Sequence record: PZ452578.1
From: a phage
Length of the DNA stretch: 64,000 nucleotides
Strand: one strand, 5' to 3'
The notes under the pieces are model-generated. The model saw only the letters and a program-made list of their open reading frames with translations. It was not told the origin of the DNA and searched no databases. A program made the translations under genes and the position numbers. This document shows positions 1-64,000 of this stretch, piece after piece; positions within the stretch are counted from its first letter, which is position 1; the number at the start of each line of letters is the position of its first letter.

Positions 1-32
1 AATATATTAAAGCATATTAAAGAGGATTAAAA

Positions 33-2012
33 ATGACTTTATTATCTCCGGGCATTGAGCTCAAAGAAACTACGGTTCAAAGCACCGTGGTTAATAACTC
101 TACTGGTACAGCAGCTTTGGCCGGTAAATTCCAGTGGGGTCCTGCTTTTCAGATTAAACAGGTTACAAATGAAGTAGATTTAGTTAATACTTTTGGTCAA
201 CCAACCGCTGAAACTGCTGACTATTTTATGTCTGCGATGAATTTCTTGCAGTACGGAAATGACTTACGAGTAGTTCGTGCTGTTGATAGAGATACCGCTA
301 AAAACTCATCTCCGATTGCTGGTAATATTGAATACACAATTTCTACCCCAGGTAGTAACTATGCAGTTGGAGATAAAATCACGGTCAAATATGTTTCGGA
401 TGATATTGAAACTGAAGGTAAAATTACTGAAGTAGACGCAGATGGAAAAATTAAGAAAATTAATATTCCTACTGCAAAAATTATCGCTAAAGCTAAAGAA
501 GTCGGTGAATATCCGGAATTAGGTTCTAACTGGACTGCGGAAATTTCTTCGTCTTCCTCTGGTTTAGCTGCAGTAATAACTCTTGGAAAAATTATTACTG
601 ATTCTGGTATTTTATTAGCTGAAATTGAAAATGCTGAAGCTGCTATGACAGCGGTTGACTTTCAAGCAAATCTCGAAAAATACGGAATTCCAGGAGTAGT
701 AGCTCTTTATCCAGGCGAATTAGGCGATAAAATTGAAATTGAAATCGTATCTAAAGCTGACTACGCAAAAGGAGCTTCTGCATTACTGCCAATTTATCCA
801 GGTGGTGGTACTCGTGCATCTACTGCTAAAGCAGTGTTTGGATATGGACCACAAACTGATTCACAGTACGCTATTATAGTTCGTCGTAATGATGCTATTG
901 TTCAAAGTGTTGTTCTTTCAACTAAGCGTGGTGAAAAAGATATTTACGATAGTAACATTTATATCGATGACTTTTTCGCAAAAGGCGGTTCAGAATATAT
1001 TTTCGCAACTGCACAAAACTGGCCAGAAGGATTCTCTGGAATTTTAACTCTGTCTGGTGGATTATCATCAAATGCTGAAGTAACAGCAGGAGATTTGATG
1101 GAAGCCTGGGACTTCTTTGCTGACCGTGAATCTGTTGACGTTCAGTTGTTTATTGCGGGTTCTTGTGCCGGTGAATCTTTAGAAACAGCATCTACTGTCC
1201 AAAAACACGTCGTTTCAATTGGGGATGCTCGCCAGGATTGCTTAGTATTGTGCTCACCACCGCGTGAAACTGTAGTTGGAATTCCTGTAACTCGCGCTGT
1301 TGACAACTTAGTCAACTGGAGAACCGCAACAGGTTCATACACTGATAATAACTTTAATATCAGTTCAACCTATGCAGCAATTGATGGTAACTACAAATAT
1401 CAGTATGACAAATACAATGATGTCAATCGCTGGGTTCCATTAGCAGCTGATATTGCCGGTTTATGTGCAAGAACCGATAACGTTTCTCAGACTTGGATGT
1501 CTCCAGCTGGTTATAATCGCGGCCAGATTCTTAACGTTATTAAACTTGCTATTGAAACTCGCCAAGCTCAGCGCGACCGTTTATACCAAGAAGCTATCAA
1601 CCCAGTGACTGGTACAGGTGGTGATGGTTACGTATTATATGGTGATAAAACAGCTACTTCTGTTCCTTCTCCATTTGATCGTATTAACGTTCGTCGTCTG
1701 TTTAATATGTTGAAAACGAATATCGGACGTAGTTCAAAATATCGTTTGTTCGAATTAAACAACGCGTTTACTCGTTCATCATTCCGCACAGAAACTGCCC
1801 AATACTTACAGGGAATTAAAGCTCTCGGTGGAATTTATGAATATCGTGTAGTTTGCGATACAACAAATAACACTCCGTCAGTAATTGATAGAAATGAGTT
1901 TGTTGCAACATTCTACATCCAACCAGCTAGAAGCATTAACTACATTACCTTAAACTTCGTAGCAACTGCTACTGGTGCAGATTTCGATGAGTTAACTGGT
2001 CTTGCAGGTTAA
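33..2012 (+). CDS. 18: Tail sheath protein gp18
   Basis: 659 aa, same length as T4 gp18 and N-terminus MTLLSPGIELKETTVQS recognised; sits directly upstream of tail tube gene 19. Confidence 0.93.
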   Translation: MTLLSPGIELKETTVQSTVVNNSTGTAALAGKFQWGPAFQIKQVTNEVDLVNTFGQPTAETADYFMSAMNFLQYGNDLRVVRAVDRDTAKNSSPIAGNIEYTISTPGSNYAVGDKITVKYVSDDIETEGKITEVDADGKIKKINIPTAKIIAKAKEVGEYPELGSNWTAEISSSSSGLAAVITLGKIITDSGILLAEIENAEAAMTAVDFQANLEKYGIPGVVALYPGELGDKIEIEIVSKADYAKGASALLPIYPGGGTRASTAKAVFGYGPQTDSQYAIIVRRNDAIVQSVVLSTKRGEKDIYDSNIYIDDFFAKGGSEYIFATAQNWPEGFSGILTLSGGLSSNAEVTAGDLMEAWDFFADRESVDVQLFIAGSCAGESLETASTVQKHVVSIGDARQDCLVLCSPPRETVVGIPVTRAVDNLVNWRTATGSYTDNNFNISSTYAAIDGNYKYQYDKYNDVNRWVPLAADIAGLCARTDNVSQTWMSPAGYNRGQILNVIKLAIETRQAQRDRLYQEAINPVTGTGGDGYVLYGDKTATSVPSPFDRINVRRLFNMLKTNIGRSSKYRLFELNNAFTRSSFRTETAQYLQGIKALGGIYEYRVVCDTTNNTPSVIDRNEFVATFYIQPARSINYITLNFVATATGADFDELTGLAG

Positions 2013-2028
2013 TACGGTGCATTCTAAA

Positions 2029-2046
2029 GGCCTGTTTCGGCAGGCC
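2029..2046 (+). terminator. Hairpin after gene 18 (GGCCTG-loop-CAGGCC)
   Basis: Inverted repeat immediately 3' of the gene 18 stop; no clear U-tract, late promoter follows. Confidence 0.4.
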
Positions 2047-2047
2047 A

Positions 2048-2055
2048 TATAAATA
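2048..2055 (+). promoter_or_regulatory. T4-type late promoter TATAAATA
   Basis: Exact TATAAATA octamer in the 18-19 intergenic region. Confidence 0.55.
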
Positions 2056-2106
2056 CACTATATCCTTAATTCTTTAATTCTATATGCCCTAGGTTAAACA
2101 TAGGGA

Positions 2107-2114
2107 TATAAATA
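2107..2114 (+). promoter_or_regulatory. T4-type late promoter TATAAATA for gene 19
   Basis: Exact TATAAATA 15 nt upstream of the gene 19 ATG at 2129. Confidence 0.65.
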
Positions 2115-2128
2115 CTACAGAGGCTAAT

Positions 2129-2620
2129 ATGTTTGTAGATGATGTAACACGAGCGTTTGAATCTGGTGATTTTGCTCGACCTAACTTATTCCAAGTAGAA
2201 ATTTCTTATCTTGGACAAAATTTTACGTTTCAATGTAAAGCTACTGCTCTACCAGCTGGTATTGTAGAAAAAATTCCAGTCGGATTTATGAACCGTAAAA
2301 TTAACGTAGCAGGCGATCGTACATTCGATGACTGGACTGTTACAGTAATGAACGATGAAGCTCATGATGCTCGCCAGAAGTTCGTTGATTGGCAAAGCAT
2401 TGCTGCGGGGCAAGGAAACGAAATTACTGGTGGAAAACCTGCAGAGTATAAAAAGAGCGCTATCGTTCGTCAATATGCTCGTGATGCTAAAACAGTAACA
2501 AAAGAAATTGAAATTAAAGGTCTGTGGCCTACTAACGTGGGTGAACTTCAATTAGATTGGGATTCAAACAATGAAATCCAAACATTTGAAGTAACTCTTG
2601 CTCTCGATTATTGGGAATAA
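2129..2620 (+). CDS. 19: Tail tube protein gp19
   Basis: 163 aa, T4 gp19 length and sequence recognised; follows gene 18. Confidence 0.93.
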   Translation: MFVDDVTRAFESGDFARPNLFQVEISYLGQNFTFQCKATALPAGIVEKIPVGFMNRKINVAGDRTFDDWTVTVMNDEAHDARQKFVDWQSIAAGQGNEITGGKPAEYKKSAIVRQYARDAKTVTKEIEIKGLWPTNVGELQLDWDSNNEIQTFEVTLALDYWE

Positions 2621-2625
2621 AATGA

Positions 2626-4277
<1,652 letters not shown>

Positions 4278-4278
<1 letters not shown>

Positions 4279-4526
4279 TGGAAGGTTTAATTGAAGCTAT
4301 TAAATCAAACGACCTCGTAGCCGCTCGTAAATTATTTGCTGAGGCCATGGCTGCAAGAACGATTGATTTAATTAAAGAAGAAAAAATCGCTATCGCTCGT
4401 AATTTCTTAATCGAAGGTGAAGAACCCGATGACGAGGATGATGACGAAGACGAAGATAGTGATGATAAAGACGACAAAAAAGACAAAGACTCTGATGAAG
4501 ATGACGAAGACGAGGATGATGAATAA
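4278..4526 (+). CDS. 67: Prohead core protein gp67 with acidic D/E-rich C-terminus
   Basis: 82 aa; start overlaps the gene 20 stop; C-terminal run of Asp/Glu; position between 20 and 68. Confidence 0.85.
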
Positions 4527-4951
4527 TGCTTCTGATCCCTGAAACTCATGAATTAGTTCTCGAGAATGTCGAAGCACTTATTCCTGAAGCACAGGGTCGC
4601 TTTGACGAATTGTCTTCTGCTTTAAATAAAGACGATATAAATACAATTGTCGAGAATATGCTTGATGATGAAACTGATTTAGCGGTTGCATTAGCTTCTA
4701 TTAATGAAAATATGCCGTTAAATGAATTCATCGTTAAACATGTTTCCGCCCGTGGTGAAATTACTCGCACTAAAGACCGCAAAACGCGTGAACGTAATGC
4801 ATTTCAAACCACTGGGCTGTCTAAAGCAAAACGTAGACAAATTGCTCGTAAAGCTACCAAAACGAAGATTGCCAATCCAGCAGGTCAATCTCGTGCTCAG
4901 CGTAAGCGTAAAAAAGCTCTTAAACGCCGTAAAGCATTAGGATTAAGCTAA
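4526..4951 (+). CDS. 68: Prohead core protein gp68
   Basis: 141 aa, basic C-terminus, synteny 67-68-21. Confidence 0.85.
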
Positions 4952-5589
4952 TGAATGAACCCCAATTACTAATTGAAACTTGGGGTCAACCTGGCGAAAT
5001 TATTGATGGCGTGCCAATGCTTGAATCTCATGATGGAAAAGACTTAGGTTTAAAACCGGGTTTATACATCGAAGGAATATTCATGCAAGCGGAAGTCGTC
5101 AATAGAAATAAACGTCTTTATCCAAAACGTATATTAGAAAAAGCGGTAAAAGACTATATTAATGAGCAAGTTTTAACTAAACAAGCTCTCGGAGAATTAA
5201 ATCATCCTCCACGCGCTAATGTTGACCCGATGCAAGCCGCTATCATTATAGAAGATATGTGGTGGAAAGGAAATGACGTATACGGACGAGCTCGTGTTAT
5301 TGAAGGTGACCATGGTCCTGGAGATAAATTAGCAGCTAATATTCGTGCCGGATGGATTCCAGGAGTTTCTTCTCGTGGATTAGGTTCATTGACTGACACA
5401 AATAAAGGTTATCGTATCGTAAACGAAGGATTCAAATTAACTGTAGGTGTTGATGCAGTATGGGGTCCAAGTGCTCCAGATGCATGGGTAACTCCTAAGG
5501 AAATTACCGAATCACAGACGGCGGAAGCCGATACAAGTGCCGATGACGCCTATATGGCTCTCGCAGAGGCCATGAAAAAAGCGTTATAA
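4951..5589 (+). CDS. 21: Prohead core scaffold protein and protease gp21
   Basis: 212 aa, T4 gp21 length; position upstream of 22 and 23. Confidence 0.9.
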   Translation: MNEPQLLIETWGQPGEIIDGVPMLESHDGKDLGLKPGLYIEGIFMQAEVVNRNKRLYPKRILEKAVKDYINEQVLTKQALGELNHPPRANVDPMQAAIIIEDMWWKGNDVYGRARVIEGDHGPGDKLAANIRAGWIPGVSSRGLGSLTDTNKGYRIVNEGFKLTVGVDAVWGPSAPDAWVTPKEITESQTAEADTSADDAYMALAEAMKKAL

Positions 5590-5592
5590 ATA
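5585..5592 (+). promoter_or_regulatory. T4-type late promoter TATAAATA for gene 22
   Basis: Exact octamer overlapping the gene 21 stop, about 28 nt upstream of the gene 22 ATG. Confidence 0.6.
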
Positions 5593-5619
5593 TTATTATC
5601 TAAACAACAGGACTACAAA

Positions 5620-6429
5620 ATGCTTAAAGAACAACTGATTGCCGAAGCGCAGAAAATTGATGCTTCCGTTGCTCTTGATAGTATTTTCGAATCAGTTAAT
5701 ATTTCTCCGGAAGCAAAAGAAACTTTCGGCACTGTATTCGAAGCTACCGTCAAGCAGCACGCCGTTAAATTAGCTGAATCTCATATCGCTAAAATTGCTG
5801 AAAAAGCAGAAGAAGAAGTAGAAAAAAATAAAGAAGAAGCCGAAGAAAAAGCTGAGAAGAAAATCGCTGAGCAAGCTTCTAAATTCATTGACCATCTTGC
5901 AAAAGAATGGCTCGCTGAAAATAAATTAGCAGTTGATAAAGGCATCAAAGCCGAACTGTTTGAATCCATGCTTGGTGGATTAAAAGAGCTCTTTGTTGAA
6001 CACAACGTTGTTGTTCCAGAAGAATCAGTTGATGTTGTAGCTGAAATGGAAGAAGAGCTGCAAGAACATAAAGAAGAATCAGCTCGTCTGTTCGAAGAAC
6101 TCAATATGCGCGACGCATATATCAATTATGTGCAGCGTGAAGTGGCATTGAGCGAAAGTACTAAAGATCTGACTGAGTCTCAAAAAGAAAAAGTCTCTGC
6201 TCTGGTCGAAGGTATGGATTATTCAGATGCATTCTCAAGTAAATTGAGTGCAATCGTAGAAATGGTGAAGAAATCTAATAAAGATGAAAGCACTATTACT
6301 GAGAGTATAAATACTCCTGATACTGAAGCAGCCGGACTGAATTTCGTCACTGAAGCTGTAGAAGATAAAGCTGCACAGGGTGCAGAAGATATTGTAAGTG
6401 TATATGCGAAAGTCGCATCTCGTTTCTAA
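5620..6429 (+). CDS. 22: Prohead core scaffold protein gp22
   Basis: 269 aa, E/K-rich helical scaffold-like sequence, directly upstream of 23. Confidence 0.9.
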   Translation: MLKEQLIAEAQKIDASVALDSIFESVNISPEAKETFGTVFEATVKQHAVKLAESHIAKIAEKAEEEVEKNKEEAEEKAEKKIAEQASKFIDHLAKEWLAENKLAVDKGIKAELFESMLGGLKELFVEHNVVVPEESVDVVAEMEEELQEHKEESARLFEELNMRDAYINYVQREVALSESTKDLTESQKEKVSALVEGMDYSDAFSSKLSAIVEMVKKSNKDESTITESINTPDTEAAGLNFVTEAVEDKAAQGAEDIVSVYAKVASRF

Positions 6430-6447
6430 TTTTAAAGGTTAACACAA

Positions 6448-8013
6448 ATGACTATCAAAACTAAAGCTGAACTTTTGAACAAATGGAAGCCATTACTGGA
6501 AGGTGAAGGTTTACCGGAAATTGCTAATAGCAAACAAGCGATTATCGCTAAAATCTTTGAAAACCAGGAAAAAGATTTCCAGACAGCTCCGGAATATAAA
6601 GACGAAAAAATTGCTCAGGCATTCGGTTCTTTCTTAACAGAAGCTGAAATCGGTGGTGACCACGGTTACAATGCTACCAACATCGCTGCAGGTCAGACTT
6701 CTGGCGCAGTAACTCAGATTGGCCCAGCTGTTATGGGTATGGTACGTCGTGCTATTCCTAACCTGATTGCTTTCGATATTTGTGGTGTTCAGCCGATGAA
6801 CAGCCCGACTGGCCAGGTATTCGCACTGCGTGCAGTATATGGTAAAGATCCGGTGGCTGCTGGTGCTAAAGAAGCTTTCCACCCAATGTATGGTCCAGAT
6901 GCAATGTTCTCTGGTCAGGGTGCTGCTAAGAAATTCGCTGCTTTGAAAGCAAGTGATACTCTTGAAGTCGGAACTATTTACACCCACTTCTTCCAGGAAA
7001 CTGGTACCGTATATCTGCAAGCTACAGAAGTTAAGCAAATTGATACTAGTGCAACTGACGCAGCTAAATTAGATGCTGAAATTAAGAAACAAATGGAAGC
7101 TGGTGTACTGGTAGAAATCGCTGAAGGTATGGCTACTTCTATCGCTGAACTCCAGGAAAGTTTCAACGGTTCTACCGATAACCCATGGAATGAAATGGGC
7201 TTCCGTATCGATAAACAAGTTATCGAAGCTAAATCTCGCCAGCTGAAAGCTGCTTACTCTATTGAATTAGCACAAGACCTCCGCGCTGTTCACGGTATGG
7301 ATGCTGATGCTGAACTGTCTGGTATTCTGGCTACAGAAATTATGCTGGAAATCAACCGTGAAGTTGTTGATTGGATTAACTACTCAGCTCAGGTTGGTAA
7401 ATCTGGTATGACCCTGACTCCGGGTTCTAAAGCTGGTGTATTTGACTTCCAGGACCCAATCGATATTCGTGGTGCTCGCTGGGCAGGTGAATCCTTTAAA
7501 GCTCTGTTGTTCCAGATTGACAAAGAAGCAGTTGAAATTGCTCGTCAGACCGGTCGTGGTGAAGGTAACTTCATTATCGCTTCCCGTAACGTAGTTAACG
7601 TTCTGGCTTCAGTTGATACCGGCATTTCTTATGCTGCACAGGGTCTGGCTACCGGCTTTAACACTGATACTACCAAGTCAGTATTTGCTGGTGTTCTGGG
7701 TGGTAAATACCGCGTATATATCGACCAGTATGCTAAACAGGATTATTTCACTGTAGGTTATAAAGGTCCGAACGAAATGGATGCTGGTATTTACTATGCT
7801 CCATATGTAGCTCTGACTCCGCTGCGTGGTTCCGATCCGAAGAACTTCCAACCGGTAATGGGATTCAAAACTCGTTACGGTATCGGTATCAACCCATTTG
7901 CAGAATCCGCTGCTCAGGCTCCGGCTTCTCGCATCCAGAGCGGTATGCCTTCTATTCTGAATAGCCTTGGTAAAAACGCTTACTTCCGCCGTGTATATGT
8001 TAAAGGTATCTAA
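6448..8013 (+). CDS. 23: Major capsid protein gp23
   Basis: 521 aa; N-terminus MTIKTKAELLNKWKPLLEGEGLPEIANSKQ recognised as T4 gp23. Confidence 0.95.
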   Translation: MTIKTKAELLNKWKPLLEGEGLPEIANSKQAIIAKIFENQEKDFQTAPEYKDEKIAQAFGSFLTEAEIGGDHGYNATNIAAGQTSGAVTQIGPAVMGMVRRAIPNLIAFDICGVQPMNSPTGQVFALRAVYGKDPVAAGAKEAFHPMYGPDAMFSGQGAAKKFAALKASDTLEVGTIYTHFFQETGTVYLQATEVKQIDTSATDAAKLDAEIKKQMEAGVLVEIAEGMATSIAELQESFNGSTDNPWNEMGFRIDKQVIEAKSRQLKAAYSIELAQDLRAVHGMDADAELSGILATEIMLEINREVVDWINYSAQVGKSGMTLTPGSKAGVFDFQDPIDIRGARWAGESFKALLFQIDKEAVEIARQTGRGEGNFIIASRNVVNVLASVDTGISYAAQGLATGFNTDTTKSVFAGVLGGKYRVYIDQYAKQDYFTVGYKGPNEMDAGIYYAPYVALTPLRGSDPKNFQPVMGFKTRYGIGINPFAESAAQAPASRIQSGMPSILNSLGKNAYFRRVYVKGI

Positions 8014-8028
8014 TCTTTGACGATTTAA

Positions 8029-8057
8029 GGGACCTTCGGGTCCCTTTAGTTGTTTTT
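8029..8057 (+). terminator. Rho-independent terminator after gene 23
   Basis: GGGACC-TTCG-GGTCCC hairpin followed by a T-rich run. Confidence 0.8.
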
Positions 8058-8061
8058 ATGG

Positions 8062-8069
8062 TATAAATA
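8062..8069 (+). promoter_or_regulatory. T4-type late promoter TATAAATA for gene 24
   Basis: Exact octamer 28 nt upstream of the ATG at 8097. Confidence 0.65.
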
Positions 8070-8096
8070 AATCATATAAACCAAAAGGAAAGCGCA

Positions 8097-9380
8097 ATGG
8101 CTAAAATCAACGAACTTCTGCGCGAATCAACCACAACGAATAGCAACTCAATCGGTCGCCCAAATCTCGTTGCTTTGACTCGCGCTACCACTAAATTAAT
8201 ATATTCTGACATTGTAGCAACGCAAAGAACTAATCAACCTGTTGCTGCTTTTTATGGTATCAAATACCTTAACCCAGACAATGAATTTACATTTAAAACT
8301 GGTGCTACTTACGCTGGCGAAGCTGGATATGTAGACCGAGAACAAATCACAGAATTAACAGAAGAGTCTAAATTAACTCTCAATAAAGGCGATTTTTTCA
8401 AATATAATAATATCGTTTATAAAGTATTAGAAGATACTCCATTTGCTGATATTGAAGAAAGCGATTTAGAATTAGCTCTTCAGATTGCAATTGTTCTTTT
8501 AAAGGTTCGTCTATTTTCTGACGCAGCGTCAACAAGCAAATTTGAAAGCTCTGATAGCGAAATTGCGGATGCTAGATTCCAGATTAATAAATGGCAAACC
8601 GCCGTTAAATCTCGTAAACTTAAAACTGGCATTACAGTTGAATTGGCTCAAGATTTAGAAGCAAACGGATTCGACGCTCCTAATTTCCTGGAAGATTTGC
8701 TTGCAACTGAAATGGCAGATGAAATCAATAAAGATATTCTGCAGTCTTTGATTACAGTATCAAAACGTTATAAAGTTACAGGAATTACTGATACTGGATT
8801 CATTGATTTGAGTTATGCATCTGCTCCTGAAGCAGGTCGTTCATTATACCGAATGGTATGTGAAATGGTTTCGCATATCCAAAAAGAATCAACTTATACA
8901 GCAACGTTCTGTGTTGCTTCTGCTCGTGCCGCTGCGATTCTTGCTGCATCAGGTTGGTTAAAACATAAACCAGAAGATGATAAATATCTCTCACAAAATG
9001 CCTATGGGTTCTTAGCTAATGGTTTACCGCTTTATTGCGATACTAACAGCCCATTAGATTATGTAATCGTTGGCGTAGTAGAAAATATCGGTGAAAAAGA
9101 AATTGTTGGATCAATTTTCTATGCTCCGTATACAGAAGGTCTTGACTTAGATGACCCTGAACATGTTGGCGCATTTAAAGTTGTAGTTGACCCAGAAAGT
9201 TTGCAGCCATCTATCGGTTTATTAGTTAGATATGCTTTATCTGCAAATCCTTACACTGTAGCAAAAGATGAAAAAGAAGCAAGAATAATTGACGGTGGAG
9301 ACATGGATAAAATGGCAGGTCGTTCAGATTTGTCTGTTTTATTAGGTGTTAAATTACCAAAAATTATTGTTGATGAATAA
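8097..9380 (+). CDS. 24: Capsid vertex protein gp24
   Basis: 427 aa, T4 gp24 length; follows 23. Confidence 0.92.
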   Translation: MAKINELLRESTTTNSNSIGRPNLVALTRATTKLIYSDIVATQRTNQPVAAFYGIKYLNPDNEFTFKTGATYAGEAGYVDREQITELTEESKLTLNKGDFFKYNNIVYKVLEDTPFADIEESDLELALQIAIVLLKVRLFSDAASTSKFESSDSEIADARFQINKWQTAVKSRKLKTGITVELAQDLEANGFDAPNFLEDLLATEMADEINKDILQSLITVSKRYKVTGITDTGFIDLSYASAPEAGRSLYRMVCEMVSHIQKESTYTATFCVASARAAAILAASGWLKHKPEDDKYLSQNAYGFLANGLPLYCDTNSPLDYVIVGVVENIGEKEIVGSIFYAPYTEGLDLDDPEHVGAFKVVVDPESLQPSIGLLVRYALSANPYTVAKDEKEARIIDGGDMDKMAGRSDLSVLLGVKLPKIIVDE

Positions 9381-9386
9381 AACAAA

Positions 9387-9411
9387 GGGACCTTTCGGTC
9401 CCTTTTTATTT
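9387..9411. terminator. Bidirectional terminator between gene 24 (+) and rnlB (-)
   Basis: GGGACC-TTTC-GGTCCC hairpin flanked by an A-run upstream and a T-run downstream, so it has a U-tract on either strand. Confidence 0.8.
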
Positions 9412-10414
9412 AGCTCACCAATTCAATCCAAGCCGGACGAAGTACATCTTGCACCATTTTAACTAATTCCTTTTTAATCAAAGAAGGATTATCTGCTTGA
9501 GTTAAAGTAATACCTTCACGAGAAGTTTCTTCCAAAATATCTTGGACAGTTAGCCCCATCACCTTTCCAAAATCCTTTGGACCAATTTCACCAATTTTAG
9601 AAATAACGTTATTTACTCGGTTTAGTGTAACGTAACAAGCTAAAATCCCCACCAATTTGTTATCAGCTTCTGACAGTTCAACTTTAGCTTTAATAGGCTT
9701 ATCAGACTTTTTCTTTTCACTAAATTTAGAATTCTTACATTTGATGGCTACACGATTACGATTAGGCAGCCAAGAAGGATAACAAGGTTTCAATACATAT
9801 CCTTCAGCGGTAAATACTTCGCCTTTGGCTTCGGCATTCCAAACGCATTTATTTGCATCAACTAATCCAGCATGGTCTACTGTAAAATTATAATCTTGGA
9901 CGACAGAATCTAAATCATTTGGCAATTTAATAAGCTCTTCAAATTTACCGCGGCCTAAAAGTGGGGCCATTTTAAATTTAAATGTATTACAGAATGATTC
10001 CATCATATAATCGTCGACATAAGTCACATCACCACTTTCTGTAGTGACAATAATGTCAAATACATAAAAATCTTTATCACCATAATCAACATTCTTCTGA
10101 ATGCCAGGTCCAGCGAATTCGCCAAAGACTTGATAAGATACAACCGCTGAGGTTTCCATAATATCTTGTACTGCTTTAATGGAATCAGCGTAATTCTTTA
10201 GAATAATTTCATACCCAAAGAAATCTTCAGCAGGAAGAATCGGTCCAGTACGTTTAGCGCAAGTTACTTTATCGCGCTCAATAATCAATGAGAAATTTGT
10301 ACCATGAATCTTTTCACGAGCTACCCACTCCCCACCAGTCAATCCCAGGCTATAAAGTTTTTCAATAAATTTAGAGTTGTAATGATTTTCAAGACTGCTA
10401 TACTTTTTAAACAT
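9410..10414 (-). CDS. rnlB: RNA ligase 2
   Basis: 334 aa, T4 Rnl2 length; nucleotidyltransferase KxHGxN motif (KIHGTN) near the N-terminus. Confidence 0.9.
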
Positions 10415-10423
10415 AATTAATCC

Positions 10424-10702
10424 TCAAAATGTAATTTCTAACCAATCACCATCACGCTGATCACTATTGACTTTAAAATTAAATCCTTCTTTTCTCAGCC
10501 AATCACCAATTTCTTCAGTAATCAATTTATCGCGAGCAGTACAATAATAACTAAAATATGTTTTACCTTGTTCAGCTGCTTTATTAGCAAGTTCTGAAAA
10601 ATCTTTAATAAAACACTCTAGCTTAAACTGTTTACTTTTAAGTGCTTTTTCGCGTAATTGATTAGCAAAAGATTCATTTTCATAAAGATCATACTGTTCC
10701 AT
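10424..10702 (-). CDS. Hypothetical protein (T4 24.2 position)
   Basis: 92 aa ORF in the compact minus-strand run between hoc and rnlB. Confidence 0.7.
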   Translation of the reverse strand: MEQYDLYENESFANQLREKALKSKQFKLECFIKDFSELANKAAEQGKTYFSYYCTARDKLITEEIGDWLRKEGFNFKVNSDQRDGDWLEITF

Positions 10703-10904
10703 TTTTCACCTTTTTATTGATATGTCTTTTTCTATAGACGACTTTTTCTCGAGTTTCAAATTTATTTTTAGCAGTCATAGCTCGAGCCCATAATACAGCC
10801 ACTTCCTTTGCCTGTAAGTTTAATTCACGAGCAATTTCAATGAATGACTTTCCAGACTCATGAAGAGTAAACACCACAACCTCAGTTCTCATAATCAATC
10901 TCAT
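10689..10904 (-). CDS. Hypothetical small basic protein (T4 24.3 position)
   Basis: 71 aa ORF; 3' end overlaps the next gene start by 14 nt. Confidence 0.65.
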   Translation of the reverse strand: MRLIMRTEVVVFTLHESGKSFIEIARELNLQAKEVAVLWARAMTAKNKFETREKVVYRKRHINKKVKNGTV

Positions 10905-10992
10905 GTTATCGAGTTGGTGCCATTATATACATCATTTTCTGATTGTGTTTTGTGTGCTTTCAAAATGAAGAAAGGGGCCGAAGCACCTACGA

Positions 10993-12411
10993 TTATGGAT
11001 AGGTATAGATGATACCAGTTTCTAAAGCAGTTTTATGAATGATGTATCCATTACGCGATTCTTGGACATCAACTTCTGGATAATCTTTCATCATCTTCTG
11101 GAGAGTGTAACGATGCAAGTAGTACTTACTATCTGGATCGTCAGTTTTCCAATCTTTACCTTCTTCGGTCATTTTTTGGATTTCATCCATAACCCACCAA
11201 CCGCACCAGATGTAAGCTGAAGTACGATGTGGAAGAGGATGAACATAAGGCAATTCACCTTCTGGTTCTGGAGCAACTTTATCAGTTACCTGAACTTGAC
11301 CTTCTGCTGTAATAGTTTTGCTATCATAATCAGTAGCAGTAACAGTTGCAGTAACTTCAATAGTTTGACTTCCAATAGATGAGGTATCAACTGTATACAC
11401 ATTAGTCGATCCTTCTACAGGAGAAGAGTCTTTCTTCCATGAATAAGTAATTTGCGCTTCTTCTGGAGCATCAGTCACATTAGCAGTAAATGTAGCCGAA
11501 GCATCTTGCTGAACATTAATAGAAGGAGGAGTCAATGTAACCTGTGGATTCATTGTCTTCTTATTAACTGTCAATGATACTTCATTTGAAGTAACTTCTT
11601 TTGCATTATAATCATCAGCAGTTACTTGGGCTACGCATTTAATTCTTTTGACTCCATTTGTAGTTGGAGTATAATTAAATGTAGAGTTAGTTTCTCCACT
11701 AACTTGAGAGTCATCTACATACCATTGATACGTAGCAGACGCTCCATCAGGTTGAGAAGCTAAGGCAGCAGTAAATTGAACTGGGGTTCCAATTACTCCA
11801 GCTGAAGGACTAGCAGGAGTTACTGCCAATGTAGTTGTCTGCGTCTTTTTATTAACAGTCAGTGATACTTCATTAGAAGTAACGCTCAGTGCATCATAAT
11901 TTGTCGCGGTTACTTGAGCTGTGCACTTGATTTTTTTAACTCCGCTTGTGTCAGGAGTGTAATTGAATGTAGCGCTAGTCGCTTCGCTCACAGGAGAATC
12001 GTCAACGTACCATTGATACGTAGCAGATGCGCCTGATGGCTGCGAAGCCAAAGCAGCGGTAAATTCAACAGCTGTTCCAATCACTCCAGCCGCAGGACTA
12101 GCAGGAGTTACGGCTAAGGTAGTCGTCTGTGTCTTATTTTTAACTGTGATAGTTGTTGTCGCTTCAGCCGTTTCCGGGCCTCCTTCAGAAAGTGTATTTG
12201 TTGCAACTACTTTAATAGTCTTTTGACCGGCAGGTCCTTTTAGTACATAACTAAAAGTTGCTTCAGCTCCATCTTGTGGAACATCATCTACAGTCCAAGC
12301 ATATGTAATAGTTCCGCCTCCAGTTTGACCACTGGGTGTAGCAGTAAACTGCTTAGTTTCATCAATAACCCCTGTCGGTGTTTTAGGAGTTATATCAACT
12401 GTAAAAGCCAT
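10993..12411 (-). CDS. hoc: Outer capsid decoration protein Hoc with four Ig-like domains
   Basis: 472 aa; repeated Ig-like modules rich in T/S/V; two adjacent modules are near-identical; position next to inh. Confidence 0.85.
   Translation of the reverse strand: MAFTVDITPKTPTGVIDETKQFTATPSGQTGGGTITYAWTVDDVPQDGAEATFSYVLKGPAGQKTIKVVATNTLSEGGPETAEATTTITVKNKTQTTTLAVTPASPAAGVIGTAVEFTAALASQPSGASATYQWYVDDSPVSEATSATFNYTPDTSGVKKIKCTAQVTATNYDALSVTSNEVSLTVNKKTQTTTLAVTPASPSAGVIGTPVQFTAALASQPDGASATYQWYVDDSQVSGETNSTFNYTPTTNGVKRIKCVAQVTADDYNAKEVTSNEVSLTVNKKTMNPQVTLTPPSINVQQDASATFTANVTDAPEEAQITYSWKKDSSPVEGSTNVYTVDTSSIGSQTIEVTATVTATDYDSKTITAEGQVQVTDKVAPEPEGELPYVHPLPHRTSAYIWCGWWVMDEIQKMTEEGKDWKTDDPDSKYYLHRYTLQKMMKDYPEVDVQESRNGYIIHKTALETGIIYTYP
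11560..12135 (-). repeat. Tandem direct repeat of about 288 bp inside hoc
   Basis: Protein segments KKTQTTTLAVTPASP...SNEVSLTVN occur twice in tandem; the two DNA copies are clearly alignable. Confidence 0.85.
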
Positions 12412-12420
12412 AAGTTATCC

Positions 12421-13101
12421 TTATTTTAATGTTACGAAAGAAGAGTTGCGTGTTTCACGAATTAAAACTGATCCATCGCGATTAATGTAATAAATTAAGC
12501 TAAATAAAGTTTGGTGTGCTGACGCATGCTCAAAACTAGTTGGGTGAGATTTCCAATCCGGAGTTTCAGCAATCCATTGATAAATCCACCAAGGAACAGT
12601 GCAGAATCCTGGATTTTTTCCAATCAACTGAAGATTCGGACTAAAGTTTTCCGGAAGAGTAAATACAGACGGCTTTTCAGATTCAATAATCTCAGCTACA
12701 GCTTGTTCGAATTTTTCTTCAACAAAAGGAGTATCTTCAATCAAAACATCGGTATTTTCAGGAATTTTATCCGTTTCTACTACTTCAATTTTAATGTCAG
12801 ATTTAACCGGAGAATCAATCAAAAGTGCTGCTTCTGGATTGACTTCTTCATCGTCATATTTTAATCCCTCTGCGGCATCAGCAGCATCAATTAAGTCTTT
12901 AATAGATAACCCATCAGTCTCTGGCATAGGTTCACTAGCGAGCTTCTGGAGGGCTTCTTCAATATCAGCAACGATATTATCAAAAGATTTATTCTTTTTG
13001 ACCTTTATACCAAACTGTTCAGCATATTCAGCTAATTTAGCTTTAGCTTCTTTGTTATCATCAAGAGCCTTCAGCTCTGCAATATAATCTTTATCTATCA
13101 T
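12421..13101 (-). CDS. inh: Inhibitor of prohead protease gp21
   Basis: 226 aa, T4 Inh length; position between hoc and uvsW. Confidence 0.8.
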   Translation of the reverse strand: MIDKDYIAELKALDDNKEAKAKLAEYAEQFGIKVKKNKSFDNIVADIEEALQKLASEPMPETDGLSIKDLIDAADAAEGLKYDDEEVNPEAALLIDSPVKSDIKIEVVETDKIPENTDVLIEDTPFVEEKFEQAVAEIIESEKPSVFTLPENFSPNLQLIGKNPGFCTVPWWIYQWIAETPDWKSHPTSFEHASAHQTLFSLIYYINRDGSVLIRETRNSSFVTLK

Positions 13102-13114
13102 AATATTTCCTCAG

Positions 13115-13122
13115 TATAAATA
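13115..13122 (+). promoter_or_regulatory. T4-type late promoter TATAAATA for uvsW
   Basis: Exact octamer about 30 nt upstream of the uvsW ATG. Confidence 0.55.
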
Positions 13123-13151
13123 TAGATATATTTATTACATGGTATTTAGAC

Positions 13152-14663
13152 ATGACTGACATTAAAGTACATTTTTATGATTTTAGTCACGTGAGAATTG
13201 ATTGTGAAGAAAGTACATTTCATGAACTCCGTGATTTCTTTAGCTTTGAAGCTGATGGGTATCGTTTTAATCCGAAGTACAAATATGGCCACTGGGATGG
13301 ACGAATCCGTCTTTTAGATTATAATCGACTTCTTCCATTTGGATTAGTCGGGCAAATTAAAAAGTTCTGTGATAACTTTGGCTATAAAGCCTGGATTGAC
13401 CCACAAATTAATGAAAAAGAAGAATTATCAAGAAAAGATTTTGATGAATGGCTTTCTAAATTAGAAATCTATTCAGGAAATAAAAGAATTGAACCACACT
13501 GGTATCAAAAAGATGCAGTGTTCGAAGGATTAGTTAATCGTCGTAGAATTCTTAATCTTCCAACATCCGCTGGTAAATCGTTAATTCAAGCTCTGCTTGC
13601 TCGGTATTATTTGGAAAATTATGAAGGTAAAATTCTTATCATTGTTCCAACAACTGCTCTGACAACTCAGATGGCTGATGACTTCGTTGACTATCGTTTA
13701 TTCAGTCATGCAATGATAAAGAAAATTGGCGGAGGAGCATCAAAAGATGATAAATATAAAAATGATGCACCAGTCGTTGTTGGTACATGGCAAACTGTAG
13801 TTAAACAACCAAAAGAATGGTTCTCACAGTTTGGAATGATGATGAATGATGAATGCCATCTTGCTACAGGAAAAAGTATTTCATCTATCATATCTGGTTT
13901 AAATAACTGTATGTTTAAATTTGGTCTATCAGGTTCATTACGTGATGGCAAAGCCAATATCATGCAGTATGTTGGAATGTTTGGTGAAATATTTAAGCCA
14001 GTAACGACTTCTAAATTAATGGAAGATGGGCAAGTAACTGAGCTAAAAATTAATAGTATTTTTCTTCGCTATCCCGATGAGTTCACTACTAAATTAAAGG
14101 GAAAAACTTATCAAGAAGAAATAAAAATTATTACTGGGCTTAGTAAAAGAAATAAATGGATCGCTAAATTAGCTATTAAGCTTGCGCAAAAAGATGAAAA
14201 CGCTTTTGTCATGTTTAAACATGTATCACATGGTAAAGCTATTTTCGATTTAATTAAAAATGAATACGATAAAGTTTATTACGTATCAGGGGAAGTTGAT
14301 ACCGAAACCCGCAATATAATGAAAACCTTAGCTGAAAACGGTAAAGGAATAATTATAGTAGCTAGTTATGGTGTATTTTCTACAGGTATTTCAGTTAAAA
14401 ATCTGCACCACGTTGTTTTAGCACACGGTGTTAAATCAAAAATCATTGTATTACAAACAATCGGTCGTGTATTACGTAAGCATGGTTCTAAGACAATAGC
14501 AACAGTCTGGGACCTCATAGATGATTGTGGTGTTAAGCCAAAATCTGCTAATACGAAAAAGAAATATGTTCATTTGAACTATCTTTTAAAACACGGCATT
14601 GATCGTATTCAGCGCTACGCAGATGAAAAATTTAATTACGTAATGAAAACAGTTAATTTATAA
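13152..14663 (+). CDS. uvsW: UvsW DNA/RNA helicase (SF2)
   Basis: 503 aa; Walker A-like TSAGKS and DECH box visible. Confidence 0.9.
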   Translation: MTDIKVHFYDFSHVRIDCEESTFHELRDFFSFEADGYRFNPKYKYGHWDGRIRLLDYNRLLPFGLVGQIKKFCDNFGYKAWIDPQINEKEELSRKDFDEWLSKLEIYSGNKRIEPHWYQKDAVFEGLVNRRRILNLPTSAGKSLIQALLARYYLENYEGKILIIVPTTALTTQMADDFVDYRLFSHAMIKKIGGGASKDDKYKNDAPVVVGTWQTVVKQPKEWFSQFGMMMNDECHLATGKSISSIISGLNNCMFKFGLSGSLRDGKANIMQYVGMFGEIFKPVTTSKLMEDGQVTELKINSIFLRYPDEFTTKLKGKTYQEEIKIITGLSKRNKWIAKLAIKLAQKDENAFVMFKHVSHGKAIFDLIKNEYDKVYYVSGEVDTETRNIMKTLAENGKGIIIVASYGVFSTGISVKNLHHVVLAHGVKSKIIVLQTIGRVLRKHGSKTIATVWDLIDDCGVKPKSANTKKKYVHLNYLLKHGIDRIQRYADEKFNYVMKTVNL

Positions 14664-14676
14664 GGGCTTCGGCCCT

Positions 14677-14919
14677 TTGGAGAAAAAGATGTTACTAGAA
14701 TTTAAACAATTTCTTTATGAAGCTTCTATTGATGAATTTATGGGTAAAATTGCCTCTTGTCAAACATTAGAAGGTTTAGAAGAACTTGAAGCTTATTATA
14801 AGAAAAGAGTCAAAGAAACTGAATTAAAAGATACTGATGACATCTCTGTGAGAGATGCTTTGGCAGGAAAAAGAGCTGAATTAGAAGATTCAGACGATGA
14901 AGTAGAAGAAAGCTTTTAA
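14677..14919 (+). CDS. Small acidic protein downstream of uvsW (T4 uvsW.1 position)
   Basis: 80 aa ORF with an RBS; a GGGCTTCGGCCC hairpin lies between uvsW and this ORF. Confidence 0.75.
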   Translation: MEKKMLLEFKQFLYEASIDEFMGKIASCQTLEGLEELEAYYKKRVKETELKDTDDISVRDALAGKRAELEDSDDEVEESF

Positions 14920-14974
14920 ATTAAAAAAGGCCCAACCAAAAAGGAAGGGCCAAAACTATAGACTAAAGGTCACA

Positions 14975-15140
14975 CTATAGCAAAAGTTGTGTTTCATTTA
15001 ATTGTTCTTCCGAACTTTCTGAAACTGGTAGTTCTTTAATGTAATTATAGCAAGGCCCAGGATGTACAGGACCTTTGTCTGTTTCAACAACCAATGCAGA
15101 ATCGATTGGAGTTTTACAGACAACACAAATCTTATCTGAC
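14975..15140 (-). pseudogene. Frameshifted small ORF (T4 uvsY.-2 position)
   Basis: ATG at 15140 with a GAGGAGA RBS and a late promoter upstream; frame stops after 8 codons (MSDKICVL), while the adjacent frame continues 49 codons to TAG at 14975 without an ATG. Confidence 0.4.
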
Positions 15141-15165
15141 ATGATTGTCTCCTCTGAATTATATA

Positions 15166-15173
15166 TCTATTTA
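15166..15173 (-). promoter_or_regulatory. T4-type late promoter TATAAATA (minus strand)
   Basis: Reverse complement of TATTTATA; 25 nt upstream of the ATG at 15140. Confidence 0.55.
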
Positions 15174-15265
15174 TAACCCCATCTTAAAACGCATTTCTTG
15201 TACACGCTTTAAACATGCTTCCATTTCTGCTAAAAGTCTAAATACTTCTTTATAATTTGTCATAT

Positions 15266-15493
15266 TTACCCCATATCTCTCATATGCATATCAATGCCCA
15301 TATCTTTAGAATAAAAATATTCATCAAGATATCCGGCAAATTTTCCTTTAATATAAAGGACATCTTCACCGCACGGGTGATCGGCCAGGATACGAATATC
15401 CTGACGCTTAAGATTATGCTTTTTCATTAAGAATTGAATTTCCGTTTCAAATTCTTCTTCATAATTAAAAGCATCATCAATACTATATCTCAT
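15266..15493 (-). CDS. Hypothetical protein (T4 uvsY.-1 position)
   Basis: 75 aa ORF immediately 3' of uvsY with ATGA-type coupling. Confidence 0.75.
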   Translation of the reverse strand: MRYSIDDAFNYEEEFETEIQFLMKKHNLKRQDIRILADHPCGEDVLYIKGKFAGYLDEYFYSKDMGIDMHMRDMG

Positions 15494-15906
15494 TATTTTC
15501 CAGCCTCAAATGCTCGCATGTCTTGAATATGCTTAATAGCAAATCCACGTGATTTAATAGCATCAAGAGCTCCGCTACAGAAATCCAATAAAATCCCCCA
15601 ATACTGTAACGAGGTATCAACCTTTAAAACATCCTTATCAGCTGATAGAACTGTCTTCATTTCTGATTTCTCGTAACGATCCATACTAAATTCATCACCA
15701 TCTCCTCGTCCCGAGTAGTAGTCTAATTTAGCTTTAAGAGCAACTTTTTTCTGTGCGTCAATTCTAAGCATTTCCTTTTTAATACTTGAATGCTTATTAA
15801 GCCATTTACTATATAACATCACATTATTAGCTGCTTCATACTGTAATTTAGTCGAATCTATAAACACATCTTTCTTCAATTCTTCTTGAAGATCTTCTAA
15901 TCTCAT
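15493..15906 (-). CDS. uvsY: UvsY recombination mediator
   Basis: 137 aa, T4 UvsY length and sequence recognised. Confidence 0.9.
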   Translation of the reverse strand: MRLEDLQEELKKDVFIDSTKLQYEAANNVMLYSKWLNKHSSIKKEMLRIDAQKKVALKAKLDYYSGRGDGDEFSMDRYEKSEMKTVLSADKDVLKVDTSLQYWGILLDFCSGALDAIKSRGFAIKHIQDMRAFEAGK

Positions 15907-15972
15907 ATTGTTCTCTATTCAATTGTTATTGGATGGACTTAGATTCATTATACCACGTTTATACGTGAAGCA

Positions 15973-16371
15973 TTATACTCTATTACTAGAAGCCAATTGC
16001 AGTTTTATCTGCTCAATATCATCGGGGTTATCGATGACCGAAAAGCGTATTTCTACTATCAGAGTATAATCATCATAAACGGGTATCACATTAACTGATA
16101 ATTTATCAATACGCGGCTCATAGTTTCTTACTGCGCTTTCGATATTGCGCTCAACTGTATCAGCAGTAAGAGGAGTCATATTTTCAAAAAGCTGGTCTGA
16201 TAAATCACATCCAAATTCAGGGTCAAACGGTCTTGAACCTTTTCTTGTTGTAATAATTCCCAAAAGACTGTTTTTAATTGACCTTAATCCAAGTGATCTG
16301 GAAACATCTTTGTTCCAATCCATTTTCATTTCCGGGTCAATATCAGAATAAAGCTTATTAATATTTGCCAT
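15973..16371 (-). CDS. 25: Baseplate wedge protein gp25
   Basis: 132 aa, T4 gp25 length; overlaps the gene 26 stop. Confidence 0.9.
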   Translation of the reverse strand: MANINKLYSDIDPEMKMDWNKDVSRSLGLRSIKNSLLGIITTRKGSRPFDPEFGCDLSDQLFENMTPLTADTVERNIESAVRNYEPRIDKLSVNVIPVYDDYTLIVEIRFSVIDNPDDIEQIKLQLASSNRV

Positions 16372-16997
16372 TATAGTAACTCAAAGAACTCTTTGAGGCC
16401 TCTTATTACGTGAGCATGGGTTTTTCCACACTCTGGACACTTAATTGGAACAGCCAAATAAACGGTAGGCTTTAAAAGCATATCTTTTATAGCTACAATA
16501 TCTGACTCTGTGATGATAGAATATAAATCTTCTAGTTCCTTTTCATTTAAGTCTTCAACTGGAATGCTTTCCCCGTTAGCATGAATCGTTTCTATACATG
16601 ATACTATCATGTGGGCTATATTTTTATCATCAAAAATTTTAGGGTATCGGAATTTAATTTTAATGTCACCCAGTGTATACCAGAGGTCTTCTGGTGCATC
16701 TATTTGTGTGTGTAATAGATTTATATGGGTTGGTATTTCAGTTCCACAGGTGCACTTCCAGGAGTTTTCGTGATTAACTTCGCCGAGAGAATGTGCCCAT
16801 AAATGAATCAACAATAGTTCTGATTCTTGGCGGTTTAAATCTTTTGCATTTGTGCAGTCTTTGATTAGCTTTTTAACAATTACTTCTACAGAACCATTAT
16901 TTTTGGCAGTAATAAGTTCTAGATATTCTTTAAGCGTGAATGCGCGACAATTGATTATTTTAGAACCAACTCTCACATCAAATTTGTATTCATACAT
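16371..16997 (-). CDS. 26: Baseplate hub protein gp26
   Basis: 208 aa, T4 gp26 length; divergent from gene 51. Confidence 0.85.
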
Positions 16998-17018
16998 ATT
17001 TAGCTCCTTTATTTATCA

Positions 17019-17030
17019 TATTTATAAATA
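17019..17030. promoter_or_regulatory. Divergent overlapping late promoters for genes 26 (-) and 51 (+)
   Basis: TATTTATAAATA contains TATAAATA on both strands, between the two divergent start codons. Confidence 0.6.
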
Positions 17031-17047
17031 GAATAAAAGGAGCATCT

Positions 17048-17797
17048 ATGGCAAACATTATTCGTTGTAAATTACCAGATGGTGTTCATCGTTTTAAACC
17101 ATTTACGGTAGAAGATTATCGAGATTTTTTGTTAGTTCGAAACGATATAGAACATCGGTCACCACAAGAACAAAAAGAAATAATTACTGATTTAATTGAT
17201 GATTATTTTGGAGACTATCCGAAGACTTGGCAACCATTTATATTTTTGCAGGTATTTGTAGGGTCAATAGGTAAAACAAAAGTACCGGTCACATTTGTAT
17301 GTCCAAAATGTAAAAAAGAAAAGACAGTTCCATTTGAAATATATCAAAAAGAATTAAAGGAACCTGTTTTTGATGTAGCTAATGTTAAAATTAAATTAAA
17401 GTTTCCTTCTGAGTTTTATGAAAATAAAGCAAAGATGATTACTGAAAATATTCATTCTGTTCAAGTAGATGAAATATGGTATGATTGGAAGGAAATTAGT
17501 GAATCAAGCCAAATAGAACTTGTTGATGCCATCGAGATAGAAACATTAGAAAAAATTCTCGATGCAATGAATCCTATTAATTTAACTCTACATATGTCAT
17601 GCTGTAATAAGTACATTAAAAAATACACTGATATAGTAGACGTGTTTAAGCTATTAGTTAACCCAGATGAGATATTTACTTTTTATCAAATTAATCACAC
17701 ACTCGTAAAAAGTAATTATAGCTTAAATTCAATAATGAAAATGATTCCTGCCGAGCGCGGATTCGTATTAAAACTGATTGAGAAGGATAAACAATAA
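17048..17797 (+). CDS. 51: Baseplate hub assembly catalyst gp51
   Basis: 249 aa, T4 gp51 length; Cys pairs CPKC and CCNKY. Confidence 0.88.
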
Positions 17798-18969
17798 TGA
17801 GTATGTTGCAACGCCCCGGATATCCAAATCTCAGCGTTAAATTATTTGATAGCTACGACGCTTGGAGTAATAATAGATTTGTTGAATTAGCTGCTACTAT
17901 TACTACATTAACTATGCGGGATTCTCTTTATGGCCGAAATGAAGGAATGCTGCAGTTTTATGATTCTAAAAACATCCATACAAAAATGGATGGAAATGAA
18001 ATAATTCAGATTTCTGTAGCTAATGCAAATGATATTAATAATGTTAAAACACGAATTTATGGATGTAAGCATTTTTCCGTGTCAGTAGATTCAAAAGGTG
18101 ATAACATCATTGCTATTGAATTGGGAACTATTCATTCTATAGAAAATCTTAAATTTGGTAGACCATTTTTCCCTGATGCAGGTGAATCTATAAAAGAAAT
18201 GCTTGGTGTCATTTATCAGGATCGCACATTATTAACTCCAGCAATAAATGCTATAAATGCTTATGTTCCTGATATTCCATGGACTAGCACATTTGAAAAC
18301 TATTTGTCATATGTAAGAGAAGTTGCTCTAGCTGTAGGAAGCGACAAATTTGTATTTGTATGGCAAGACATCATGGGAGTTAACATGATGGACTATGATA
18401 TGATGATAAATCAAGAACCATATCCAATGATTGTCGGTGAGCCATCTTTAATAGGTCAATTTGTCCAAGAATTAAAATATCCATTAGCATATGATTTCGT
18501 TTGGTTGACTAAATCGAATCCTCACAAACGTGACCCAATGAAAAATGCTACTATCTATGCGCATTCATTTTTAGATTCTTCAATACCAATGATTACTACA
18601 GGAAAGGGTGAAAACTCTATTGTAGTGTCAAGGTCAGGTGCTTATTCTGAAATGACTTATAGGAATGGATATGAAGAAGCTATTCGTCTTCAAACTATGG
18701 CACAATATGACGGTTATGCTAAATGTTCTACTGTCGGTAATTTTAACTTGACTCCTGGCGTTAAAATTATTTTTAATGATAGTAAAAACCAATTTAAAAC
18801 AGAATTTTACGTTGATGAAGTTATCCATGAATTATCAAATAATAATTCAATAACTCATTTATATATGTTCACTAATGCAACGAAACTGGAAACAATAGAC
18901 CCAGTTAAGGTTAAAAATGAATTTAAATCTGATACTACCACTGAAGAAAGTAGTTCTTCCAATAAGTAA
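17797..18969 (+). CDS. 27: Baseplate hub subunit gp27
   Basis: 390 aa versus 391 in T4; synteny 51-27-28-29. Confidence 0.9.
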
Positions 18970-19450
18970 TAAAGAAGTTTCTATTCCTAAAATGGGTCTT
19001 AAACATTATAACATTTTAAAAGATGTTAAAGGCCCTGATGAAAATTTAAAACTTCTTATTGATTCTATTTGTCCGAATTTATCACCGGCAGAAGTTGATT
19101 TCGTTTCTATTCATTTATTGGAATTTAATGGAAAGATTAAATCTCGTAAAGAAATAGATGGCTATACTTATGACATTAATGATGTTTATGTGTGCCAAAG
19201 ATTAGAATTTCAATACCAAGGAAATACATTTTATTTTAGACCTCCTGGAAAATTTGAACAATTTTTAACGGTGAGCGATATGTTATCTAAATGCTTGCTT
19301 AAGGTCAACGATGAAGTTAAAGAAATTAATTTTCTTGAGATGCCAGCATTCGTTTTAAAATGGGCAAATGATATTTTTACAACTTTAGCAATTCCTGGCC
19401 CTAATGGTCCAATAACTGGAATTGGCAATATTATTGGATTATTTGAATGA
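18917..19450 (+). CDS. 28: Baseplate hub distal subunit gp28
   Basis: 177 aa, T4 gp28 length; start overlaps the 3' end of gene 27. Confidence 0.85.
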
Positions 19451-21219
19451 AAAAGCCACAAGAAATGCAAACGATGCGTAGAAAAGTTATTTCAGATAAT
19501 AAACCAACACAGGAAGCGGCTAAATCCGCTTCCAACACTTTATCTGGACTTAACGATATATCTACGAAATTGGATGATGCTCAAGCTGCCTCTGAATTAA
19601 TAGCTCAAACTGTCGAAGAAAAATCGAATGAAATAGTTGGAGCAATTGGTAACGTAGAAAGCGCAGTGAGTGATACTACTGCCGGTTCTGAGTTAATTGC
19701 TGAAACTGTCGAAATTGGCAACAATATTAATAAAGAAATCGGTGAATCACTCGGAAGCAAATTAGATAAATTAACAAGTTTACTAGAGCAAAAAATCCAG
19801 ACAGCTGGAATTCAACAAACAGGAACTAGTTTAGCTACGGTTGAAAGCGCTATTCCCGTTAAAGTCGTTGAGGATGATACTGCTGAATCTGTGGGTCCTT
19901 TATTACCAGCTCCTGAAGCAGTTAATAATGATCCTGACGCTGATTTTTTCCCTACCCCTCAGCCAGTTGAGCCAAAGCAAGAATCACCAGAAGAAAAACA
20001 GAAAAAAGAAGCATTTAACTTAAAATTATCTCAAGCTTTAGATAAATTAACAAAGACAGTTGATTTTGGATTTAAGAAATCCATTTCAATTACTGATAAA
20101 ATATCAAGCATGCTATTTAAGTATACCGTCAGTGCTGCTATTGAAGCTGCTAAAATGACTGCAATGATATTGGCTGTTGTTGTTGGAATAGACCTGTTGA
20201 TGGTTCATTTTAAATACTGGTCAGATAAATTTTCAAAAGCCTGGGATTTATTTAATACTGACTTTACTAAATTCTCTAGCGAAACCGGAACATGGGGTCC
20301 TTTATTACAGAGCATCTTTGATTCTATTGATAAAATTAAACAACTTTGGGAAGCGGGAGATTGGGGTGGATTGACAGCAGCTATTGTTGAAGGACTCGGA
20401 AGTGTTCTTTTTAATTTAGGTGAACTTATTCAATTAGGTATGGCTAAATTATCTGCAGCAATTCTTCGAGTCATTCCTGGTATGAAGGATACTGCTGATG
20501 AAGTAGAAGGAAGAGCATTAGAAAATTTCCAAAATTCTACTGGAGCATCTCTCAATAAAGAAGACCAGGAAAAAGTTGCAAATTATCAAGATAAACGAAT
20601 GAATGGAGACCTTGGTCCGATAGCAAAAGGATTAGATAAAATTGCTAATTGGAAAACTCGTGCATCTAATTGGATTCGTGGGGTTGATAATAAAGAAGCA
20701 CTAACTACCGACGAAGAACGCGCAGCAGAAGAAGAAAAATTAAAGCAACTTTCACCTGAAGAAAGAAAAAATGCTTTAATGAAGGCTAATGAAGCCCGTG
20801 CCGCAATGATTCGCTTTGAAAAATATGCTGATTCAGCTGATATGAGTAAAGACTCAACGGTTAAATCAGTTGAAGCTGCCTATGAAGACCTTAAAAAACG
20901 GATGGATGACCCGGATTTAAATAATTCACCGGCAGTTAAAAAAGAACTTGCTGCTAGATTTTCTAAAATTGATGCTACTTATCAAGAGCTCAAGAAAAAT
21001 CAGCCTAATGCCAAACCTGAAACTTCTGCTAAATCGCCAGAAGCAAAACAAGTCCAGGTTATTGAAAAGAACAAAGCACAGCAAGCTCCTGTTCAACAAG
21101 CATCTCCTTCAATCAATAATACTAATAATGTTATTAAGAAAAATACTGTCGTTCATAATATGACACCTGTCACAAGCACAACTGCTCCTGGTGTATTTGG
21201 CGCGACTGGAGTTAATTAA
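19447..21219 (+). CDS. 29: Baseplate hub subunit and tail length determinator gp29
   Basis: 590 aa, T4 gp29 length; ATGA overlap with 28. Confidence 0.9.
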   Translation: MKKPQEMQTMRRKVISDNKPTQEAAKSASNTLSGLNDISTKLDDAQAASELIAQTVEEKSNEIVGAIGNVESAVSDTTAGSELIAETVEIGNNINKEIGESLGSKLDKLTSLLEQKIQTAGIQQTGTSLATVESAIPVKVVEDDTAESVGPLLPAPEAVNNDPDADFFPTPQPVEPKQESPEEKQKKEAFNLKLSQALDKLTKTVDFGFKKSISITDKISSMLFKYTVSAAIEAAKMTAMILAVVVGIDLLMVHFKYWSDKFSKAWDLFNTDFTKFSSETGTWGPLLQSIFDSIDKIKQLWEAGDWGGLTAAIVEGLGSVLFNLGELIQLGMAKLSAAILRVIPGMKDTADEVEGRALENFQNSTGASLNKEDQEKVANYQDKRMNGDLGPIAKGLDKIANWKTRASNWIRGVDNKEALTTDEERAAEEEKLKQLSPEERKNALMKANEARAAMIRFEKYADSADMSKDSTVKSVEAAYEDLKKRMDDPDLNNSPAVKKELAARFSKIDATYQELKKNQPNAKPETSAKSPEAKQVQVIEKNKAQQAPVQQASPSINNTNNVIKKNTVVHNMTPVTSTTAPGVFGATGVN

Positions 21220-21227
21220 GGAATAAT

Positions 21228-22322
21228 ATGGCAATTGTTAAAGAAATAACTGCTGATTTAATTAAAAAATCCGGTGAGAAAATTTCAGCCGGGCAGAGTA
21301 CTAAATCAGAAGTAGGAACTAAAACATACACAGCCCAGTTTCCAACTGGGCGTGCTAGTGGTAATGACACTACAGGGGACTTCCAGGTAACAGATCTATA
21401 TAAGAATGGATTATTATTTACTGCATACAATATGTCATCTAGGGATTCTGGAAGTCTTAGATCGATGAGATCTAACTACTCTTCTTCATCTTCGAGTATT
21501 TTACGTACAGCCAGAAACACTATTAGTAGTACAGTATCAAAACTATCAAATGGATTAATATCAAATAATAATTCAGGAACAATAAGTAAAGCTCCTATCG
21601 CAAACATTCTTTTACCGAGATCTAAATCTGATGTTGATACATCATCACATAGATTTAATGATGTTCAAGAAAGCCTTATCAGTAGAGGCGGAGGTACTGC
21701 TACTGGTGTGCTAAGTAATATTGCTTCAACCGCAGTATTTGGGGCGCTGGAAAGTATAACACAAGGTATAATGGCTGATAATAATGAACAGATTTATACG
21801 ACAGCCAGAAGTATGTATGGTGGTGCTGAAAATAGAACTAAAGTGTTTACATGGGATTTGACTCCACGTTCAACAGAAGATTTAATGGCTATTATTAATA
21901 TCTATCAATATTTTAACTATTTTTCTTATGGTGAAACGGGTAAATCTCAATATGCTGCTGAAATAAAGGGGTATTTAGATGATTGGTATCGTTCTACGTT
22001 AATTGAACCTTTATCTCCGGAAGACGCAGCTAAAAATAAAACACTATTTGAGAAAATGACATCGAGTTTAACTAACGTTCTAGTAGTTTCAAACCCGACA
22101 GTTTGGATGGTGAAAAACTTTGGTGCAACATCTAAGTTTGATGGAAAAACGGAAATATTTGGTCCATGCCAAATACAGAGCATTAGATTTGATAAAACAC
22201 CTAATGGTAACTTTAACGGATTAGCTATTGCTCCAAACCTCCCTAGTACATTTACTCTCGAGATTACTATGAGAGAAATTATCACGTTAAACCGTGCTTC
22301 TTTATATGCGGGGACTTTTTAA
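21228..22322 (+). CDS. 48: Baseplate tail tube cap gp48
   Basis: 364 aa, T4 gp48 length. Confidence 0.9.
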   Translation: MAIVKEITADLIKKSGEKISAGQSTKSEVGTKTYTAQFPTGRASGNDTTGDFQVTDLYKNGLLFTAYNMSSRDSGSLRSMRSNYSSSSSSILRTARNTISSTVSKLSNGLISNNNSGTISKAPIANILLPRSKSDVDTSSHRFNDVQESLISRGGGTATGVLSNIASTAVFGALESITQGIMADNNEQIYTTARSMYGGAENRTKVFTWDLTPRSTEDLMAIINIYQYFNYFSYGETGKSQYAAEIKGYLDDWYRSTLIEPLSPEDAAKNKTLFEKMTSSLTNVLVVSNPTVWMVKNFGATSKFDGKTEIFGPCQIQSIRFDKTPNGNFNGLAIAPNLPSTFTLEITMREIITLNRASLYAGTF

Positions 22323-23287
22323 TGTATTCTTTAGAGGAATTTAATAATCAAGCAATAAACGCAGATTTCCAACGTAATAATATGTTTAGCTGCGTTTTTG
22401 CAACAACTCCATCAACTAAAAGCTCTTCGTTGATAAGTTCAATTAGCAACTTTTCTTATAATAACTTGGGCCTAAATTCAGATTGGCTAGGATTAACTCA
22501 AGGTGATATTAATCAGGGAATTACCACGCTAATTACAGCTGGCACACAAAAACTGATAAGAAAATCAGGGGTTAGTAAATATCTTATTGGTGCCATGAGT
22601 CAACGTACAGTTCAAAGTTTATTAGGCTCATTTACAGTTGGTACATATTTAATTGACTTCTTTAACATGGCATATAACTCATCTGGATTGATGATATATT
22701 CTGTAAAAATGCCAGAGAATAGATTATCCTATGAAACTGACTGGAACTATAATTCTCCTAATATTCGTATAACTGGAAGAGAATTAGACCCTTTGGTTAT
22801 TTCATTTAGAATGGATTCAGAAGCATGTAACTATCGTGCAATGCAAGACTGGGTTAACGCTGTTCAAGACCCAGTAACTGGATTACGTGCTTTGCCACAA
22901 GATGTCGAGGCAGATATTCAGGTTAATCTTCATTCTCGTAATGGATTGCCTCATACTGCGGTGATGTTCACCGGATGCATTCCAGTGTCAGTGAGCGCTC
23001 CTGAGTTATCATATGATGGAGATAACCAAATAACTACATTTGATGTTACTTTTGCGTACAGAGTGATGCAGGCTGGAGCAGTTGATAGGCAAGCTGCGCT
23101 TGAATGGCTTGAATCTGCTGCTATAAATGGTATTCAAAGCGTTCTCGGAAATAGTGGAGGTGTTACTGGACTATCTAATTCGCTTTCACGACTTAGTAGA
23201 TTAGGAGGAACTGCAGGAAGCATTTCAAACATTAATACTATGACAGGAATTGTCAATTCGCAAAGTAAAATATTAGGAGCAATATAA
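22322..23287 (+). CDS. 54: Baseplate tail tube initiator gp54
   Basis: 321 aa, T4 gp54 length; ATGA coupling with 48. Confidence 0.9.
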   Translation: MYSLEEFNNQAINADFQRNNMFSCVFATTPSTKSSSLISSISNFSYNNLGLNSDWLGLTQGDINQGITTLITAGTQKLIRKSGVSKYLIGAMSQRTVQSLLGSFTVGTYLIDFFNMAYNSSGLMIYSVKMPENRLSYETDWNYNSPNIRITGRELDPLVISFRMDSEACNYRAMQDWVNAVQDPVTGLRALPQDVEADIQVNLHSRNGLPHTAVMFTGCIPVSVSAPELSYDGDNQITTFDVTFAYRVMQAGAVDRQAALEWLESAAINGIQSVLGNSGGVTGLSNSLSRLSRLGGTAGSISNINTMTGIVNSQSKILGAI

Positions 23288-23291
23288 CAAT

Positions 23292-23320
23292 GGGGACCTT
23301 TCGGTCCCCATATTTTTATT
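23292..23320. terminator. Bidirectional terminator between gene 54 (+) and the 96 aa minus-strand ORF
   Basis: GGGGACC-TTTC-GGTCCCC hairpin with T-rich flank. Confidence 0.8.
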
Positions 23321-23606
23321 TACGGAATGAAATGAAAGCAGAAACTGAAGCAACTAAACTGTCTTCAATATAAACTTCAATTTTTACCGGAGCTTCTGAC
23401 TCAAATTTACCTGTTACTACACCCTGAAAAATACTTTCAGTTTGTTCTGGCTTTGAAAAATTTTCAGAAGGAAAAATTCCGAACTTTTTATCTGTTCCAA
23501 AAATTTTAATAAATTCATCGTAAACTGCTTCATTAAAAGCATTATCAGCAGGAATAACGCCTTCAACTACAAGTTCTTGACCTAAAAAGCGCAAAGAAGA
23601 TTTCAT
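23316..23606 (-). CDS. Hypothetical early protein
   Basis: 96 aa ORF with a GAGGAA RBS, directly downstream of an early promoter. Confidence 0.75.
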   Translation of the reverse strand: MKSSLRFLGQELVVEGVIPADNAFNEAVYDEFIKIFGTDKKFGIFPSENFSKPEQTESIFQGVVTGKFESEAPVKIEVYIEDSLVASVSAFISFRK

Positions 23607-23635
23607 TTTGTGTTCCTCATGTTATGTCAGTAAGA

Positions 23636-23667
23636 CTACTATAACACAACATAAGGGACTTGTAAAC
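23636..23667 (-). promoter_or_regulatory. Sigma70-like early promoter (-35 TTTACA, 17 bp spacer, -10 TATAGT)
   Basis: Read on the minus strand as GTTTACA...TATAGT; promoter plus leader nearly identical to the copy at 39134-39191. Confidence 0.7.
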
Positions 23668-25724
23668 TACATTTTGAACTTTTTAGACATTCCGTTGATG
23701 TTAACCAAAGAAGCCAAGATTTGAGAAACTTCGTTTTCCTCTTCTTTTGATTCTTCTACAAGAAATTGATTAAATCCAGCCATTGGACGAACTTCACCAG
23801 TTTCCATTAAATGGTCGCCATCATATACCGATTCCTCTAATTGTTCAGAAGGAGGAACGATTGTACCTTCGATTAGATACTTGTTATAAGCAGTTTCTTT
23901 CATAAAGTACGTACTTACTTTATTAATCTTCAGTAAAATTCCACGCGGTAGAATAACTTCAGCTTCTGATGGAAATCCTGATAAATGACCTGGAACGATA
24001 ACTTTGATTCGCTCAGCTCCTTTAATTACCATACCCACGCTAGTTTCAGCATCTTCATTAGCATATGTAGAATGACTACCCATATGCATCAAATCTTCTG
24101 CGTCAACTGAACCTTCTCCTTCACCAGAAAATACTGCGCCGGAATCATCTAGAGCCATATAGTTTTTACCATGCTCACCGAAGATATTTGGTTTAAGAGA
24201 TGTGGATACGAAGTTCTTGAAATAGAACATTTTGTTTTCAATGTTATGACGCAAAGTTTTAAAGGTAACTTCTTGTCCGCGATAAAGCGTAGTTCCTGGA
24301 GGAAGAACTGAACCTTTAGCGAATGCAGAATCCAACGTCTCGATGTTCTTAATAGCTCGTTCCATATATTCTTCACGGGTAGAATCTGGTTTACCCAAAA
24401 GGAACGAGTTCATTTCAACATATGAATCTGCACAATAATCTTCAATTACATCAGATTCGGCCTGAGTCAGTCCTTTTGGAGTTACTTCAGTGCTTGCGTA
24501 TTCATATGCCTGGGCAGCAGATTCATTAATCAATTTATAAATGCCATTCATTACAAATTGAATAATAGCTGTCTTTTCATCTGGCGTAGCTTTAGAACCT
24601 TTAACCAAATCATTGATAATTTTCTTAATAACATCAAAGCTATTAGAAATATTAATATCAGCAAGATCGCTTAAAATTTTATCAGTTTTATAATCAAAGA
24701 ATTCTTTATTCTTTAAATATTCTTGAGAACCTTGATATGTTATATCGCTCTGCAACTTGATAGATGGATCACGTAAACGTGCATGGGCCAATGCAATATG
24801 ATTTCGGAAGTTTTCTAGTTCATAATCGCTAGATTTAAAACGAGAAGCACTCCTCATACCACCGATAGCTCCTTTGCTAAAGTTTGAACCAATCTGGATA
24901 ACCCCGGAGTTCATCGGACCTTCTGCTTTATATACCGGAACTTTAGATTCAAACTCTTGATATTTCTTAGCAGCGAAGCTATCACCCTGAAGTGAAGCAT
25001 CAACAGTAGAATATTGAGCTTGTGCTGCTAATCGACGACTAATTTTAGTTTTCTGAATAACAGCTTGGTCAGTACGTTTATCATTTTCTAAAGCAATAGA
25101 AGCAGCAACAGCAACAGCTTTAGGAACAGCATTACCTGTTTTAACATCTACATAAACATCACCAACCTTTGATTCAACTTTTGTGAATAACTCAGTTGAA
25201 ATAGGAGGTACACCTGGAATGTCTTCTAAATTGGCATTTTTACGGTAAACCATAATATATGCATACTTTTTATCATAGTCCCAGATTTCCTTTAAAAGAA
25301 CATATCGACCTGCTCCTTTAGTACGTACTAAACGGTCAGCAATAACTTGCATTTGACGAGCTGCGCCATTTGTTTTACTTTTTAGTACGCGGAATAAGCA
25401 TGCGTCAATTTTATACTGCTTCATTGTTTGAAGAGCAGTATCAAAAACAGCGTTAATGACGCCAATTGGATTTCCACCCAAGTTTCTAAGCTTAACCAGC
25501 GATAATTTCTCGTTGACACCTATCATTACGATATGCATCATTTTATCGCCTGGCTTAACGTTTTTATTCGTATCACCGCCAGAGGTGTATGTACAAAATC
25601 TAAATCCAGGAAGCACGCTTTCTTCGCCGGCTTGAATAGCAAAAATTTGTGGTATTTTATGCTTAGGATTTAAGTTAACAACCGGCGCCGAAGCGCCGTC
25701 AAATAATTCTGTAATAAGTTCCAT
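23667..25724 (-). CDS. Alt-family ADP-ribosyltransferase, downstream copy
   Basis: 685 aa; N-terminal 230 aa closely matches the adjacent 698 aa paralog; C-terminal half has R (LYRGQ), STS (FVSTSL) and catalytic E (SEAEVILPRG) motifs of R-S-E ARTs. Confidence 0.85.
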   Translation of the reverse strand: MELITELFDGASAPVVNLNPKHKIPQIFAIQAGEESVLPGFRFCTYTSGGDTNKNVKPGDKMMHIVMIGVNEKLSLVKLRNLGGNPIGVINAVFDTALQTMKQYKIDACLFRVLKSKTNGAARQMQVIADRLVRTKGAGRYVLLKEIWDYDKKYAYIMVYRKNANLEDIPGVPPISTELFTKVESKVGDVYVDVKTGNAVPKAVAVAASIALENDKRTDQAVIQKTKISRRLAAQAQYSTVDASLQGDSFAAKKYQEFESKVPVYKAEGPMNSGVIQIGSNFSKGAIGGMRSASRFKSSDYELENFRNHIALAHARLRDPSIKLQSDITYQGSQEYLKNKEFFDYKTDKILSDLADINISNSFDVIKKIINDLVKGSKATPDEKTAIIQFVMNGIYKLINESAAQAYEYASTEVTPKGLTQAESDVIEDYCADSYVEMNSFLLGKPDSTREEYMERAIKNIETLDSAFAKGSVLPPGTTLYRGQEVTFKTLRHNIENKMFYFKNFVSTSLKPNIFGEHGKNYMALDDSGAVFSGEGEGSVDAEDLMHMGSHSTYANEDAETSVGMVIKGAERIKVIVPGHLSGFPSEAEVILPRGILLKINKVSTYFMKETAYNKYLIEGTIVPPSEQLEESVYDGDHLMETGEVRPMAGFNQFLVEESKEEENEVSQILASLVNINGMSKKFKM

Positions 25725-25727
25725 GAT

Positions 25728-27824
25728 TTATCCTTGAACGAACTTGTAAGGTATGTTTGTAATATCTATGCAAGACGCAATAATTCCAAGAGATGATTCT
25801 ACTTTCTGTTTAACATTTGATGAAACAAATGATGCAAAGTCAACTCTGCCTTCTATTTCAATATCACCTGTCATTGCAACTACTTCGCCGGTTTCCATTA
25901 AACGGTCACCGTCATAAATTACCGATTCGGTGAGTTCTTCGGTGGTCATAACTTCAGCTTGAATGAGTTTTGTATTATTAGACGTGGTTCCGTCATTATT
26001 AGAAGCATCAGTTATTTTATTAACTTTGACCATCAATCCGCGCGGCAGAATAACTTCGGCTTCTGTTGCTATTCCGAGACTTCCTGGATATACAACATTA
26101 ACTTTATGAGCTCCATCAATTGCCCATCCTATTTGAACTTTAACGTATTCAGGATTTTCTTTATACGCTCTTATTTCGTTTGGATTAATAGTTATTCCTT
26201 CTTCATTTTTATCAACTGTTAATTCATTGCGAGCTTCTGGTTCTAAAAGACCAATACCAGCATGTGTAATTCCAAAACGTCCAAAAATGATAGGAGTTAA
26301 AGAAGTAGATACAAAATTTCTGAAATAGAACACTTTATTTTTAACTAGTGCTTCGTATATAGGAGCAGTCATACTTTGAGCACGATAAACTGTAATGCCT
26401 TCCGGTATGCGGTCACCATTTTCAAAAGCTGAATCTAAATTATTTATAGCAGATTCAATTTCTTTTTCACTCATTACATCATATCGTTCTGGATTGTAAC
26501 GACCTAAAAGAAGATTATTAATGTCTGTATATCCTGAACCACAATATTCTCTAATGCCGCGCTTTTGTGATGGAGTATATTTAGAACCATCACGGGCAAT
26601 AGTAATATCAATCATTGGACCTGCACCAATTCCAGAAAAGCTATAAATCATTCGTTTGAGGAATTTAGTTTTTGCTGCATTCCAGGCATTTTTAGTTATT
26701 TCTCCCCAGACTTCATCTGGTTGCCCTTTACGAGTTTTATTATGTTTATCAAGCCAATTATCTTTATATTCTTCAAAGAATTTATTAACAGCTGCTGCGT
26801 ATTTCTCTAAACATTTTATTGAAGTAGTTGGCTCATTTTTTATCGCATTGAGAATTACATCTTTAATTTTTTCAGAAACTTCATCAACCTCACTTTTTGA
26901 AAAGAATTTATAGTCATAGTGAAGTTCATTCGCAGTTCCTTCGGCAATAATTTTTGCTGCCTTAGTTTTAGAAGCTAATGAATTAATTCCAAGCTTCATT
27001 TCTTCTGCTTCGGGAATTAAAGGAGCGGTAGCAGGTTTATTGAAATTAGCTGCGGTAGATTCATACTTCTGGAATAATTCACTTTCAAATCTAGAAGATT
27101 CCAATGATTGACTTTGCGCAATTGCTCTACGGGAAATTTTAACTTTAACGATTACAGCTTGGTCAGAACGTTTATCATTTTCTTGCGCAATAGATGCTGC
27201 AATTGCCTCATTTTTAGTTACTTGGGCTCCAGTATCTTTATTGATATAAACATCACCGACCTTCGATTCAACTTTAGTAAAGAGCTCGGTACTAATTTCC
27301 GGAACTCCTGGAATGTCTTCTAGTGATACATTTTTACGATGTATAAGAATATATGCATACTTTTTATCATAATCCCAGAGTTCCTTAAGAAGGACGTATC
27401 TGCCACCTGAACGACTACGGATAAGTCTATCAGCAATAACTTGAATTTGTCGAGCTTGGCCAGCAGTTTTAGACTTAAGAATACGAAGCATACAAGCATC
27501 AATTTTATACTGACGCATCGTTTGCATTGCAACAGTAAAAACTGAATTGATATAATTAATTGGGCTTGGACCAAGACCTTTTAATTTAGCAATTGAACCT
27601 TTAGCAGTTAATGTAAAAGGAACAATATGCATCATTTTATCGCCCATCTTTAAATCGCGATTAGTATCACCTCCAGATGTATAGGTACATAAACGAAAGC
27701 CTGGTTGTTCAATTGCATCATCAACATGAACTGAAAAAATTTGCGGTATTTTCTTCTTTGGATTTAAGTTTGTAATCGGAAGAGTAGTATCTTCGTCAAA
27801 TAATTCTGTAATAAGTTCCATCAT
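25728..27824 (-). CDS. alt: Alt ADP-ribosyltransferase, upstream copy
   Basis: 698 aa; N-terminus MMELITELFDEDTTLPITNLNPKK; motifs VYRAQ, FVSTSL, TEAEVILPRG; 3 nt from the downstream paralog. Confidence 0.88.
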   Translation of the reverse strand: MMELITELFDEDTTLPITNLNPKKKIPQIFSVHVDDAIEQPGFRLCTYTSGGDTNRDLKMGDKMMHIVPFTLTAKGSIAKLKGLGPSPINYINSVFTVAMQTMRQYKIDACMLRILKSKTAGQARQIQVIADRLIRSRSGGRYVLLKELWDYDKKYAYILIHRKNVSLEDIPGVPEISTELFTKVESKVGDVYINKDTGAQVTKNEAIAASIAQENDKRSDQAVIVKVKISRRAIAQSQSLESSRFESELFQKYESTAANFNKPATAPLIPEAEEMKLGINSLASKTKAAKIIAEGTANELHYDYKFFSKSEVDEVSEKIKDVILNAIKNEPTTSIKCLEKYAAAVNKFFEEYKDNWLDKHNKTRKGQPDEVWGEITKNAWNAAKTKFLKRMIYSFSGIGAGPMIDITIARDGSKYTPSQKRGIREYCGSGYTDINNLLLGRYNPERYDVMSEKEIESAINNLDSAFENGDRIPEGITVYRAQSMTAPIYEALVKNKVFYFRNFVSTSLTPIIFGRFGITHAGIGLLEPEARNELTVDKNEEGITINPNEIRAYKENPEYVKVQIGWAIDGAHKVNVVYPGSLGIATEAEVILPRGLMVKVNKITDASNNDGTTSNNTKLIQAEVMTTEELTESVIYDGDRLMETGEVVAMTGDIEIEGRVDFASFVSSNVKQKVESSLGIIASCIDITNIPYKFVQG

Positions 27825-27845
27825 AGCCTCTCTAGTGTTTATTCT

Positions 27846-27853
27846 ATTTATAA
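27846..27853 (-). promoter_or_regulatory. T4-type late promoter TATAAATA upstream of alt
   Basis: Minus strand reads TTTTATAAATAGAATAAACACTAGAGAGGCT ATG; sits just after a terminator hairpin. Confidence 0.6.
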
Positions 27854-27858
27854 AATTA

Positions 27859-27878
27859 AAGGCCCGAAGGCCTTTAAT
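27859..27878 (-). terminator. Terminator hairpin after the 62 aa ORF / gene 30 operon
   Basis: AAAGGCC-CGAA-GGCCTTT palindromic hairpin directly 3' of the stop at 27874, followed by T-rich sequence. Confidence 0.7.
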
Positions 27879-28062
27879 AATCTAGTGGTAAGAGAGTACG
27901 GTATATTTCAAACTTTGGACCTTTTTCATAGGCATCAAATGTTTCTGTGAATTTATTATAAGCATATGCATCTACAAATTCGAGAATGACTTGTGATACA
28001 GAAGTAGAAACATCTCCACCTTCTTTTTGAGCAATGACAATTGTTTCTAAGTAAGCTTTCAT
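27874..28062 (-). CDS. Hypothetical protein
   Basis: 62 aa ORF whose start overlaps the gene 30 stop. Confidence 0.65.
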   Translation of the reverse strand: MKAYLETIVIAQKEGGDVSTSVSQVILEFVDAYAYNKFTETFDAYEKGPKFEIYRTLLPLDY

Positions 28063-29522
28063 AAACCAGTTACCTCATGAAAATCACCAAATACATCCTC
28101 GAATGTATTAGCTTTAGTTTTATCTTCACGTAAACGAATCGCAATCGGAAGAAATAATTTAACGTAATCAGTGCGGCCATCAGATTTTAACCAACCGTTG
28201 CATTCGCACTCTAGAATTTTTCCAATATAATAATTTTGGTTTTCCATAATGCGAGTACGGTCAAGTTCATGCGATTTTACACCGGCTTTATCTTTTAAGC
28301 CTGAACCAGCATTTACCTTAATTTTTCCACACTCTGATTCAAGAATAAATCCACCCGCTTTAGTAGGGTCTTTACGGTGAGGATAAATTCCTACAATTTT
28401 TAAATCAACATCAATTACTTCTTTAAATTTATAGAGATTTTTTGAACGAGCATTTTCCCACAATCCATCGGTATTTTTGAGAATAATACCTTCAAGACCT
28501 TGGTCAATATACTTTTTATAAATTACCTTAGCTTCATCTAGGTTATTTACTACCTGGTTTTCAATTAAAATTACTTTATCATAACCTGATGTCATTTGTT
28601 CTAGTTTAGAAAAACGTACATCATATTTCAAACGAAATGCAGGAAGACCGTATATTTCTACCAACGGGACATAATCCCAGACCTGAAACTTCATGCATTG
28701 AGCTTCTTTTTCAGAAATGGTTCCCTTTAAAGATTTATTGGCGATGCCATTAGATGCAGTACGTGATTCAGCTACTTCGGCGAATTCTTTAGCTTTACTA
28801 ATTTCAGGATAAGCATCAAAAAGAAAATCTAGTCCTTCTGGTTCCTTTTCAACTTGCTCATGGTATACCAATTCGCCATCAATTAACACACCTTCTGGAT
28901 GAATCTGGCGGGCTTCAGCGGTCATTTTAATTAACTCTTCCTTAAGAAGATCTAATCCTAGATATTCATTACCAGCTCGTGATAAAAGACGAACATCATC
29001 TAATTCATCACCTCTAACTTCAGCAAAACACCGAGCTCCATCAGCTTTTAACTGGGCAAAGGCTGGAAATTTGATATTCTTATTAATGCCTTTTTCATCA
29101 TAAGAACTTGCAAGCATTTGAGGTTGTTCAGGAATTAAACCTGGCCAAACTTTGTTCGCAATAGATACTGAAGCACCGCATTCAAGGTCTCGCATCATCA
29201 CCCGACGCAAAACTTCAACATCATCTTTTTTACCGTCAGTAATATATCCAGTTAATTCCTCAATTGCCGCATTTCCAGTCAATTTCCGAGTAGCTAACGT
29301 GAATTCAATGAAGTCGAGCATATCGGTAAGAGTCAACATTCCAAAACTCTGGGTAGCAATACCCGGTTTAGGCCATTTCTTGATATAATACTGTAACCCA
29401 CGAGAATAAGTCAGACGATATACTCGTTTAAGCAATTCATTATCTTTATTCTTTTCAAGAATTGCTTGCTTCTGCTTAGTTGAACCAATAGATGCTATTT
29501 CGTTCAGAATTTTAAGAATCAT
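28059..29522 (-). CDS. 30: ATP-dependent DNA ligase gp30
   Basis: 487 aa, T4 DNA ligase length; active-site KADGAR motif present. Confidence 0.95.
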   Translation of the reverse strand: MILKILNEIASIGSTKQKQAILEKNKDNELLKRVYRLTYSRGLQYYIKKWPKPGIATQSFGMLTLTDMLDFIEFTLATRKLTGNAAIEELTGYITDGKKDDVEVLRRVMMRDLECGASVSIANKVWPGLIPEQPQMLASSYDEKGINKNIKFPAFAQLKADGARCFAEVRGDELDDVRLLSRAGNEYLGLDLLKEELIKMTAEARQIHPEGVLIDGELVYHEQVEKEPEGLDFLFDAYPEISKAKEFAEVAESRTASNGIANKSLKGTISEKEAQCMKFQVWDYVPLVEIYGLPAFRLKYDVRFSKLEQMTSGYDKVILIENQVVNNLDEAKVIYKKYIDQGLEGIILKNTDGLWENARSKNLYKFKEVIDVDLKIVGIYPHRKDPTKAGGFILESECGKIKVNAGSGLKDKAGVKSHELDRTRIMENQNYYIGKILECECNGWLKSDGRTDYVKLFLPIAIRLREDKTKANTFEDVFGDFHEVTGL

Positions 29523-29788
29523 TGTTCATCCTTTAGAGTTTGGTTTACAGCTCTATTATAAATCAATTCATCATTAAGCTCAGTCAAAGACCTGTGGTAC
29601 GTGGTTCTAACTTTATTTCCTTGCATCCAGTGCTTGACGTAAATGAAACCTTGCTCTACACATTTTTTAAAAATTCGTTCGTCTTTTTGAGCTCGGAATT
29701 CTGGATTGCATCTAAAAAATTGATTTACGTGACCGTAATCACGTGTAGTATTACCTTCATTTTCATAAATAGTATGAACAACAAACAT
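29519..29788 (-). CDS. Hypothetical protein (T4 30.1 position)
   Basis: 89 aa ORF overlapping the gene 30 start. Confidence 0.7.
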   Translation of the reverse strand: MFVVHTIYENEGNTTRDYGHVNQFFRCNPEFRAQKDERIFKKCVEQGFIYVKHWMQGNKVRTTYHRSLTELNDELIYNRAVNQTLKDEQ

Positions 29789-30627
29789 TAGAATGCTCCT
29801 TGGAAAATATTATCACCACTAGTAGGTCTATTATACAAATACTCTATGCCACCAGGTTTAATATAGTTCCATGTCTGAAACGGATGTGTCTGATATGGAT
29901 GATATAGATGATTATAAGGATTAAATCCAGGAGTTCTCCAGGTAGTGTTCCAAGGAAAAGAATCGTTTTTGATCATCTTCTCAATTACATCTTTTATAAC
30001 TTTTTCACTATCAAAACTTTCTTTATTTTCCTTCGATGGAAAAAGCTTATTCTCTACATCATTCCATGTATAAACTCGCTGTGCAGTTTTTGGAATACTG
30101 TCACGCTCCCCTCGAGCCATCCAATAAACAGGAACATTTAATATTTCACTCGCGTGATCGCAGTGGTGAGCGAGATCGTCAATATAACAAATTACGTTAT
30201 ATTTCTCTTTTGCCTTTTTGAACAACTCTTCTTTTGAAGAATCATGACCACACATCAATACTTCTGAGAAGGCACCAGGAAAAAGAGCATTCAAATTAAA
30301 TTGACGATTCAGCAGAGCGTCAATAGAATCACCCAATGCTGTAAGAGCTACAAAATTATAATCTTCTTTTAATTTGTTAATTACACACAGGGCATCTTTA
30401 TATGGAGACAAGTAACGAATAAAATCTGAACGATTGTATTTTTCAATTAACTTGACGCCAAGTTCTTCATCACAATTAAAGAGTTTACCAGGAGAAATAA
30501 ATTTCTCATCTTGGATCATTTTTAAAATATGTTCTAACGGAAGATTATATTTCTGAGCAAAATAAGGAAGGCCTGATTGCCAGCTTAAACATACTCCATC
30601 AATATCAGTTAAAATAGTAGGCTTCAT
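29788..30627 (-). CDS. Putative HAD-superfamily hydrolase (T4 30.2 position)
   Basis: 279 aa; N-terminal ILTDIDGV fits HAD motif I (DxDx[TV]); later CYIDD could be the acidic motif IV. Confidence 0.65.
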   Translation of the reverse strand: MKPTILTDIDGVCLSWQSGLPYFAQKYNLPLEHILKMIQDEKFISPGKLFNCDEELGVKLIEKYNRSDFIRYLSPYKDALCVINKLKEDYNFVALTALGDSIDALLNRQFNLNALFPGAFSEVLMCGHDSSKEELFKKAKEKYNVICYIDDLAHHCDHASEILNVPVYWMARGERDSIPKTAQRVYTWNDVENKLFPSKENKESFDSEKVIKDVIEKMIKNDSFPWNTTWRTPGFNPYNHLYHPYQTHPFQTWNYIKPGGIEYLYNRPTSGDNIFQGAF

Positions 30628-31088
30628 AGAGAGTCTCTTAATAGGTTTAACACATCAATAAATTCAGCTTCGGTTAGTATTGTATCATCTTTTGTTAGAC
30701 CACTAGCCATGCTGTGCTTCAAAACTTTTCCTTTCGAGGCTTGTAATGCATCACGAAAGCCCTTGTTTTGGATCGCTGCTTCAAAATATGCATTTGTGTA
30801 TAATTCTTTCCACGCCGGGGAGTATCTTGAAAACGGAACTCCAAGCCAGAAGAGGGTCCCACGGTCCTGAGCTCTAGCATAAGACCTTCCAGCTTGTTGA
30901 GCGGCAAGCCCGGATAACCCAAATATACGACGTTGTTGTTCAACATTTTTCACCTTACATCCTTGGAGGAATCCTTCGAGACCTCCAAATTGAATGCCAT
31001 CCATAACGAAAGGCCATTGGGCGAAATTACTTAATGCACATGATGGCCACCTAAAATTGCTTCTAATCTCTAACTCAGACATTTTCAA
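30624..31088 (-). CDS. 30.3: NADAR-like (YbiA/DUF1768-like) protein, 30.3
   Basis: 154 aa; LSNFAQWPFVMDGIQF...EGFLQGCKV resembles the remembered YbiA core FSNFAAWP...DG...EHYFQAQKF; recalled from memory. Confidence 0.55.
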   Translation of the reverse strand: MKMSELEIRSNFRWPSCALSNFAQWPFVMDGIQFGGLEGFLQGCKVKNVEQQRRIFGLSGLAAQQAGRSYARAQDRGTLFWLGVPFSRYSPAWKELYTNAYFEAAIQNKGFRDALQASKGKVLKHSMASGLTKDDTILTEAEFIDVLNLLRDSL

Positions 31089-31281
31089 TACTTATAATTT
31101 CAACATCAGCCCAATGACCATAGCAAGGAAGACGAAATTCAACTGGCCAGTTAGGGTCCTTTTCTAATATAATAGACTCAACTTGTGGTTCTTCATGTTC
31201 ATCAGTATATGGATTTTTATCTGTTACTTTATATGTTACCTTAATGTACTGAATTCCAAAAATCTTATTAATTATATTCAT
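31075..31281 (-). CDS. Hypothetical small protein
   Basis: 68 aa ORF in the tightly packed 30.x cluster. Confidence 0.6.
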   Translation of the reverse strand: MNIINKIFGIQYIKVTYKVTDKNPYTDEHEEPQVESIILEKDPNWPVEFRLPCYGHWADVEIISIENV

Positions 31282-31475
31282 ATTAATTCCTTTAATCCAT
31301 AGATAGGAGATAATTCATCGCCCATATGAAGGTCTTCATTTCCATCTACCCAAGAAACAATATAAGCCTCTTTTACTTGAACATCTCCCAATTTAAATGC
31401 GGGTAAAACCTTAGAAATTAATCCAGGTATACCAACTCCCTTTAATTCAACGGTTTGACCTAAAAAGAATTTCAT
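31278..31475 (-). CDS. Hypothetical small protein
   Basis: 65 aa ORF with overlapping stop/start on both sides. Confidence 0.6.
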   Translation of the reverse strand: MKFFLGQTVELKGVGIPGLISKVLPAFKLGDVQVKEAYIVSWVDGNEDLHMGDELSPIYGLKELI

Positions 31476-31813
31476 TAGAACCTCATCTGAAACCCATGTG
31501 ATTTAACATTACCGCCATTAATATCAGAACTATTAATTTCGCGTGCAATTGAGGGATCAATGTCAATTTCGCCATTAAGTTTAATGATAGACAAAGTATC
31601 ACGCCCATTTACAGTGCGAAACTCTAAAGGACAAACCACATCAACGTAGTTTTTAATCGATTCACTGGTAGGTTGCAAATGAGCAGGAAGGTCTTTGGAC
31701 GCCTTTGAGAAAACCACTTCACAGAAATTTTTACGGGTATCAAAATAAGTAGTCATAAACATAGTATTTTCCTCAGTAAGGGGCCGAAGCCCCTCATTTA
31801 TTTTAAATATCAA
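31475..31813 (-). CDS. Hypothetical protein
   Basis: 112 aa ORF in the 30.x cluster. Confidence 0.65.
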   Translation of the reverse strand: MIFKINEGLRPLTEENTMFMTTYFDTRKNFCEVVFSKASKDLPAHLQPTSESIKNYVDVVCPLEFRTVNGRDTLSIIKLNGEIDIDPSIAREINSSDINGGNVKSHGFQMRF

Positions 31814-32180
31814 ATTCGTTAAGAACTACATCAAAGATTGCTTCAAGATGCTCAGGTTTAGCTCTGTTACTCAGAATATGACGAATCCAAGTTTTAACCA
31901 AAAGCTTGCGATTATCACCATTCCAGCAAGGATGAGTCCCTAAATCACGTTGACGGAAATCATCATCCAGAGCGATTTTGAAGTTGGAACCTTCCATTGT
32001 GATTGAAACCGTGATACCGTTTTCAAATCGCATATAAACGTAGTTAGGAGTCATATACTGTTCAATTTCGCATACTGATCCATTTTGATGTTTCCAAAGG
32101 CAAATAGTATCAATAGAACCTGCAATACCATTAGAAACATATTTACGTTCAAAGTTGATGTAGTTCATTTTATTCTCCAA
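31803..32180 (-). CDS. Hypothetical protein
   Basis: 125 aa ORF in the 30.x cluster. Confidence 0.65.
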   Translation of the reverse strand: MENKMNYINFERKYVSNGIAGSIDTICLWKHQNGSVCEIEQYMTPNYVYMRFENGITVSITMEGSNFKIALDDDFRQRDLGTHPCWNGDNRKLLVKTWIRHILSNRAKPEHLEAIFDVVLNEFDI

Positions 32181-32235
32181 GATGTTTAATTGCGGTACAG
32201 GTATATAATATCATATCCTGTACCAAAGTAAACAA

Positions 32236-32568
32236 TTATTTTACTACTTTCCAATGCTGCATGTCAAGTTTACCAACTTTTTTCATCTTCTCAATTAAGC
32301 GTTCTGCACGTTGACGAGCTGTAACATAATGCCATTCGCCTAATTCATTTTGTTCAATTTTTCCAACGATTACTGTATTCAATTCATAAATCCAACCAGT
32401 AAAGAAATTATGAACTTGAATTGTAAAGGTGAAATCTGTTCCCATACCTTCTGTTGTTTCTACTTCAATAATATCACCTTCAACTGCCATTAAGAACCAC
32501 ATAGTTTCATTATATTTACCATTGAAGCATTTAGTTTTAACTGCAGCGTTCAGATTAATCGTTTTCAT
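32236..32568 (-). CDS. Hypothetical protein
   Basis: 110 aa ORF with a GGAGAA RBS, downstream of an early promoter. Confidence 0.7.
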   Translation of the reverse strand: MKTINLNAAVKTKCFNGKYNETMWFLMAVEGDIIEVETTEGMGTDFTFTIQVHNFFTGWIYELNTVIVGKIEQNELGEWHYVTARQRAERLIEKMKKVGKLDMQHWKVVK

Positions 32569-32595
32569 TTTATTCTCCTTTGTTTGTGTAAGATA

Positions 32596-32624
32596 ATACT
32601 ATCACAAAGGAACCATACTGTAAA
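32596..32624 (-). promoter_or_regulatory. Sigma70-like early promoter (-35 TTTACA, 17 bp, -10 TAGTAT)
   Basis: Minus strand GTTTACAGTATGGTTCCTTTGTGATAGTAT upstream of the 110 aa ORF. Confidence 0.65.
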
Positions 32625-32654
32625 CAACTTTATGCAATCTTTGGAAAATAAAAA

Positions 32655-32678
32655 AGGACTCCCGAAGGAGTCCTCAAC
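32655..32678 (-). terminator. Rho-independent terminator after 30.9
   Basis: AGGACTCC-TTCG-GGAGTCCT hairpin followed by TTTTTATTTT on the minus strand. Confidence 0.8.
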
Positions 32679-32855
32679 TTATGCTTTCTGCTTACCAAAA
32701 CGAGAAGCATCATCTCGAAGAACCGCACGTGCTCGACGCATGATCTTCTCAACAGTTTGATTGATACGAGAGTTCGACCCACGCTTGTAGCCAGCGCGTT
32801 TAGAATCACCAACTTTCTTTTCAACTGCTTTCTTTGCTTTAACTTGTTTTGCCAT
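32679..32855 (-). CDS. 30.9: Small basic protein 30.9
   Basis: ORF track gives 72 aa; the internal MAKQVKAKKAVEKK start gives a 58 aa Lys/Arg-rich protein. Confidence 0.65.
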   Translation of the reverse strand: MAKQVKAKKAVEKKVGDSKRAGYKRGSNSRINQTVEKIMRRARAVLRDDASRFGKQKA

Positions 32856-33143
32856 TATAAATTCTCTTTTAAATGAAAATGCAGGACTTATTGACATTGC
32901 CTGCGCAAGCCCTCAAGGGGAACATAGGTTTTTGGATATTTAACGACCAGGATAACCATAAACCCGTCATCATACCACCAAGACTTACACAGATAACACT
33001 TTTCTGACGCATGATAGTAACATTCAAGAGGTACACCGTAAAACTGCCGGGGTCTTAAAACTATAATGATTCGCAAATCATTAATCAGACAGTTCGACGG
33101 CTCCTCGATTTAGCTCACACTAAGGCAGTGAATCTCCAATAAA

Positions 33144-33392
33144 TTACTTCAATGTTACCACAAAGTGACGAACTGCTTTTCGCGCAGCAGAAGCCAAAGG
33201 CTTAGCATATTTAAGTTCATCTTTTTCCTGAAGCTCAGCAGCTAGTGCAGTTTGAGCAGGATTCAGATGTTTGAAATAACGCAGGATTTCAAGAGCTTCG
33301 GCTTCAACATCAATAGATGCGCCATAGTTTTCGTGACCATTATTCCATGCGTTTCGTTGCAGTTCAAGAGCGTGTTGTAATTGTTTAATCAT
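33144..33392 (-). CDS. rIII: rIII lysis-inhibition accessory protein
   Basis: 82 aa, T4 RIII length; position between the 30.x cluster and gene 31. Confidence 0.8.
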   Translation of the reverse strand: MIKQLQHALELQRNAWNNGHENYGASIDVEAEALEILRYFKHLNPAQTALAAELQEKDELKYAKPLASAARKAVRHFVVTLK

Positions 33393-33520
33393 TTAAAAAT
33401 TCTCGTTAGAGATTAAAACTCGGTAGTCACGTTCTTCTGAATTTCATCTTCTTTCGACAGATCTCTCAGTTGTAGACTACCACATAGAATTGTTCGGTTA
33501 ACTTATTATTCCGACACCCA

Positions 33521-33528
33521 ATTCATAT
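33521..33528 (-). promoter_or_regulatory. T4-type late promoter TATAAATA after the gene 31 stop
   Basis: Minus strand GTGATATAAATAATAAT just 3' of the gene 31 stop codon. Confidence 0.45.
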
Positions 33529-33539
33529 TATTATTTATA

Positions 33540-33875
33540 TCACTTATAAAGACACGGAATAGCTTTATAGTGACAAGTAACGAATTTTTGTTTAATTTCT
33601 TTTGGCTGCTTAAGACCCAGAGCTACAAAAGGATGCGGAACATTTCGAATTTGACCAACTGGAAGAGAAGTCAAATCACCAACTTCGCAGAAACCTTCAG
33701 GAACATCAGGACCGACAGAGTGAACTACACACAGTTCAGGAACTTCACCTTGAACACGTTTACCGATAATAAGTCCTGATTCTGTAACTTCTTCATCACC
33801 GGCTTGTGCAGGTTCAGAAACTAAAATAACATATTCACCGACAGCACGAATTGGTAGCTGTTGTACTTCAGACAT
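33540..33875 (-). CDS. 31: Co-chaperonin for GroEL, gp31
   Basis: 111 aa, T4 gp31 length. Confidence 0.88.
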
Positions 33876-33931
33876 CGTTTTTCCTTTTTGTTAACAGATG
33901 AATTAATAATAACAAATAATTCTTAAAGCAT

Positions 33932-34240
33932 TTATTTACCAATAAATTGGAGCAAATGCTCAACTTTCATACCATTAACGGAAATCAATTTGTCAATAGA
34001 AAAACCTCGCCATGCACCAAGCTCAACATCAAATACTGGAATCATGTCAGTAGATTCTTTCCGAGTAGATTCAGTCAATTTGCCAGTTTGCATGGTTGGC
34101 ATAAAGTCCGCGTCGCGAGTACCTTTCATAACACGAATAGTACCGTCAGACTTTTCAAAAACTACGTTTGAAACACCCATGGACAATTTAGTTTTCAAAA
34201 TTTCACGAATTGCTACTTTCTGCTCAGTTGTCAGTTTCAT
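33932..34240 (-). CDS. Hypothetical protein (T4 31.1 position)
   Basis: 102 aa ORF. Confidence 0.7.
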   Translation of the reverse strand: MKLTTEQKVAIREILKTKLSMGVSNVVFEKSDGTIRVMKGTRDADFMPTMQTGKLTESTRKESTDMIPVFDVELGAWRGFSIDKLISVNGMKVEHLLQFIGK

Positions 34241-34244
34241 TTAT

Positions 34245-34484
34245 TTACCATTTACCTATTACAGTTTTAATATGAGTTGTTCCACGTTCTTTAAGGGTGG
34301 AAAGTAATTTTTGGCATTTTTCTAAATCAGATTTCCAACTATATGGTTTATCAATACAAACCCAATTTGTCTTATAATACTGTTTCCATTTAGAGAAAAA
34401 ATATTTCTTATACTCTACAGCAAACGAGATGTTCTCATTAGAATAAGAACTAATTGCTGTGAGCTTTACCAAACGAAATTTCAT
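34245..34484 (-). CDS. Hypothetical protein (T4 31.2 position)
   Basis: 79 aa ORF overlapping the cd start. Confidence 0.65.
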   Translation of the reverse strand: MKFRLVKLTAISSYSNENISFAVEYKKYFFSKWKQYYKTNWVCIDKPYSWKSDLEKCQKLLSTLKERGTTHIKTVIGKW

Positions 34485-35065
34485 TATTCACCGCAGAATT
34501 CGTTGATATTTTCCCAGTTTAACTTATTCAAGTTTTTCTTAGGAACATTAAACACTTCAATACCTGCATTTCGCAGAATATCATCCCAGCCAGGTTTATT
34601 TTTATCATATGTTTCGCAATAAACCAGCTTTTTAATACCCGATTGAGCTATCGCTTTTGCACAATCTGGACAAGGAGAAAGTGTTACATACATAGTAGCA
34701 CCTTCAATAGAAGAACCATTTCGTGCAGCAAACAAAATTGCATTTAGCTCAGCATGAATTTCATTTTTAGACGACCATTCAGAGTGAGCGCTGCGGTGTT
34801 CTTTCGCCAAGACAAAACGATCAGTTGAACTAAATGATACACATTCGGGCTTATGACCTTGGATGATAGTATGTTTAGGTTTATTTAGCAACCAACCTTG
34901 CTCAGCAGCATAATCACAACAGTTCACACCCCCTGCGGGGGAACCATTATACCCAGTAGAAATAATACGTCCATTCTTTTCAATTACTGCTCCTACCTTC
35001 CAGGAGCAACATTTGGATTCTTGTGATACTAAATATGCAATTTGAAGTACTGTACTCGCTTTCAT
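34484..35065 (-). CDS. cd: dCMP deaminase
   Basis: 193 aa; zinc-binding HAELNAI and SPCPDCA motifs of the cytidine/dCMP deaminase fold. Confidence 0.92.
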   Translation of the reverse strand: MKASTVLQIAYLVSQESKCCSWKVGAVIEKNGRIISTGYNGSPAGGVNCCDYAAEQGWLLNKPKHTIIQGHKPECVSFSSTDRFVLAKEHRSAHSEWSSKNEIHAELNAILFAARNGSSIEGATMYVTLSPCPDCAKAIAQSGIKKLVYCETYDKNKPGWDDILRNAGIEVFNVPKKNLNKLNWENINEFCGE

Positions 35066-35400
35066 TTCATAATCACCAGATAAGCAGATTTAGCAGTTTC
35101 AACACGATAAATTTCGTGACGAAGTTTAGTTATACTTTTAATAACAGAACTAATTATATTCTGCCCATCTTTAAAGCGGTTTTTCTTATCAATAAAAACT
35201 GCGCCAACCATCTTTTTGTGAAGCTCAACTGGATACTTCGTCACAATAATAGCATCATACACAGAAGGATGAATACTATTCACCAGAGTATCATTCATTA
35301 AAGTTATTCTAATGAACTGTGCTGTTTCAGAATCAAGCGCTCTATGATCGCCAGTATCATTTTCAAGACAATTATCAATTATATCAGTTAAATTCATCAT
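35062..35400 (-). CDS. Hypothetical protein
   Basis: 112 aa ORF overlapping cd. Confidence 0.7.
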   Translation of the reverse strand: MMNLTDIIDNCLENDTGDHRALDSETAQFIRITLMNDTLVNSIHPSVYDAIIVTKYPVELHKKMVGAVFIDKKNRFKDGQNIISSVIKSITKLRHEIYRVETAKSAYLVIMK

Positions 35401-35636
35401 AGTACGCCATACACCCTTTGTGCTTCAACTAATCCATCAAAATCCAGTTTAAGATGCGATATTTGATCGCCATCACCTGGATTTACAATTACTAATACTG
35501 AACGAGGAGTTTCGGTAATAACACGAACCGATGTTTCAGGAAATCGTTCAGAAACCTTATTTACTAATTCCTGTGCAAATAGTTTAACTTTTTCTTGGAA
35601 TTCTTTAACAGTAATTGGTTTTTCACTTAGTAGCAT
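35397..35636 (-). CDS. Hypothetical protein
   Basis: 79 aa ORF. Confidence 0.65.
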   Translation of the reverse strand: MLLSEKPITVKEFQEKVKLFAQELVNKVSERFPETSVRVITETPRSVLVIVNPGDGDQISHLKLDFDGLVEAQRVYGVL

Positions 35637-36157
35637 GTTGATCCAAGCTCCTTACTTTCAACGTTTTTAACTAATTTGACAGAAACTAATTCAGCATCTT
35701 GAGTAATCATTACCGGGCCTTCTTCATACTCTTCAAGATATTCTAGAGCTTTCTTTTTAGCTTCTTCCTTCGTATCAGTTTGAGCATAGATATAGAACAT
35801 ACAACCAGTAATACCTACTACTTTCCACTTAATTTCTTTATCAGTTTTAATTTCAAATTTACTTACAGAATCATCTTTTTGAACTTCTTCGAAAAAAGAA
35901 TATTCTAACATATAAGCAATTGAAAATAGCGGGCTAACTTTATAGGATTCACCCATTACATCAACAGCTTTATACCAACAATCATCAATTTCGCGTTTAA
36001 TGCTAATAACATTTTTCGCAGGATCTATTTTTACTTTAAATGAATTTTCCCCAATAAACTGGGCAATTCGTTTATTAGCCCCGCAAGTTTCATTAAAAAT
36101 ATCTTTATATCCAGCTTTAAAGCGATAAACCTTATCTTCTTCAAACCATTCGCTCAT
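35627..36157 (-). CDS. Hypothetical protein
   Basis: 176 aa ORF. Confidence 0.7.
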   Translation of the reverse strand: MSEWFEEDKVYRFKAGYKDIFNETCGANKRIAQFIGENSFKVKIDPAKNVISIKREIDDCWYKAVDVMGESYKVSPLFSIAYMLEYSFFEEVQKDDSVSKFEIKTDKEIKWKVVGITGCMFYIYAQTDTKEEAKKKALEYLEEYEEGPVMITQDAELVSVKLVKNVESKELGSTCY

Positions 36158-36219
36158 TTCAATTTCCTCATTTGTTTTGGTAGAGCTATAATATCATAAC
36201 TCTACCGTAAAGTAAACTA

Positions 36220-36525
36220 TTAAATCGCTTTAAATTCTGACGTCTGTGATTTAAAGCGAATGTCGCCTTTGATAACTAGCTCAGCATCAAGACCAAATAC
36301 AACAATGATATGCGCGGAACCTGGATACAGCGTAATGGCAACAGAATCCACCTGGTCTGGAAGCAAAGTGTTCAATACATGAGTCACTTGAGCATGGATT
36401 CGAAGCTCAGCTGCGTTATCAAGTTTTTCAAACATATTATTAGCGATAATTTGGCTAAACACTACTTCTACGATTTTAGAATAAGTCGGAAACATATTTA
36501 CCTCACATAATTTTCTTCGAGCCAA
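36220..36525 (-). CDS. Hypothetical protein
   Basis: 101 aa ORF upstream of pseT. Confidence 0.65.
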   Translation of the reverse strand: MARRKLCEVNMFPTYSKIVEVVFSQIIANNMFEKLDNAAELRIHAQVTHVLNTLLPDQVDSVAITLYPGSAHIIVVFGLDAELVIKGDIRFKSQTSEFKAI

Positions 36526-36558
36526 TTAATAATACCCAAGTTTCATGGTGCAAAGCCA

Positions 36559-37759
<1,201 letters not shown>

Positions 37760-37763
<4 letters not shown>

Positions 37764-37990
37764 TTATTTTTCTCAACCAATGATTGAATATAATCATGCA
37801 GGTCTTTAGATGCTTTACCCCACTTATTTTGATATTCATTTTTGAGATTAGCACGTGATTGAGCTAATAAAACATCATTAGTTGGAGGTAAAGATTCTAA
37901 TCGTTGAATCTGGCGACCATAAATCATCGCTGCCATCTCGGATTCATAAATCAATCCTTTGAGATGTTCAAATTGATGCCATGAAATCAT
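37760..37990 (-). CDS. Hypothetical protein
   Basis: 76 aa ORF. Confidence 0.6.
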
Positions 37991-38286
37991 TTACATTTAT
38001 CCTCTTTTAGCTCTTGACGATAATAACATATCATAGTTTTTTGGTCATGTACATATCGTTTTACATCATTAAGCCAAATACGAAATTCCTGAGAATCTTC
38101 AAATGGCATACCAACCCAAGCTTTACCATCAATAACTTTAACTTGCCAAGATAATTTAGCTTCGTCATATGACTTTATTTGTACAGGCCAATTAGGATGA
38201 ACTGTTTCTTTCTTTACTTCTAGAGGCTTTGTCGAACAACCAACTAGAAGACCAATAGATAATATTACTGCTGATAATTTAATCAT
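37987..38286 (-). CDS. Putative outer-membrane spanin (lipoprotein)
   Basis: 99 aa; N-terminal signal MIKLSAVILSIGLLVGC with an LVGC lipobox; adjacent to the inner-membrane partner. Confidence 0.7.
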   Translation of the reverse strand: MIKLSAVILSIGLLVGCSTKPLEVKKETVHPNWPVQIKSYDEAKLSWQVKVIDGKAWVGMPFEDSQEFRIWLNDVKRYVHDQKTMICYYRQELKEDKCK

Positions 38287-38636
38287 TTAGAAAGGTCCTG
38301 GATGTCTTCTGCGAACTTGTTGAAGGAGTTGTTGATTTGTTTTTCAACCAATCCTGGCTTATGAGCCACCACATCCGCCTTCTTTGCATCTTTGCGCAGT
38401 TTTTCATTTTCACGCTCAATAGCAGCAATTGCCTCACGATTTTTATTATTCATCGCATCAATATAATTATACTGAATTCGCAAATTATCTAATGCTAAAG
38501 CGTTTTCATTGGCCGTTTTTGTAATTTCTACAACAGACGTTTCTAATCTTTCAATTTTATTTTTTAAAATTAAAGAAGTTCCGCCTAATGCAATTACAAT
38601 TAATAGCAAACCTGCTGTCGTATTACTTAATTGCAT
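38283..38636 (-). CDS. Putative inner-membrane spanin
   Basis: 117 aa; N-terminal hydrophobic helix TAGLLLIVIALGGTSLIL followed by charged coiled-coil-like sequence. Confidence 0.7.
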   Translation of the reverse strand: MQLSNTTAGLLLIVIALGGTSLILKNKIERLETSVVEITKTANENALALDNLRIQYNYIDAMNNKNREAIAAIERENEKLRKDAKKADVVAHKPGLVEKQINNSFNKFAEDIQDLSK

Positions 38637-39133
38637 AAAGTTTTAATAACCTCTATAATATCGTCTTGAGAAAGACCGTTAATTAAAATATGATGTTCAG
38701 CTGGAGATTTAGAAATTTTAAAGCATGCCTCAACATCTTCTGCCATATCCGATGCACTACGATTTGGATTACTAATACCAAGGCGGTGTTTTCCCGTCAA
38801 AGGATTAACGATGATATAGCATTTGCAGCTATTGATATGAACATTGGGTTGAGTCTGATTAATGAACACTTCACAATCATACTTAGCGAGTTGATTTTCT
38901 AAAAAGACTTTCATCTCTTCAACCGCATCAGGAAGCATATCACGGGCTTGCTCAAGACGACGATTTCGATATTCTTTAATGGTCGTTTTCCGCTTGACTT
39001 GCTTAGCTAAATCTTTCTTAAGATCGGTGATATATCCAACTCGACGATTTCCTTTGAATACAGAAATCCCATCTGTAGTATCACCGTATGCTTCAACGAC
39101 CATTTCAGTAGTAATAAGCTGCAAATCCATCAT
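38627..39133 (-). CDS. alc: Alc, inhibitor of host transcription
   Basis: 168 aa versus 167 in T4; position between rnlA and pseT; early promoter directly upstream. Confidence 0.75.
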   Translation of the reverse strand: MMDLQLITTEMVVEAYGDTTDGISVFKGNRRVGYITDLKKDLAKQVKRKTTIKEYRNRRLEQARDMLPDAVEEMKVFLENQLAKYDCEVFINQTQPNVHINSCKCYIIVNPLTGKHRLGISNPNRSASDMAEDVEACFKISKSPAEHHILINGLSQDDIIEVIKTLCN

Positions 39134-39191
39134 AAAGTCCTCATGTTATGTCAGTAAGACTACTATAACACAACACGAGGGACTTGTAAAC
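39134..39191 (-). promoter_or_regulatory. Sigma70-like early promoter with conserved leader (-35 TTTACA, -10 TATAGT)
   Basis: Minus strand GTTTACAAGTCCCTCGTGTTGTGTTATAGTAGTCTTACTGACATAACATGAGG; second copy of the cassette at 23607-23667. Confidence 0.7.
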
Positions 39192-39194
39192 AAC

Positions 39195-40782
<1,588 letters not shown>

Positions 40783-40790
40783 AATAAAAT

Positions 40791-40804
40791 GGGCCTTGCG
40801 GCCC
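40791..40804 (-). terminator. Hairpin after nrdB
   Basis: GGGCC-GCAA-GGCCC hairpin on the minus strand followed by ATTTTATT, right before the denA ATG. Confidence 0.6.
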
Positions 40805-40809
40805 ACTCC

Positions 40810-41979
40810 TTAAAAATATTTTTTAAAACTCATCATAACTTTATCATCAACATCATTATCAATCTGTGCAACAAGGTAAGATGACAGTTCTACTTCTTGC
40901 GGCGCGGATTGAACATTATCAGAATTAAGGTATTCACGAATCCAAGGATATGGATGTTTAACCGGAGCATCGGTAATTGGGCATGGAAGACCACACTGTT
41001 TCATACGAGATACAGTTAAGTAATCAATAAAGCTCCACATGCTATTTGTATTTAATCCAGGAACATCACCATCTTTAAATAAATGAACTGCCCAATCTTT
41101 TTCTTGGCGGTTAACTTCCATGAAAATATCAACTGCTTCTTGTTCACACTCTTGAGCAATTTTAACCCATTCATTGCCATCAATGCCAAGCTGAAGTTGA
41201 CGAATAATATATTGAGTGCCTTTAAGGTGAAGCTGTTCATCACGAGCAATGAACTTCATAATCTTGGCATTACCTTCCATGATTTCCATATTCTTGTGGA
41301 AGTTAAAGGTACATGCAAAAGATACATAAAAACGAATAGCTTCCAATGCGTTGATTACATGGAGGCAAAGATAAAGAGATTTCATCAGCTCTCGTTTGGC
41401 GTATTCAACGACTTTACCAAGTTCATCTTTGCGCCAACCTTCAGACAAAATTCCTTCGTATTCTTCTTTAGCGTTTTCCCATTCACGGGTTTTAACCAAG
41501 ACATCATCGTAATATCGCCCAATGGACTCAGCACGTTTCATAATAGCTTCATCTAATACAATCTCATCAAACACCTTCGATGGATCAGTATAAAGATTTC
41601 GCATGATATGAGTATATGAACGACTGTGAATAGTTTCACTAAAAGTCCATGTAGCAACCCATGTATCAAGGCTTGGGTCTGAAATTAATGACATAAGTAC
41701 AGCAGATGGTGCACGACCCTGAATGCTATCCAAAAGTGATTGATACTTCAGGTTGTTAGTAAAAATATTTTGCTGATACTGAGGAAGCTTATTAAATTGT
41801 GCAGCATCCATCATCAAGTTTACTTCTTCAGGACGCCAGAAAAATGACAATTGCTTTTCGGTTAAATCTTCAAAAACTTTATGACGTTGAATATCATAAC
41901 GTGCAATACCAAGACCTGAACCGAAGAACATAGGTTCTTTTAAAACATCAACTGGATTTGTATTAAAAACTGTGCTCAT
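40810..41979 (-). CDS. nrdB: Ribonucleotide reductase small subunit, uninterrupted
   Basis: 389 aa continuous ORF, near T4 NrdB length; no intron-sized interruption. Confidence 0.92.
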   Translation of the reverse strand: MSTVFNTNPVDVLKEPMFFGSGLGIARYDIQRHKVFEDLTEKQLSFFWRPEEVNLMMDAAQFNKLPQYQQNIFTNNLKYQSLLDSIQGRAPSAVLMSLISDPSLDTWVATWTFSETIHSRSYTHIMRNLYTDPSKVFDEIVLDEAIMKRAESIGRYYDDVLVKTREWENAKEEYEGILSEGWRKDELGKVVEYAKRELMKSLYLCLHVINALEAIRFYVSFACTFNFHKNMEIMEGNAKIMKFIARDEQLHLKGTQYIIRQLQLGIDGNEWVKIAQECEQEAVDIFMEVNRQEKDWAVHLFKDGDVPGLNTNSMWSFIDYLTVSRMKQCGLPCPITDAPVKHPYPWIREYLNSDNVQSAPQEVELSSYLVAQIDNDVDDKVMMSFKKYF

Positions 41980-42030
41980 AAATTTTCCACTTAGTTAATA
42001 GATAGTGACTCGTCCGTGAGTCAAATTATA

Positions 42031-44295
42031 TCATAATTTACAGGATGAACAATCTTCAGCTTTTGGAGTTTCTATTTCATAATCATCAGTACCAGAACCA
42101 TCACGGGTATTATGATAATAGAAATTTTTTCCGCCAAAATACCAAAAATACAAAAGGTCATCAATCATTATTGACATTGGAACCTTTCCTTTTGGAAAAA
42201 TCTGTGGGTCATAATATGTATTCGCTGAAGCTGATTGACATACCCATTTCAGCATAATAGCTACCTGCGTAAGATAAGGTTTATTACCTTTCTTAGCTAA
42301 TTTCCATGTATAATCATAGAGGTCTATGTTATGCTCAATATTGGGCACGACTTGATTAAAGGAGCCCTCTTTTGATTCTTTAACAGAGACTGGTCCACGT
42401 GGAGGCTCGATACCGTTTGTACTGTTAGAAACTTGGGAAGATGACTCACATGGCATAAGTGCTGATAATGTGCTATTACGGATGCCAAAGAGCTTAAGGT
42501 CTTCCCGCAGCGACGACCAGTCACAAACGTATTTTGGAGCTGCGATTTGGTCAATCTTTTTATTGTACCAGTCGATAGGTAATTCGCCTCGAGACCAACG
42601 AGTGTCTGAATAATATTCACAAGGTCCTTTTTCTTTGGCGAGCTTAATGGATGCTTTAATGAGTCCATACTGTAATCTCTCAAATAGTTCATGTGTTAAA
42701 TCGTTAGCATCTTCATAAGAAGCAAAGTTACTTGCCAGCCAAGCTGCATAGTTAGTAACACCTACACCGAGGTTACGACGCTTTTTAGCTTTTTCTGCTT
42801 CAGGAACTGGATATCCTTGGTAATCCAAAAGATTATCAAGAGCACGAACTTGGACTTCTGCCAATTCATTAATTTTATCTTGGTCTTGCCAGTCAAAATT
42901 ATCCAGTACGAATGCAGAGAGAGTACACAATCCAATTTCAGCATCAGGACTATTCACATCATTTGTTGGAATAGCAATTTCACAGCACAAGTTACTCTGA
43001 CGAATAGGTGCCTTTTCACGAATAAACGGAGTATAGTTATTCGTATTATCAATGAACTGTACATAAATCCTTGCTGTTCCTGAACGTTCAGTCATGAGCA
43101 ATTCAAATAGTTCACGGGCTTTAATACGCTTTTTACGAATATTAGGGTCTTTTTCTGCTGCTTCATATAATTCACGGAAACGGTCTTGGTCTTTAAAATA
43201 AGAATAATAAAGCTCGCCACCCATTTCATGCGGACTGAACAAAGTAATGTAATCGTTCTTTCCGAATCGTTCCATCATCAAATCATTCAGTTGAACACCA
43301 TAATCCATATGACGAATGCGGTTTTCTTCTACGCCTTTGTTATTTTTCAAAACGAGAAGATTTTCAACTTCCAAATGCCAAATAGGATAATAAGCAGTAG
43401 CAGCGCCGCCACGAATTCCACCCTGTGAGCATGATTTAACAGCAGTCTGAAAATGTTTCCAAAAAGGAATAACACCAGTATGGCGTACTTCACCCATGCC
43501 AATCTTAGAACCTTCGGCACGAATCATACCAACGTTAATACCAATTCCAGCGCGTTTAGAGATATATTCTACAATCGAAGCGGAAGCCTTATTGATAGAC
43601 TTCAATGAATCACCTGCCTCAATAACAACGCATGAACTAAACTGCCGAGTCGGAGTACGGCAACCAGCCATAATAGGAGTTGGCAATGAAATCTGTCGAG
43701 TAGATACTGCTTCATAAAAACGGATAACGTGTTTTAGTCTATCAACAGGTTCATCTTGATGCAATGCCATTCCAATAGTCATAAATGCAAACTGCGGAGT
43801 TTCATAAATTTGACCAGTGGTTTTATCTTTAACTAGATATTTTTCTTTTAATTGCATCGCTCCGGAATAAGTAAATTCCATATCCCGCTCGTGCTTAATT
43901 TTTGATTCTAAAAATGTAATTTCTTCCGCAGAATATTTTGACAATAATTCAGGGTCATATTTACCTTCATTTACACAGTAAGAAATATGGTCAATAAATG
44001 AACGTGGTTCATACTGCCCATAAACATGCTTACGAAGAGCAAACATTAAACAGCGCGCAGCTACGTATTGATAATCAGGCTCTTCAACTGAAATAGAATT
44101 CGCAGCAGCCTTAATTACAATGGTTTGAATATCATCAGTTGTCATTCCATCACGGAGATAAGATTTAATATTTTCATATAATTCATAAGGATCTACTGAT
44201 GTTCCTTCAGCTGCCCAAGACAAAACTTTAATAATTTTTTGCGGGTCAAAGCTCTGAGAAACACCACTACTTTTGATAACATTAATTAATTGCAT
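42031..44295 (-). CDS. nrdA: Ribonucleotide reductase large subunit
   Basis: 754 aa, T4 NrdA length. Confidence 0.93.
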   Translation of the reverse strand: MQLINVIKSSGVSQSFDPQKIIKVLSWAAEGTSVDPYELYENIKSYLRDGMTTDDIQTIVIKAAANSISVEEPDYQYVAARCLMFALRKHVYGQYEPRSFIDHISYCVNEGKYDPELLSKYSAEEITFLESKIKHERDMEFTYSGAMQLKEKYLVKDKTTGQIYETPQFAFMTIGMALHQDEPVDRLKHVIRFYEAVSTRQISLPTPIMAGCRTPTRQFSSCVVIEAGDSLKSINKASASIVEYISKRAGIGINVGMIRAEGSKIGMGEVRHTGVIPFWKHFQTAVKSCSQGGIRGGAATAYYPIWHLEVENLLVLKNNKGVEENRIRHMDYGVQLNDLMMERFGKNDYITLFSPHEMGGELYYSYFKDQDRFRELYEAAEKDPNIRKKRIKARELFELLMTERSGTARIYVQFIDNTNNYTPFIREKAPIRQSNLCCEIAIPTNDVNSPDAEIGLCTLSAFVLDNFDWQDQDKINELAEVQVRALDNLLDYQGYPVPEAEKAKKRRNLGVGVTNYAAWLASNFASYEDANDLTHELFERLQYGLIKASIKLAKEKGPCEYYSDTRWSRGELPIDWYNKKIDQIAAPKYVCDWSSLREDLKLFGIRNSTLSALMPCESSSQVSNSTNGIEPPRGPVSVKESKEGSFNQVVPNIEHNIDLYDYTWKLAKKGNKPYLTQVAIMLKWVCQSASANTYYDPQIFPKGKVPMSIMIDDLLYFWYFGGKNFYYHNTRDGSGTDDYEIETPKAEDCSSCKL

Positions 44296-44612
44296 AAGTC
44301 CTCAACTTGAAAATCGTCTTTAAACAATCGGTTAACTATATGAGCTATTATATCACCATGACACGGCTTTGGTTTACATGTGCATCCTAGCCTCATTCCA
44401 CGTAAAGGCTCTAAATGTGCTTTAGTTATTTCTCCGGATTTAATTCGACGTATAAAATCTTTTTTGAATAATTCAATGGCAGCCTCCCGGCTGCCAGCAT
44501 CTTTACCGACGTAATTTCCCCAAAATGTACCACGGTGAATATTAACATCAAAGTCGGATTTATATTTATTCACTACCTGGCATAGACGGCCCGCGCGGTG
44601 ATAATTCGTCAT
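44286..44612 (-). CDS. Hypothetical protein with Cys/His cluster
   Basis: 108 aa; C-terminal [12 protein letters not shown] cluster; overlaps the nrdA start. Confidence 0.7.
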
Positions 44613-44841
44613 ATTGTTTTTCCGTTAAAACAGTAATATCATAGTAACAATCTGAAGAAGTTTTAACTGTAGAAATTTTATTATCAAAATACTCACGAGT
44701 CATTTTATGAGTATAATATTTTTTGCCATAAATGATAATAGGCTGATTTGGTCCTGGAACTTCTAACTCGCTTGGATTAGGAAGTGTAAAAAGAACGACA
44801 CCAGAAGTATCTTTAAATCGTAAAATCATATATCCTCGCAA
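44566..44841 (-). CDS. Hypothetical protein
   Basis: 91 aa ORF between td and nrdA. Confidence 0.65.
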
Positions 44842-44852
44842 TTAAATTAAAA

Positions 44853-45713
44853 TTATACCGCCATTTTTCCTTTCAAGACACCGTGGGACTGATAATCTTT
44901 GAGAACGAAATCTTTAGGCCTGAGTTTAAGAATGTATTCCAATTGTTCTTTAGTAGAAAGATAGCGGAATTTATAAGGCAATCCGCCTATTACCAGTTCA
45001 CAAAGCTCTTTAGGTTCACGACGCAAAATTTCTTTACACTGTTCTACGTGATTCATATAGATATGAGTATTACCGCCAGAAAATATCAAATCTCCAGGAA
45101 TAAGATTACACATCTTAGCTACAATATGAACTAACGCAGCATATGATGCAATATTAAATGGAAGACCGAGGAAAACATCTACCGAACGTTGATACCACTG
45201 CAAATCTAAATAGCCATTACGCACATTAAACTGATAGAACATATGACAAGGCGGTAATGCCATATATTTAAGTTCAGCTGGATTCCACGCAGAAACAATT
45301 TGACGCCTATCATTTGGCAGTTTTTTAATACGATCAACAACTTCTATAATTTGGTCTACACCGCCAAAATCACGCCACTGTTTTCCATAAATTGGACCAA
45401 GTTCACCGCTATGGTATCCTAAATCTTTTGCCTGATTTTCGTAATTTTCATCCCAGACTGTTTTGCCTTGGATTAACGAATCGTGTTGAATTAATCGTAA
45501 ATCATTAACATTTGTGCTTCCTGATAAAAACCATATTAGCTCAGCAATGCATGCATTCCAGGCGAGCTTTTTAGTTGTTACTGCAGGAAAGCCTTTAGTT
45601 AAATCCCAACGCAATTTAGTACCGAACAGAGCAATTGTTCCTGTGCCCGTTCGGTCATCGGTTTCATAGCCATTTTCAAAAATGTCTTTAATTAAATCTT
45701 GGTATTGTTTCAT
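44853..45713 (-). CDS. td: Thymidylate synthase, uninterrupted
   Basis: 286 aa continuous ORF, T4 TS length; active-site region ALPPCH present. Confidence 0.93.
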   Translation of the reverse strand: MKQYQDLIKDIFENGYETDDRTGTGTIALFGTKLRWDLTKGFPAVTTKKLAWNACIAELIWFLSGSTNVNDLRLIQHDSLIQGKTVWDENYENQAKDLGYHSGELGPIYGKQWRDFGGVDQIIEVVDRIKKLPNDRRQIVSAWNPAELKYMALPPCHMFYQFNVRNGYLDLQWYQRSVDVFLGLPFNIASYAALVHIVAKMCNLIPGDLIFSGGNTHIYMNHVEQCKEILRREPKELCELVIGGLPYKFRYLSTKEQLEYILKLRPKDFVLKDYQSHGVLKGKMAV

Positions 45714-45758
45714 TTAGTACCTTATATAAATTATAATACATTTTATGAAGCTAAATAA

Positions 45759-46106
45759 TCAATACGGTTTAGCATCAAATTTTCTCTCAATTTCAGGTGT
45801 GAAATATAATTCTTTACCACGTTTGGAAAAGCGACCAATAATATGATAATTATTCTCATCAAACGTAATATTACCAATATCCATAGCTTTCAACCAAATA
45901 TCGATATTTCTATCCAGCTTTATGTCAAAATTCCAATACAGAGAACTATTACCGAAAATACTGCAAGCGGATTCAGTGAAACAACTGCTATAAATCTTGT
46001 CTTTAGGAACTACTAATTGATAGACACCTTTAATAAACTGAGGACCCTGCCACTTTGGCTGTTTCTCGTCTTTTTCTAATAGAATAGGGTAATAATTAAA
46101 ATTCAT
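45759..46106 (-). CDS. Hypothetical protein between td and frd
   Basis: 115 aa ORF flanked by AT-rich spacers; no motif recognised. Confidence 0.6.
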   Translation of the reverse strand: MNFNYYPILLEKDEKQPKWQGPQFIKGVYQLVVPKDKIYSSCFTESACSIFGNSSLYWNFDIKLDRNIDIWLKAMDIGNITFDENNYHIIGRFSKRGKELYFTPEIERKFDAKPY

Positions 46107-46125
46107 ATTTCCGCCACGCGTTATT

Positions 46126-46710
<585 letters not shown>

Positions 46711-46965
46711 TCAAAACCCCCTTTCAATAAACCATTCAGTGGCTTTATTAGCATCAAAGAATAATTCTTCATATGTCTTTTCTTTGTTTTCAAAAACTGT
46801 CACACAAACACGTTGACATTCTCCACAGTATTCTTCTGACATACTTAAAGCGTCAGAAAACATTTCTTTAAATTCATTTAAATCAGGATTATGCAATGCG
46901 TTAAAAATTGCATAATCGAATTCATCATTCATAAATTCAAATACAAAAATCATATTACCTCCCAC
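46711..46965 (-). CDS. Hypothetical protein
   Basis: 84 aa ORF with Cys pairs (CGEC...C). Confidence 0.65.
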   Translation of the reverse strand: MGGNMIFVFEFMNDEFDYAIFNALHNPDLNEFKEMFSDALSMSEEYCGECQRVCVTVFENKEKTYEELFFDANKATEWFIERGF

Positions 46966-47309
46966 TGAAAGGGGCCAGAAGCAAATCCGCTATCTTTAAT
47001 CATTTTAACTAAAGTTACCATTCCTCTGTTAACTGCTTGTGAGATTTCATCAAAAACTTCATCACTATCACCATAAAGATCGCTAAAAAGTTCTAACACG
47101 TTCTTCTGAACTTTTAATTTACAGCCAACAAATTCGCCTACAGTAAATTCGTTTCCGCCAACTCCAGCGTAAAACGTAATTACACCAGTTAATGGTCTTT
47201 CACTAGAACATAGGTCGTGTGATAAATTAATATAAGCCGTCCCGGGTGCAGTTTTAAGTTGGCAACGAATACTTACTCGAGCAATTCCAGCTACACGAAT
47301 GTCAGACAT
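46950..47309 (-). CDS. Hypothetical protein
   Basis: 119 aa ORF. Confidence 0.65.
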   Translation of the reverse strand: MSDIRVAGIARVSIRCQLKTAPGTAYINLSHDLCSSERPLTGVITFYAGVGGNEFTVGEFVGCKLKVQKNVLELFSDLYGDSDEVFDEISQAVNRGMVTLVKMIKDSGFASGPFQWEVI

Positions 47310-47319
47310 ATTATTTTCC

Positions 47320-47562
47320 TCAAACAGACTTTTTCACAATTTTCCAATCAGCTTTAAACTGCTCGACGTCAGAATGGTAAATCCAAAATCCTGCGCTTTC
47401 TCCATCCTCATAAAGAGGGCATCCATCACATTCATCTTCCCACCCCATATCGCGTAAAAGGTGTTCAGCTTTTTCAACAAGTTCAGAATCTTTACCGATG
47501 ATATTATAATACCATTTACCTCTAACTTCCGAGTCTTTGATGCTCTGACGTTGTAATCTCAT
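47320..47562 (-). CDS. Hypothetical protein
   Basis: 80 aa ORF. Confidence 0.65.
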   Translation of the reverse strand: MRLQRQSIKDSEVRGKWYYNIIGKDSELVEKAEHLLRDMGWEDECDGCPLYEDGESAGFWIYHSDVEQFKADWKIVKKSV

Positions 47563-47619
47563 TTTATTCTCCTCAAGTTGATAAGGCTATAGTATCATTA
47601 CCATAGCCTGTTGTAACAT

Positions 47620-47847
47620 TTATTTTTGGATTAAGCCCATATAAAATTTAGCATCTTCAGGATACATGCCATCACAATACTCATTGGTCATAAAACTAAT
47701 AAGGTCTTCAAGAGGACCTTGGACCTCAATTTGAATACTAAAGAATTGGGTATCTTTAATGTAAGCCATACTCAAAGAAGGATAACGATTGCGGATAACT
47801 TCGTAAGTGTATTCAAAATCAACAATATCAATATTAACCTTAGCCAT
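47620..47847 (-). CDS. Small early protein, paralog A
   Basis: 75 aa from the [13 protein letters not shown] start (RBS GAGGA); paralog of the ORF at 48334-48564. Confidence 0.7.
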
Positions 47848-47876
47848 TTTATTTTCCTCATGTAGTTGATAGGGTA

Positions 47877-47906
47877 ATAGTATCACACTACTACCCTTAC
47901 TGTAAA
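47877..47906 (-). promoter_or_regulatory. Sigma70-like early promoter (-35 TTTACA, 18 bp, -10 TACTAT)
   Basis: Minus strand GTTTACAGTAAGGGTAGTAGTGTGATACTAT upstream of paralog A. Confidence 0.6.
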
Positions 47907-48287
47907 CTACTTTTTGAAAGTTTTTCGCAAAAGTTCAATGATTTCATCTACATTGTTTTCATCTACAATGCAGTGAATTTTTGTTACGCCAGAAACCTTG
48001 TCTTTGACTTCAACTTCTTCAGAAGTCGGTTCTTTATACTCACGAAAACAATGAAATTCGTCTTCGCAAATTTCTAAAAGTCTATCTTTGAGGTAAAAAT
48101 GCTTTCCATTTGCGCATTCAATGTGTTTTACTGCTTTATATCCATTAGCGACGGAAACTTCTTTAACTTCAAACCATCCGCCATTATCTCGAATCGCTTT
48201 AACTATTGATGAATTAGAACGTGGGCTATAATTAATAAATGTATCAATAAGTCTTGGAACAAGCTCATACTTTTTACCGGTATACAT
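47907..48287 (-). CDS. Hypothetical protein
   Basis: 126 aa ORF between the two paralogs. Confidence 0.65.
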
Positions 48288-48333
48288 TACGTTTTCCTCA
48301 TTTTAATAGGGGCTGTAATAGCCCCCTCGATAA

Positions 48334-48564
48334 TTATTGTTCAATCAGTCCCATGTAAAATTCTGCGTCTTCAGAATCCATGCCATCACAATATTCATTA
48401 GCCATAAAGCGGGTAAGGTCTTCAAGAGGACCTTCAATGACAATAGAAAAATTGCAATAATTGGGATCATCATGAATACTTGTGATACTAAGTTCAGGAT
48501 AACGATTACGAATAATTTCTTCGATATATTCAAAATCAACGATGTCAATATCAACTTTAGCCAT
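48334..48564 (-). CDS. Small early protein, paralog B
   Basis: 76 aa from the [13 protein letters not shown] start (RBS AAAGAGGAA); shared motifs with paralog A. Confidence 0.7.
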
Positions 48565-48607
48565 ATTATTTTCCTCTTTAATCATCAGCAGTATTGCCGA
48601 TAGTTGT

Positions 48608-48636
48608 ATAGTACCATGGAAGAACAGGGATGTAAA
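48608..48636 (-). promoter_or_regulatory. Sigma70-like early promoter (-35 TTTACA, 17 bp, -10 TACTAT)
   Basis: Minus strand GTTTACATCCCTGTTCTTCCATGGTACTAT, just downstream of the gene 32 terminator. Confidence 0.65.
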
Positions 48637-48668
48637 CAGTTTTGTGAAAAAATTTTTGAAATAAAAAA

Positions 48669-48695
48669 GGGGACCCTAGAGGTCCCCAATTAATT
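48669..48695 (-). terminator. Rho-independent terminator after gene 32
   Basis: GGGGACC-TCTA-GGGTCCCC hairpin followed by TTTTTTAT on the minus strand. Confidence 0.85.
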
Positions 48696-48709
48696 AGTAA
48701 TATAATCTA

Positions 48710-49618
48710 TTAAAGGTCATTCAAAAGGTCATCCAGGTCCGTGTCATCAGCACTAGATGAACTGCCAGAGCTTGAGCTCATAAAATCATCTTCAGTTTTT
48801 GTATTGAAGTCATCAACATTGAATGCATCCAAATCATCAGCAACTTTATCAGCTTTCTTAGCAGCAGTTGCAGCGGCACCGCCCATCACAGCAGTTCCCA
48901 TAACTTGACCGAATTTAGTATTCAGTTCTTCAAACGATTTGAATTTATCTTTAGAAGTCATTTCAGAAAGGTCAACCATTTGTTCGAACAGTTCTTTCTG
49001 GAAAGATTCATCATCAATGTTTGGAATCGCAGATTGATTCAGGAATTTAGATTCGTCGTAGTTACTAAAACCAGAAACTTGTTTAACTTTCAGTACAAAG
49101 TTAGCACCTTCCCATGGACAAGTTACATCAACCGGAGTTTCACCCATTTCAACATCAACCGCAATCATCGCGTTGATTTTATCCCAGATTTTCTTACCGA
49201 AACGGTATTTAAATACTTTACCTTCGTTTTCTGGAGCAGCTGGGTCTTTTACTACAAGAATGTTAGCCCAGTAAGAAGTTTTACGTTTAACAAGACCGTA
49301 CTCTTTATTGTCAGTGTTGTACAAATCATTTTTACTGATGTACTGACATACTGGACAAGAATCGTAATCACCGTGGGTAGATGAACAGTTTTCAATATAC
49401 CATTTACCATTTTTCTTGAAACCGTGATTTACAAGAATTGCGAATGGTGCTTGTTCATCATTTTTAGACGGAAGAAAACGAATTACTGCTTGACCGTTAC
49501 CCGCATTATCGAGTTTCAGTTTCCACTCGCCTTTATCTTCAGAAGAAAAACCACCCTTATTTCCAGCCAGTTTAGCCATTTGTGCAGCGAGTTCAGCAGT
49601 AGATTTACGTTTAAACAT
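48710..49618 (-). CDS. 32: Single-stranded DNA-binding protein gp32
   Basis: 302 aa; sequence recognised as T4 gp32 including the zinc-site region and acidic Ser/Asp-rich C-terminus. Confidence 0.95.
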
Positions 49619-49680
49619 TTTTATTTCCTTTTAATTTAATTAACAGTTGGTGCTATGACGATGTATGACCTCATAGCTGG
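49619..49680 (-). promoter_or_regulatory. Gene 32 mRNA leader: hairpin plus AU-rich unstructured tract
   Basis: Minus strand GCUAUGA-GGUCAUACAUCG-UCAUAGC hairpin followed by AACUGUUAAUUAAAUUAAAAGGAAAUAAAAUG. Confidence 0.6.
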
Positions 49681-49700
49681 TCAGTGAGATAATTATAATC

Positions 49701-49708
49701 TATTTATA
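49701..49708 (-). promoter_or_regulatory. T4-type late promoter TATAAATA upstream of gene 32
   Basis: Reverse complement of TATTTATA about 80 nt upstream of the gene 32 ATG. Confidence 0.5.
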
Positions 49709-49716
49709 ATAAGCAA

Positions 49717-50370
49717 TTAATACTTACAAGATTTCACAGTTTCAATGAAAACACTTTTAGCTTTCTGTGAATCAATATTTAAAATTTTTCTATAAGCTTT
49801 TAACTTTATAGAATAATTATTCCAAACTAAATTATCAGTCTGTTCATCATGTTTATCAATTATATTTAAAAACGAATCAAGTAAGATAAATGTCTCAAAC
49901 GAAATTATATTCGATTGAAGCAGTTTAAAAATATAACTTGACTGAACCTTTGGATTATATTCAAAGATTTCTTTAAAAGCAGAAACTTCAACTTTCTTAC
50001 TAAAATAATAAATGTTGCGAATATCTTCTTCAAACTTAAATTTAATTTGCTTTAAGCGTCCGATATATTCACGATAAAACACAAGTGCATCAGCGTCAGA
50101 GATGTCACCAATCCAAGCATCTTGGTTAGCAACAAGATTGCTTATAAAGATTAAAGCAAGTTCCTTTAATTTATATTTTTCTGATAACTTCTGGAAAAAA
50201 TACTTATCCCTTCGCTTTTGATAAGCGGCATCAGACACCCGCATGCACCAATTATACTTAATTACATCATACTTTCCATTCATATGTTGTTTTATCATTA
50301 AGTATAATTTATAAACTGATTTACCATCAATGTATCTTTCACCACCAGCAGGCATGCGGAGTTTAATCAT
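49717..50370 (-). CDS. 59: Helicase loader gp59
   Basis: 217 aa, T4 gp59 length; position between 33 and 32. Confidence 0.88.
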   Translation of the reverse strand: MIKLRMPAGGERYIDGKSVYKLYLMIKQHMNGKYDVIKYNWCMRVSDAAYQKRRDKYFFQKLSEKYKLKELALIFISNLVANQDAWIGDISDADALVFYREYIGRLKQIKFKFEEDIRNIYYFSKKVEVSAFKEIFEYNPKVQSSYIFKLLQSNIISFETFILLDSFLNIIDKHDEQTDNLVWNNYSIKLKAYRKILNIDSQKAKSVFIETVKSCKY

Positions 50371-50705
50371 AGCAGAAAATCTAATGTATTAGTTTTTTCA
50401 CAACGAACAACAGAAGGACGTAAAAGATTTTCGTCAATGGCTTCTGACTGAATTTTTTCAATTATACCCGAAGGAATAAATTTAGCAAATTGAGTTTCAG
50501 GAATAGAGTTTTCTTCCAAGAATGCTGTCGTAGCTTCAAGATAACTCATTCCAAACTCTTCTACCATTTTTTCAATAATAAATCCATTTTCTTGACGATC
50601 AAGAAGCTTTGCTATTTCATCCTTTTCTTTCTTAATTGAAAGTTCTTTTTCTGAAAGACCGGTCTCATCGACCGGACGAATATCATTTAGAGAAAACTGT
50701 GTCAT
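50367..50705 (-). CDS. 33: Late transcription co-activator gp33
   Basis: ORF track gives 115 aa; the ATG at 50705 (MTQFSLND) gives 112 aa, the T4 gp33 length. Confidence 0.85.
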   Translation of the reverse strand: MTQFSLNDIRPVDETGLSEKELSIKKEKDEIAKLLDRQENGFIIEKMVEEFGMSYLEATTAFLEENSIPETQFAKFIPSGIIEKIQSEAIDENLLRPSVVRCEKTNTLDFLL

Positions 50706-50952
50706 AAAGTTCAACTACCTCTTCAGTTTCAGCTTCAAACACATCACGATTATCTTTATGATACAAAGCTAATAGACGATTAAACATCTTACCATCAACG
50801 CCAAGTTCATCTTTGGCACGAATTCGAATATCTTTAATCAGTTCATTATAACCGGAAATTTTCAGTTTATGATCAGATGCTTCTTTAATAAATTTAGCTA
50901 AGTCTTCGCCGTGGATAGCTTCATCAAATTCAACCATTTCTTTTTTAGCCAT
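50683..50952 (-). CDS. dsbA: Double-stranded DNA-binding protein
   Basis: 89 aa, T4 DsbA length; overlaps the gene 33 start. Confidence 0.85.
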   Translation of the reverse strand: MAKKEMVEFDEAIHGEDLAKFIKEASDHKLKISGYNELIKDIRIRAKDELGVDGKMFNRLLALYHKDNRDVFEAETEEVVELYDTVFSK

Positions 50953-50960
50953 TATTCACC

Positions 50961-51878
50961 TCAAAATTCATTAATGCTATTAGTTAATTTAGAAAGACCC
51001 GCTTTTACAAAATATGAATAAATTTTGCCACGCGGTGGTAATTTATATGAATTATAGTAATTCACAATGTTTGAAGCAATATTATCAGGAATATAATCAA
51101 AATCAATTAGAACTAAATTTTCTTTATAACGATTATATTCAGATTCTGTGAGAAGCACCTTAGCTTGCTCACGGTCATTAGCAATAGCTTCAACGATTGA
51201 AGTTTTCATTGAAGGAGTTCGTTCACCTTCAACTCTGGTAAACCAAAAGTCAGATCGTACTTTAACTGAAGCAACGTTATCCTTTTTGTCGCCTTTAAGG
51301 ATTTTAGTCATACAGTCAATTTCAGCAGAACCGCTTTTAATTTTAACCCATTTCTTATGCATCGGTGACCATTGCTTAACATTTGGATATTTGTGAAGCT
51401 GTGTAAAGTCACCATCCGATGAAATGATTAAAATCTTGTGTCCTTCTAAAGAGAACTTTTTAACAAGAACAGCAATGTGGTCATCTGCTTCATACTTATC
51501 AATATCCATAACAATGTATGGCATATAAGCTTTTAATTCATCTATAACTTTGTGGCTGGATTCAAAATAACCTTCCCAGTCCCAAGTCGATTCTTCTCGT
51601 GCTTTTCCACGGTTTTTCTTGTAATAATACGCGAAATCACGACGCCAGTATCCAGATTTCGCGTTATCAATACACAGTACAATTTTAGTGTATCCAAGCG
51701 TTTTTGCTTTTTTGACATTAAACTTAATTGAGTTCAATATCAAATGACGAACCATTGATAAATTAATTTTTTCTTTATCTGGGAAGTTTACCAGAGCAGT
51801 TGAAAGCGCAATTTGACTAAAGTCAATAAAGCAAATTCCTTCTTTGTAATCTTCATCCAGCATCATTTCTAAATCCAT
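50961..51878 (-). CDS. rnh: RNase H (5'-3' exonuclease / flap endonuclease)
   Basis: ORF track gives 310 aa; the ATG at 51878 (MDLEMMLD, RBS GAGG) gives 305 aa, the T4 RNase H length. Confidence 0.9.
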   Translation of the reverse strand: MDLEMMLDEDYKEGICFIDFSQIALSTALVNFPDKEKINLSMVRHLILNSIKFNVKKAKTLGYTKIVLCIDNAKSGYWRRDFAYYYKKNRGKAREESTWDWEGYFESSHKVIDELKAYMPYIVMDIDKYEADDHIAVLVKKFSLEGHKILIISSDGDFTQLHKYPNVKQWSPMHKKWVKIKSGSAEIDCMTKILKGDKKDNVASVKVRSDFWFTRVEGERTPSMKTSIVEAIANDREQAKVLLTESEYNRYKENLVLIDFDYIPDNIASNIVNYYNSYKLPPRGKIYSYFVKAGLSKLTNSINEF

Positions 51879-51940
51879 ATGAACCTCGTTCAATTAGTGA
51901 GATTTCTATTATATACCATCCAAATCTTAAAGTAAACAAG

Positions 51941-51948
51941 TATAAATA
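51941..51948 (+). promoter_or_regulatory. T4-type late promoter TATAAATA for gene 34
   Basis: Exact octamer 35 nt upstream of the ATG at 51983. Confidence 0.65.
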
Positions 51949-51982
51949 CTTATTATTGAAAACACAATAGGAGCCCGGGAGA

Positions 51983-54900
51983 ATGGCCGAGATTAAAAGA
52001 AAGTTCAGAGCAGAAGATGGTCTGGACGCAGGTGGCGATAAAATAATCAACGTAGCTTTAGCTGATCGTGCCGTAGGAACTGACGGTGTTAACGTTGATT
52101 ACTTAATTCAAGAAAACACAGTTCAACAATACGATCCAACTCGTGGATATTTAAAAGATTTTGTAATCATTTATGATAACCGCTTTTGGGCTGCTATAAA
52201 TGATATTCCAAAACCAGCAGGAGCTTTTAATAGCGTACGCTGGAGAGCGTTACGTACTGATGCAAACTGGACAACTGTTTCATCAGGACCTTATCAATTA
52301 AAATCGGGTGAATCAATTTCAGTTGATACTGCAGCTGGTAATGACATTACATTTACTTTACCATCTACCCCAATTGACGGTGATACTATCGTTCTCCAAG
52401 ATATTGGAGGAAAACCTGGAGTTAATCAAGTTTTAATTACAGCTCCGGTACAAAGCATTGTAAATTTTAGAGGTCAGCAAGTACGTTCAGTACTAATGAC
52501 TCATCCAAAATCACAGATAGTTTTAATTTTTAGTAATCGTCTGTGGCAAATGTATGTCGCTGATTATAGTAGAGAAGCTGTAGTTGTAACGCCTGCGAGT
52601 CTCTATCAGGCTCAATCAAACGATTTTATCGTACGTAGATTTACTTCTGCTTCAGCAATTAATATTAAACTTCCAAGATTTGCCAATCATGGCGATATTA
52701 TTAATTTCGTTGATTTGGATAAATTAAATCCTCTTTATCACACAATTGTTACTACATATGATGAAACAACTTCAGTACAAGAAGTTGGAACTCATTCCAT
52801 TGAAGGTCGTACATCGATTGACGGTTTCTTGATGTTTGATGATAATGAGAAATTGTGGAGATTGTTTGACGGGGATAGTAAAGCACGTTTACGCATTATA
52901 ACAACTAATTCTAATATTCGTCCAAATGAAGAAGTCATGGTATTTGGCGCGAATAATGGAACAACCCAAACAATTGAACTTCAGCTTCCGACTGATATTT
53001 CTGTTGGTGATACTGTCAAAATTTCCATGAATTACATGAGAAAAGGACAAACGGTTAAAATCAAAGCTGCAGGTGAAGATAAAATTGCTTCTTCAGTTCA
53101 ATTGCTGCAATTCCCAAAACGCTCAGAATATCCACTTGAAGCTGAGTGGGTTACAGTTCAAGAATTAGTTTTTAACGGTGAAACTAATTATGTTCCAGTT
53201 TTGGAGCTTGCTTATATTGAAGATTCTGATGGAAAATATTGGGTTGTACAGCAAAACGTTCCAACTGTAGAAAGAGTAGATTCTTTAAATGATTCTACTA
53301 GAGCAAGATTAGGGGTAATTGCTTTAGCTACACAAGCTCAAGCTAATGCTGATTTAGAAAATTCTCCACAAAAAGAATTGGCAATTACTCCAGAAACGTT
53401 AGCTAATCGTACTGCTACAGAAACTCGTAGAGGTATTGCAAGAATAGCAACTACTGCTCAAGTTAACCAGGATACTACATTCTCTTTTGCTGATGATATT
53501 ATCATCACTCCTAAAAAGCTGAATGAAAGAACAGCTACTGAAACTCGCAGAGGTGTTGCTGAAATTGCTACACAGCAAGAAACTAATACAGGAACCGATG
53601 ATACTACAATCATCACTCCTAAAAAGCTTCAAGCTCGACAAGGTTCTGAATCATTATCTGGTATTGTAACTTTTGTATCTACTGCAGGTGCTACTCCAGC
53701 TTCTAGCCGTGAATTAAATGGTACGAATGTTTATAATAAAAACACTAATAATTTAGTTGTTTCACCTAAAGCTTTGGATCAGTATAAAGCTACTCCAACA
53801 CAGCAAGGTGCAGTAATTTTAGCAGTTGAAAGTGAAGTAATTGCTGGACAAAGTCAGGAAGGATGGGCAAATGCGGTTGTAACGCCAGAAACGTTACATA
53901 AAAAGACATCAACTGATGGAAGAATTGGTTTAATTGAAATTGCTACGCAAAGTGAAGTTAATACAGGAACTGATTATACTCGTGCAGTCACTCCTAAAAC
54001 TTTAAATGACCGTAGAGCAACTGAAAGTTTAAGTGGTATAGCTGAAATTGCTACGCAAGTTGAATTCGACGCAGGCGTCGACGATACTCGTATCTCTACA
54101 CCATTAAAAATTAAAACCAGATTTAATAGTACTGATCGTACTTCTGTTGTTGCTCTATCTGGATTAGTTGAATCAGGAACTCTCTGGGACCATTATACCC
54201 TTAATATTCTTGAAGCAAACGAGACACAACGTGGTACACTTCGTGTAGCTACACAGGTCGAAGCTGCTGCAGGAACATTAGATAATGTTTTAATAACTCC
54301 TAAAAAGCTTTTAGGTACTAAATCTACTGAAGCGCAAGAAGGTGTTATTAAAGTTGCAACTCAGTCTGAAACTGTGACTGGAACGTCAACAAATACTGCT
54401 GTATCTCCAAAAAATTTAAAATGGATTGTGCAGAGTGAACCTACTTGGGCAGCAACTACTCTGATAAGAGGTTTTGTTAAAACTTCATCTGGTTCAATTA
54501 CATTCGTTGGTAATGATACGGTAGGTTCAACACAGCCATTAGAATCATATGAGAAAAATAGCTATGCAGTATCACCATATGAATTAAACCGTGTATTAGC
54601 AAATTATCTGCCGTTAAAAGCAAAAGCTGTAGATAGTAATTTATTGGATGGTCTAGATTCATCTCAGTTCATTCGTAGGGATATTGCACAGACGGTTAAT
54701 GGTTCACTAACCTTAACCCAACAAACGAATCTGAGTGCCCCTCTTGTATCATCTAGTACTGCTACGTTTGGTGGTTCAGTTACGGCAAATAGTGTACTAA
54801 CTATTTCTAATACTGGAACAGAAACTCATCTGATTTTTGAGAAAGGACCTCAAACTGGAACTAACCAAGCACAGACGGTGACTATTAGAGTGTGGGGTAA

Positions 54901-55852
54901 TCAATTTAGTGGGGAATCAGATACAACACGTTCTACTGTATTTGAAGTTGGTGATGAAACGTCTAATCACTTTTATTCTCAGCGCAATAAAGCTGGAAAT
55001 ATAACATTTAATATCAATGGTACAGTAACACCTATAAATGTTAATGCTTCAGGAACATTGAATGCAAATGGTGTAGCAACATTTGGTAATTCAGTCACTG
55101 CAACTGGTGAAATTATTTCTCGAAGCGCAAATGCTTTCCGTGCTATTAACGGAAATTATGGTTTCATTGTTCGCAATGATGGATCAGTAACGAATTTTAT
55201 GCTTACTGCATCGGGTGATCAGACTGGTGGATTTAATGGATTACGTCCTTTAGCTATTAATAATGCATCTGGCCAAGTAACGATTGGCGAAAGCTTAATT
55301 ATTGCCAAAGGTGCTACTATAAATTCAGGCGGTTTAACTGTTAACTCGAGAATTCGTTCTCATGGTACTAAAACATCTGATTTATACACCCGCGCGCCAA
55401 CATCTGATACTGTAGGATTCTGGTCAATCGATATTAATGATTCAGCTACTTATAACCAGTTCCCAGGTTATTTTAAGATGGTTGAAAAAACTAATGAAGT
55501 GACTGGACTTCCATACTTAGAACGTGGCGAAGAGGTTAAATCTCCTGGTACATTGACTCAGTTTGGTAACACACTTGATTCGCTTTACCAAGATTGGATT
55601 ACTTATCCAACTACCCCAGAAGCACGCACCACTCGCTGGACACGTACATGGCAGAAAACCAAAAATTCTTGGTCAAGTTTTGTTCAGGTATTTGATGGGG
55701 GTAACCCTCCTCAGCCATCTGATATTGGTGCTTTACCATCTGATAATGCTATAATGGGGAATCTTACTATTCGTGATTTCTTACGAATTGGTAATGTTCG
55801 CATTATTCCTGACCCAGTGAATAAAACGGTTAAATTTGAATGGGTTGAATAA
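51983..55852 (+). CDS. 34: Long tail fibre proximal subunit gp34
   Basis: 1289 aa, T4 gp34 length; internal tandem peptide repeats. Confidence 0.93.
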   Translation: MAEIKRKFRAEDGLDAGGDKIINVALADRAVGTDGVNVDYLIQENTVQQYDPTRGYLKDFVIIYDNRFWAAINDIPKPAGAFNSVRWRALRTDANWTTVSSGPYQLKSGESISVDTAAGNDITFTLPSTPIDGDTIVLQDIGGKPGVNQVLITAPVQSIVNFRGQQVRSVLMTHPKSQIVLIFSNRLWQMYVADYSREAVVVTPASLYQAQSNDFIVRRFTSASAINIKLPRFANHGDIINFVDLDKLNPLYHTIVTTYDETTSVQEVGTHSIEGRTSIDGFLMFDDNEKLWRLFDGDSKARLRIITTNSNIRPNEEVMVFGANNGTTQTIELQLPTDISVGDTVKISMNYMRKGQTVKIKAAGEDKIASSVQLLQFPKRSEYPLEAEWVTVQELVFNGETNYVPVLELAYIEDSDGKYWVVQQNVPTVERVDSLNDSTRARLGVIALATQAQANADLENSPQKELAITPETLANRTATETRRGIARIATTAQVNQDTTFSFADDIIITPKKLNERTATETRRGVAEIATQQETNTGTDDTTIITPKKLQARQGSESLSGIVTFVSTAGATPASSRELNGTNVYNKNTNNLVVSPKALDQYKATPTQQGAVILAVESEVIAGQSQEGWANAVVTPETLHKKTSTDGRIGLIEIATQSEVNTGTDYTRAVTPKTLNDRRATESLSGIAEIATQVEFDAGVDDTRISTPLKIKTRFNSTDRTSVVALSGLVESGTLWDHYTLNILEANETQRGTLRVATQVEAAAGTLDNVLITPKKLLGTKSTEAQEGVIKVATQSETVTGTSTNTAVSPKNLKWIVQSEPTWAATTLIRGFVKTSSGSITFVGNDTVGSTQPLESYEKNSYAVSPYELNRVLANYLPLKAKAVDSNLLDGLDSSQFIRRDIAQTVNGSLTLTQQTNLSAPLVSSSTATFGGSVTANSVLTISNTGTETHLIFEKGPQTGTNQAQTVTIRVWGNQFSGESDTTRSTVFEVGDETSNHFYSQRNKAGNITFNINGTVTPINVNASGTLNANGVATFGNSVTATGEIISRSANAFRAINGNYGFIVRNDGSVTNFMLTASGDQTGGFNGLRPLAINNASGQVTIGESLIIAKGATINSGGLTVNSRIRSHGTKTSDLYTRAPTSDTVGFWSIDINDSATYNQFPGYFKMVEKTNEVTGLPYLERGEEVKSPGTLTQFGNTLDSLYQDWITYPTTPEARTTRWTRTWQKTKNSWSSFVQVFDGGNPPQPSDIGALPSDNAIMGNLTIRDFLRIGNVRIIPDPVNKTVKFEWVE
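53390..54425 (+). repeat. Tandem degenerate repeats of about 36 codons inside gene 34
   Basis: About seven copies of the pattern T-x-x-R-G-x-x-x-I-A-T-x-x-E-x-x-x-G-T-D-x-T-x-x-x-T-P-K-x-L in the gp34 translation. Confidence 0.75.
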
Positions 55853-55860
55853 GAGGTATT

Positions 55861-56976
55861 ATGGAAAAATTTATGGCAAAGTTTGGACAAGGATATGTCC
55901 AAACGCCATTTTTATCGGAAAGTAATTCAGTAAGATATAAAATAAGCATAGCGGGTTCTTGCCCGCTTTCTACAGCAGGACCATATGTCAAATTTCAGGA
56001 TAATCCTATTGGAAGTCAAACATTTAGCACAGGACTTCATTTAAGAGTTTTTGACCCTTCTACAGGAGCATTAGTTGATAGTAAGTCATATGCTTTTTCG
56101 ACTTCAAATGATACTACATCAGCTGCTTTTGTTAGTTTCATGAATTCTTTTTCAAACAACAGACTTGTTGCTATATTAACAAGTGGAAAGGTTAATTTTC
56201 CTCCTGAGGTAGTATCTTGGCTAAGATCCGCGGGAACGTCTGCTTTTCCATCTGATTCTATATTGTCAAGATTTGACGTATCATATGCTGCCTTTTATAC
56301 TTCTTCTAAAAGAGCTATTGCATTAGAACATGTTAAACTAAGTAATAGAAAAAGCACAGATGATTATCAAACTATTTTAGATGTTGTATTTGATAGTTTA
56401 GAAGACGTTGGAGCTACCGGGTTTCCAAGAAGAACGTATGAAAGCGTTGAGCAATTTATGTCAGCGGTTGGTGGAACTAATAACGAAATTGCACGTTTAC
56501 CAACTTCATCCGCGATAAGTAAATTATCTGATTATAATTTAATTCCTGGCGATGTTCTTTATCTTAAAGCGCAGCTATATGCTGATGCCGATTTACTTGC
56601 GCTTGGAACTACAAATATATCTATCCGTTTTTATGATGAATCGAATGGATATATTTCTTCAACACATGCTGAGTTTACTGGACAAGCTGAGTCATGGGAA
56701 TTAAAGGAAGACTATGTAGTTGTTCCTGAAAATGCAGTAGGATTTACGATATATGCACAAAGAACTGCACAAGCAGGTCAAGGTGGCATGAGGAATTTAA
56801 GTTTTTCTGAAGTATCAAGAAATGGCGGAATTTCAAAACCTGCAGAATTTGGCGTCAATGGTATTCGAGTTAATTATGTCTGTGAATCTGCTTCACCTCC
56901 AGATATAATGGTACTTCCTACACAAGCATCGTCTAAAACTGGTAAAGTGTTTGGACAAGAATTTAGAGAAGTTTAA
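55861..56976 (+). CDS. 35: Long tail fibre hinge connector gp35
   Basis: 371 aa versus 372 in T4; synteny 34-35-36-37. Confidence 0.88.
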   Translation: MEKFMAKFGQGYVQTPFLSESNSVRYKISIAGSCPLSTAGPYVKFQDNPIGSQTFSTGLHLRVFDPSTGALVDSKSYAFSTSNDTTSAAFVSFMNSFSNNRLVAILTSGKVNFPPEVVSWLRSAGTSAFPSDSILSRFDVSYAAFYTSSKRAIALEHVKLSNRKSTDDYQTILDVVFDSLEDVGATGFPRRTYESVEQFMSAVGGTNNEIARLPTSSAISKLSDYNLIPGDVLYLKAQLYADADLLALGTTNISIRFYDESNGYISSTHAEFTGQAESWELKEDYVVVPENAVGFTIYAQRTAQAGQGGMRNLSFSEVSRNGGISKPAEFGVNGIRVNYVCESASPPDIMVLPTQASSKTGKVFGQEFREV

Positions 56977-56981
56977 ATTGA

Positions 56982-57007
56982 GGGAGCCTTCGGGTTCCCT
57001 TTTTCTT
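56982..57007 (+). terminator. Rho-independent terminator after gene 35
   Basis: GGGAGCC-TTCG-GGTTCCC hairpin (one G-U pair) followed by TTTTTCTTT. Confidence 0.8.
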
Positions 57008-57015
57008 TATAAATA
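57008..57015 (+). promoter_or_regulatory. T4-type late promoter TATAAATA for gene 36
   Basis: Exact octamer 24 nt upstream of the ATG at 57039. Confidence 0.65.
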
Positions 57016-57038
57016 CTATTAAAATAAAGGGGCATACA

Positions 57039-57695
57039 ATGGCTGATTTAAAAGTAGGTTCAACAACCGGAGGCTCTGTCATTTGGCATCAAGGAAATTT
57101 TCCATTGAATCCAGCCGGTGACGATGTACTCTATAAATCATTTAAAATATATTCAGAATATAACAAACCGCAGGCTGCTGATAACGATTTTGTTTCTAAA
57201 GCTAATGGTGGTACTTATTTAAATAAAGTAATTTTTAATAAAGGAATGACTGTTCCTGGCGCAGGGTCAGGCGATAATGGTATTTTTGCTGGTCCTGGTG
57301 ATAGTGCCACGTATGATACTACAAATATGGATATTGTTTCGTGGTATGGTATTGGTTTTAAATCATCACAAGGAACAGCAGGTAGAACTGTAGTAATTAA
57401 CACACGAAATGGAGATATTAGCTCAAAGGGCGTAATTGAAGCATCACAAATCCGTGTAACTTCGTTATCACCAGTAAATAATTATGACCTTACGCGGAAA
57501 GATTATGTTGATGGAGCAATAAATATTGTTACAGCAAACGCAAACTCTAGGGTATTACGCTCTGGAGACACTATGACAGGAAATTTAACTGCGCCAAACC
57601 TTTTTTCACAGAATCCTGCATCTCAACCCTCACATGTTCCACGATTTGATCAAATTGTTATTAAGGATTCTGTTCAAGATTTCGGCTATTATTAA
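57039..57695 (+). CDS. 36: Long tail fibre distal connector gp36
   Basis: 218 aa versus 221 in T4. Confidence 0.88.
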   Translation: MADLKVGSTTGGSVIWHQGNFPLNPAGDDVLYKSFKIYSEYNKPQAADNDFVSKANGGTYLNKVIFNKGMTVPGAGSGDNGIFAGPGDSATYDTTNMDIVSWYGIGFKSSQGTAGRTVVINTRNGDISSKGVIEASQIRVTSLSPVNNYDLTRKDYVDGAINIVTANANSRVLRSGDTMTGNLTAPNLFSQNPASQPSHVPRFDQIVIKDSVQDFGYY

Positions 57696-57703
57696 GAGGA
57701 CTT

Positions 57704-60700
57704 ATGGCTACTTTAAAACAAATACAATTTAAAAGAAGCAAAACTGCAGGAGCACGTCCTGCCGCTTCAGTATTAGCCGAAGGTGAATTGGCTATAAACT
57801 TAAAAGACCGTGTACTTTTTACTAAAGATGACCAAGGAAATATTATTGATTTAGGTTTTGCTAAAGGCGGTAGCATTGACGGGAATGTTATTCATAAAGG
57901 CAATTATAACCAAACTGGTGATTATACTTTAAATGGCACATTCACTCAGACAGGTAATTTTAATTTAACTGGTATTGCTCGAGTAACTCGTGATATTATT
58001 GCCGCCGGGCAGATTATGACTGAAGGCGGAGAACTTATTACAAAAAGTTCAGGTACAGCGCATGTTCGTTTTTTCGATGGCAATAGTCGCGAACGTGGAA
58101 TCATTTATGCCCCGGCTAATGACGGTTTAACTACACAAGTACTTAATATCAGGGTTCAAGACTATGCCGCTGGTAGCGAAAGCACTTATGCATTTTCAGG
58201 CAGTGGCCTATTTACTTCACCTGAAGTATCAGCATGGAAATCTATTTCGTCTCCACAAATTCTGACCGACAAAGTCATTACAGACGGGAAGAAGGCAGGC
58301 GATTATGACATCTATTCATTAGCAAATAACACCCCATTATCTGAAAGCACTACTGCTATTAATCATCTTCGTGTCATGCGTAATGCAGTCGGTTCTGGTA
58401 TTTTCCATGAAGTTAAAGATAATGATGGGATAACCTGGTATGCCGGTGACGGGTTGGAGGCTTATCTTTGGTCGTTTACGTGGTCCGGTGGGTTGAAAGC
58501 GGGTCATTCTATTTCTATAGGTACCCCAGGCGGTCCAAAAGGATATTCTGAATTAGGAACGGCCTCAATTGTTCTTGGGGATAATGATACCGGATTTAAA
58601 TGGCATCAGGACGGATATTATTTCAGCGTTAATAATGGAACAAAAACGTTTTTATTTAGTCCCAGCGAAACAACTAGCCTAAGAAAATTTGTAGCTGGAT
58701 ATTCTACTAATGGAACCGATTTAACTACTCCTCCAACTGAAAATTATGCTCTTGCTACTGTCGTGACATATCACGATAATAACGCGTTTGGAGATGGCCA
58801 GACTCTTTTAGGATATTATCAAGGCGGTAATTATCATCATTATTTCCGCGGTAAGGGTACCACAAACATTAATACTCATGGCGGTTTGTTAGTTACTCCA
58901 GGTAATATTGATGTTATTGGCGGTTCTGTTAATATTGATGGTATAAATAATGCTTCTACCCTGCTATTTAGAGGCAACACAACTGGTAGTAGTTCAGTTG
59001 ATAATATGACAATTTCCGTTTGGGGCAATACGTTTACTAATCCTAGTGTAGGTAATCGTAAAAACGTCATGGAAATTTCTGATGCAACTAGTTGGATGAG
59101 CTATATTCAAAGACTTACAACAGGTGAAGTAGAAATGAACGTTAATGGTTCATTTGAATCATCTGGTGTTACTGCTGGAAATAGAGGAGTTCACACAACA
59201 GGCGAAATTTCATCTGGTGCAGTGAATGCGCTTCGCATTTGGAATGCAGATTATGGAGCCATTTTTAGACGTTCAGAAGGTAGTCTTCATATTATTCCAA
59301 CTGCTTACGGTGAAGGTAAACACGGCGATATCGGTCCACTTCGCCCATTTAGTATGGCTTTAGATACTGGTAAAGTTACTATTCCAGATTTACAATCAAG
59401 TTACAATACGTTCGCTGCTAACGGTTATATTAAATTTGTTGGTCATGGAGCGGGTGCCGGCGGTTATGACATTCAATATGTTCAAGCGGCTCCTATTTTC
59501 CAGGAAATCGATGATGATGCTGTAAGCAAATATTATCCTATTGTTAAACAGAAGTTTCTAAACGGTAAATCCGTTTGGTCTTTAGGTACTGAAATTAATT
59601 CAGGTACATTCGTTATTCATCATCTGAAAGAAGATGGTTCACAAGGCCATACGTCTCGTTTTAATCAAGACGGTACTGTTAACTTCCCAGATAACGTTCA
59701 GGTCGGCGGCGGTGAAGCTACTATTGCTCGTAATGGTAATATTTTCTCAGATATTTGGAAACCGTTTACTTCTGCCGGTGATACTACAAATATTCGCGAT
59801 GCTATTGCGACTCGTGTTTCGAAAGAAGGCGACACGATGACCGGTAAGTTGATTATTAGAAGAGATTCTGACGCTATTAACTTAGCTGCGCCTTCGACAA
59901 CTGATGCAAGTTACCTTCTTTCTACAGGAGCTGGTGAAAATCTATGGTATATTGGTAAAGGCGGCGCTGATAATACTGTATCATTCTACAACTATAAAAC
60001 CAGTGGGGCTGTGCAAATTAACTCTATTGGTGAAATCGCGCTGATTCCACAAGGTGCTGCAACATTTAACTTCAACCGCGATCGTCTCTATATAAATGGG
60101 TCTCAATGGACTGCACATCAAGCTGGTGACTGGGTTAACCAATGGCGTCAAGAAGCTCCTATATTTGTGGATTTTGGTAGTGTCGGCAATGACTGCTATT
60201 ATCCTATTATTAAAGGAAAATCTGTTATTACGAATGAAGGATACGTATCTGGTGTTGATTTCGGTATGCGCCGTATCACTAACCAATGGGCTCAGGCTAT
60301 TATTCGTGTTGGTAACCAGGAAAATGCTAGCGATCCGCAAGCTATCTTCGAATTCCACCATAATGGAAACATGTACGTTCCTGACATGGTTAAAGCTGGA
60401 GTAAGATTATCAGCTGGTGGAGGTGACCCTGCATGGACAGGCGCATGTGTTGTTATTGGTGATAATGACACTGGGTTAGTTCATGGCGGTGACGGTCGTA
60501 TTAACATGGTTGCAAATGGAGTGCATATTGCTTCATGGTCGGCCGCTTACCATCTCCATGAAGGTCTTTGGGATACCACTGGTGCTTTGTGGACTGAACA
60601 AGGAAGAGCTATTATTTCTTTTGGTCATTTAGTCCAACAAAGCGATGCCTATTCCACATTTGTCCGCGATGTTTATGTCCGTTCTGATATTCGTGTTAAA

Positions 60701-61018
60701 AAAGACCTTGTTAAATTTGAAAATGCTTCTGAGAAGCTTTCTAAAATTAACGGTTACACTTATATGCAGAAGCGAGGCCTAGATGAAGAAGGCAATCAGA
60801 AATGGGAACCTAACGCCGGTTTGATAGCTCAAGAAGTTCAAGCTATTTTGCCTGAATTAGTTGAAGGTGACCCTGATGGCGAAGCTTTACTTCGTTTGAA
60901 CTATAACGGTGTAATTGGTTTAAATACAGCTGCAATCAATGAGCATACTGCAGAAATTGCGGAACTTAAATCAGAAATTGAAGAACTTAAAGCATTAGTT
61001 AAATCATTGTTAAAATAA
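57704..61018 (+). CDS. 37: Long tail fibre distal subunit gp37 with C-terminal chaperone-like domain
   Basis: 1104 aa; N-terminus [46 protein letters not shown] typical of gp37; C-terminal 115 aa resembles self-cleaving intramolecular chaperone domains and ends in a coiled-coil-like stretch. Confidence 0.9.
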
Positions 61019-61023
61019 TAAGA

Positions 61024-61037
61024 GGGGCTTCGGCCCC
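61024..61037 (+). other. GC hairpin between genes 37 and 38, no U-tract
   Basis: GGGGC-TTCG-GCCCC followed by TTGGAGG (the gene 38 RBS); may be an RNA stability or processing element rather than a terminator. Confidence 0.5.
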
Positions 61038-61049
61038 TTGGAGGTTTAT

Positions 61050-61826
61050 ATGGCAGTAACAGGACCGTGGGTAGGATCGTCTGCAGTAGTTAATACAGGA
61101 CAAAATTGGATGGGTGGCGCGGCCCAACGATTAAGAATGGGTGCTCCATTTTGGATGAGTAATATGATAGGTCGATCTGTTGAAATAATTCACACGCTTG
61201 GAGCAGACCATAACTTCAATGGTCAATGGTTCCGAGATAGATGTTTTGAGGCAGGTAGTGCACCTATAGTGTTTAATATCACTGGAGATTTAGTATCATA
61301 TTCTAAAGATGTTCCTTTATTCTTCATGTATGGAGATACACCGAATGAATATGTTCAGTTGAATATACACGGCGTAACGATGTATGGACGTGGCGGTAAT
61401 GGCGGTAGCAATAGTCCTGGTTCAGCTGGGGGTCATTGTATTCAAAATGATATTGGTGGGAGACTAAGAATTAATAATGGCGGAGCTATTGCTGGAGGTG
61501 GCGGTGGCGGCGGCGGCGGATATTATTCTCCTTTTTCACGAATGAGATTGACTTTTGGCGGGGGCGGCGGGCGTCCGTTTGGCGCACCGGGCGGATCTAT
61601 TGATATGCAATCAGGAGCAACTGCTGGTACTATTTCTGCGCCTGGCGCAGGGTCTGTGAACGGTATCTATAGCGGCGGTGGCGGTGGCGAAGTTGGCTCC
61701 GCAGGAGGTAGATGTAATATTCGTGGTCAAGGATCTGAATACGACGGCGGAGCTGCTGGTTATGCCGTCATAGGGTCTACACCGACATGGCAAAACGTTG
61801 GAGCAATATATGGTCCAAGAGTATAA
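61050..61826 (+). CDS. 38: Receptor-recognising adhesin gp38 (T2-type, glycine-rich)
   Basis: ORF track starts at a TTG; the ATG at 61050 has a GGAGG RBS and gives 258 aa; C-terminal half has several Gly runs (GGGGGGGG, GGGGG, GGGGG) separated by short variable segments. Confidence 0.85.
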
Positions 61827-61856
61827 TTTGAATAAATATCCTTAAAAGGAGGGTCT

Positions 61857-62513
61857 ATGGCAGCACCTAGAATATCATTTTCGCCCTCTGATATTCTGTT
61901 GGGTGTTCTAGATCGCTTGTTCAAAGATAACGCTACCGGGAAGGTTCTTGCTTCCCGAGTAGCTGTCGTAATTCTTTTATTTATGATGGCGATTGTTTGG
62001 TATAGGGGAGATAGTTTCTTTGAGTACTATAAGCAATCAAAGTATGAAACATACAGTGAAATTATTGAAAAGGAAAGAAATGCACGCTTTGAATCTGTCG
62101 CCCTGGAACAACTCCAGATAGTTCATATATCATCTGAGGCAGACTTTAGTGCGGTGTATTCTTTCCGCCCTAAAAACTTAAACTATTTTGTTGATATTAT
62201 AGCATACGAAGGAAAATTACCTTCAACAATAAGTGAAAAATCACTTGGAGGATATCCTGTTGATAAAACTATGGATGAATATACAGTTCATTTAAATGGA
62301 CGTCATTATTATTCCAACTCAAAATTTGCTTTTTTACCAACTAAAAAGCCTACTCCCGAAATAAACTACATGTACAGTTGTCCATATTTTAATTTGGATA
62401 ATATCTATGCTGGAACGATAACCATGTACTGGTATAGAAATGATCATATAAGTAATGACCGCCTTGAATCAATATGTGCTCAGGCGGCCAGAATATTAGG
62501 AAGGGCTAAATAA
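61857..62513 (+). CDS. t: Holin t
   Basis: 218 aa, T4 T holin length; single N-terminal transmembrane segment; downstream of 38. Confidence 0.9.
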   Translation: MAAPRISFSPSDILLGVLDRLFKDNATGKVLASRVAVVILLFMMAIVWYRGDSFFEYYKQSKYETYSEIIEKERNARFESVALEQLQIVHISSEADFSAVYSFRPKNLNYFVDIIAYEGKLPSTISEKSLGGYPVDKTMDEYTVHLNGRHYYSNSKFAFLPTKKPTPEINYMYSCPYFNLDNIYAGTITMYWYRNDHISNDRLESICAQAARILGRAK

Positions 62514-62786
62514 TTATTTGTTCGTATACATCTCTAGATATCGATATACACCCTCAAAACCCTCGTTGAATTCGTCGATGAGGGTTTTCTTATCTTCTTG
62601 GGTTAATTCAGAAACAATTTTACGGAATGAATTCTGATTTAACTTTCTACCTTCATGCATTACTCCAATCTCATTCAGAAATGCAATAAAATTAGCACGA
62701 TTCTCAACAATATCTTCTCTGGAAAATTTAATCAAAATAGACGCAATAGTAATAATTTCACGAACTGTATCAATGTTTTTATTCAT
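62514..62786 (-). CDS. asiA: Anti-sigma70 protein AsiA
   Basis: 90 aa, T4 AsiA length and sequence recognised; convergent with t with no spacer. Confidence 0.9.
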   Translation of the reverse strand: MNKNIDTVREIITIASILIKFSREDIVENRANFIAFLNEIGVMHEGRKLNQNSFRKIVSELTQEDKKTLIDEFNEGFEGVYRYLEMYTNK

Positions 62787-62798
62787 TAACTATACCAC

Positions 62799-62951
62799 TC
62801 AATTAGTTGACTTTATTATAATATCATCAGACACTTGATTTGTAAACTGGTCTGTGTTATTTTCTTCAAAAATTTTTTCTACGAATTCCTTGAACGACTC
62901 GCGTTCCTGAGCTGCATTATGCTCGATTACCATTTCAAGATTATGACTCAT
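62799..62951 (-). CDS. Hypothetical small protein (not in ORF track)
   Basis: 50 aa ORF found by manual translation (MSHNLEMVIEHNAAQERESFKEF...); its ATG overlaps the arn stop as ATGA. Confidence 0.5.
   Translation of the reverse strand: MSHNLEMVIEHNAAQERESFKEFVEKIFEENNTDQFTNQVSDDIIIKSTN
62818..62846 (-). promoter_or_regulatory. Sigma70-like early promoter for asiA (-35 TTTACA, 17 bp, -10 TATTAT)
   Basis: Minus strand AGTTTACAAATCAAGTGTCTGATGATATTAT, embedded in the 3' end of the upstream small ORF. Confidence 0.6.
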
Positions 62952-63226
62952 TCGAAATAATCTTCAATTTCGTAATCATTGACATAAAACATTATAGTTT
63001 TTAATACATCATCAATACTTTTTCCTGGAGCTGGAATTACGTAAAAATATCCTGCTTTTGAGAGGTCTTTATAAGTTCCAATCAAGAAATCATTATTCTC
63101 AAGATGTAGTTCTTCAACTAATTCATTGACAATTGAATGGTATAAATTTGGTAGAAACTTATATAGCTTTTCTAAAATATCAATTTTGATTGTGTATTGA
63201 ACCACGGACTGAGAATCAATAATCAT
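62948..63226 (-). CDS. arn: Anti-restriction nuclease Arn (McrBC inhibitor)
   Basis: 92 aa, T4 Arn length; acidic; position upstream of asiA. Confidence 0.7.
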   Translation of the reverse strand: MIIDSQSVVQYTIKIDILEKLYKFLPNLYHSIVNELVEELHLENNDFLIGTYKDLSKAGYFYVIPAPGKSIDDVLKTIMFYVNDYEIEDYFE

Positions 63227-63335
63227 AGACCTTCCCCTTATGTTTCTGTTTGCGATTAGATTCTTTAAACGCTTTCTTCTTATCTTTATGGACAGAAGCT
63301 TTATTAAAATTATGCTTTGCGACTAAATTGTTCAT
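63216..63335 (-). CDS. Hypothetical small basic protein (not in ORF track)
   Basis: 39 aa Lys-rich ORF found by manual translation (MNNLVAKHNFNKASVHKDKKKAFKESNRKQKHKGKVYDY); its stop overlaps the arn start. Confidence 0.45.
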   Translation of the reverse strand: MNNLVAKHNFNKASVHKDKKKAFKESNRKQKHKGKVYDY

Positions 63336-63528
63336 AGTGCTGAATTACCTCTCTTAAACATTTGCATGTGAATGAAAACTTTTTAGCTACACCACATTCA
63401 AATATATGTTCTCTTAAATCGCATGTATCGGTATATCCCATCTCAACAATAAAATGCCGTATTAGATTTTTATCTTTATCATTGAGAGAATTAAAATAAT
63501 CAGATTTTGAATTAATTTCCCTGGCCAA
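63310..63528 (-). CDS. Hypothetical protein with Cys cluster
   Basis: 72 aa ORF; CDLREHIFEC...FTCKC. Confidence 0.6.
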   Translation of the reverse strand: MAREINSKSDYFNSLNDKDKNLIRHFIVEMGYTDTCDLREHIFECGVAKKFSFTCKCLREVIQHYEQFSRKA

Positions 63529-63808
63529 ATTGAATCACCTTCAGTTGACGTTTTAATTCTTTTATCATTTCTTCGTTCATCGCAATATAAAGATCGCGTA
63601 AAGCAGGTTTTAACATTCCATTTACTGGAGAACTAAATGGACATACATAATCTTTTCCTACGAGCTTTTTGGTGAATTCCATATCACAGAACTTAAATCC
63701 CGGCTCATTGGTATAAATTCCCCAATTAGTTGACATCATTTTATTAGCATATTCCAGTGCCTGGATTTGATTCATAATTCCATCAATTTGAAACTTTTTA
63801 ATATTCAT
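63512..63808 (-). CDS. Hypothetical protein
   Basis: 98 aa ORF. Confidence 0.65.
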   Translation of the reverse strand: MNIKKFQIDGIMNQIQALEYANKMMSTNWGIYTNEPGFKFCDMEFTKKLVGKDYVCPFSSPVNGMLKPALRDLYIAMNEEMIKELKRQLKVIQFGQGN

Positions 63809-63999
63809 TAGTAAAGGTCCTCAGAGTAAAGTTCTTTTTCACTACCACCACGTTCAATACGTACTTGTCCAGCGTAAGTTGCAATAATCATTGCTTCTTC
63901 ACGTGTCCAATAATTACTATATTGGTCAATAAACCCTTGGTCATCATCACAAACTTGTTGAGTAACTAATTGAGGTTTAACTACATCTAAAACTTCTGC
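63808..63999 (-). CDS. Hypothetical protein, 3' end only (gene continues beyond the window)
   Basis: Open minus-strand frame from the window edge to TAA at 63808-63810 (...[20 protein letters not shown]); stop overlaps the next ATG as TAATG. Confidence 0.5.
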
Positions 64000-64000
64000 C

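What the first reader, a model, noticed from the sequence alone, without database searches (positions are those of the whole stretch)
31075..32568. Block of five unassigned small early ORFs (30.4-30.8 positions)
Five overlapping ORFs of 65-125 aa have no motif I recognise. In T-even phages this kind of block is enriched for host shut-off and anti-defence functions, and it is served by its own early promoter at 32596-32624.
Basis: inference. Interest (0 to 1): 0.4.

Follow-up and report, generated by a model that had tools for sequence, protein, structure and literature searches.

The report
T4 early accessory genes 30.4–30.8
These are the long-catalogued phage T4 genes 30.4 to 30.8: five small, dispensable proteins made in the first minutes of infection, one of which is reported to bind a host enzyme and set off a bacterial immune sensor, while the other four remain of unknown function and two of them fold confidently with no relative among solved structures.

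Summary
They are orthologues of T4 gp30.4, 30.5, 30.6, 30.7 and 30.8 (88-99% identical). The true sizes are 68, 65, 95, 121 and 110 aa. All are under purifying selection. In T4 all five are early at RNA and protein level and non-essential on E. coli K-12.

The promoter at 32596-32625 is a genuine T4-type early promoter. Both sit in a conserved cassette of stem-loop, GTTTAC-N-TGnTAnnAT and a GGAGAATAAAATG ribosome site of the RegB-cleaved type.

A preprint reports that T4 gp30.5 binds host polyphosphate kinase and triggers bNACHT11. The downstream neighbour 30.3 is the anti-DarTG enzyme AdfN.

Best reading: a shuffled early cassette of small host-protein binders. The genes and their regulation are already known. 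Four functions remain open.

The parts
32654..32675 (-). Intrinsic terminator hairpin (UUCG loop followed by a T-run) after gene 30.9. It is the upstream half of the composite terminator/promoter (PeSL-type) element.
   Evidence: Terminator scan. RNA fold dG -16.4 kcal/mol, z -3.95. An equivalent hairpin is present in T4, HX01, IME08, CF1, Roth76, X20 and BM7.
32596..32625 (-). Early promoter P1: GTTTACA, 17-nt spacer, TGaTAGTAT extended -10. It drives 30.8 and the genes downstream.
Evidence: pattern found 6 times in the window against 0.10 expected. The element is conserved in position across genera.
32566..32578 (-). Ribosome-binding site and start of 30.8, GGAGAATAAAATG. The GGAG is the motif cut by RegB.
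   Evidence: The exact 13-mer occurs three times in the window, twice in this block. It is part of a 15-nt direct repeat with the 30.7 start and is conserved in 10 phages.
32236..32568 (-). Gene 30.8 (110 aa, PF06019).
32205..32233 (-). Second early promoter P2: GTTTACT, 16-nt spacer, TGaTATTAT.
   Evidence: Conserved upstream of 30.7 in T4, HX01, IME08, CF1, Roth76, S16, CC31, X20 and BM7.
32194..32224 (-). Stem-loop GGTACAGG...CCTGTACC enclosing the -10 box of P2. It forms only in read-through transcripts from P1.
   Evidence: RNA fold dG -16.1 kcal/mol, z -4.74. By eye, X20 and BM7 carry different paired sequences at the same place; this covariation was not formally tested.
32166..32178 (-). 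Ribosome-binding site and start of 30.7, GGAGAATAAAATG (RegB-type).
   Evidence: RegB cleavage at GGAG in the T4 30.7 early transcript was shown by primer extension (PMC9409239). The T4 sequence at this site is the same apart from one extra A before the ATG and a T-to-C change upstream of GGAG.
31803..32168 (-). Gene 30.7 (121 aa, PF06919).
31778..31795 (-). GC-rich UUCG hairpin between 30.7 and 30.6 with no T-run. Its role is unproven; an RNA processing or stability element, or a weak terminator, are possibilities.
   Evidence: RNA fold dG -14.1 kcal/mol, z -2.7. Present in T4 with one loop change. It is the 3' boundary of the natural ESh24 deletion.
31475..31762 (-). Gene 30.6 (95 aa).
   Evidence: PHROG 2153, E 4e-50. 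93% identical to T4. dN/dS 0.05. 'Semi-Fit' in the T4 CRISPRi-ART screen.
31278..31475 (-). Gene 30.5 (65 aa, acidic). Orthologue of the T4 protein reported to bind Ppk and trigger bNACHT11.
   Evidence: PHROG 1690. 88% identical to T4 gp30.5, with six of the eight differences in residues 26-34. Literature. pI 4.8.
31075..31281 (-). Gene 30.4 (68 aa, acidic).
   Evidence: PHROG 2042. 99% identical to the reference T4 protein and 100% to another T4 record. dN/dS 0.18. pI 4.6.
30624..31082 (-). Context only: gene 30.3 (PF08010), which is AdfN, the NADAR enzyme that counters DarTG1. Its start overlaps the end of 30.4 by 8 nt.
   Evidence: Pfam E 2.2e-70. Literature: HIDEN-SEQ preprint. Depositor annotation 'NADAR domain containing protein' in phage Shinka.

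Best explanation
The region is the 30.8-30.4 segment of the hyperplastic interval between rIII and the ligase gene of a T4-like (Tequatrovirus) phage.

Shown or strongly supported:
- It encodes five real, soluble proteins of 7-14 kDa.
- By homology with T4, host RNA polymerase transcribes them immediately after infection from two tandem strong early promoters, P1 before 30.8 and P2 before 30.7.
- 30.8 and 30.7 start at identical GGAGAATAAAATG ribosome sites. The phage RegB nuclease cuts this site in the T4 30.7 mRNA, which would confine their synthesis to the first minutes.
- 30.6, 30.5, 30.4 and the anti-DarTG gene 30.3 follow as a chain with overlapping stop and start codons, suggesting translational coupling.

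Inferred:
- The proteins are not part of the core replication or assembly machinery.
- Each is an independently exchangeable accessory module that acts by binding a host protein stoichiometrically, giving an advantage only in particular hosts or conditions.
- For gp30.5 a partner is reported: host polyphosphate kinase Ppk. Such a binding surface can in turn be detected by host immune sensors, as bNACHT11 does for gp30.5.
- For gp30.4, 30.6, 30.7 and 30.8 the partners are unknown.
For: Identity:
- Synteny and 88-99% protein identity with T4 30.4-30.8.
- Family hits.

Real genes:
- dN/dS 0.04-0.38.
- Conservation across Tequatro-, Mosig-, Dhaka-, Moon-, Karam-, Gelderland-, Winkler- and Marfavirus and Klebsiella phages.

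Early expression:
- Promoter statistics and conservation.
- T4 omics classes all five as early RNA and early protein.
- The T4 30.7 mRNA is an early transcript cut by RegB at its Shine-Dalgarno GGAG.

Accessory and dispensable:
- All of 30.1-30.9 are non-essential in T4 transposon mapping on K-12.
- 30.4, 30.5, 30.7 and 30.8 are 'Not Fit' and 30.6 only 'Semi-Fit' in CRISPRi-ART.
- Natural phages lack 30.7 plus 30.8 (ESh24) or 30.5 (UGKSEcP2).
- Deletion fusions 30.8::30.3 and 30.7::30.3 exist in databases.

Modular:
- Other genera insert unrelated ORFs between 30.8 and 30.7 and after 30.7.
- A gp30.7 homologue occurs in Vequintavirinae.
- A gp30.8 homologue sits at another locus in an Aeromonas phage.
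- The promoter/stem-loop elements match the published PeSL description.

Binder rather than enzyme:
- No catalytic family or fold match for any of the five.
- gp30.5 co-purifies with Ppk, with a reciprocal pull-down.
- The neighbour 30.3 is a counter-defence gene.
Against: - Only one of the five has an experimentally reported partner. That report is a preprint, and it used the T4 allele, which differs from the window's allele in a nine-residue patch.
- No consequence of Ppk binding for the phage has been shown.
- gp30.7 has invariant polar residues (N5, H79, D113; nearly invariant H27, D69, R72, R96), concentrated in the loop between strand 7 and helix 1. This could equally mark an active site, so an enzymatic role is not excluded.
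- Absence of fold matches is negative evidence only.
- The lack of phenotype comes from a few laboratory strains.
Confidence: 0.55

Rival explanations
1. One or more of the four uncharacterised proteins (gp30.4, 30.6, 30.7, 30.8) is a dedicated inhibitor of a specific bacterial anti-phage system.
For: - They are co-transcribed with 30.3 (AdfN), the anti-DarTG1 enzyme.
- They lie in a hyperplastic region, whose genes are proposed to encode ancillary, adaptive functions.
- They are early and conditionally dispensable.
- The CRISPRi-ART authors list 30.6 among unknowns that might reflect inhibition of host-encoded defence.
Against: - No similarity to any characterised protein, counter-defence or otherwise, by sequence or fold.
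- No experiment links any of them to a defence system.
- The one defence link known in the block, gp30.5 with bNACHT11, runs the other way: gp30.5 is a trigger, not an inhibitor.
Confidence: 0.25
2. The proteins are host shut-off factors that arrest host transcription, translation or replication and are toxic when expressed alone.
For: - Immediate-early timing and rapid RegB-mediated switch-off resemble other T4 early genes.
- Small early T4 proteins such as Alc, Ndd and AsiA act this way (general T4 knowledge; AsiA toxicity is noted in PMC2988021).
Against: - gp30.5 expressed alone did not reduce colony formation.
- Loss of any of the five gives no fitness defect in T4 on K-12, although shut-off factors can also be dispensable.
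- No similarity to known shut-off proteins.
Confidence: 0.1
3. At least gp30.7 is a small enzyme (for example a hydrolase or a modifying enzyme) with a new fold. Its conserved His/Asp/Arg residues would form the active site.
For: - N5, H79 and D113 are invariant and H27, D69, R72 and R96 nearly invariant across 59 sequences down to 27% identity.
- It has the strongest purifying selection in the block (dN/dS 0.04).
- It has the widest cross-family distribution, reaching Vequintavirinae.
Against: - No hit to any enzyme family or fold.
Confidence: 0.08
4. The ORFs are housekeeping phage proteins or, at the other extreme, non-functional leftovers.
For: Some GenBank records label gp30.7 'baseplate hub subunit' or 'head vertex protein'.
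Against: - Against housekeeping: non-essential in two genome-wide T4 screens, natural deletions, early rather than late expression. The structural-protein labels have no support from Pfam, PHROGs or fold search.
- Against leftovers: purifying selection and conservation across genera, and protein detected early in infection in T4.
Confidence: 0.02

Closest known systems
Phage T4 genes 30.4, 30.5, 30.6, 30.7, 30.8 (NP_049818 to NP_049822)
   Same: Same order, strand, sizes (68/65/95/121/110 aa), overlaps, intergenic hairpins, two early promoters and GGAG ribosome sites. Proteins are 99, 88, 93, 98 and 99% identical.
   Different: The window is not T4 itself; the best DNA match is 97.8%, to phages REP2/REP3. 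gp30.5 carries the alternative allele PAFKLGDVQV where T4 has PPFKWSGIQI at residues 26-34. gp30.6 also carries several substitutions.
T4 gp30.5 as Ppk-binding trigger of bNACHT11, with the other small trigger proteins T2 gp6 (binds CoaA) and T2 gp57 (binds GlpK) (bioRxiv 10.1101/2024.12.17.629029)
   Same: The window's gp30.5 is the orthologue. It is small, acidic, early and non-toxic, and the reported T4 behaviour is the model used here for how the block works: binding a host enzyme.
   Different: Binding was shown only for the T4 allele. The effect on Ppk activity and the benefit to the phage are unknown. Nothing comparable is known for gp30.4, 30.6, 30.7 or 30.8, which are unrelated to gp30.5 in sequence.
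PeSL elements (promoter-early stem-loop cassettes) of T4-like phages (Arbiol et al. 2010, PMC2839356; Comeau et al. 2014, PMC4122927)
   Same: Composite stem-loop plus early promoter with the T4/PST consensus TTTACW-N17-TAYWAT, located in hyperplastic regions next to variable ORFs and at indel boundaries. P1 has a terminator stem-loop just upstream. P2 is embedded in a stem-loop. A natural deletion (ESh24) runs from the P1 leader to the hairpin after 30.7.
   Different: P1's -10 (TAGTAT) departs from TAYWAT at one position, and P2's spacer is 16 nt, not 17. Whether these two particular elements were listed by those authors was not checked. Recombination at them is inferred from comparative data only.
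T4 gp30.3 / AdfN (NADAR, anti-DarTG1)
   Same: Same transcription unit, with its start overlapping the end of 30.4. Non-essential on K-12 but conditionally essential against a defence system. It is a precedent for what 'dispensable' genes here can do.
   Different: AdfN belongs to a recognisable enzyme superfamily (NADAR). The five proteins of the finding match no characterised family or fold.
DUF2158 (PF09926, YodC-like small proteins)
   Same: One depositor labels gp30.5 'DUF2158'. A DUF2158 sequence aligns colinearly with the gp30.5 family over 47 columns.
   Different: Pfam gives no DUF2158 hit for gp30.5 or four divergent homologues even at E <= 1. hhalign probability is only 4.5%. DUF2158 itself has no known function.

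Membership tests
T4 gp30.7 family (Pfam PF06919) and gp30.8 family (Pfam PF06019) | Full-length match to the family HMM above the curated gathering score. | tested here: met
   PF06919: 178.3 bits against a cut-off of 27, residues 1-120. PF06019: 195.6 bits against a cut-off of 25, residues 1-110.
T4 gp30.4 / 30.5 / 30.6 orthologue groups (PHROGs 2042, 1690, 2153) | Full-length HMM match, and the same position between 30.7 and 30.3 as in T4. | tested here: met
   E 4e-35, 1.8e-32 and 4.4e-50. Synteny with NC_000866.
T4 early (sigma-70, extended -10) promoters | GTTTAC(A/T) -35 element, 16-17-nt spacer and TGn plus a TAnnAT -10 box, on the coding strand upstream of an early gene. | tested here: met
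   Both sites fit. 6 sites in the window against 0.10 expected, all on the minus strand. Conserved in position in 9-10 phages. The element description is from PMC2988021.
T4 early promoters | Transcription initiates there immediately after infection, independently of phage protein synthesis. | not testable with these tools
   Only indirect evidence: T4 30.4-30.8 are early at RNA and protein level, and the 30.7 mRNA is described as an early transcript.
RegB endoribonuclease targets | GGAG within the Shine-Dalgarno region of an early mRNA. | tested here: met
   GGAGAATAAAATG at 32566-32578 and 32166-32178.
RegB endoribonuclease targets | Cleavage in the middle of GGAG by RegB, stimulated by ribosomal protein S1. 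| not testable with these tools
   Shown for the T4 30.7 transcript by primer extension (PMC9409239). It is inferred here from the near-identical sequence. For 30.8 it is only a sequence prediction.
PeSL (promoter-early stem-loop) cassettes | Early promoter fitting TTTACW-N17-TAYWAT, coupled to a stem-loop. | tested here: inconclusive
   Stem-loops are present and stable. P2 is TTTACT-16-TATTAT, so the spacer is one short. P1 is TTTACA-17-TAGTAT, so the -10 box has one mismatch. Consensus.
PeSL cassettes | Located in a hyperplastic region and associated with indels or gene swaps between related phages. | tested here: met
   Gene content between 30.9 and gene 30 varies between genera. The ESh24 deletion is bounded by the P1 leader and the hairpin after 30.7. 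UGKSEcP2 lacks 30.5 and carries a Mosigvirus-type 30.4.
bNACHT11 activators / Ppk-binding gp30.5 | Orthology to T4 gp30.5 (NP_049819). | tested here: met
   88% identity over the full length, at the same locus.
bNACHT11 activators / Ppk-binding gp30.5 | Physical binding to Ppk and to the SNaCT domain of bNACHT11. | not testable with these tools
   Reported for the T4 allele only. The window's allele differs at residues 26, 29-32 and 34.
DUF2158 (PF09926) | Match to the Pfam HMM above the gathering score. | tested here: not met
   No hit at E <= 1 for gp30.5 or four divergent homologues. hhalign against a verified DUF2158 sequence: probability 4.5%, E 0.009.
PH-like beta-sandwich fold (considered for gp30.8) | Significant structural superposition on PH-like or PTB-like domains. 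| tested here: not met
Known anti-phage defence components (PADLOC) | HMM match to any PADLOC model. | tested here: not met
   No family at E <= 1 for any of the seven proteins scanned.

The most novel reading that the evidence does not exclude
gp30.7 and gp30.8, each carried on its own mobile promoter cassette, represent two previously undescribed protein folds. Like gp30.5 with Ppk, they would neutralise or re-route specific host enzymes or immune sensors. The whole rIII-30 interval would then be a swappable 'toolbox' of host-enzyme binders whose binding surfaces are also what NLR-like bacterial sensors have evolved to detect. The two-allele patch in gp30.5 (residues 26-34) and the natural loss of 30.5 would be footprints of that arms race.
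Probability: 0.2. Interest if true: 0.6.

Novelty: already known. Interest (0 to 1): 0.25.

Why it matters
T4 is the best-studied lytic phage, yet about half of its genes still have no function, and this block is a typical example.

Practical value of this check:
- The block is shown to be known, expressed and dispensable, so it is not a discovery in itself.
- It has two, not one, early promoter cassettes.
- One member now has a reported host target (Ppk) and a reported immune sensor (bNACHT11).
- gp30.7 and gp30.8 give high-confidence models with no relative among solved structures, which makes them reasonable targets for structure determination and interaction screens.

If the remaining four also bind host enzymes or defence proteins, the region would be a compact source of new phage-host interaction modules. 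It would also be a test case for how bacterial sensors recognise unrelated small phage proteins.

Tried and rejected
1. I concatenated the five protein families into one 'polyprotein' alignment (A2) to retrieve homologues of all five in a single capped search. There were 3964 candidates and none scored, so one search was lost. A first attempt that mixed fragments with concatenations also aligned badly.

2. The single-sequence word-index search for gp30.8 gave only 6 clusters. The exhaustive HMMER search had to supply the alignment used for structure prediction.

3. Weak repeated matches of gp30.8 to two large bacterial proteins (P0098, 4362 aa; P0099, 746 aa; E about 1e-6) looked like a lead to a repeat domain. 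The family profile does not support it (hhalign probability 0.3%), and Pfam shows unrelated domains. Rejected as repeat-inflated noise.

4. DUF2158 assignment for gp30.5: no Pfam support, and hhalign was inconclusive.

5. Profile searches of all five families against PDB sequences gave nothing below E 0.01. The Leo1 hits for gp30.5 (E 0.017-0.026) cover 24 residues and were not pursued.

BFVD returned only gp30.7's own family.

7. Rfam found nothing above gathering score. The two sub-threshold hits are just the hairpins.

8. Accession-number and 'gene 30.x' literature searches mostly returned numeric noise. The primary transcription paper (Truncaite et al. 2006, Virology 344:378) is not held, so its content is cited only through papers that cite it.

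Full report
WHAT IS THERE

The window is a Tequatrovirus (T4-like) genome. The 1.7 kb around the finding matches 722 phage records, best 97.8% (Escherichia phages REP2/REP3), almost all from Escherichia, Shigella, Yersinia and Salmonella T-even phages. In the T4 reference record the same stretch is annotated, in the same order and on the same strand: 30 (ligase), 30.1, 30.2, 30.3, 30.3', 30.4, 30.5, 30.6, 30.7, 30.8, 30.9, rIII, 31.

Two ORFs are over-extended by upstream TTG codons. Homologues from many genera, and the T4 annotation, begin at the ATGs at 31762 (gp30.6, 95 aa) and 32168 (gp30.7, 121 aa), each with a Shine-Dalgarno sequence about 8 nt upstream. Against the T4 proteins the window's gp30.4, 30.5, 30.6, 30.7 and 30.8 are 99, 88, 93, 98 and 99% identical.

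ARE THEY GENES?

Yes.
- Each matches a PHROG family over its full length (E 1e-32 to 1e-66).
- tblastn finds 720 (30.4), 912 (30.5), 869 (30.6), 995 (30.7) and 1042 (30.8) phage records.
- Alignments with homologues from Mosig-, Dhaka-, Moon-, Karam-, Gelderland-, Winkler- and Marfavirus and Klebsiella phages show protein-like conservation.
- Among seven Tequatroviruses all five frames are intact. Mean pairwise dN/dS is 0.11 (30.8), 0.04 (30.7, six sequences), 0.05 (30.6), 0.38 (30.5) and 0.18 (30.4).
- In T4, time-resolved transcriptome and proteome data place all five in the class 'early RNA, early protein' (PMC9697503 supplements 4 and 6).

REGULATION

A canonical terminator hairpin closing gene 30.9 lies just upstream of it (32675-32654; dG -16.4 kcal/mol, z -3.95).

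A second site of the same type (GTTTACT-16-TGaTATTAT, 32233-32205) lies in the 67-nt gap between 30.8 and 30.7. The specific T4-type pattern GTTTAC-N13-16-TGNTANNAT occurs six times in the 64-kb window, always on the minus strand, against 0.10 expected by chance. Two of the six are these sites.

I aligned the regions upstream of 30.8 and of 30.7 from ten or eleven phages of different genera. In nearly all of them (not Eryne for 30.8, nor the non-T4-like KaOmega for 30.7) the same cassette appears before both genes: a stem-loop, GTTTAC(A/T), a 16-17-nt spacer, TGnTAnnnT, a short leader and then GGAGAATAAAATG. That 13-mer is exact at both starts in the window.

GGAG in a Shine-Dalgarno region is the RegB cleavage motif. 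RegB cutting of the T4 30.7 early transcript at this site has been shown by primer extension (PMC9409239, citing Truncaite et al. 2006, which is not held).

The P2 promoter is embedded in a stable stem-loop (GGTACAGG...CCTGTACC; dG -16.1, z -4.7). Its sequence differs in other genera while the pairing appears to be kept, judged by eye. A further UUCG hairpin follows 30.7.

This architecture corresponds to the published 'PeSL' (promoter-early stem-loop) elements of T4-like hyperplastic regions, whose T4/PST consensus is TTTACW-N17-TAYWAT (PMC4122927). The fit is close but not exact for either site. The known T4 middle promoters P30.2 and P30 lie downstream of the block.

Downstream of 30.7 the genes 30.6, 30.5, 30.4 and 30.3 have overlapping stop and start codons, which suggests translational coupling.

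FUNCTION: WHAT THE SEARCHES SAY

Pfam gives only the self-named families PF06919 (Gp30.7) and PF06019 (GP30.8). NCBIfam and PADLOC give nothing, and all PHROGs are 'unknown function'. Single-sequence and profile searches against all PDB sequences give nothing significant for any of the five.

gp30.7 has 77 clusters in the 5.8-billion-protein set. Nearly all are single-domain proteins of about 120 aa, from phage records or unnamed metagenomic contigs. gp30.8 has only 21 representatives among 1.84 billion.

An AlphaFold2 model of gp30.7 built on 59 sequences is confident (pLDDT 91.9, pTM 0.84). It is a seven-stranded antiparallel sheet followed by two C-terminal helices.
- BFVD returns only its own family.
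- The most conserved stretch is the loop between strand 7 and helix 1 (R72...R87, with invariant H79).

It yields well-defined folds and no functional assignment.

All five proteins are predicted soluble. gp30.4 and gp30.5 are acidic, with pI 4.6 and 4.8.

FUNCTION: WHAT THE LITERATURE SAYS

- A preprint (10.1101/2024.12.17.629029) reports three things about T4 gp30.5. It is one of three redundant T4 triggers of the NLR-related defence protein bNACHT11. It does not reduce colony formation when expressed alone. It co-purifies with host polyphosphate kinase Ppk, confirmed by reciprocal pull-down.
- The downstream neighbour 30.3 is AdfN, a NADAR enzyme that reverses DarT ADP-ribosylation. It is dispensable on K-12 but required in the presence of DarTG1.
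- Genome-wide T4 transposon mapping classes 30.1 to 30.9 as non-essential on K-12.
- CRISPRi-ART scores 30.4, 30.5, 30.7 and 30.8 'Not Fit' and 30.6 'Semi-Fit' (score 0.72, p 0.067).

COMPARATIVE GENOMICS

The rIII-to-30 interval is hyperplastic.
- 30.9, 30.8, 30.7 and 30.5 are widely kept, while 30.6, 30.4 and 30.3 are patchy.
- Other genera carry unrelated ORFs of 150-170 aa between 30.8 and 30.7 and after 30.7.
- A gp30.7 homologue (about 30% identity, with its own sigma-70-like promoter) is found in Vequintavirinae, which are not T4-like phages.
- A gp30.8 homologue lies between the primase and dda genes in an Aeromonas phage.
- A gp30.6-like ORF sits next to ndd in a Slopekvirus.
- Within Tequatrovirus, phage ESh24 lacks 30.8 and 30.7. 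Its deletion runs from the P1 leader to the hairpin after 30.7, leaving P1 in front of 30.6.
- UGKSEcP2 lacks 30.5 and carries a Mosigvirus-type 30.4.
- In-frame fusions 30.8::30.3 and 30.7::30.3 exist in the databases.
- gp30.5 has the highest dN/dS of the five. It occurs as two alleles that differ in one patch (residues 26-34): PAFKLGDVQV in the window, Sf21 and CrRp10, and PPFKWSGIQI in T4 and most others.

INTERPRETATION

Shown or strongly supported: identity with T4 30.4-30.8; coding status; two early promoter cassettes; RegB-type ribosome sites; early expression and dispensability in T4; modular gain and loss.

Inferred: the proteins act as small stoichiometric binders of host proteins that pay off only in particular hosts. 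gp30.5 with Ppk is the one worked example, and the adjacent AdfN is the precedent for conditional value.

Why a phage would bind Ppk is my speculation and is not supported by any tool result. Possibilities include sparing ATP or blocking a polyphosphate stress response.

A dedicated anti-defence role for one or more of the four unknowns is a live alternative (about 0.25). Host shut-off toxicity is less likely (about 0.1), and an enzymatic role for gp30.7 is possible (about 0.08). Housekeeping or junk readings are contradicted.

NOVELTY AND SCORE

The ORFs, their early promoters, the terminator, the stem-loop and the RegB sites have been described for T4 and relatives, and gp30.5 now has a reported partner. 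The finding is a correct re-identification of known T4 ORFans rather than a discovery, so I rate it 'already known' with interest 0.25.

- The second promoter.
- The cassette comparison across genera.
- Selection statistics.
- Natural deletion variants.
- The gp30.5 allele patch.
- Two confident models without structural relatives.

Noticed in passing
window 31375-31401 (gp30.5 codons 26-34); L001, L016-L020: gp30.5 exists as two alleles in Tequatroviruses that differ almost only in a nine-residue patch: PAFKLGDVQV in the window, Sf21 and CrRp10, and PPFKWSGIQI in T4 and most others. It has the highest dN/dS of the block (0.38). Given that gp30.5 is sensed by bNACHT11 and binds Ppk, this could be an arms-race patch. 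That idea is untested.
   Followed up: partly
L014 (Shigella phage ESh24, 1063-1200); L015 (phage UGKSEcP2, 376-883): Natural Tequatrovirus variants exist. ESh24 has a clean deletion of 30.8 plus 30.7 that fuses the P1 leader to the hairpin after 30.7. UGKSEcP2 lacks 30.5 and carries a Mosigvirus-type 30.4 allele. The ESh24 record is flagged UNVERIFIED.
   Followed up: yes
P0005 (phage RPN226, 86 aa); P0071 (154 aa, metagenomic): In-frame fusion proteins 30.8(N-terminal part)::30.3(C-terminal part) and 30.7(residues 1-78)::30.3 show larger deletions that remove 30.7-30.4 or 30.6-30.4. The 30.7::30.3 junction falls at a shared ...GT motif (RDLGT / DRGTLFW).
   Followed up: partly
L010 3501-3869 (Klebsiella phage KaOmega, Vequintavirinae); P0050-P0070: gp30.7 homologues (about 30% identity, 123 aa) occur in Vequintavirinae phages of Klebsiella, Cronobacter and Salmonella, which are not T4-like. 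This implies horizontal transfer of the single gene. The KaOmega copy has its own sigma-70-like promoter with an extended -10.
   Followed up: partly
L007 3498-3830 (Aeromonas phage UP87); L013 1162-1392 (Klebsiella phage BL02): The gp30.8 homologue of an Aeromonas Biquartavirus sits between the primase and dda genes, not near the ligase gene. A gp30.6-like ORF in a Slopekvirus sits next to ndd. The modules move between different variable regions.
   Followed up: no
GenBank records under hits H15, H17, H30, H32, H47 and L021: Several deposited genomes carry labels unsupported by the Pfam/PHROG scans or, for gp30.7, by fold search: one ORF of the block (gp30.9 in the Shinka record, L021) as '1,4-alpha-glucan branching enzyme', and gp30.7 as 'head vertex protein' (Shinka). 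In other records ORFs of the block are labelled 'baseplate hub (subunit)' or 'prohead core protein'. In the record checked, the glycogen-branching label sits on gp30.9.
   Followed up: partly
window 32679-32897 (-): The gene 30.9 ORF is 72 aa from the first ATG, but T4 annotates 58 aa starting at MAKQVKAKK (ATG at 32855). The product is very basic (pI 11.3, 21 K+R in the 72-aa form) and widely conserved. Its function is unknown.
   Followed up: no
window 36188-36217, 47877-47907, 48608-48637, 62818-62847 (all minus strand); 47560-47572: Four more exact matches to the T4-type early promoter pattern, and one more exact GGAGAATAAAATG site, lie elsewhere in the window. They probably mark other early cassettes.
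   Followed up: no
L016 1901-2349 (phage CrRp10); L019 1894-3186 (phage PYps11T): In CrRp10 no 30.3 (AdfN) gene is annotated in the expected space. In PYps11T, 30.3 and 30.2 are annotated as one 1293-nt ORF. These may be loss or fusion of the anti-DarTG gene, or annotation artefacts.
   Followed up: no

Follow-up and report, generated by a model that had tools for sequence, protein, structure and literature searches.

Two near-identical early promoter-leader cassettes at alc and alt.-3 of a T4-like phage, with a predicted promoter-spanning hairpin that takes in the SD

Among virulent phages, T4 serves as the reference for how genes are controlled in time, and RBS-hiding hairpins that are freed by an internal promoter are textbook knowledge for a few late genes. 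In T4, the genes e, soc, 49 and I-TevI possess an RBS-sequestering hairpin with an internal promoter, and mobE of Aeh1 has a hairpin of the same type; the review that describes these cases does not mention alc (PMC3014915). T4-type phages additionally contain PeSLs, which are repeated cassettes of a sigma-70 promoter, a stem-loop and an SD, including a T4/PST pair with TTTACW-N17-TAYWAT (PMC2839356, PMC4122927). The early promoters of T4 share an extended consensus over UP, -35, TGn, -10 and further positions, and the mechanism by which they are shut off is incompletely explained (PMC2988021). A hairpin or a duplication at alc/alt.-3 is not described in the accessible literature, a scope outside of which the older T4 compilations lie (1994 book; Miller et al. 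2003).

The DNA analysed here (termed the window; 64,000 nucleotides, sequence record PZ452578.1) is a segment of a Tequatrovirus (T4-like) genome whose early genes are encoded by the minus strand. Positions 39134-39191 are the intergenic stretch that separates rnlA from alc, both of which are minus-strand genes, and read GTTTACAAGTCCCTCGTGTTGTGTTATAGTAGTCTTACTGACATAACATGAGGActttATG on that strand. It holds a promoter and leader (cassette copy 2) whose features and neighbors are as follows:

39138..39191, minus strand: cassette copy 2, from the G of the -35 to the GAGGA of the SD, 5' of alc; identical to 23614-23667 at 52/54 positions
39185..39190, minus strand: -35 hexamer TTTACA (promoter scan); in T4 notation GTTTAC, 39191-39186
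39162..39167, minus strand: -10 hexamer TATAGT, preceded by the TGn of an extended -10; located in the apical part of the hairpin
~39155, minus strand: predicted start site, an A seven nt 3' of the -10, placed by spacing
39161..39185, minus strand: 5' arm of the hairpin in the fold, which is the promoter spacer (AAGTCC-C-TCGTGTTGTGTT..AGTA)
39135..39156, minus strand: 3' arm of the hairpin, formed by the leader (TACT GACATAACATGA GGACTT) with the SD GAGG at 39139-39142
38627..39133, minus strand: alc (host transcription inhibitor), served by copy 2; Pfam PF17527, E=8e-92, 98.8% identical to T4 Alc
39195..40355, minus strand: rnlA (RNA ligase 1; Pfam T4 RNA ligase 1), 5' of copy 2, with its stop codon 3 nt before GTTTAC

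Cassette copy 1 lies 5' of alt.-3, in the following surroundings:

23614..23667, minus strand: cassette copy 1, with GTTTAC at 23667-23662, TATAGT at 23643-23638, SD GAGG at 23615-23618 and ATG at 23606
23316..23606, minus strand: alt.-3 (DUF5498 by domain match, 96 aa), the gene served by copy 1
23667..25724, minus strand: alt paralog (ADP-ribosyltransferase), 5' of copy 1; the last base of its TAG stop is the G of GTTTAC
23290..23311, no strand assigned: bidirectional intrinsic terminator that closes the alt.-3 transcription unit (9-bp stem, 6 GC pairs, T-run)
27845-27852, minus strand: late-promoter motif TATAAATA, just upstream of the alt tandem

The alt tandem consists of two full-length paralogs on the minus strand (23667-25724 and 25728-27824) with about 72% nucleotide identity; T4, by contrast, has a single alt together with truncated remnants of a second copy, alt.-1 and alt.-2. 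Around both loci, the sequence is 97-99% identical to that of Shigella phage Sf22, RB27, RB32 and some 500 further records.

A promoter motif scan returned TTTACA-17-TATAGT with TG at both copies (10/12 match), and both display the GTTTAC(A), 17-nt spacer, TGn and TAnnnT of T4-type early sigma-70 promoters. The promoter is directly 5' of an early gene, on the early-gene strand and at a site that is conserved in relatives including T4, and some GenBank records annotate a "promoter" at the cassette site. Judged by these motifs, region 39134-39191 is a T4-type immediate-early sigma-70 promoter with GTTTACA, a 17-nt spacer, TGtTATAGT and a leader of about 22 nt that holds the alc SD.

The initial annotation described this region as the second of two near-identical copies of a promoter and 5' leader, and alignment bears this out: the copies agree at 52/54 positions from the -35 GTTTAC through the SD GAGGA, where the match stops, and their flanks are unrelated (about 40% identity on either side). 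A repeat search paired 39138-39194 with 23614-23670 at 95% over 57 nt (family D11). When the two promoter hexamers are left out, identity is 40/42 (95%), and the repeat thus withstands the threshold of 80% that had been set for identity outside the consensus hexamers. A search with the whole 64-nt element, exact or with 3 mismatches, returned only the element itself because its last 10 nt are not common to both copies. Among early promoters more generally, the four others with GTTTAC in the window match either copy at only 30-54% of positions, and the median pairwise identity of 36 T4 early promoters is 25/54, with the alc/alt.-3 pair topping all others at 53/54. The further claim that the two genes have identical translation initiation contexts has to be narrowed to similar ones, as the spacer between SD and AUG differs in length and sequence (CTTT/CTTTATG at one copy vs ACACAAA at the other).

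Both copies are found at the same two sites in T4, where they differ at one base. BLAST with the 54 nt located the cassette in 500 phage records, all Tequatrovirus-like, at 999 places, nearly all records having two, and gave no match outside Tequatrovirus at E<=0.01. Because the cassette occurs in 500/500 Tequatrovirus records at essentially two places per genome, it does not appear to be currently mobile; by this distribution, it is a fixed genus-wide element rather than an actively moving one. Scans of IMG/VR yielded a handful of Tequatrovirus contigs only, and more distant relatives were drawn from an annotated phage collection. In Escherichia phages UPEC01 and UPEC07, the alc matches come in two pieces.

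Folding of the cassette as RNA produced an interrupted hairpin of 22 bp for copy 2 (MFE -24.4 to -24.7 kcal/mol, z -4.3 to -6.0) and of 20 bp for copy 1 (MFE -21.2 kcal/mol, z -3.5 to -5.0), and 0/200 dinucleotide shuffles fold as well as either copy. The promoter spacer constitutes the 5' arm of this hairpin and the SD-containing leader its 3' arm, while the apex holds the -10 and the predicted start site. Rfam has no family for the region.

The regions upstream of alc and alt.-3 were compared across Gaprivervirus, Kanagawavirus, Mosigvirus, Gelderlandvirus, Karamvirus, Roskildevirus, Tegunavirus, Dhakavirus, Winklervirus, Marfavirus, Kagamiyamavirus and one unclassified Klebsiella phage. A GTTTAC early promoter is present at both sites in nearly all genera sampled, suggesting that the promoters are positionally ancient, and within a given sister genus the alc and alt.-3 promoters are only 61-74% alike. 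At alc, 9/11 Tevenvirinae genera have a spacer that directly follows GTTTACA and is reverse-complementary to the leader, with hairpins of -17.6 to -24.4 kcal/mol (z -3.3 to -6.4), and in eight of these nine the paired region takes in the SD. The two arms at alc are:

Kanagawavirus: ATCCCATTTTGTT / AACAAAATGGGGAT
Gelderlandvirus: TCTCCGTTTAGTT / AACTAAACGGAGA
Karamvirus: TCTCCATTTGGTT / AACCAAATGGAGA
Klebsiella phage phi1_146043: TCCTCATCAG / CTGATGAGGA
Roskildevirus: TCTCCTCAG / CTGAGGAGA
Dhakavirus: TCTCCTCAT / ATGAGGAGA
Winklervirus: TCCTCATTTTGTT / AACGAAATGAGGA
Tequatrovirus: AAGTCC(C)TCGTGTT / AACATGAGGACTT

The Tegunavirus alc hairpin brackets the -10 and ends just short of the SD, and folding revealed no spacer/SD hairpin at the Mosigvirus alc or at the rearranged Gaprivervirus alc locus. 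The spacer/SD hairpin design at alc is common, not universal. Gaprivervirus VR25 has, in the interval from rnlA to alc, a 77-aa ORF duplicating the N-terminal portion of alc, and 5' of this ORF a GC-rich hairpin (AAGGGGtgtacaaGCCCCTT) overlaps a TGTACA that resembles a -35.

From genus to genus the arms vary in sequence yet stay complementary, indicating that the changes are compensatory. In a register-free duplex test across nine genera, cognate spacers and leaders paired with a mean of -20.8 kcal/mol vs -11.9 +/- 3.3 for non-cognate combinations, and the true spacer/leader assignment was better than all 100,000 permutations. A MAFFT alignment of eight alc promoters placed three genera out of register, and the count of pairs is that of the four in-register genera, in which 98% of cells are paired and 4/13 pairs have changed on both sides. 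The covariation score was reached by 0/500 shuffles, and slid registers pair in <=56% of cells.

Variants within Tequatrovirus are mostly pair-neutral or compensatory, with several falling in the bulge or loops. The spacer series CTCGTG, CTCATG and CTTATG pairs in each form with CATGAG via G.U wobbles, and a G->A change in copy 1 of T4 converts a U.G pair to U-A. The alt.-3 copy of PV654517 has CTTATG with CATAAG, which is a true double change, and its GTCCC->GTTCC change pairs perfectly with the GGAAC of its own flank (-26.9 kcal/mol). One pair is broken in each of two single-change variants. In the T4 examples, the sense strand is 6-10 kcal/mol more stable than the antisense strand owing to G.U pairs, which argues for RNA and not a DNA cruciform. 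Taken as a structure, the modeled hairpin, which is conserved, covaries, spans the promoter and buries the SD, is well supported.

No spacer-to-SD pairing was observed at the alt.-3 promoters of the other sampled genera, and outside Tequatrovirus the alt.-3 region from -35 to ATG folds with z between -2.3 and +0.4. Most of these promoters have a small spacer-internal hairpin (CCACAnGGATGTGG or a variant) and then a leader ending ACATGAGGA; the exception is Kanagawavirus, in which the alt.-3 spacer has its pairing partner at the beginning of the coding sequence. The spacer-internal hairpin, whose 3' arm overlaps the TGTG of the extended -10, is conserved at alt.-3 in several genera and, with its variants, is also found at the Mosigvirus alc and at T4 positions 2458, 50973 and 167086.

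The sequence evidence favors copying of the cassette as one unit, and the alc cassette was probably copied onto alt.-3 in a Tequatrovirus ancestor. A patch of about 40-46 nt would have replaced part of the alt.-3 promoter, 15.5 kb away, via ectopic recombination or conversion, and its edges would be motifs already common to both promoters, GTTTACA and ACATGAGGA. We infer the direction from alc to alt.-3 because the anti-SD design is usual at alc across genera and absent at alt.-3 outside Tequatrovirus, and because copy 1 has retained flanks (AAAATGTAGTTTACA... and ...GAGGAACACAAAATG) that are like those of alt.-3 orthologues (e.g. IME08, VR25). An origin at alc is also indicated by the AAGTCC of the 5' arm, which finds its pairing partner in the alc-specific flank GGACTT but not in the alt.-3 flank. 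A continuing gene conversion between the two copies, considered separately, was not established: one joint variant (TACAGT, in both copies of PV654517) stands against several copy-specific ones.

These results support one part of the initial annotation, which held that such a repeat would be unusual unless the cassette had moved as a unit. Copying as a unit is favored by the likeness of only 61-74% between the sister-genus promoters, by the distribution of the hairpin and by the AAGTCC/GGACTT match; repeated cassettes are, however, not unusual in T4, where other pairs reach 85-91%, and current mobility is not indicated. The annotation recognized the promoter-leader duplicate and raised its movement as a unit but missed that the promoter spacer is the anti-SD arm of a conserved hairpin.

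We propose that the hairpin forms part of an RNA switch that gates translation. As the 5' arm is located upstream of the predicted +1, it would be present in read-through RNA only. Transcripts entering from upstream, from rnlA and beyond at alc and with late alt mRNA among those at alt.-3, would carry both arms, and the resulting 20-22 bp hairpin would bury the SD. A transcript from the cassette's own promoter would start within the apical stretch of the hairpin, would not contain the 5' arm and would have a free SD, such that translation of alc and alt.-3 would be confined to the period in which their own early promoter is active. At alc, read-through is expected because the rnlA stop is 3 nt from GTTTAC and a terminator scan found no terminator between denA, rnlA and alc; it is expected at alt.-3 because TATAAATA is positioned upstream of the alt tandem and the sole terminator comes after alt.-3.

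Partition-function calculations gave an SD unpaired probability for copy 2 of 0.01 in read-through RNA vs 0.76 in its own transcript. For both copies, the corresponding ranges are 0.00-0.01 and 0.2-0.8, with the alt.-3 SD only 0.22 unpaired in its own transcript in the thermodynamic model. On these models, the hairpin is plausible as an early-only translation gate; any benefit of early-only translation to alc or alt.-3 is speculative, and the hairpin could alternatively function in RNA processing or stability. The reading as a whole, in which an ancestral alc early promoter had a patch copied to alt.-3 and carries an RNA switch that gates translation, is in our judgment somewhat on the probable side.

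Several other explanations bear on the repeat and its stem-loop. Two strong early promoters might be alike simply through the long T4 consensus or through convergence, with no copying and no extra function, and both the extended consensus that T4 early promoters share (PMC2988021) and the presence of an early promoter at both sites in every genus examined, which makes the promoters positionally ancient, are in keeping with this idea. However, the copies are 95% identical outside the hexamers, compared to 30-54% for the other promoters of the window and a median of 25/54 in T4; the sister-genus promoters at the same two sites are 61-74% alike; and the identity extends over spacer and leader (AAGTCCCTCGTG...CTGACATAACATG), which the consensus does not specify. 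Resemblance by consensus or convergence is already disfavored on this sequence comparison, and we give it almost no credence. A PeSL-type mobile cassette would instead be a composite terminator/promoter that serves as a recombination linker shuffling genes between phages, with the hairpin as a terminator or attenuator of upstream transcription. PeSLs are themselves repeated cassettes with a sigma-70 promoter, a stem-loop and an SD (PMC2839356, PMC4122927), the origin proposed for copy 1 by recombination within short common motifs would fit PeSL-mediated exchange, T4 has other near-identical promoter-leader families, and in the cassette a strong sigma-70-like early promoter is indeed followed by an SD and a start codon. 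The stem-loop spans the promoter rather than preceding it, though, and upstream there is only a 5-bp TATCC/GGATA stem inside rnlA at copy 2 and none at copy 1. Additionally, the hairpin is not consistently followed by a U-tract (copy 1: GGAACACAAAAUG), neither copy gave an intrinsic terminator in the terminator scan, and the SD consistently forms the 3' arm, for which a terminator has no need. Rather than many dispersed, indel-linked copies in hyperplastic regions, there are only two, at conserved positions in 500/500 records (999 places) and with no indel association, and recombination of these direct copies would delete 15.5 kb including genes 30 and 31, which are essential in T4. We consider a PeSL-type cassette improbable.

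Other accounts concern what the inverted repeat does. The read-through hairpin may be an element of RNA processing or stability, whether as an RNase III site, as 3' protection of rnlA/alt mRNA or as a shield of the SD against RegB or other nucleases. With 20-22 bp, its interrupted helix falls within the lengths on which RNase III acts, other genera have GGAG(A) as the alc SD, and about half of the T4 early promoters have -10-bracketing hairpins that leave out the SD, suggesting a function that is not tied to it. On the other hand, the 3' arm is precisely the SD in eight genera and at at least five further T4 promoters, several genera have stems of only 9-13 bp, which is short for RNase III, and the Tequatrovirus SD is GAGGA without GGAG. 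We regard a role in processing or stability as unlikely but worth keeping in mind, and, since a structure that buries the SD would also block initiation, it is compatible with the proposed translational gate. The inverted repeat could also act in DNA, either by extruding a cruciform or by binding a dimeric protein through which the early promoter is regulated or shut off; the repeat brackets the -10 and start site, a natural position for an operator, and the shut-off of T4 early promoters is, as stated above, incompletely explained (PMC2988021). Yet the arms vary between genera with their complementarity kept, which is a signature of base pairing and not of protein recognition, and in the T4 examples only the sense strand is stable, via G.U pairs. 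The arms are moreover bulged and 8-21 nt or more apart, which is unfavorable for cruciform extrusion. Variable yet complementary arms and sense-strand-only stability make a DNA cruciform or operator disfavored, and we deem it very improbable.

Having set out these alternatives, we return to the hairpin as a translational gate and to its possible occurrence at other promoters. Early promoters were scanned in T4 (1-77 kb and 139-169 kb) and in the window, with a cut-off of <= -18 kcal/mol for cognate spacer/leader pairing (non-cognate background -7.2 +/- 3.2). In T4 (NC_000866), the spacer pairs with the downstream SD at -18 to -24 kcal/mol in the promoters at 8218 (motB.2), 62797 (regB), 166807 (ndd.4), 53943 (nrdC.8) and 65413 (denV), and most of these structures are sense-strand-specific via G.U pairs. 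The spacer-SD pairing at these five promoters suggests a general class. A hairpin that brackets only the -10 was found at many other promoters, among them those of ipII, dmd, mobD.2 and ipI and those at window positions 32233, 36217 and 47907.

These three window promoters (36217-36150, 32233-32170 and 47907-47850, minus strand) have perfect 7-13 bp inverted repeats around the -10, e.g. GGTAGAG...GCTCTACC and GGTACAGG...CCTGTACC, in which the 3' arm runs from +1 onward and excludes the SD; they look like a second "promoter in a hairpin" class. At 32625-32566 (minus strand), 5' of a 110-aa ORF (32236-32568), the spacer GGTTCCTTTGTG is complementary to the promoter's own SD region CACAAACAAAGGAGAA (-12.1 kcal/mol), and by this predicted pairing the promoter is a weaker example of the anti-SD design.

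Repeated leaders are also present elsewhere. A promoter-leader family in T4 (NC_000866 27080, 70696, 163673, 167086 and 55384) shares GGTACTATACAACTATCAACTACTGATAC(G/A)GA..TTGGAGAATAAAATG with 76-91% identity over 54 nt, and this multi-copy family indicates that repeated leaders are common in T4. Other near-identical T4 promoter-leader pairs agree at 49/54 and 46/54 positions (85-91%), and the PeSL papers describe the same kind of repeated promoter-leader cassette (PMC2839356, PMC4122927). Given these other families in T4, the alc/alt.-3 pair is an extreme case of a recurrent phenomenon rather than a singular oddity. The window itself has a direct repeat of about 240 nt with about 80% identity (47620-47859 vs 48334-48576) that includes a start-codon/SD region (…GCCATTTTATTTTCCTC, plus strand) and is probably a pair of small early genes that are paralogs and have similar sequences upstream.

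The anti-SD architecture is predicted in T4 for regB, motB.2, denV, ndd.4, nrdC.8, alc and alt.-3, and at alc it is kept with compensatory changes in at least eight genera. An immediate-early promoter inside an anti-SD/SD hairpin might be a general conserved design of the Tevenvirinae ("promoter-licensed translation") and not a peculiarity of alc; we advance this tentatively and with more doubt than our reading of the alc and alt.-3 loci. If true, it would help explain why the synthesis of some early proteins halts despite continued transcription from upstream middle/late promoters, and why middle/late transcripts with the same SD motifs resist RegB. An early-promoter version of the RBS-hiding hairpin would add a post-transcriptional layer to the shut-off of early proteins and give a directly testable account of why only some of the transcripts that contain a given coding sequence lead to its translation. 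The reuse at alt.-3 would be a concrete case of a regulatory cassette transplanted between genes, and, for annotation, a promoter spacer in these phages can hold RNA-level information.

Compared to the T4 early promoters described previously (Hinton 2010, PMC2988021; Wilkens & Rueger compilation), the promoter of the cassette is itself no different; the features not covered by the early-promoter consensus are that the two copies are nearly identical and that spacer and leader are complementary. The cassette is like PeSLs in being a repeated early promoter with a stem-loop, an SD and a start codon, and in that its second copy likely arose by recombination in short common motifs. It differs in that the PeSL stem-loop is a terminator upstream of the -35, whereas the hairpin of the cassette spans the promoter and ends in the SD, and in that PeSLs occur as many copies that cluster in hyperplastic regions and are tied to indels, whereas the cassette is present as two copies fixed genus-wide. 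In architecture, the cassette is also like e, soc, 49 and I-TevI. As in those genes, a predicted helix takes up the SD and has its 5' arm ahead of an internal promoter: in silico, the SD is base-paired in upstream-initiated transcripts, and with the +1 placed by spacing, the promoter is inside the hairpin and its own transcript is without the 5' arm, such that long transcripts are predicted to be untranslatable and proximal ones translatable. The motif TATAAATA of late promoters does not occur within the cassette, whose internal promoter is early sigma-70, and an early promoter inside an RBS-sequestering hairpin is what would set it apart from the known cases. The internal promoter of those genes is late (or middle) and the outcome is "translate only late", whereas the switch predicted at alc and alt.-3, in which the promoter's own spacer provides the 5' arm, is early and would be "translate only early".

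Follow-up and report, generated by a model that had tools for sequence, protein, structure and literature searches.

The genes td (thymidylate synthase, 286 aa; 44853..45713), nrdA (ribonucleotide reductase large subunit, 754 aa, the same length as in T4; 42031..44295) and nrdB (ribonucleotide reductase small subunit, 389 aa; 40810..41979) lie on the minus strand of the 64-kb stretch of phage DNA analysed here (the window). Pfam assigned td to Thymidylat_synt (PF00303, 1-266 of 266, E 6e-94), nrdB to Ribonuc_red_sm (PF00268) and nrdA to the ATP-cone, Ribonuc_red_lgN and Ribonuc_red_lgC domains. A previous sequence-only reading had described td and nrdB as continuous, and the ORF coordinates, the Pfam matches and the alignments to the spliced T4 genes all agree with it: both are uninterrupted over their whole length, with no introns elsewhere in either gene. 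Their messages are continuous and need no splicing before translation, and neither gene calls for splice-aware annotation.

Collinear with the type genomes and highly identical to them in nucleotide sequence, the window is a Tequatrovirus segment of the T2/RB27 type. Its gene order follows that of T4 98.5-162.4 kb (gene 18 to arn; 92-98% identical by blastn), and synteny was also seen with T2 and AR1. The nearest sequenced relatives are RB27 (NC_025448; 98.4% identity over 63.3 kb, and the best match in the phage collection for the last 25 kb of the window, at 97.8%) and AR1 (NC_027983; 97.2% identity to window positions 40000-47000). The parts of the window that remain unaligned to T4 comprise inserted ORFs, a second alt copy and a T2-type gene 37-38 tail-fibre region, the latter two being annotated as such in AR1 and RB27.

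The td gene is collinear with spliced T4 td (274/286 aa identical), and its frame runs on across 45165/45164 (minus strand, after td nt 549), the point at which blastn placed the T4-only 1017-nt I-TevI intron; the junction at this empty site reads ...TTCCTCGGT|CTTCCATTT. I-TevI requires CNNNG and tolerates many substitutions in its long target. An uninterrupted target (~38 bp) spans the insertion site in the window, and the CAACG cleavage motif is retained at 45187..45191 (minus strand; -27 to -23 from the insertion site). The enzyme cuts 23 and 25 nt upstream of the insertion site (PMC2988022). Between -45 and +30 the window departs from T4 by seven synonymous differences (six for T2), and one substitution in the window's site, -19 A>G, is shared by neither T2 nor AR1.

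The nrdB frame, aligned with T2, AR1 and spliced T4 nrdB, is likewise continuous across 41313/41312 (minus strand, after window nt 667, T4 nt 664; blastn places the insertion point at about 41312-41315), where T4 has a 598-nt intron with a defective I-TevIII, seen as a 600-bp insertion in the blastn alignment. The junction reads ...TTTTGCAT|GTACCTTT, and from -31 to -3 the window matches the T4 exon sequence at every base. The cuts made by I-TevIII, at -14 and -16 (PMC1865063), correspond to about 41326-41328 in the window, and T4 nrdB deleted of its intron is an in vitro substrate of the enzyme (PMC1865063). A MobE-dependent nick has been mapped at T2 nrdB nt 122-126 (PMC2790892); its counterpart in the window (41854..41858, minus strand) is a T2-type allele, with a single base different from T2 in this stretch (nt 129, three bases off), whereas T4 differs at many. 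Between the T2-type nick region and the empty intron site sits a T4-like tract (nrdB nt 181-480, about window 41500-41799), identical to T4 at 299/300 positions as compared to 279/300 for T2, 289/300 for AR1 and 92-98% per 100 nt for RB27.

Four intergenic spacers are equally empty of the genes that T4 holds there. The nrdA/nrdB spacer (51 nt; 41980..42030, minus strand; 50/51 identical to T2), occupied in T4 by nrdB.1 and mobE (700 bp), has a terminator-like hairpin (TGACTCACGGACGAGTCA) at 42023-42006, for which alone we used a promoter/terminator consensus scan whose counts were not above shuffled expectation. The inh/uvsW spacer (50 nt; 13102..13151, plus strand; 50/50 identical to T2; segE, 635 bp, in T4) contains a TATAAATA late-promoter-like box, and the first 150 nt of the adjoining uvsW match T2 at 149/150 and T4 at 111/150 positions. 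The 59/32 spacer (98 nt; 49619..49716, minus strand; 98/99 identical to T2; segG, 623 bp, in T4) contains a TATAAATA box and the gene 32 leader, and the 23/24 spacer (83 nt; 8014..8096, plus strand; 83/83 identical to T2; segD, 789 bp, in T4) a GC-rich hairpin and a TATAAATA box. These short spacers hold ordinary phage signals only (hairpins, late-promoter boxes and the gene 32 leader). The segD site is a sixth empty site that the sequence-only reading had not listed.

That reading had given the first three spacers the same lengths and had stated where T4 carries its insertions; the T4 RefSeq annotation places I-TevI, I-TevIII, mobE, segE and segG at the stated positions, and in the blastn alignment the T4-only insertions fall exactly at these points (the positions of all six elements are given in Table 1 of PMC2988022). 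The T4 segment (NC_000866) carries the td intron, the nrdB intron, nrdB.1 with mobE, segE, segG and segD, whereas the window carries none of them, and T4 exon sequences flank the same insertion points as in the window. As these differences are presence/absence polymorphisms between collinear, 92-98% identical genomes, chance is not at issue.

No T4-type GIY-YIG or HNH homing endonuclease was found in any frame of the 64-kb window by tblastn or profile HMMs, which bears out, and extends, the earlier statement that the usual T4 sites lack such ORFs. The best E-value among the 15 T4 endonucleases compared to the window by tblastn was 0.019, and the positive control, denA, was 100% identical to T4 DenA over 144 aa. 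For GIY-YIG ORFs (related to Seg or to I-TevI/I-TevII) the best six-frame profile HMM score was E = 0.057 (tblastn, 0.019), and for HNH ORFs (related to MobA-E or I-TevIII) the best values were 0.32 by tblastn and 2.7 by the Mob profile HMM, with the Seg/Mob profiles recovering every T4 member, as expected of models built from those very proteins. A SegF match at window 27045-27380 (E 0.019, 25% identity) lies inside alt, has no profile HMM support and was rejected as chance. Of the 17 ORFs scanned with Pfam, denA itself was the only one to match GIY-YIG (endonuclease II; 40372..40806, minus strand; PF01541, E 4.8e-6), a host-DNA-degrading enzyme and no homing endonuclease. The ORFs of the window without a T4 counterpart (176, 100, 115, 84, 119 and 88 aa) showed no nuclease domain (Pfam, E up to 0.1) and belong to PHROGs families that are all of unknown function, so that a reading of them as novel homing endonucleases is not supported.

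T4 intron sequence is absent from the window (blastn matches <=33 nt, E >=0.03), and Rfam gave no match in it at the gathering threshold, whether to a group I catalytic core or to any other family. The latter result is informative for ORF-less introns only: the gathering-threshold scan also misses the T4 locus with both of its ORF-bearing introns (and is thus no evidence against that kind of intron), but it detects, as a positive control, the ORF-less td intron of U115 (RF00028 over 282 nt, 70.3 bits), and an intron of this kind in the window would therefore have been seen. An L20_leader match from the Rfam E-value scan of 40000-51000 (23.4 bits vs a gathering score of 58.7) was set aside as chance. 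T4-type elements could sit elsewhere in the genome, beyond the 64 kb (e.g., in nrdD).

The distribution of the elements among relatives places the empty state in context. Although the record counts are rough and redundant (RefSeq and GenBank duplicates were both counted, and many records are T4 laboratory stocks), they show each T4 element in a minority of relatives within the phage collection: td matches 600 phage records (40 out of an evenly spaced sample of 60 being continuous across the insertion site) and the T4 td intron 260 (197 near full length), the nrdB intron occurs in 191, segE in 159, mobE in 143, segG in 142 and segD in 55, and an insertion-spanning nrdB probe gave a one-piece match at >=80% coverage in 449 of 647 records. 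In the literature T4 figures as "an oddity" for its 15 endonuclease genes, and reports that these introns occur variably among the T-even phages date from 1987-1989 (Pedersen-Lane and Belfort 1987; Quirk et al. 1989, as cited in PMC2988022). The empty state is the common condition of T-even phages and no special feature of this phage, and the absence of T4 introns and endonucleases among relatives has been known since the late 1980s and reviewed repeatedly. This context was missing from the sequence-only reading; being both common and long known, the empty state does not make the locus remarkable, and the observation is a correct but routine annotation point that matters little.

We thus regard the window, very probably, as a T2/RB27-type segment with unoccupied alleles at all six T4 mobile-element sites, in the state common among T-even phages. 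The suggestion that it is a 'naive locus' and potential recipient appears reasonable, and is the standard textbook reading of such alleles, because the empty spacers are nearly identical to those of T2 (an efficient recipient of T4 elements), the mapped target regions are retained (the I-TevI CAACG motif, the I-TevIII cut region and the T2-type MobE nick region) and the window holds no homing endonuclease. We infer the susceptibility of its alleles to cleavage from the near-identical T2 alleles, cleavage and conversion having been shown experimentally only for T2 and for T4 intron-deleted alleles (PMC2790892, PMC1865063, PMC2988022); for SegE, SegG and MobE the comparison covered the alleles, which are T2-like.

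Should the window phage share a host cell with a T4-like donor, the donor endonucleases would be expected to break its DNA beside the empty sites. The predicted cuts lie about 23-25 nt upstream of the td insertion point for I-TevI, at -14/-16 in nrdB for the I-TevIII of RB3, in uvsW for SegE and in gene 32 for SegG, with a nick by MobE around nrdB nt 122-126. Repair of the double-strand breaks from the donor template would then insert a copy of the element, together with flanking markers, into the genome of the window phage. Such copying would constitute homing, and would be seen genetically as marker exclusion. For experiments on homing and marker exclusion, a genome of this kind could be used as a clean natural recipient.

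The same empty sites would be left if the lineage had once carried the elements and lost them precisely (e.g., by recombination with an intron-free relative), which would make the sites 'cured'. We consider this history unlikely. The cycle of gain, degeneration and loss of homing elements is established and such a loss would fit it, and exchange of DNA between the locus and T4-like alleles has clearly taken place, as witnessed by the T4-like tract of nrdB; yet no element has left a remnant, the spacers follow the T2 type base for base and most relatives are empty. Since precise loss through an empty allele leaves the sequence of a never-invaded site, sequence alone cannot separate the two histories.

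The alleles could also be immune instead of naive, if synonymous substitutions in the targets gave resistance to at least one T4 endonuclease. The seven differences from T4 in the I-TevI target, -19 A>G among them, and the single base, three away from the MobE nick site, at which the window departs from T2 speak for such resistance. However, the CAACG motif is intact, the I-TevI target is known to be tolerant of change, the I-TevIII site from -31 to -3 equals the T4 intron-deleted in vitro substrate (PMC1865063), and T2, with six differences from T4 in the same stretch of td, is nonetheless an efficient recipient (PMC2790892). Altogether, we deem resistance quite improbable.

The T4-like tract of nrdB admits a further, rather speculative reading, to which we give little credence: it may be the scar of a past endonuclease-initiated gene conversion, with a T4-like phage as the donor, that was resolved before reaching mobE or the intron, i.e. 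a natural 'escaped' co-conversion tract. If true, this tract and the private -19 A>G would mean that the phage has encountered these elements and come through without taking them up.

Lastly, the uninterrupted state could be an illusion, with an intron or an endonuclease gene missed at some other place in these genes or within the window. This idea could draw on the blindness of Rfam to the ORF-bearing introns of T4, but is exceedingly improbable and, for the window, refuted, as td, nrdB and nrdA encode full-length proteins collinear with those of T4, T2 and AR1, the blastn matches to T4 introns are no longer than stated above, the ORF-less kind is detectable (U115), and every part of the window unaligned to T4 was examined, its inserted ORFs being without a nuclease domain.

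The reading of the window as a segment with unoccupied alleles accords with what is found in other T-even phages. RB27 and AR1 have the gene order and the empty sites of the window, and the whole genome of RB27 holds no Seg, Mob or I-Tev homologue; the window differs from both in the T4-identical tract of nrdB and diverges from them in the frd.2-frd.3 region. In U115, td is the same gene, interrupted at the same insertion point (after ...GGGT) by an insert of ~320 nt without an endonuclease ORF, whereas nothing occupies this site in the window; in HP3, td is in two pieces with ~328 nt extra, whereas that of the window is in one piece.

The closest parallel in arrangement is T2 (NC_054931), whose nrd-td, inh-uvsW, 59-32 and 23-24 regions are organised identically to those of the window. 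According to its annotation, T2 has uninterrupted td (861 nt) and nrdB, and lacks mobE, segE, segG and segD; its spacers (51, 50, 99 and 83 nt) are 98-100% identical to those of the window. Like the window it has an extra ORF between frd and td, and unlike the window it is without small extra ORFs between frd and frd.1. Its td shares 93.5% nucleotide identity with that of the window, and its nrdB is longer (392 vs 389 aa) and differs in a variable segment (~aa 171-200), the window version of which is common to KMB40, slur03 and Lutter and not to RB27 or AR1. In T4 x T2 crosses on homing and marker exclusion, T2 has classically been the recipient. Devoid of these elements itself, it gets them from T4 at high frequency (PMC2790892), and in mixed infection these acquisitions include the T4 td and nrdB introns, mobE and seg genes (PMC2790892, PMC2988022).

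We found that the window is devoid of the homing-endonuclease elements of T4, six of which lie in the corresponding T4 segment and none here. The segment is collinear as a single block with T4 98.5-162.4 kb (gene 18 to arn; blastn) and shows 98.4% identity to phage RB27 across 63.3 kb, while the 7 kb surrounding td and nrdB had their best matches (97% identity) in the Tequatrovirus genomes AR1 and RB27. Pfam confirmed the identities of nrdB, nrdA, nrdA.1, nrdA.2, td, frd, denA and rnlA in this region. In the 165-kb genome of RB27, the nearest relative, no Seg, Mob or I-Tev homologue was detected or annotated. Both td (44853-45713, minus strand, 286 aa) and nrdB (40810-41979, minus strand, 389 aa) are continuous, as the sequence-only reading had described and as ORF coordinates, Pfam and alignment to the spliced T4 products bore out. 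The td product covers positions 1-266 of the 266 in the thymidylate synthase model and is identical to the spliced T4 enzyme at 274 of 286 residues; NrdB is collinear with its T4, T2 and AR1 counterparts except for one short variable segment.

In the T4 RefSeq annotation, td contains I-TevI and nrdB a defective I-TevIII; nrdB.1 and mobE occupy the nrdA/nrdB interval, segE lies between inh and uvsW, and segG separates 59 from 32. Edgell et al. (2010; PMC2988022, Table 1) give identical positions, and the T4 insertion points on which the sequence-only reading relied are correct. The blastn map located T4-only insertions at exactly these positions: the td intron (1017 bp) at window 45164/45165, the nrdB intron (600 bp) at about 41312-41315, nrdB.1 plus mobE (700 bp) in the nrdA/nrdB spacer (41980-42030, 51 nt), segE (635 bp) in the inh/uvsW spacer (13102-13151, 50 nt) and segG (623 bp) in the 59/32 spacer (49619-49716, 98 nt), the three spacer lengths being those reported earlier. 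A sixth empty site, absent from the initial list, is the 23/24 spacer (8014-8096, 83 nt), where T4 carries an antisense segD (789-bp insertion). The four empty spacers hold common phage signals and nothing else: 23/24 has a GC-rich hairpin with a TATAAATA box, inh/uvsW a TATAAATA box, nrdA/nrdB a hairpin, and 59/32 a TATAAATA box with the gene 32 leader. None of them retains traces of a decayed endonuclease gene.

Precise removal of elements that were once present would leave the same sequence as a locus never invaded, and the two histories cannot be separated from sequence; we consider such secondary loss unlikely, with the mosaic structure of nrdB (41360-41800, minus strand) as the one hint of past exchange. 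Nucleotides 181-480 of the gene match T4 at 299 of 300 positions (T2, 279/300; AR1, 289/300; RB27, 92-98% per 100 nt), and the following ~100 nt (NrdB aa ~171-200) are only 58-68% identical to T4, T2, AR1 and RB27. This variable segment is shared at 96-97% with KMB40, slur03/08/14 and Lutter, among which KMB40, slur03 and Lutter are intron-free phages. The 5' end of nrdB and its spacer are RB27/T2-like, with T4 only 59-78% identical there.

The td insertion site follows nt 549, between TTCCTCGGT and CTTCCATTT. The I-TevI target is 38 bp long, with cleavage 23 and 25 nt upstream of that site (PMC2988022); the CAACG cleavage motif is intact 27 to 23 nt upstream (window 45191-45187). Relative to T4, the stretch from -45 to +30 contains 7 synonymous differences in the window and 6 in T2, and the A>G change at -19 is private to the window. 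These few synonymous changes are the single argument for refractory alleles, that is, target-site changes conferring resistance to one or more of the T4 endonucleases, but the cleavage motif is preserved and T2 is equally diverged yet susceptible, which makes this explanation distinctly improbable. Around the nrdB insertion site (window 41313/41312), the sequence agrees exactly with the T4 exon from -31 to -3, an interval that spans the cut positions given for RB3 I-TevIII (-14 and -16; PMC1865063). The MobE-dependent nick was mapped to T2 nrdB nt 122-126 (PMC2790892); there the window is of T2 type, with a single difference at nt 129, and T4 differs at many positions. SegE acts in uvsW, whose first 150 nt match T2 at 149 positions and T4 at 111; for SegG, gene 32 nt 51-100 match at 49/50 and 43/50, respectively. 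T2 is devoid of these elements, and when T4 and T2 co-infect, the seg genes, mobE and the introns pass to the progeny at high frequency, which accounts for marker exclusion (PMC2790892, PMC2988022). Judged by sequence, the window alleles are those of T2, the experimentally proven recipient; we infer that such T2-like alleles would permit cleavage and conversion of this phage's DNA, and the interpretation of the locus as a naive potential recipient is sound.

T4-type homing-endonuclease ORFs are likewise lacking across the whole 64-kb window. With all 15 T4 homing endonucleases as queries, tblastn gave a best E of 0.019 (the positive control, denA, was 100% identical); neither the Seg (GIY-YIG) nor the Mob (HNH) profile HMM, each derived from the T4 proteins, had a hit below E = 0.05 in any of the six reading frames, and the three T4 introns gave only chance blastn matches of at most 33 nt. 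The Rfam scan was also empty; since Rfam was equally silent on the T4 locus, whose td and nrdB introns both bear ORFs, its use in screening for introns calls for caution, and this negative carries no weight for introns of that kind. Phage U115 has an ORF-less intron at the same td site (insert ~320 nt, core 282 nt, 840-1121 of its td locus, no endonuclease ORF), which RF00028 detected at 70.3 bits, hence an intron of this kind would have shown in the window. HP3, L14 and MLP2 apparently carry a U115-like td insert, judging by size. No nuclease domain was found in six small ORFs located in DNA absent from T4, and all six belong to PHROGs families without an assigned function. A hidden intron or homing endonuclease is excluded for the window.

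Other regions diverge from T4. Minus-strand ORFs lacking a T4 counterpart and present in RB27 and AR1 lie between cd.2 and cd.3 (176 aa, 35627-36157), pseT and pseT.1 (100 aa, 37461-37763), and frd and frd.1 (84 aa, 46711-46965; 119 aa with DUF7247, 46950-47309). Whereas frd and td overlap in T4, here they are separated by a 115-aa ORF (45759-46106, minus strand; PHROG 1928, function unknown, no significant Pfam domain), also found in RB27 and AR1 and present but unannotated in T2. The frd.1-frd.3 region (47500-48300) is a local hypervariable patch (61-88% identity to T4, RB27 and AR1), partly T2-like (95% at 48200-48299), which includes, in DNA absent from T4, an extra FRD3-family paralogue (47620-47886). 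Two full-length alt paralogues (23667-25724 and 25728-27824, minus strand, 685 and 698 aa) occur as in T2, RB27 and AR1, whereas the second T4 copy is reduced to the fragments alt.-1 and alt.-2. The hoc product (10993-12411, minus strand) has 472 aa, as in RB27, versus 376 in T4; blastn shows a ~305 bp internal repeat relative to T4 that probably encodes an extra Ig-like domain. Gene 37 of the distal tail fibre (1104 aa) and gene 38 (262 aa; together 57704-61826, plus strand) show no nucleotide alignment to T4 and are of the T2/AR1 adhesin type, in contrast to the T4 gp38 chaperone type.

Among phage-collection records (redundant, hence approximate counts), each T4 element is clearly in the minority. 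Of 600 records with td matches, an evenly spaced sample of 60 comprised 40 continuous genes, 2 with a short ORF-less insertion and 14 split by a long intron; the T4 td intron was found in 260 records (197 near full length), the nrdB intron in 191 (including unrelated Pectobacterium and Klebsiella phages), mobE with nrdB.1 in 143, segG in 142, segE in 159 and segD in 55. A probe across the nrdB insertion site matched in one piece, with at least 80% coverage, in 449 of 647 records. The published literature agrees that the empty state is usual among T-even phages other than T4, and variable intron occurrence was published in 1987-1989 (references 11-13 of PMC2988022). The original observation is fully confirmed, and the empty sites are an ordinary, well-documented and already known T-even state: T2 is annotated with the same arrangement, and its spacers closely resemble those of the window (83/83 at 23/24, 50/50 at inh/uvsW, 50/51 at nrdA/nrdB and 98/99 at 59/32).

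Follow-up and report, generated by a model that had tools for sequence, protein, structure and literature searches.

A small accessory gene family between frd and td of T-even-type phages that T4 appears to have lost

Introduction

The overlap between frd and td of phage T4 is a classic example of overlapping genes. In protozoa and plants, dihydrofolate reductase (DHFR) and thymidylate synthase (TS) exist as one bifunctional protein, in the order DHFR, connecting element, TS. In the T4 genome (NC_000866), frd runs from 145109 to 145690 and td starts at 145112, with 0 nt between the two genes and an overlap of 4 nt at ATGA. Elsewhere in T4-type genomes, small ORFs are shuffled modularly as PeSL cassettes, according to two published accounts (PMC2839356, PMC4122927).

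The window, a 64,000-nt stretch of a phage genome (PZ452578.1), shows a different arrangement at this junction. An earlier note on the window had mentioned the tight linkage of td and frd in T4, which is confirmed by the overlap described above, and had pointed to an unassigned 115-aa ORF between the two genes as a possible lineage-specific insertion. The analysis reported here partly supported that interpretation. The gene, ORF115, was already catalogued as hypothetical: it belongs to PHROG 1928 and its protein shares 100% identity with YP_009290497.1 of phage vB_EcoM-UFV13, and no paper that mentions it was found in a literature search. Added here are an array of small genes (A, B, and C), a deletion mechanism, a confidently predicted orphan fold and a natural fusion with Frd.

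Results

Organization of the frd-td Interval

In the window, ORF115 lies in a nucleotide-metabolism cluster of T4 type that is encoded on the minus strand in the order gp32, six small ORFs, frd, a gap, td, two small ORFs and nrdA. The upstream neighbor of ORF115 is frd (46126..46707, dihydrofolate reductase, 193 aa) and the downstream neighbor is td (44853..45713, thymidylate synthase, 286 aa, no intron). The 412-nt gap (45714-46125) between the frd stop (46126) and the td start (45713) contains a single ATG-started ORF of 115 codons, which is ORF115 (45759..46106, minus strand; a 115-aa CDS in the ORF listing). As the earlier note had proposed, this ORF is extra with respect to T4, where it is absent. 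The window Frd showed 97% amino acid identity to T4 Frd, and the window Frd and Td were 97–98% identical to T4 Frd and the exon 1 part of T4 Td.

When the td genes of the window and T4 were aligned, the T4 intron was found to be absent from the window, whose td lacks both the group I intron and I-TevI. The exon 2 part was 88% identical and the exon 1 part 96%, with the step located at the intron insertion site. Additionally, the frd-gp32 interval differs from that of T4 in holding six small ORFs instead of three. These correspond to FRD3, FRD2, FRD3, DUF5417, DUF7247, and an 84-aa ORF at 46711-46965 that had no match in Pfam. The two Phage_FRD3 genes (47620-47886 and 48334-48585, 88 and 83 aa) are paralogous, and T4 has one frd.3.

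On either side of ORF115 lies a spacer. The one on the frd side, AATAACGCGTGGCGGAAAT (46107..46125, minus strand, 19 nt), has GGCGG, which resembles a Shine-Dalgarno sequence, 4 nt upstream of the ATG, and the 45-nt spacer on the td side (45714..45758, minus strand) is AT-rich and contains the td Shine-Dalgarno sequence AAGG. Their G+C contents are approximately 47 and 16%, respectively, so that the AT-rich flanks previously ascribed to the ORF are found next to td but not next to frd. About 30 nt of the td-side spacer are present in Tequatrovirus alleles and not in the Mosigvirus-type phages PTK and NHEP36. A sigma-70 scan of this spacer returned TTGATT-18-TATTAT, and promoter-like sites in the frd-td region were no commoner than in shuffled sequences. 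Within the stretch of about 30 nt, the arrangement TTTAGCTTCA-10 nt-TATAAT (45730-45755, minus strand) resembles a T4 middle promoter, with a MotA-box-like element and a -10 element, one mismatch and short spacing, and is statistically indistinguishable from background. The 45-nt spacer might be read as a putative promoter region only as a conjecture from its letters. The search for terminators in the frd-td region found none, and that of the frd-td interval against Rfam gave no RNA below E 0.3.

A two-codon mini-ORF, ATG AAA TAA (46121..46129, minus strand), could be read from the sequence across the frd stop. Codons 1-2 of td are likewise ATGAAA; the ATG of the mini-ORF starts td in T4, and in phages with the C-type allele described below it is the start of a 68-aa ORF. 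Moreover, a pattern search detected a 9-nt direct repeat, TAAATGAAA, with the left copy at the frd stop (46124..46132) and the right copy at the td start (45708..45716), both on the minus strand. When one copy and everything between the two copies were removed from the window, the T4 junction was obtained letter for letter. As a stop/start junction, this motif is frequent in this genome, where it occurs 9 times compared with an expectation of 3.3.

ORF115 Is a Genuine Protein-Coding Gene

An ORF115-like protein was conserved in 590 phage records by tblastn. The dN/dS ratio was calculated against T2, T6, KFS-EC3, TadeuszReichstein, and two Mosigvirus-type phages, and was 0.02–0.13 over all comparisons, or 0.02–0.07 without TadeuszReichstein. 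In the comparison with PTK, dS was 0.79 and dN 0.036. These ratios were as low as those of td and below those of frd, and ORF115 is under strong purifying selection.

The codon usage of ORF115 was good in the annotated frame, poor in the two other frames and similar to that of the neighboring genes. Its G+C content (31.9%) and GC3 (28.4%) were inside the range of those genes, and its codon adaptation value was 0.66, compared with 0.55–0.75 for the neighbors. Since G+C, GC3, and codon usage all resembled those of the neighbors, nothing marks the segment as foreign. The comparison of codon usage with the neighbors, which the earlier note had proposed as a check, and that of G+C therefore revealed no difference, and a foreign-DNA signature in ORF115 was rejected. 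ORF115 is a real protein-coding accessory gene of the frd-td transcription unit in T-even-type phages.

Protein Family and Predicted Structure

The ORF115 protein matched PHROG 1928 over its full length (E 3.3e-36, 124.9 bits), with residues 4-111 aligned to positions 2-125 of a 126-position profile. This family carries no functional information and has no counterpart model in Pfam, NCBIfam, or PADLOC. The only Pfam hit of ORF115 was HlyIII at E 0.041, below the cut-off, and only scattered single matches were obtained when all 24 aligned family members were searched against Pfam. NCBIfam and PADLOC returned nothing for ORF115, and the best match of the profile search against PDB sequences was a noise-level one to dynein (E 0.04). 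The earlier note had likewise seen no recognizable motif in the ORF, and this impression held in all four collections (Pfam, NCBIfam, PADLOC, and PDB sequences). When 1.84 billion representatives were searched exhaustively with the profile, 23 matches were obtained, of which about 21 are genuine clusters, all of 95–119 aa. The long matches P0021 and P0024 were rejected as spurious, being repetitive eukaryote-like sequences.

The AlphaFold2 model of ORF115, built with a 24-sequence alignment, reached a pLDDT of 91.9 and a pTM of 0.84, and the five models ranged from 89 to 92 in pLDDT. The model contains strands b1 (6-12), b2 (27-34), and b3 (62-64), a helix (68-77), a short strand (80-82) and a hairpin (86-96/99-104). 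The predicted order b1-b2-b3-helix-b4-b5 is OB-like with respect to strand order. No statistically significant match, OB folds included, was obtained in the structural search. Thus, the profile and structure searches that the earlier note had recommended led to neither a functional family nor a significant structural relative. The weak structural matches were mostly OB-fold proteins, namely RPA14/32, SSBs, Stn1-Ten1, RMI1/2, Teb1, HIN, and RuvA domain I. The matches among viral models were all uncharacterized T4-type phage proteins.

In the family alignment, Q16, W19, G27, G91, K95, and G97 were invariant, and L9, Y29, N79, F93, and F102 nearly so. The conserved set Q16, W19, G27, Y29, G91-R-F-x-K-x-G97, and F102 falls in loops and in the beta-hairpin of the model. 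ORF115 is therefore predicted to be a small aromatic-rich alpha+beta domain with OB-like strand order, whose conserved residues would be placed as expected of a binding surface. No acidic or histidine residue was invariant in the alignment, which makes a nuclease or another metal enzyme unlikely. From this and the lack of a family match, the protein is inferred to be non-enzymatic.

The Same Junction in Other Genera

Homologs of A, the subfamily to which ORF115 belongs, were detected by tblastn at 28–45% identity in other T-even-type phages, including those of Klebsiella, Enterobacter, Citrobacter, Pectobacterium, Salmonella, and Kosakonia. The A family was located at the frd-td junction in Tequatrovirus, Mosigvirus, Jiaodavirus, Mosugukvirus, Moonvirus, Kanagawavirus, Gelderlandvirus, and Roskildevirus, and in Tegunavirus via the paralog B. 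The synteny comparison suggested in the earlier note therefore placed homologs at this junction in nine genera of the Tevenvirinae. Members of the A/B family were also found between frd and td in two metagenomic contigs. The annotated loci of JD18, PM2, Merlin, ZX14, CIP9, S16, Cronus, and PTK were inspected, and the homolog was always between frd and td, usually with overlapping stop and start codons. Outside Tequatrovirus, such codon overlaps couple A with frd, with its paralog and with td.

Up to three small genes, A, B, and C, occupy the frd-td interval, chained in most genera by stop/start overlaps. B has a 22-residue loop insertion after the conserved Q..W and has the motifs Q..W, G.Y, and GRFxKxG....F in common with A. 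These second ORFs were recognized as paralogs of A by those shared motifs and by scores of 25–46 bits on the family profile. C is a basic protein of 68 aa (68–69 aa, pI about 10) unrelated to A and B: it scored -0.8 to 2.4 bits against the ORF115 family profile, which is no similarity, and had no match in Pfam at E values up to 0.001, so that the label "DUF4858" given in MZ502379 was not reproduced. The C ORF was located in the frd-td interval at 801-1007 of both L007 and L008, 872-1078 of L021, 1578-1784 of L020, and 4670-4879 of L018.

The order A-B-C was present in CIP9 and in the metagenomic contig L018, A-B in PM2, Merlin, ZX14, and S16, B-A in Cronus, B alone in phiR1-RT, and C alone in Dhakavirus and some Tequatrovirus. 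The C of CIP9 and L018 is 68–81% identical to the Tequatrovirus C ORF. As different lineages hold different subsets of A, B, and C, the interval can be described as a three-slot array with lineage-specific retention; T4 and a small number of its close relatives have none of the three. In the Erwinia phage Cronus (L015, 2065-2803), where the paralogs are inverted (frd-B-A-td), B is enlarged to 144 aa. A tblastn search with this long B-type protein reached no Aeromonas phages or more distant T4-type phages. In the Yersinia phage phiR1-RT (L017, 3380-4108), td is directly followed, on the opposite strand, by a homing endonuclease gene; true mobile endonucleases thus also target the td neighborhood, apart from A, B, and C.

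In four other genera compared with the window, A showed 33–45% identity and Frd 42–51%. The divergence of A thus parallels that of Frd, which fits vertical descent. Among coliphage genera, lateral exchange of ORF115 and C is also evident from the sequences. Between the window and NHEP36, dS was 0.66 for ORF115, whereas frd and td were saturated at about 2.1, and the C ORFs of Dhakavirus dhabil and Tequatrovirus UPWr_E4 are 97% identical, which suggests a recent exchange of C.

The Tequatrovirus Alleles and the T4 Junction

ORF115 DNA was detected in 363 phage records, each covering at least 80% of the query, and the surrounding frd-td DNA was matched in about 557. The direct T4-type junction was counted with a 45-nt probe able to seed only on that junction and was present in 32 records, all with an identical 45-mer; T4 or its laboratory derivatives account for about half of them. 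A third allele, with the 68-aa C ORF and the overlaps ATGA and TAATG, occurs in UPWr_E4, Shinka, and others. The Tequatrovirus junction is polymorphic, and contains A, C, or nothing, with A as the majority state. An ortholog of ORF115 at the same position is lacking in T4 and present in most of its relatives. The polarity of the insertion suggested in the earlier note is thus largely reversed, given the 363 records against 32 and the homologs in other genera.

The possession of A by outgroup genera and most Tequatroviruses makes, by parsimony, a deletion in the T4 lineage likely. The T4 junction is accordingly likely to be a derived, deleted state, T4 appearing to have lost ORF115, although recombination is rampant in T-even genomes and this polarity is a likely reading of the distribution. 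Overlapping-codon junctions such as TAAATGAAA would supply the microhomology for a precise loss of the cassette; the frd ATGA of NHEP36 is also the start of the ORF.

The presence of ORF115 was independent of the td intron: T6 has A and the intron, the window has A without the intron, T4 has the intron and no cassette, and the C ORF was found both with and without it. Since all combinations occur, a linkage of ORF115 to the td intron and I-TevI by co-conversion was ruled out.

The A-tracts at both ends of the 19-nt spacer vary in length among phages; depending on the variant, the two genes stay separate, Frd gains 11 aa, or Frd and ORF115 are fused in full. The commoner variant, in BECP11, PTK, and PhiZZ30, encodes a Frd of 204 aa, 11 residues longer, that reads over the ORF start. 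In the fusion allele (L022, 2050-2110; GCA_002061505.1, MXST01000001.1; to be compared with 46107-46132 of the window), the frd stop is lost because the A-tract next to frd has five A's and that preceding the ATG of the ORF has three. The resulting in-frame Frd-linker-ORF115 protein of 316 aa (WP_146639004.1) is encoded on four contigs. This natural fusion provides weak support for a link with Frd.

Discussion

The best explanation of these results joins an evolutionary and a mechanistic part, and a probability of about 40% is given to it as a whole. The evolutionary part, namely an array of small genes between frd and td with lineage-specific retention and loss from T4, is very probable. Most relatives of T4 encode one to three extra small proteins within the frd-td unit, and the A/B family combines a td-like constraint with the lack of a Pfam model and a confident predicted structure without a match.

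The mechanistic part is tentative. In it, ORF115 would be produced together with Frd and Td, might bind either of them or the complex of both in the dNTP-synthesis machinery of the phage, and could act there as a dispensable adaptor or modulator without enzymatic activity. This reading is drawn from the fixed position in nine genera, the codon overlap with both neighbors, the td-like constraint, the retained tandem paralogs and the natural Frd fusion. If the A/B proteins do act on Frd or Td, a part of the T-even dNTP-synthesis machinery would have been missed because T4 lacks them. A bolder version, in which A and B would be an unrecognized fold bridging DHFR and TS as a separate "junction peptide", in homodimers or A-B heterodimers, is improbable; if it were true, most T-even-type phages would run a coupled DHFR-TS unit of which T4 has lost a component.

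The main alternative is an accessory protein that interacts with the host or counters its defenses, unrelated to folate or thymidylate metabolism. The frd-td site would then be a junction that tolerates small cassettes. Their products would bind an immune sensor or some host protein, and phages would keep, swap, or lose them according to the host. This reading is likewise tentative. The presence/absence and replacement polymorphism of Tequatrovirus is in line with it, and the lateral exchange seen for ORF115 against its saturated flanking genes, and for C between Dhakavirus and Tequatrovirus, agrees with it, as do the dispensability of the gene in T4, the lack of an enzymatic motif and the confinement of the family to enterobacterial T-even-type phages, with only some 21 clusters in the whole profile search. 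However, a host-directed cassette does not readily account for the same position in nine genera or for a divergence that tracks that of Frd, and the very strong purifying selection shows no fast arms-race evolution. Codon overlap couples the family to two metabolic genes, and no defense family was matched, PADLOC covering defense and not anti-defense proteins. If the A/B proteins act on the host, the frd-td junction would be a compact, easily engineered accessory slot.

It is rather unlikely that ORF115 is an OB-like nucleic-acid binder, either regulating the frd-td mRNA or its translation or binding ssDNA and so tethering nucleotide synthesis to replication. The predicted order of elements is that of an OB fold, OB-fold proteins dominate the weak structural matches, and W19, Y29, R92, F93, and K95 would lie at the usual OB ligand sites (b1-b2 loop, b2, and b4-b5 hairpin) of the model. 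RPA14/RPA32, SSB, Stn1-Ten1, and RMI1/2 do share the secondary-structure order of the ORF115 model, but the matches to them are non-significant and their sequences show no similarity to ORF115.

A free-standing homing endonuclease gene or remnant inserted between frd and td, suggested by the absence of ORF115 from T4, by its position between conserved genes like that of seg and mob, by the mobile elements nearby in some phages (the td intron with I-TevI and the endonuclease next to td in phiR1-RT) and by the label "putative homing endonuclease" in records MZ501106, MZ501050, and MZ501089 of the BASEL collection, is very improbable, as no GIY-YIG, HNH, LAGLIDADG, or PD-(D/E)xK match was found in Pfam for the 24 members at E values up to 1–10, no acidic or histidine residue is invariant, no PDB sequence relative exists among those searched, 115 aa is below the size of the known seg and mob enzymes, the gene occurs independently of the td intron, and its orthologous position in nine genera with Frd-like divergence is not sporadic, some lateral exchange between coliphage genera notwithstanding. 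According to the BASEL paper, such labels derive from comparative genomics and not from sequence motifs. The absence of motif, the size, the distribution and the intron independence largely refute this reading.

The preferred reading, an array of small genes whose products may accompany Frd and Td, can finally be set beside the known systems. Like seg, mob, and I-TevI, ORF115 is an optional gene between conserved nucleotide-metabolism genes, absent from some relatives and with mosaic local identity; unlike them, it lacks a nuclease motif, is far smaller, keeps an orthologous position and is under strong purifying selection. The PeSL cassettes, as described in the accounts cited above, offer a likeness in that, between conserved genes, uncharacterized small ORFs are acquired, lost, and replaced via short shared junctions, but the frd-td interval uses stop/start overlap motifs (TAAATGA...) instead of a promoter-stem-loop. 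The bifunctional DHFR-TS of protozoa and plants parallels the order frd-A-td, and one phage variant encodes a Frd-A fusion, although there is no homology between the two systems and the Frd and Td of T4 work without A. A further comparison is with the T4 junction itself, with the same flanking genes and the same last frd and first td codons as the window, but with 0 nt in place of the 412 nt that contain ORF115. In the collection searched, the frd-td arrangement of T4, the reference phage for nucleotide metabolism, is rare (32 records against 363) and likely derived.

Follow-up and report, generated by a model that had tools for sequence, protein, structure and literature searches.

The stretch of DNA analysed here (the window; 64 kb) is a segment of a Tequatrovirus (T4-like) genome, in which gene 32 is 97% identical to that of T4 at the DNA level. 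All features of the locus lie on the minus strand and are given in the order of transcription. Gene 32 (48710-49618) is followed by its terminator (48659..48687), which consists of an 8-bp GC-rich hairpin (48669-48687) and a T-run and was located by terminator scan (fold -15.2 kcal/mol). An early-type promoter (48608..48636) composed of TTTACA (48636-48631), a 17-nt spacer and tgg-TACTAT (48613-48608) precedes the first of two similar small genes, referred to as copy B (48334-48564; 76 aa), which lies where T4 has its frd.3, with gene 32 on one side and frd.2 on the other. A 7-bp GC hairpin (48308..48326; fold -12.6 kcal/mol, z -3.3) lies between copy B and a frd.2-family gene (47907-48287; 126 aa; PF03197 at 114 bits), which separates the two copies and aligned well to T4 frd.2 in its 3' 172 nt only. 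In phage SA20RB, terminators are annotated at the sites equivalent to the gene 32 terminator and to the hairpin behind copy B.

The frd.2-family gene is followed by a cassette (47871..47906) with TTTACA (47906-47901), an 18-nt spacer, TACTAT (47882-47877) and a 12-bp hairpin (47871-47897). This cassette precedes the second small gene, copy A (47620-47847; 75 aa), which occupies the Gaprivervirus/Dhakavirus position between frd.2 and frd.1. A second cassette (47563..47619) with GTTACA (47617-47612), TACTAT (47594-47589), an 11-bp hairpin (47584-47609) and a Shine-Dalgarno (SD) sequence leads into frd.1 (DUF5417, PF17438; 47320-47562); its GTTACA has one T fewer than the corresponding element of phages VEc74 and TH57. 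The frd.1 gene is of T4 type (95.5% nucleotide identity to T4, only 76% to TH57) and borders the segment that is interpreted below as imported. Further downstream lie a DUF7247 gene (46950-47309), an 84-aa ORF and frd (46126-46707).

Both small ORFs were found where a sequence-only reading of the window had located them. Their proteins aligned over the full length by BLASTP with 48 of 76 residues identical (63%; E 2e-34), and the intervening 126-aa ORF, a member of the Frd.2 family, is unrelated to either copy, as that reading had also claimed. Copies A and B have the same orientation. At the DNA level, two direct repeats, one of 101 nt (81% identity) and one of 92 nt (80%), correspond to the two gene ends, with a start-to-start spacing of 714-717 nt.

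The sequence-only reading had stated the function of the pair as unknown; the two genes belong to a named family, Pfam PF05798 Phage_FRD3, that of T4 Frd.3. Both copies cover profile positions 1-75 of 75, with scores of 123.4 bits (A) and 129.6 bits (B) at a cutoff of 28.1, and match PHROG 1764 with E values of 9e-27 and 2e-36, respectively. NCBIfam contains no FRD3 model, and an Rfam scan of positions 46000-50500 at E <= 1 returned nothing beyond one chance match. When 1.84 billion representatives were searched with a profile, 8 matches came up, of which at least four were FRD3 members or fragments and three were long proteins (454-2044 aa) presumed to be spurious. Because only 8 matches were obtained from a collection of this size, the family is apparently confined to T4-like phages.

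Each copy encodes an acidic 8.9-kDa protein, with a pI of 4.05 in copy B and 4.27 in copy A. AF2 models of copy B and copy A, with pLDDT values of 92.3 and 94.6, had a common beta-alpha-beta-beta-alpha-alpha topology, predicted to be a small ferredoxin-like fold. In a Foldseek search of BFVD, the five top matches were all members of the FRD3 family ('8.8 kDa protein in frd-Gp32 intergenic region'; TM 0.82-0.93). Beyond FRD3 members, just unnamed phage proteins were returned and no informative structural match was obtained, and a Foldseek search of the PDB gave no match at E <= 0.001. The label 'putative peptidase inhibitor' in one database record probably reflects a generic fold and was not counted as evidence. 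A full-text literature search on frd.3 found no function assigned to Frd.3.

Within the family, the Frd.3 core is almost invariant and the variable part is the beta2-beta3 hairpin (1.2-1.5 bits over beta2-loop-beta3 versus 0.4-0.55 bits over beta1/alpha1). All 9 substitutions and the single indel that distinguish copy B of the window from T4 Frd.3 fall within residues 30-40. The hairpin of copy B is a common Tequatrovirus variant: at least 12 of the records listed encode a protein 100% identical to copy B, and the best match was at least 99% identical in 130 records.

For promoter analysis, a generic sigma-70 scan of this region was performed and showed no enrichment of such promoters (15 found, 15.4 expected). 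The pattern TTTACW N16-18 TAYWAT was found 7 times in the 64-kb window versus 0.95 +/- 0.94 times in shuffles (about 7-fold). Six of these seven T4/PST-type matches lie on the early-transcribed strand, and two are directly 5' of copies A and B. The consensus of the PST/T4-type early promoter cassette is stated as TTTACW N17 TAYWAT in PMC4122927, and the SA20RB annotation of the homologous site gives the T4 early consensus as GTTTAC(N14)gtggTAttaT, which the copy B promoter fits; the T4 early-promoter consensus was thus taken second-hand, from the SA20RB GenBank annotation and PMC4122927. Independently, the annotators of SA20RB marked T4-early promoters at both sites homologous to the A and B promoters.

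A TTTACA/TACTAT promoter ahead of each copy (48636-48608 and 47906-47877), with leaders that differ between A and B, agrees with the sequence-only reading, and in both promoters the -10 element is preceded by TG (spacers of 17 nt in B and 18 nt in A). That reading needs correction in one respect, as the two promoters differ in architecture (nested hairpin versus upstream terminator hairpin). Promoter-early stem-loop (PeSL) cassettes and their modular shuffling in T4-type phages are treated in Arbiol et al. 2010 (PMC2839356) and Comeau et al. 2014 (PMC4122927); mini-circles excised when flanking cassettes recombine are part of the published description. The copy B promoter has the classical PeSL layout, with the gene 32 terminator hairpin, which forms the stem-loop component, the T-run and an AT-rich stretch upstream; hairpin and T-run are located about 22 nt upstream of the -35 element. 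In the copy A cassette, the 12-bp hairpin (-18 kcal/mol, z -3.2) is nested in the promoter, with its 5' arm in the spacer and its 3' arm over the -10 element. The frd.1 cassette is built in the same way around a nested 11-bp hairpin (-14.7 kcal/mol, z -4.5). Judged by their layout, the copy A and frd.1 cassettes would best be called a PeSL-like variant. Across phages, the stem pairing is kept by three distinct stem sequences; cassette hairpins were folded one by one, as the 3' arms of differing stem types fall out of register in the MAFFT alignment. At their 3' ends, the cassettes carry an SD sequence and start codon, GAGGAAAATAAAATG for copy A, AGAGGAAAATAATATG for copy B and GAGGAGAATAAAATG for frd.1. 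T4, SA20RB and Jbel have the same cassette as that of copy A at this site, the T4 orthologue with an N17 spacer versus N18 in the window.

Expression in related phages had been named in the sequence-only reading as a point on which its proposal depended. For T4 frd.3, the orthologue of copy B, the supplements of PMC9697503 class both RNA and protein as early. The T4 frd.3 transcript also ranks with the most abundant NAD-capped RNAs of T4 (bioRxiv 10.1101/2024.04.04.588121), as would be expected if transcription began just upstream of the gene. From the conservation of the promoters, we infer that both promoters are used in the window phage, and each copy is probably made within the first minutes of infection.

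The origin of the two copies was analysed by nucleotide identity and synonymous divergence. Copy A is 92.1% identical to frd.3 of TH57, 90.8% to that of VR7, 86.8% to that of IME08 and 74.6% to that of T4, and its identity to copy B of the window is 72% (dS 1.45). Copy B is 90.5% identical to T4 frd.3 by BLASTN and 91.6% in the codon alignment (dS 0.19). Between the window and T4, gene 32 has a dS of 0.12 and frd.1 of 0.27, so that copy B tracks the backbone. Between the window and TH57, dS is 0.26 for copy A and 0.22 for the DUF7247 gene, and 1.26 for gene 32, 1.71 for frd.1, 2.65 for frd.2 and 2.82 for frd. A dS of 0.26 for copy A between flanks at 1.2-2.8 marks it as a recent lateral import rather than an in-situ paralogue. 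The frd.3 genes of T4 and TH57 are themselves about 75% identical (dS 1.79), and the distance between A and B is therefore an ordinary between-genus distance. No sign of gene conversion between A and B was found; their identity of 72% is not above that between the T4 gene in position B and the TH57 gene in position A (75%).

Gene order agrees with this assignment. The order in T4 is 32-frd.3-frd.2-frd.1, with a single frd.3 in position B, and in Gaprivervirus VR7 and Dhakavirus IME08 it is 32-frd.2-orf-frd.3-frd.1, with a single frd.3 in position A. In T4, slot A contains the same promoter-hairpin cassette as the window and, behind it, a hydrophobic micro-ORF of 22 aa that is not annotated. 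Together with the Mosigvirus site described below, frd.3 is found at three different sites in three genera. As judged from synonymous divergence, copy A is a xenologue, a laterally acquired allele of Gaprivervirus/Dhakavirus type, and copy B is the resident Tequatrovirus frd.3.

For junction mapping, the window was aligned with VEc74, T4, TH57, VR7 and IME08 and the cassettes were compared. From the 3' end of frd.2 up to and including CCTATCAA, with TTTACA and the T4-type stem in between, the window resembles T4. Beyond CCTATCAA, the leader, copy A and the cassette behind it (53 of 54 nt identical to TH57) are of Gaprivervirus type, and the T4 type resumes from codon 2 of frd.1. The upstream junction thus lies in the CCTATCAA motif at about 47865-47873, and the downstream one can be placed at about 47559-47583, after the hairpin and before codon 2 of frd.1. 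Both junctions sit on functional motifs and leave all ORFs, promoters and SD sequences intact. At this site, SA20RB has one cassette directly between frd.2 and frd.1, with no insert, and in Jbel an 86-aa ORF that closely resembles VR7ORF254c precedes the cassette in front of frd.1. Window and VEc74 have a cassette, copy A and a second cassette. Compared with the states in SA20RB, T4 and Jbel, the window therefore carries one 'ORF + cassette' unit between two cassette copies.

Two copies of frd.3 in one genome are rare. A tblastn search with FRD3 found 730 places in 726 phage records; 722 of the 726 records have a single copy and four have two. The junction between frd.2 and cassette A was contiguous in phage VEc74 only, which is 97% identical to the window across the junction at the nucleotide level. 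The A and B proteins of VEc74 are identical to those of the window, and the nucleotide differences (4 in A, 6 in B) are all synonymous, which indicates purifying selection on both copies; dN/dS between A and B is 0.16. In a metagenome contig (L010), copy A lies upstream of a T4-type frd.1. Another two-copy record, Tequatrovirus Jbel, combines copy B with a Mosigvirus-type allele (97% aa identity to JK42) at the Mosigvirus site near the tRNA cluster. Window and VEc74 on the one hand and Jbel on the other indicate that foreign alleles have been stacked at their cognate sites at least twice.

A putative derivative of the two-copy state was found through a database protein (P0010) with a B-type N-terminus and an A-type C-terminus. 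As predicted beforehand from this fusion, its source, the metagenomic contig L009, has no frd.2; its gene order is 32 - B5'/A3' fusion - frd.1 - DUF7247 - orf - frd. The contig aligns to positions 51500-48334 and then 47859-45165 of the window, and the switch from B to A occurred within the conserved GGTCCTCTTGAAGACC...TTTATG block. It matches the product that would be expected of recombination between copies A and B. L009 is a single assembled contig, and because its B half carries the hairpin of T4 type, two different genomes may have taken part in the exchange. With gene ends of 80% identity 714 nt apart, the locus would be unstable, since recombination between A and B would fuse the copies and delete frd.2.

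The pair is likely to represent two alleles of the known early gene frd.3, stacked in one Tequatrovirus by cassette exchange. On this reading, copy B is the frd.3 native to this phage, in the T4 position directly past the gene 32 terminator, and copy A was imported recently, together with its following cassette, into the Gaprivervirus/Dhakavirus slot between frd.2 and frd.1. The exchange points lie in short conserved cassettes (TTTACA...TACTAT, embedded hairpin, CTATCAAC, Shine-Dalgarno and ATG), the reported site of crossover in PeSL-mediated modular shuffling. With one 'ORF + cassette' unit placed between cassette copies, each copy would keep an early promoter for the host RNA polymerase and a ribosome-binding site of its own.

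The sequence-only reading had explained the pair as an old duplication kept under selection. The part on selection stands, with a dN/dS of 0.16 and exclusively synonymous differences to VEc74. An in-situ tandem duplication, in which frd.3 was doubled long ago in this lineage and the copies diverged under selection, would account for two homologous, co-oriented genes 714 nt apart that are both under purifying selection. We nevertheless regard it as very unlikely, as the nearest relatives of A are orthologues from other genera (92% nucleotide identity) and not B (72%), and as dS between A and Gaprivervirus is 0.26 (1.45 between A and B) while neighbouring genes are saturated. Moreover, the distance between A and B equals the between-genus distance of the gene, and 722 of 726 matching records are single-copy. 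A still less probable explanation, to the point of being negligible, is a chimeric assembly of Tequatrovirus and Gaprivervirus DNA from a mixed lysate, which the two short Gaprivervirus-like patches in the T4-like background (copy A; DUF7247 at 46950-47309) might suggest. The A+B layout recurs in the independently sequenced VEc74 with 97% nucleotide identity over the junction and synonymous-only differences in both genes, contig L010 and the derivative L009 come from unrelated samples, and junctions that sit on functional motifs with every ORF, promoter and SD intact also argue against an artefact.

Somewhat more plausible than a duplication, yet unlikely in our estimation, is an ancestral two-slot state. 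Here, a T-even ancestor carried frd.3 in both slots, Tequatroviruses lost A, Gapriver- and Dhakaviruses lost B, and the window phage either kept slot A or had it refilled, its A allele being later homogenised by recombination with a Gaprivervirus. Such a history would fit the conservation of the cassette 5' of slot A even in phages whose slot is empty or otherwise filled (T4, SA20RB and Jbel), and the presence of frd.3 at three sites in three genera could reflect old paralogy and not movement. A recent lateral event would still be required for the dS of 0.26, however, and the additional steps explain nothing further. Both slots are filled in no examined phage outside the VEc74/window group, and A and B form no deep separate clades beyond the genus split. 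The stacking of two frd.3 alleles by cassette exchange is thus preferred.

Among known systems, T4 Frd.3 (NP_049853, UniProt P39508, PF05798, PHROG 1764) resembles both copies in family, length, start context and fold. Its genomic position is that of copy B, to which it is 88% identical in protein, and the promoter that follows the gene 32 terminator is the same in both. Unlike the window, T4 has a single frd.3 copy, and its beta2-beta3 hairpin (VQDSKFWSIQ) differs from that of copy B. In the CRISPRi-ART supplement for T4 (PMC11879866), frd.3 is scored 'Not Fit' (-0.49, p 0.86) and frd.2 'Fit' (0.83, p 0.027). The frd.3 genes of Gaprivervirus/Dhakavirus (VR7_gp253; IME08, JS98; TH57) resemble copy A (87-91% protein and 87-92% DNA identity), occupy the same slot between the frd.2 side and the frd.1 side and are followed by the same cassette. 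In these phages, however, frd.3 is the sole copy, and frd.2 is separated from the cassette by an additional ORF (VR7ORF254c), whereas the window has copy A in a T4-type backbone beside the resident frd.3.

The locus resembles described PeSL cases in several ways: an early promoter that fits TTTACW N17 TAYWAT, a stem-loop and SD-ATG combine into one element within a plastic region, an ORF stands between two elements in one phage where close relatives have a single element, and crossovers lie between the -10 element and SD/ATG. It differs from them in that the stem-loop of the cassettes on either side of copy A sits within the promoter and not upstream of it, and in that the exchange took place between genera and brought a second allele of a resident gene instead of an ORFan. 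A further parallel is the gene shuffling at the locus for the internal proteins (IP) of T4, for which PMC4122927 cites Repoila et al. 1994. There, too, small non-essential genes in a variable slot are swapped among T-even phages, and a role in host range is proposed in the account given there. The IP proteins are injected virion proteins, some with anti-restriction activity, whereas Frd.3 is not known to be packaged. Gene family, promoter type and shuffling mechanism have all been described already, and the locus is not a new system.

Frd.3 might be a small binding or inhibitor protein with a host or defence target, given that it is expressed early, is dispensable in a laboratory host, has an acidic surface and a single hypervariable hairpin, and moves between accessory slots. 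The hairpin might then set specificity, and two alleles might provide two specificities. In a bolder form, Frd.3 would inhibit, with variable specificity, a host or defence protein that is itself polymorphic, the beta2-beta3 hairpin would be the surface for recognition, its stacking would adaptively widen range and the cassettes would serve as inter-genus docking sites; we consider this speculative and rather doubtful. If it were true, the combination of A and B in window and VEc74 and that of B with the Mosigvirus-type allele in Jbel would represent a widened host or defence range. Frd.3 is conserved, early, acidic and dispensable in the laboratory and has one hypervariable hairpin, which makes it a reasonable candidate for host- or defence-interaction screens and a modest lead.

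The locus provides a natural, fully resolved example of the exchange of a small accessory gene across genera of T-even phages, in which the sequence reveals the two parental types, the two junctions, the product with two copies and what would be its deletion product. It also illustrates that similar neighbouring genes need not be a duplication.

Besides copy A, the Gaprivervirus/Dhakavirus-type frd.3 (FRD3) gene, a second Gaprivervirus-like patch was found in the window: a DUF7247 gene (46950-47309, minus strand) with 87% nucleotide identity and a dS of 0.22 to Gaprivervirus TH57. A T4-type frd.1 stands between it and copy A. The DUF7247 gene was missing from the loci examined in T4, in VEc74 (a phage with the two-copy layout of the window) and in Salmonella phage Jbel, a Tequatrovirus. 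In Jbel, an 86-aa ORF (L006 3666-3926) very similar to Gaprivervirus VR7ORF254c lies between frd.2 and the cassette, i.e. the early promoter with hairpin and SD. This ORF is a further instance of Gaprivervirus-type material at the frd locus of a Tequatrovirus.

Mosaicism was also found within genes. The frd.2 gene (47907-48287, minus strand) is a mosaic: a good alignment to T4 (92%) was obtained only for the 3' 172 nt, while its 5' two-thirds have diverged (dN 0.27, dS 0.79 against T4). In a CRISPRi-ART screen of T4, frd.2 was the sole 'Fit' gene among those of unknown function (PMC11879866). Copy B, the resident Tequatrovirus frd.3, is near-identical to T4 frd.3 except for a patch of about 35 nt (48444-48478, minus strand; residues 30-40, the beta2-beta3 hairpin), which is wholly unlike it. 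This patch makes the gene a micro-mosaic, and the hairpin variant is common in Tequatroviruses. On a Logan contig from a natural T4-like phage (L009, SRR29999948), no frd.2 was present and frd.3 was a B/A fusion (3587-3835). The td gene of this contig is split by a 225-nt group I intron without an ORF (6270-6494; Rfam RF00028, 72.6 bits). No intron was found in the td of the window, which aligned without gaps to the two td exons of the contig.

In T4, the slot occupied by copy A in the window, immediately 3' of the same promoter-hairpin cassette and between frd.2 and frd.1, holds a hydrophobic 22-aa ORF without annotation (MFAPYIMAAVMLVCLYLLIKAC; L001 3516-3584, NC_000866 about 146015-146083, minus strand). 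A good SD (GGAGAAAAGAAAATG) precedes it, and it may encode a membrane micro-protein missed by annotation.

Two further early-type promoters (TTTACT ... TATTAT; 36188-36216 and 32205-32232, both minus strand) are built like the cassettes preceding copy A and frd.1, with a 12-14-bp hairpin (-16 kcal/mol) nested between spacer and -10. At both sites the hairpin would form in read-through RNA and could not form in promoter-started RNA. The -35 box of the frd.1 cassette (47612-47617, minus strand) reads GTTACA in the window versus TTTACA in VEc74 and TH57; because one T is missing, this promoter may be weakened in the window's phage.

Jbel carries, near the tRNA cluster, a Mosigvirus-type FRD3 gene (L012 16571-16798, PP942088 66571-66798) with 97% amino acid identity to JK42. 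This is its second copy, the resident one adjoining gene 32. Since the equivalent region falls outside the window, the window's phage may possess a third FRD3 copy.
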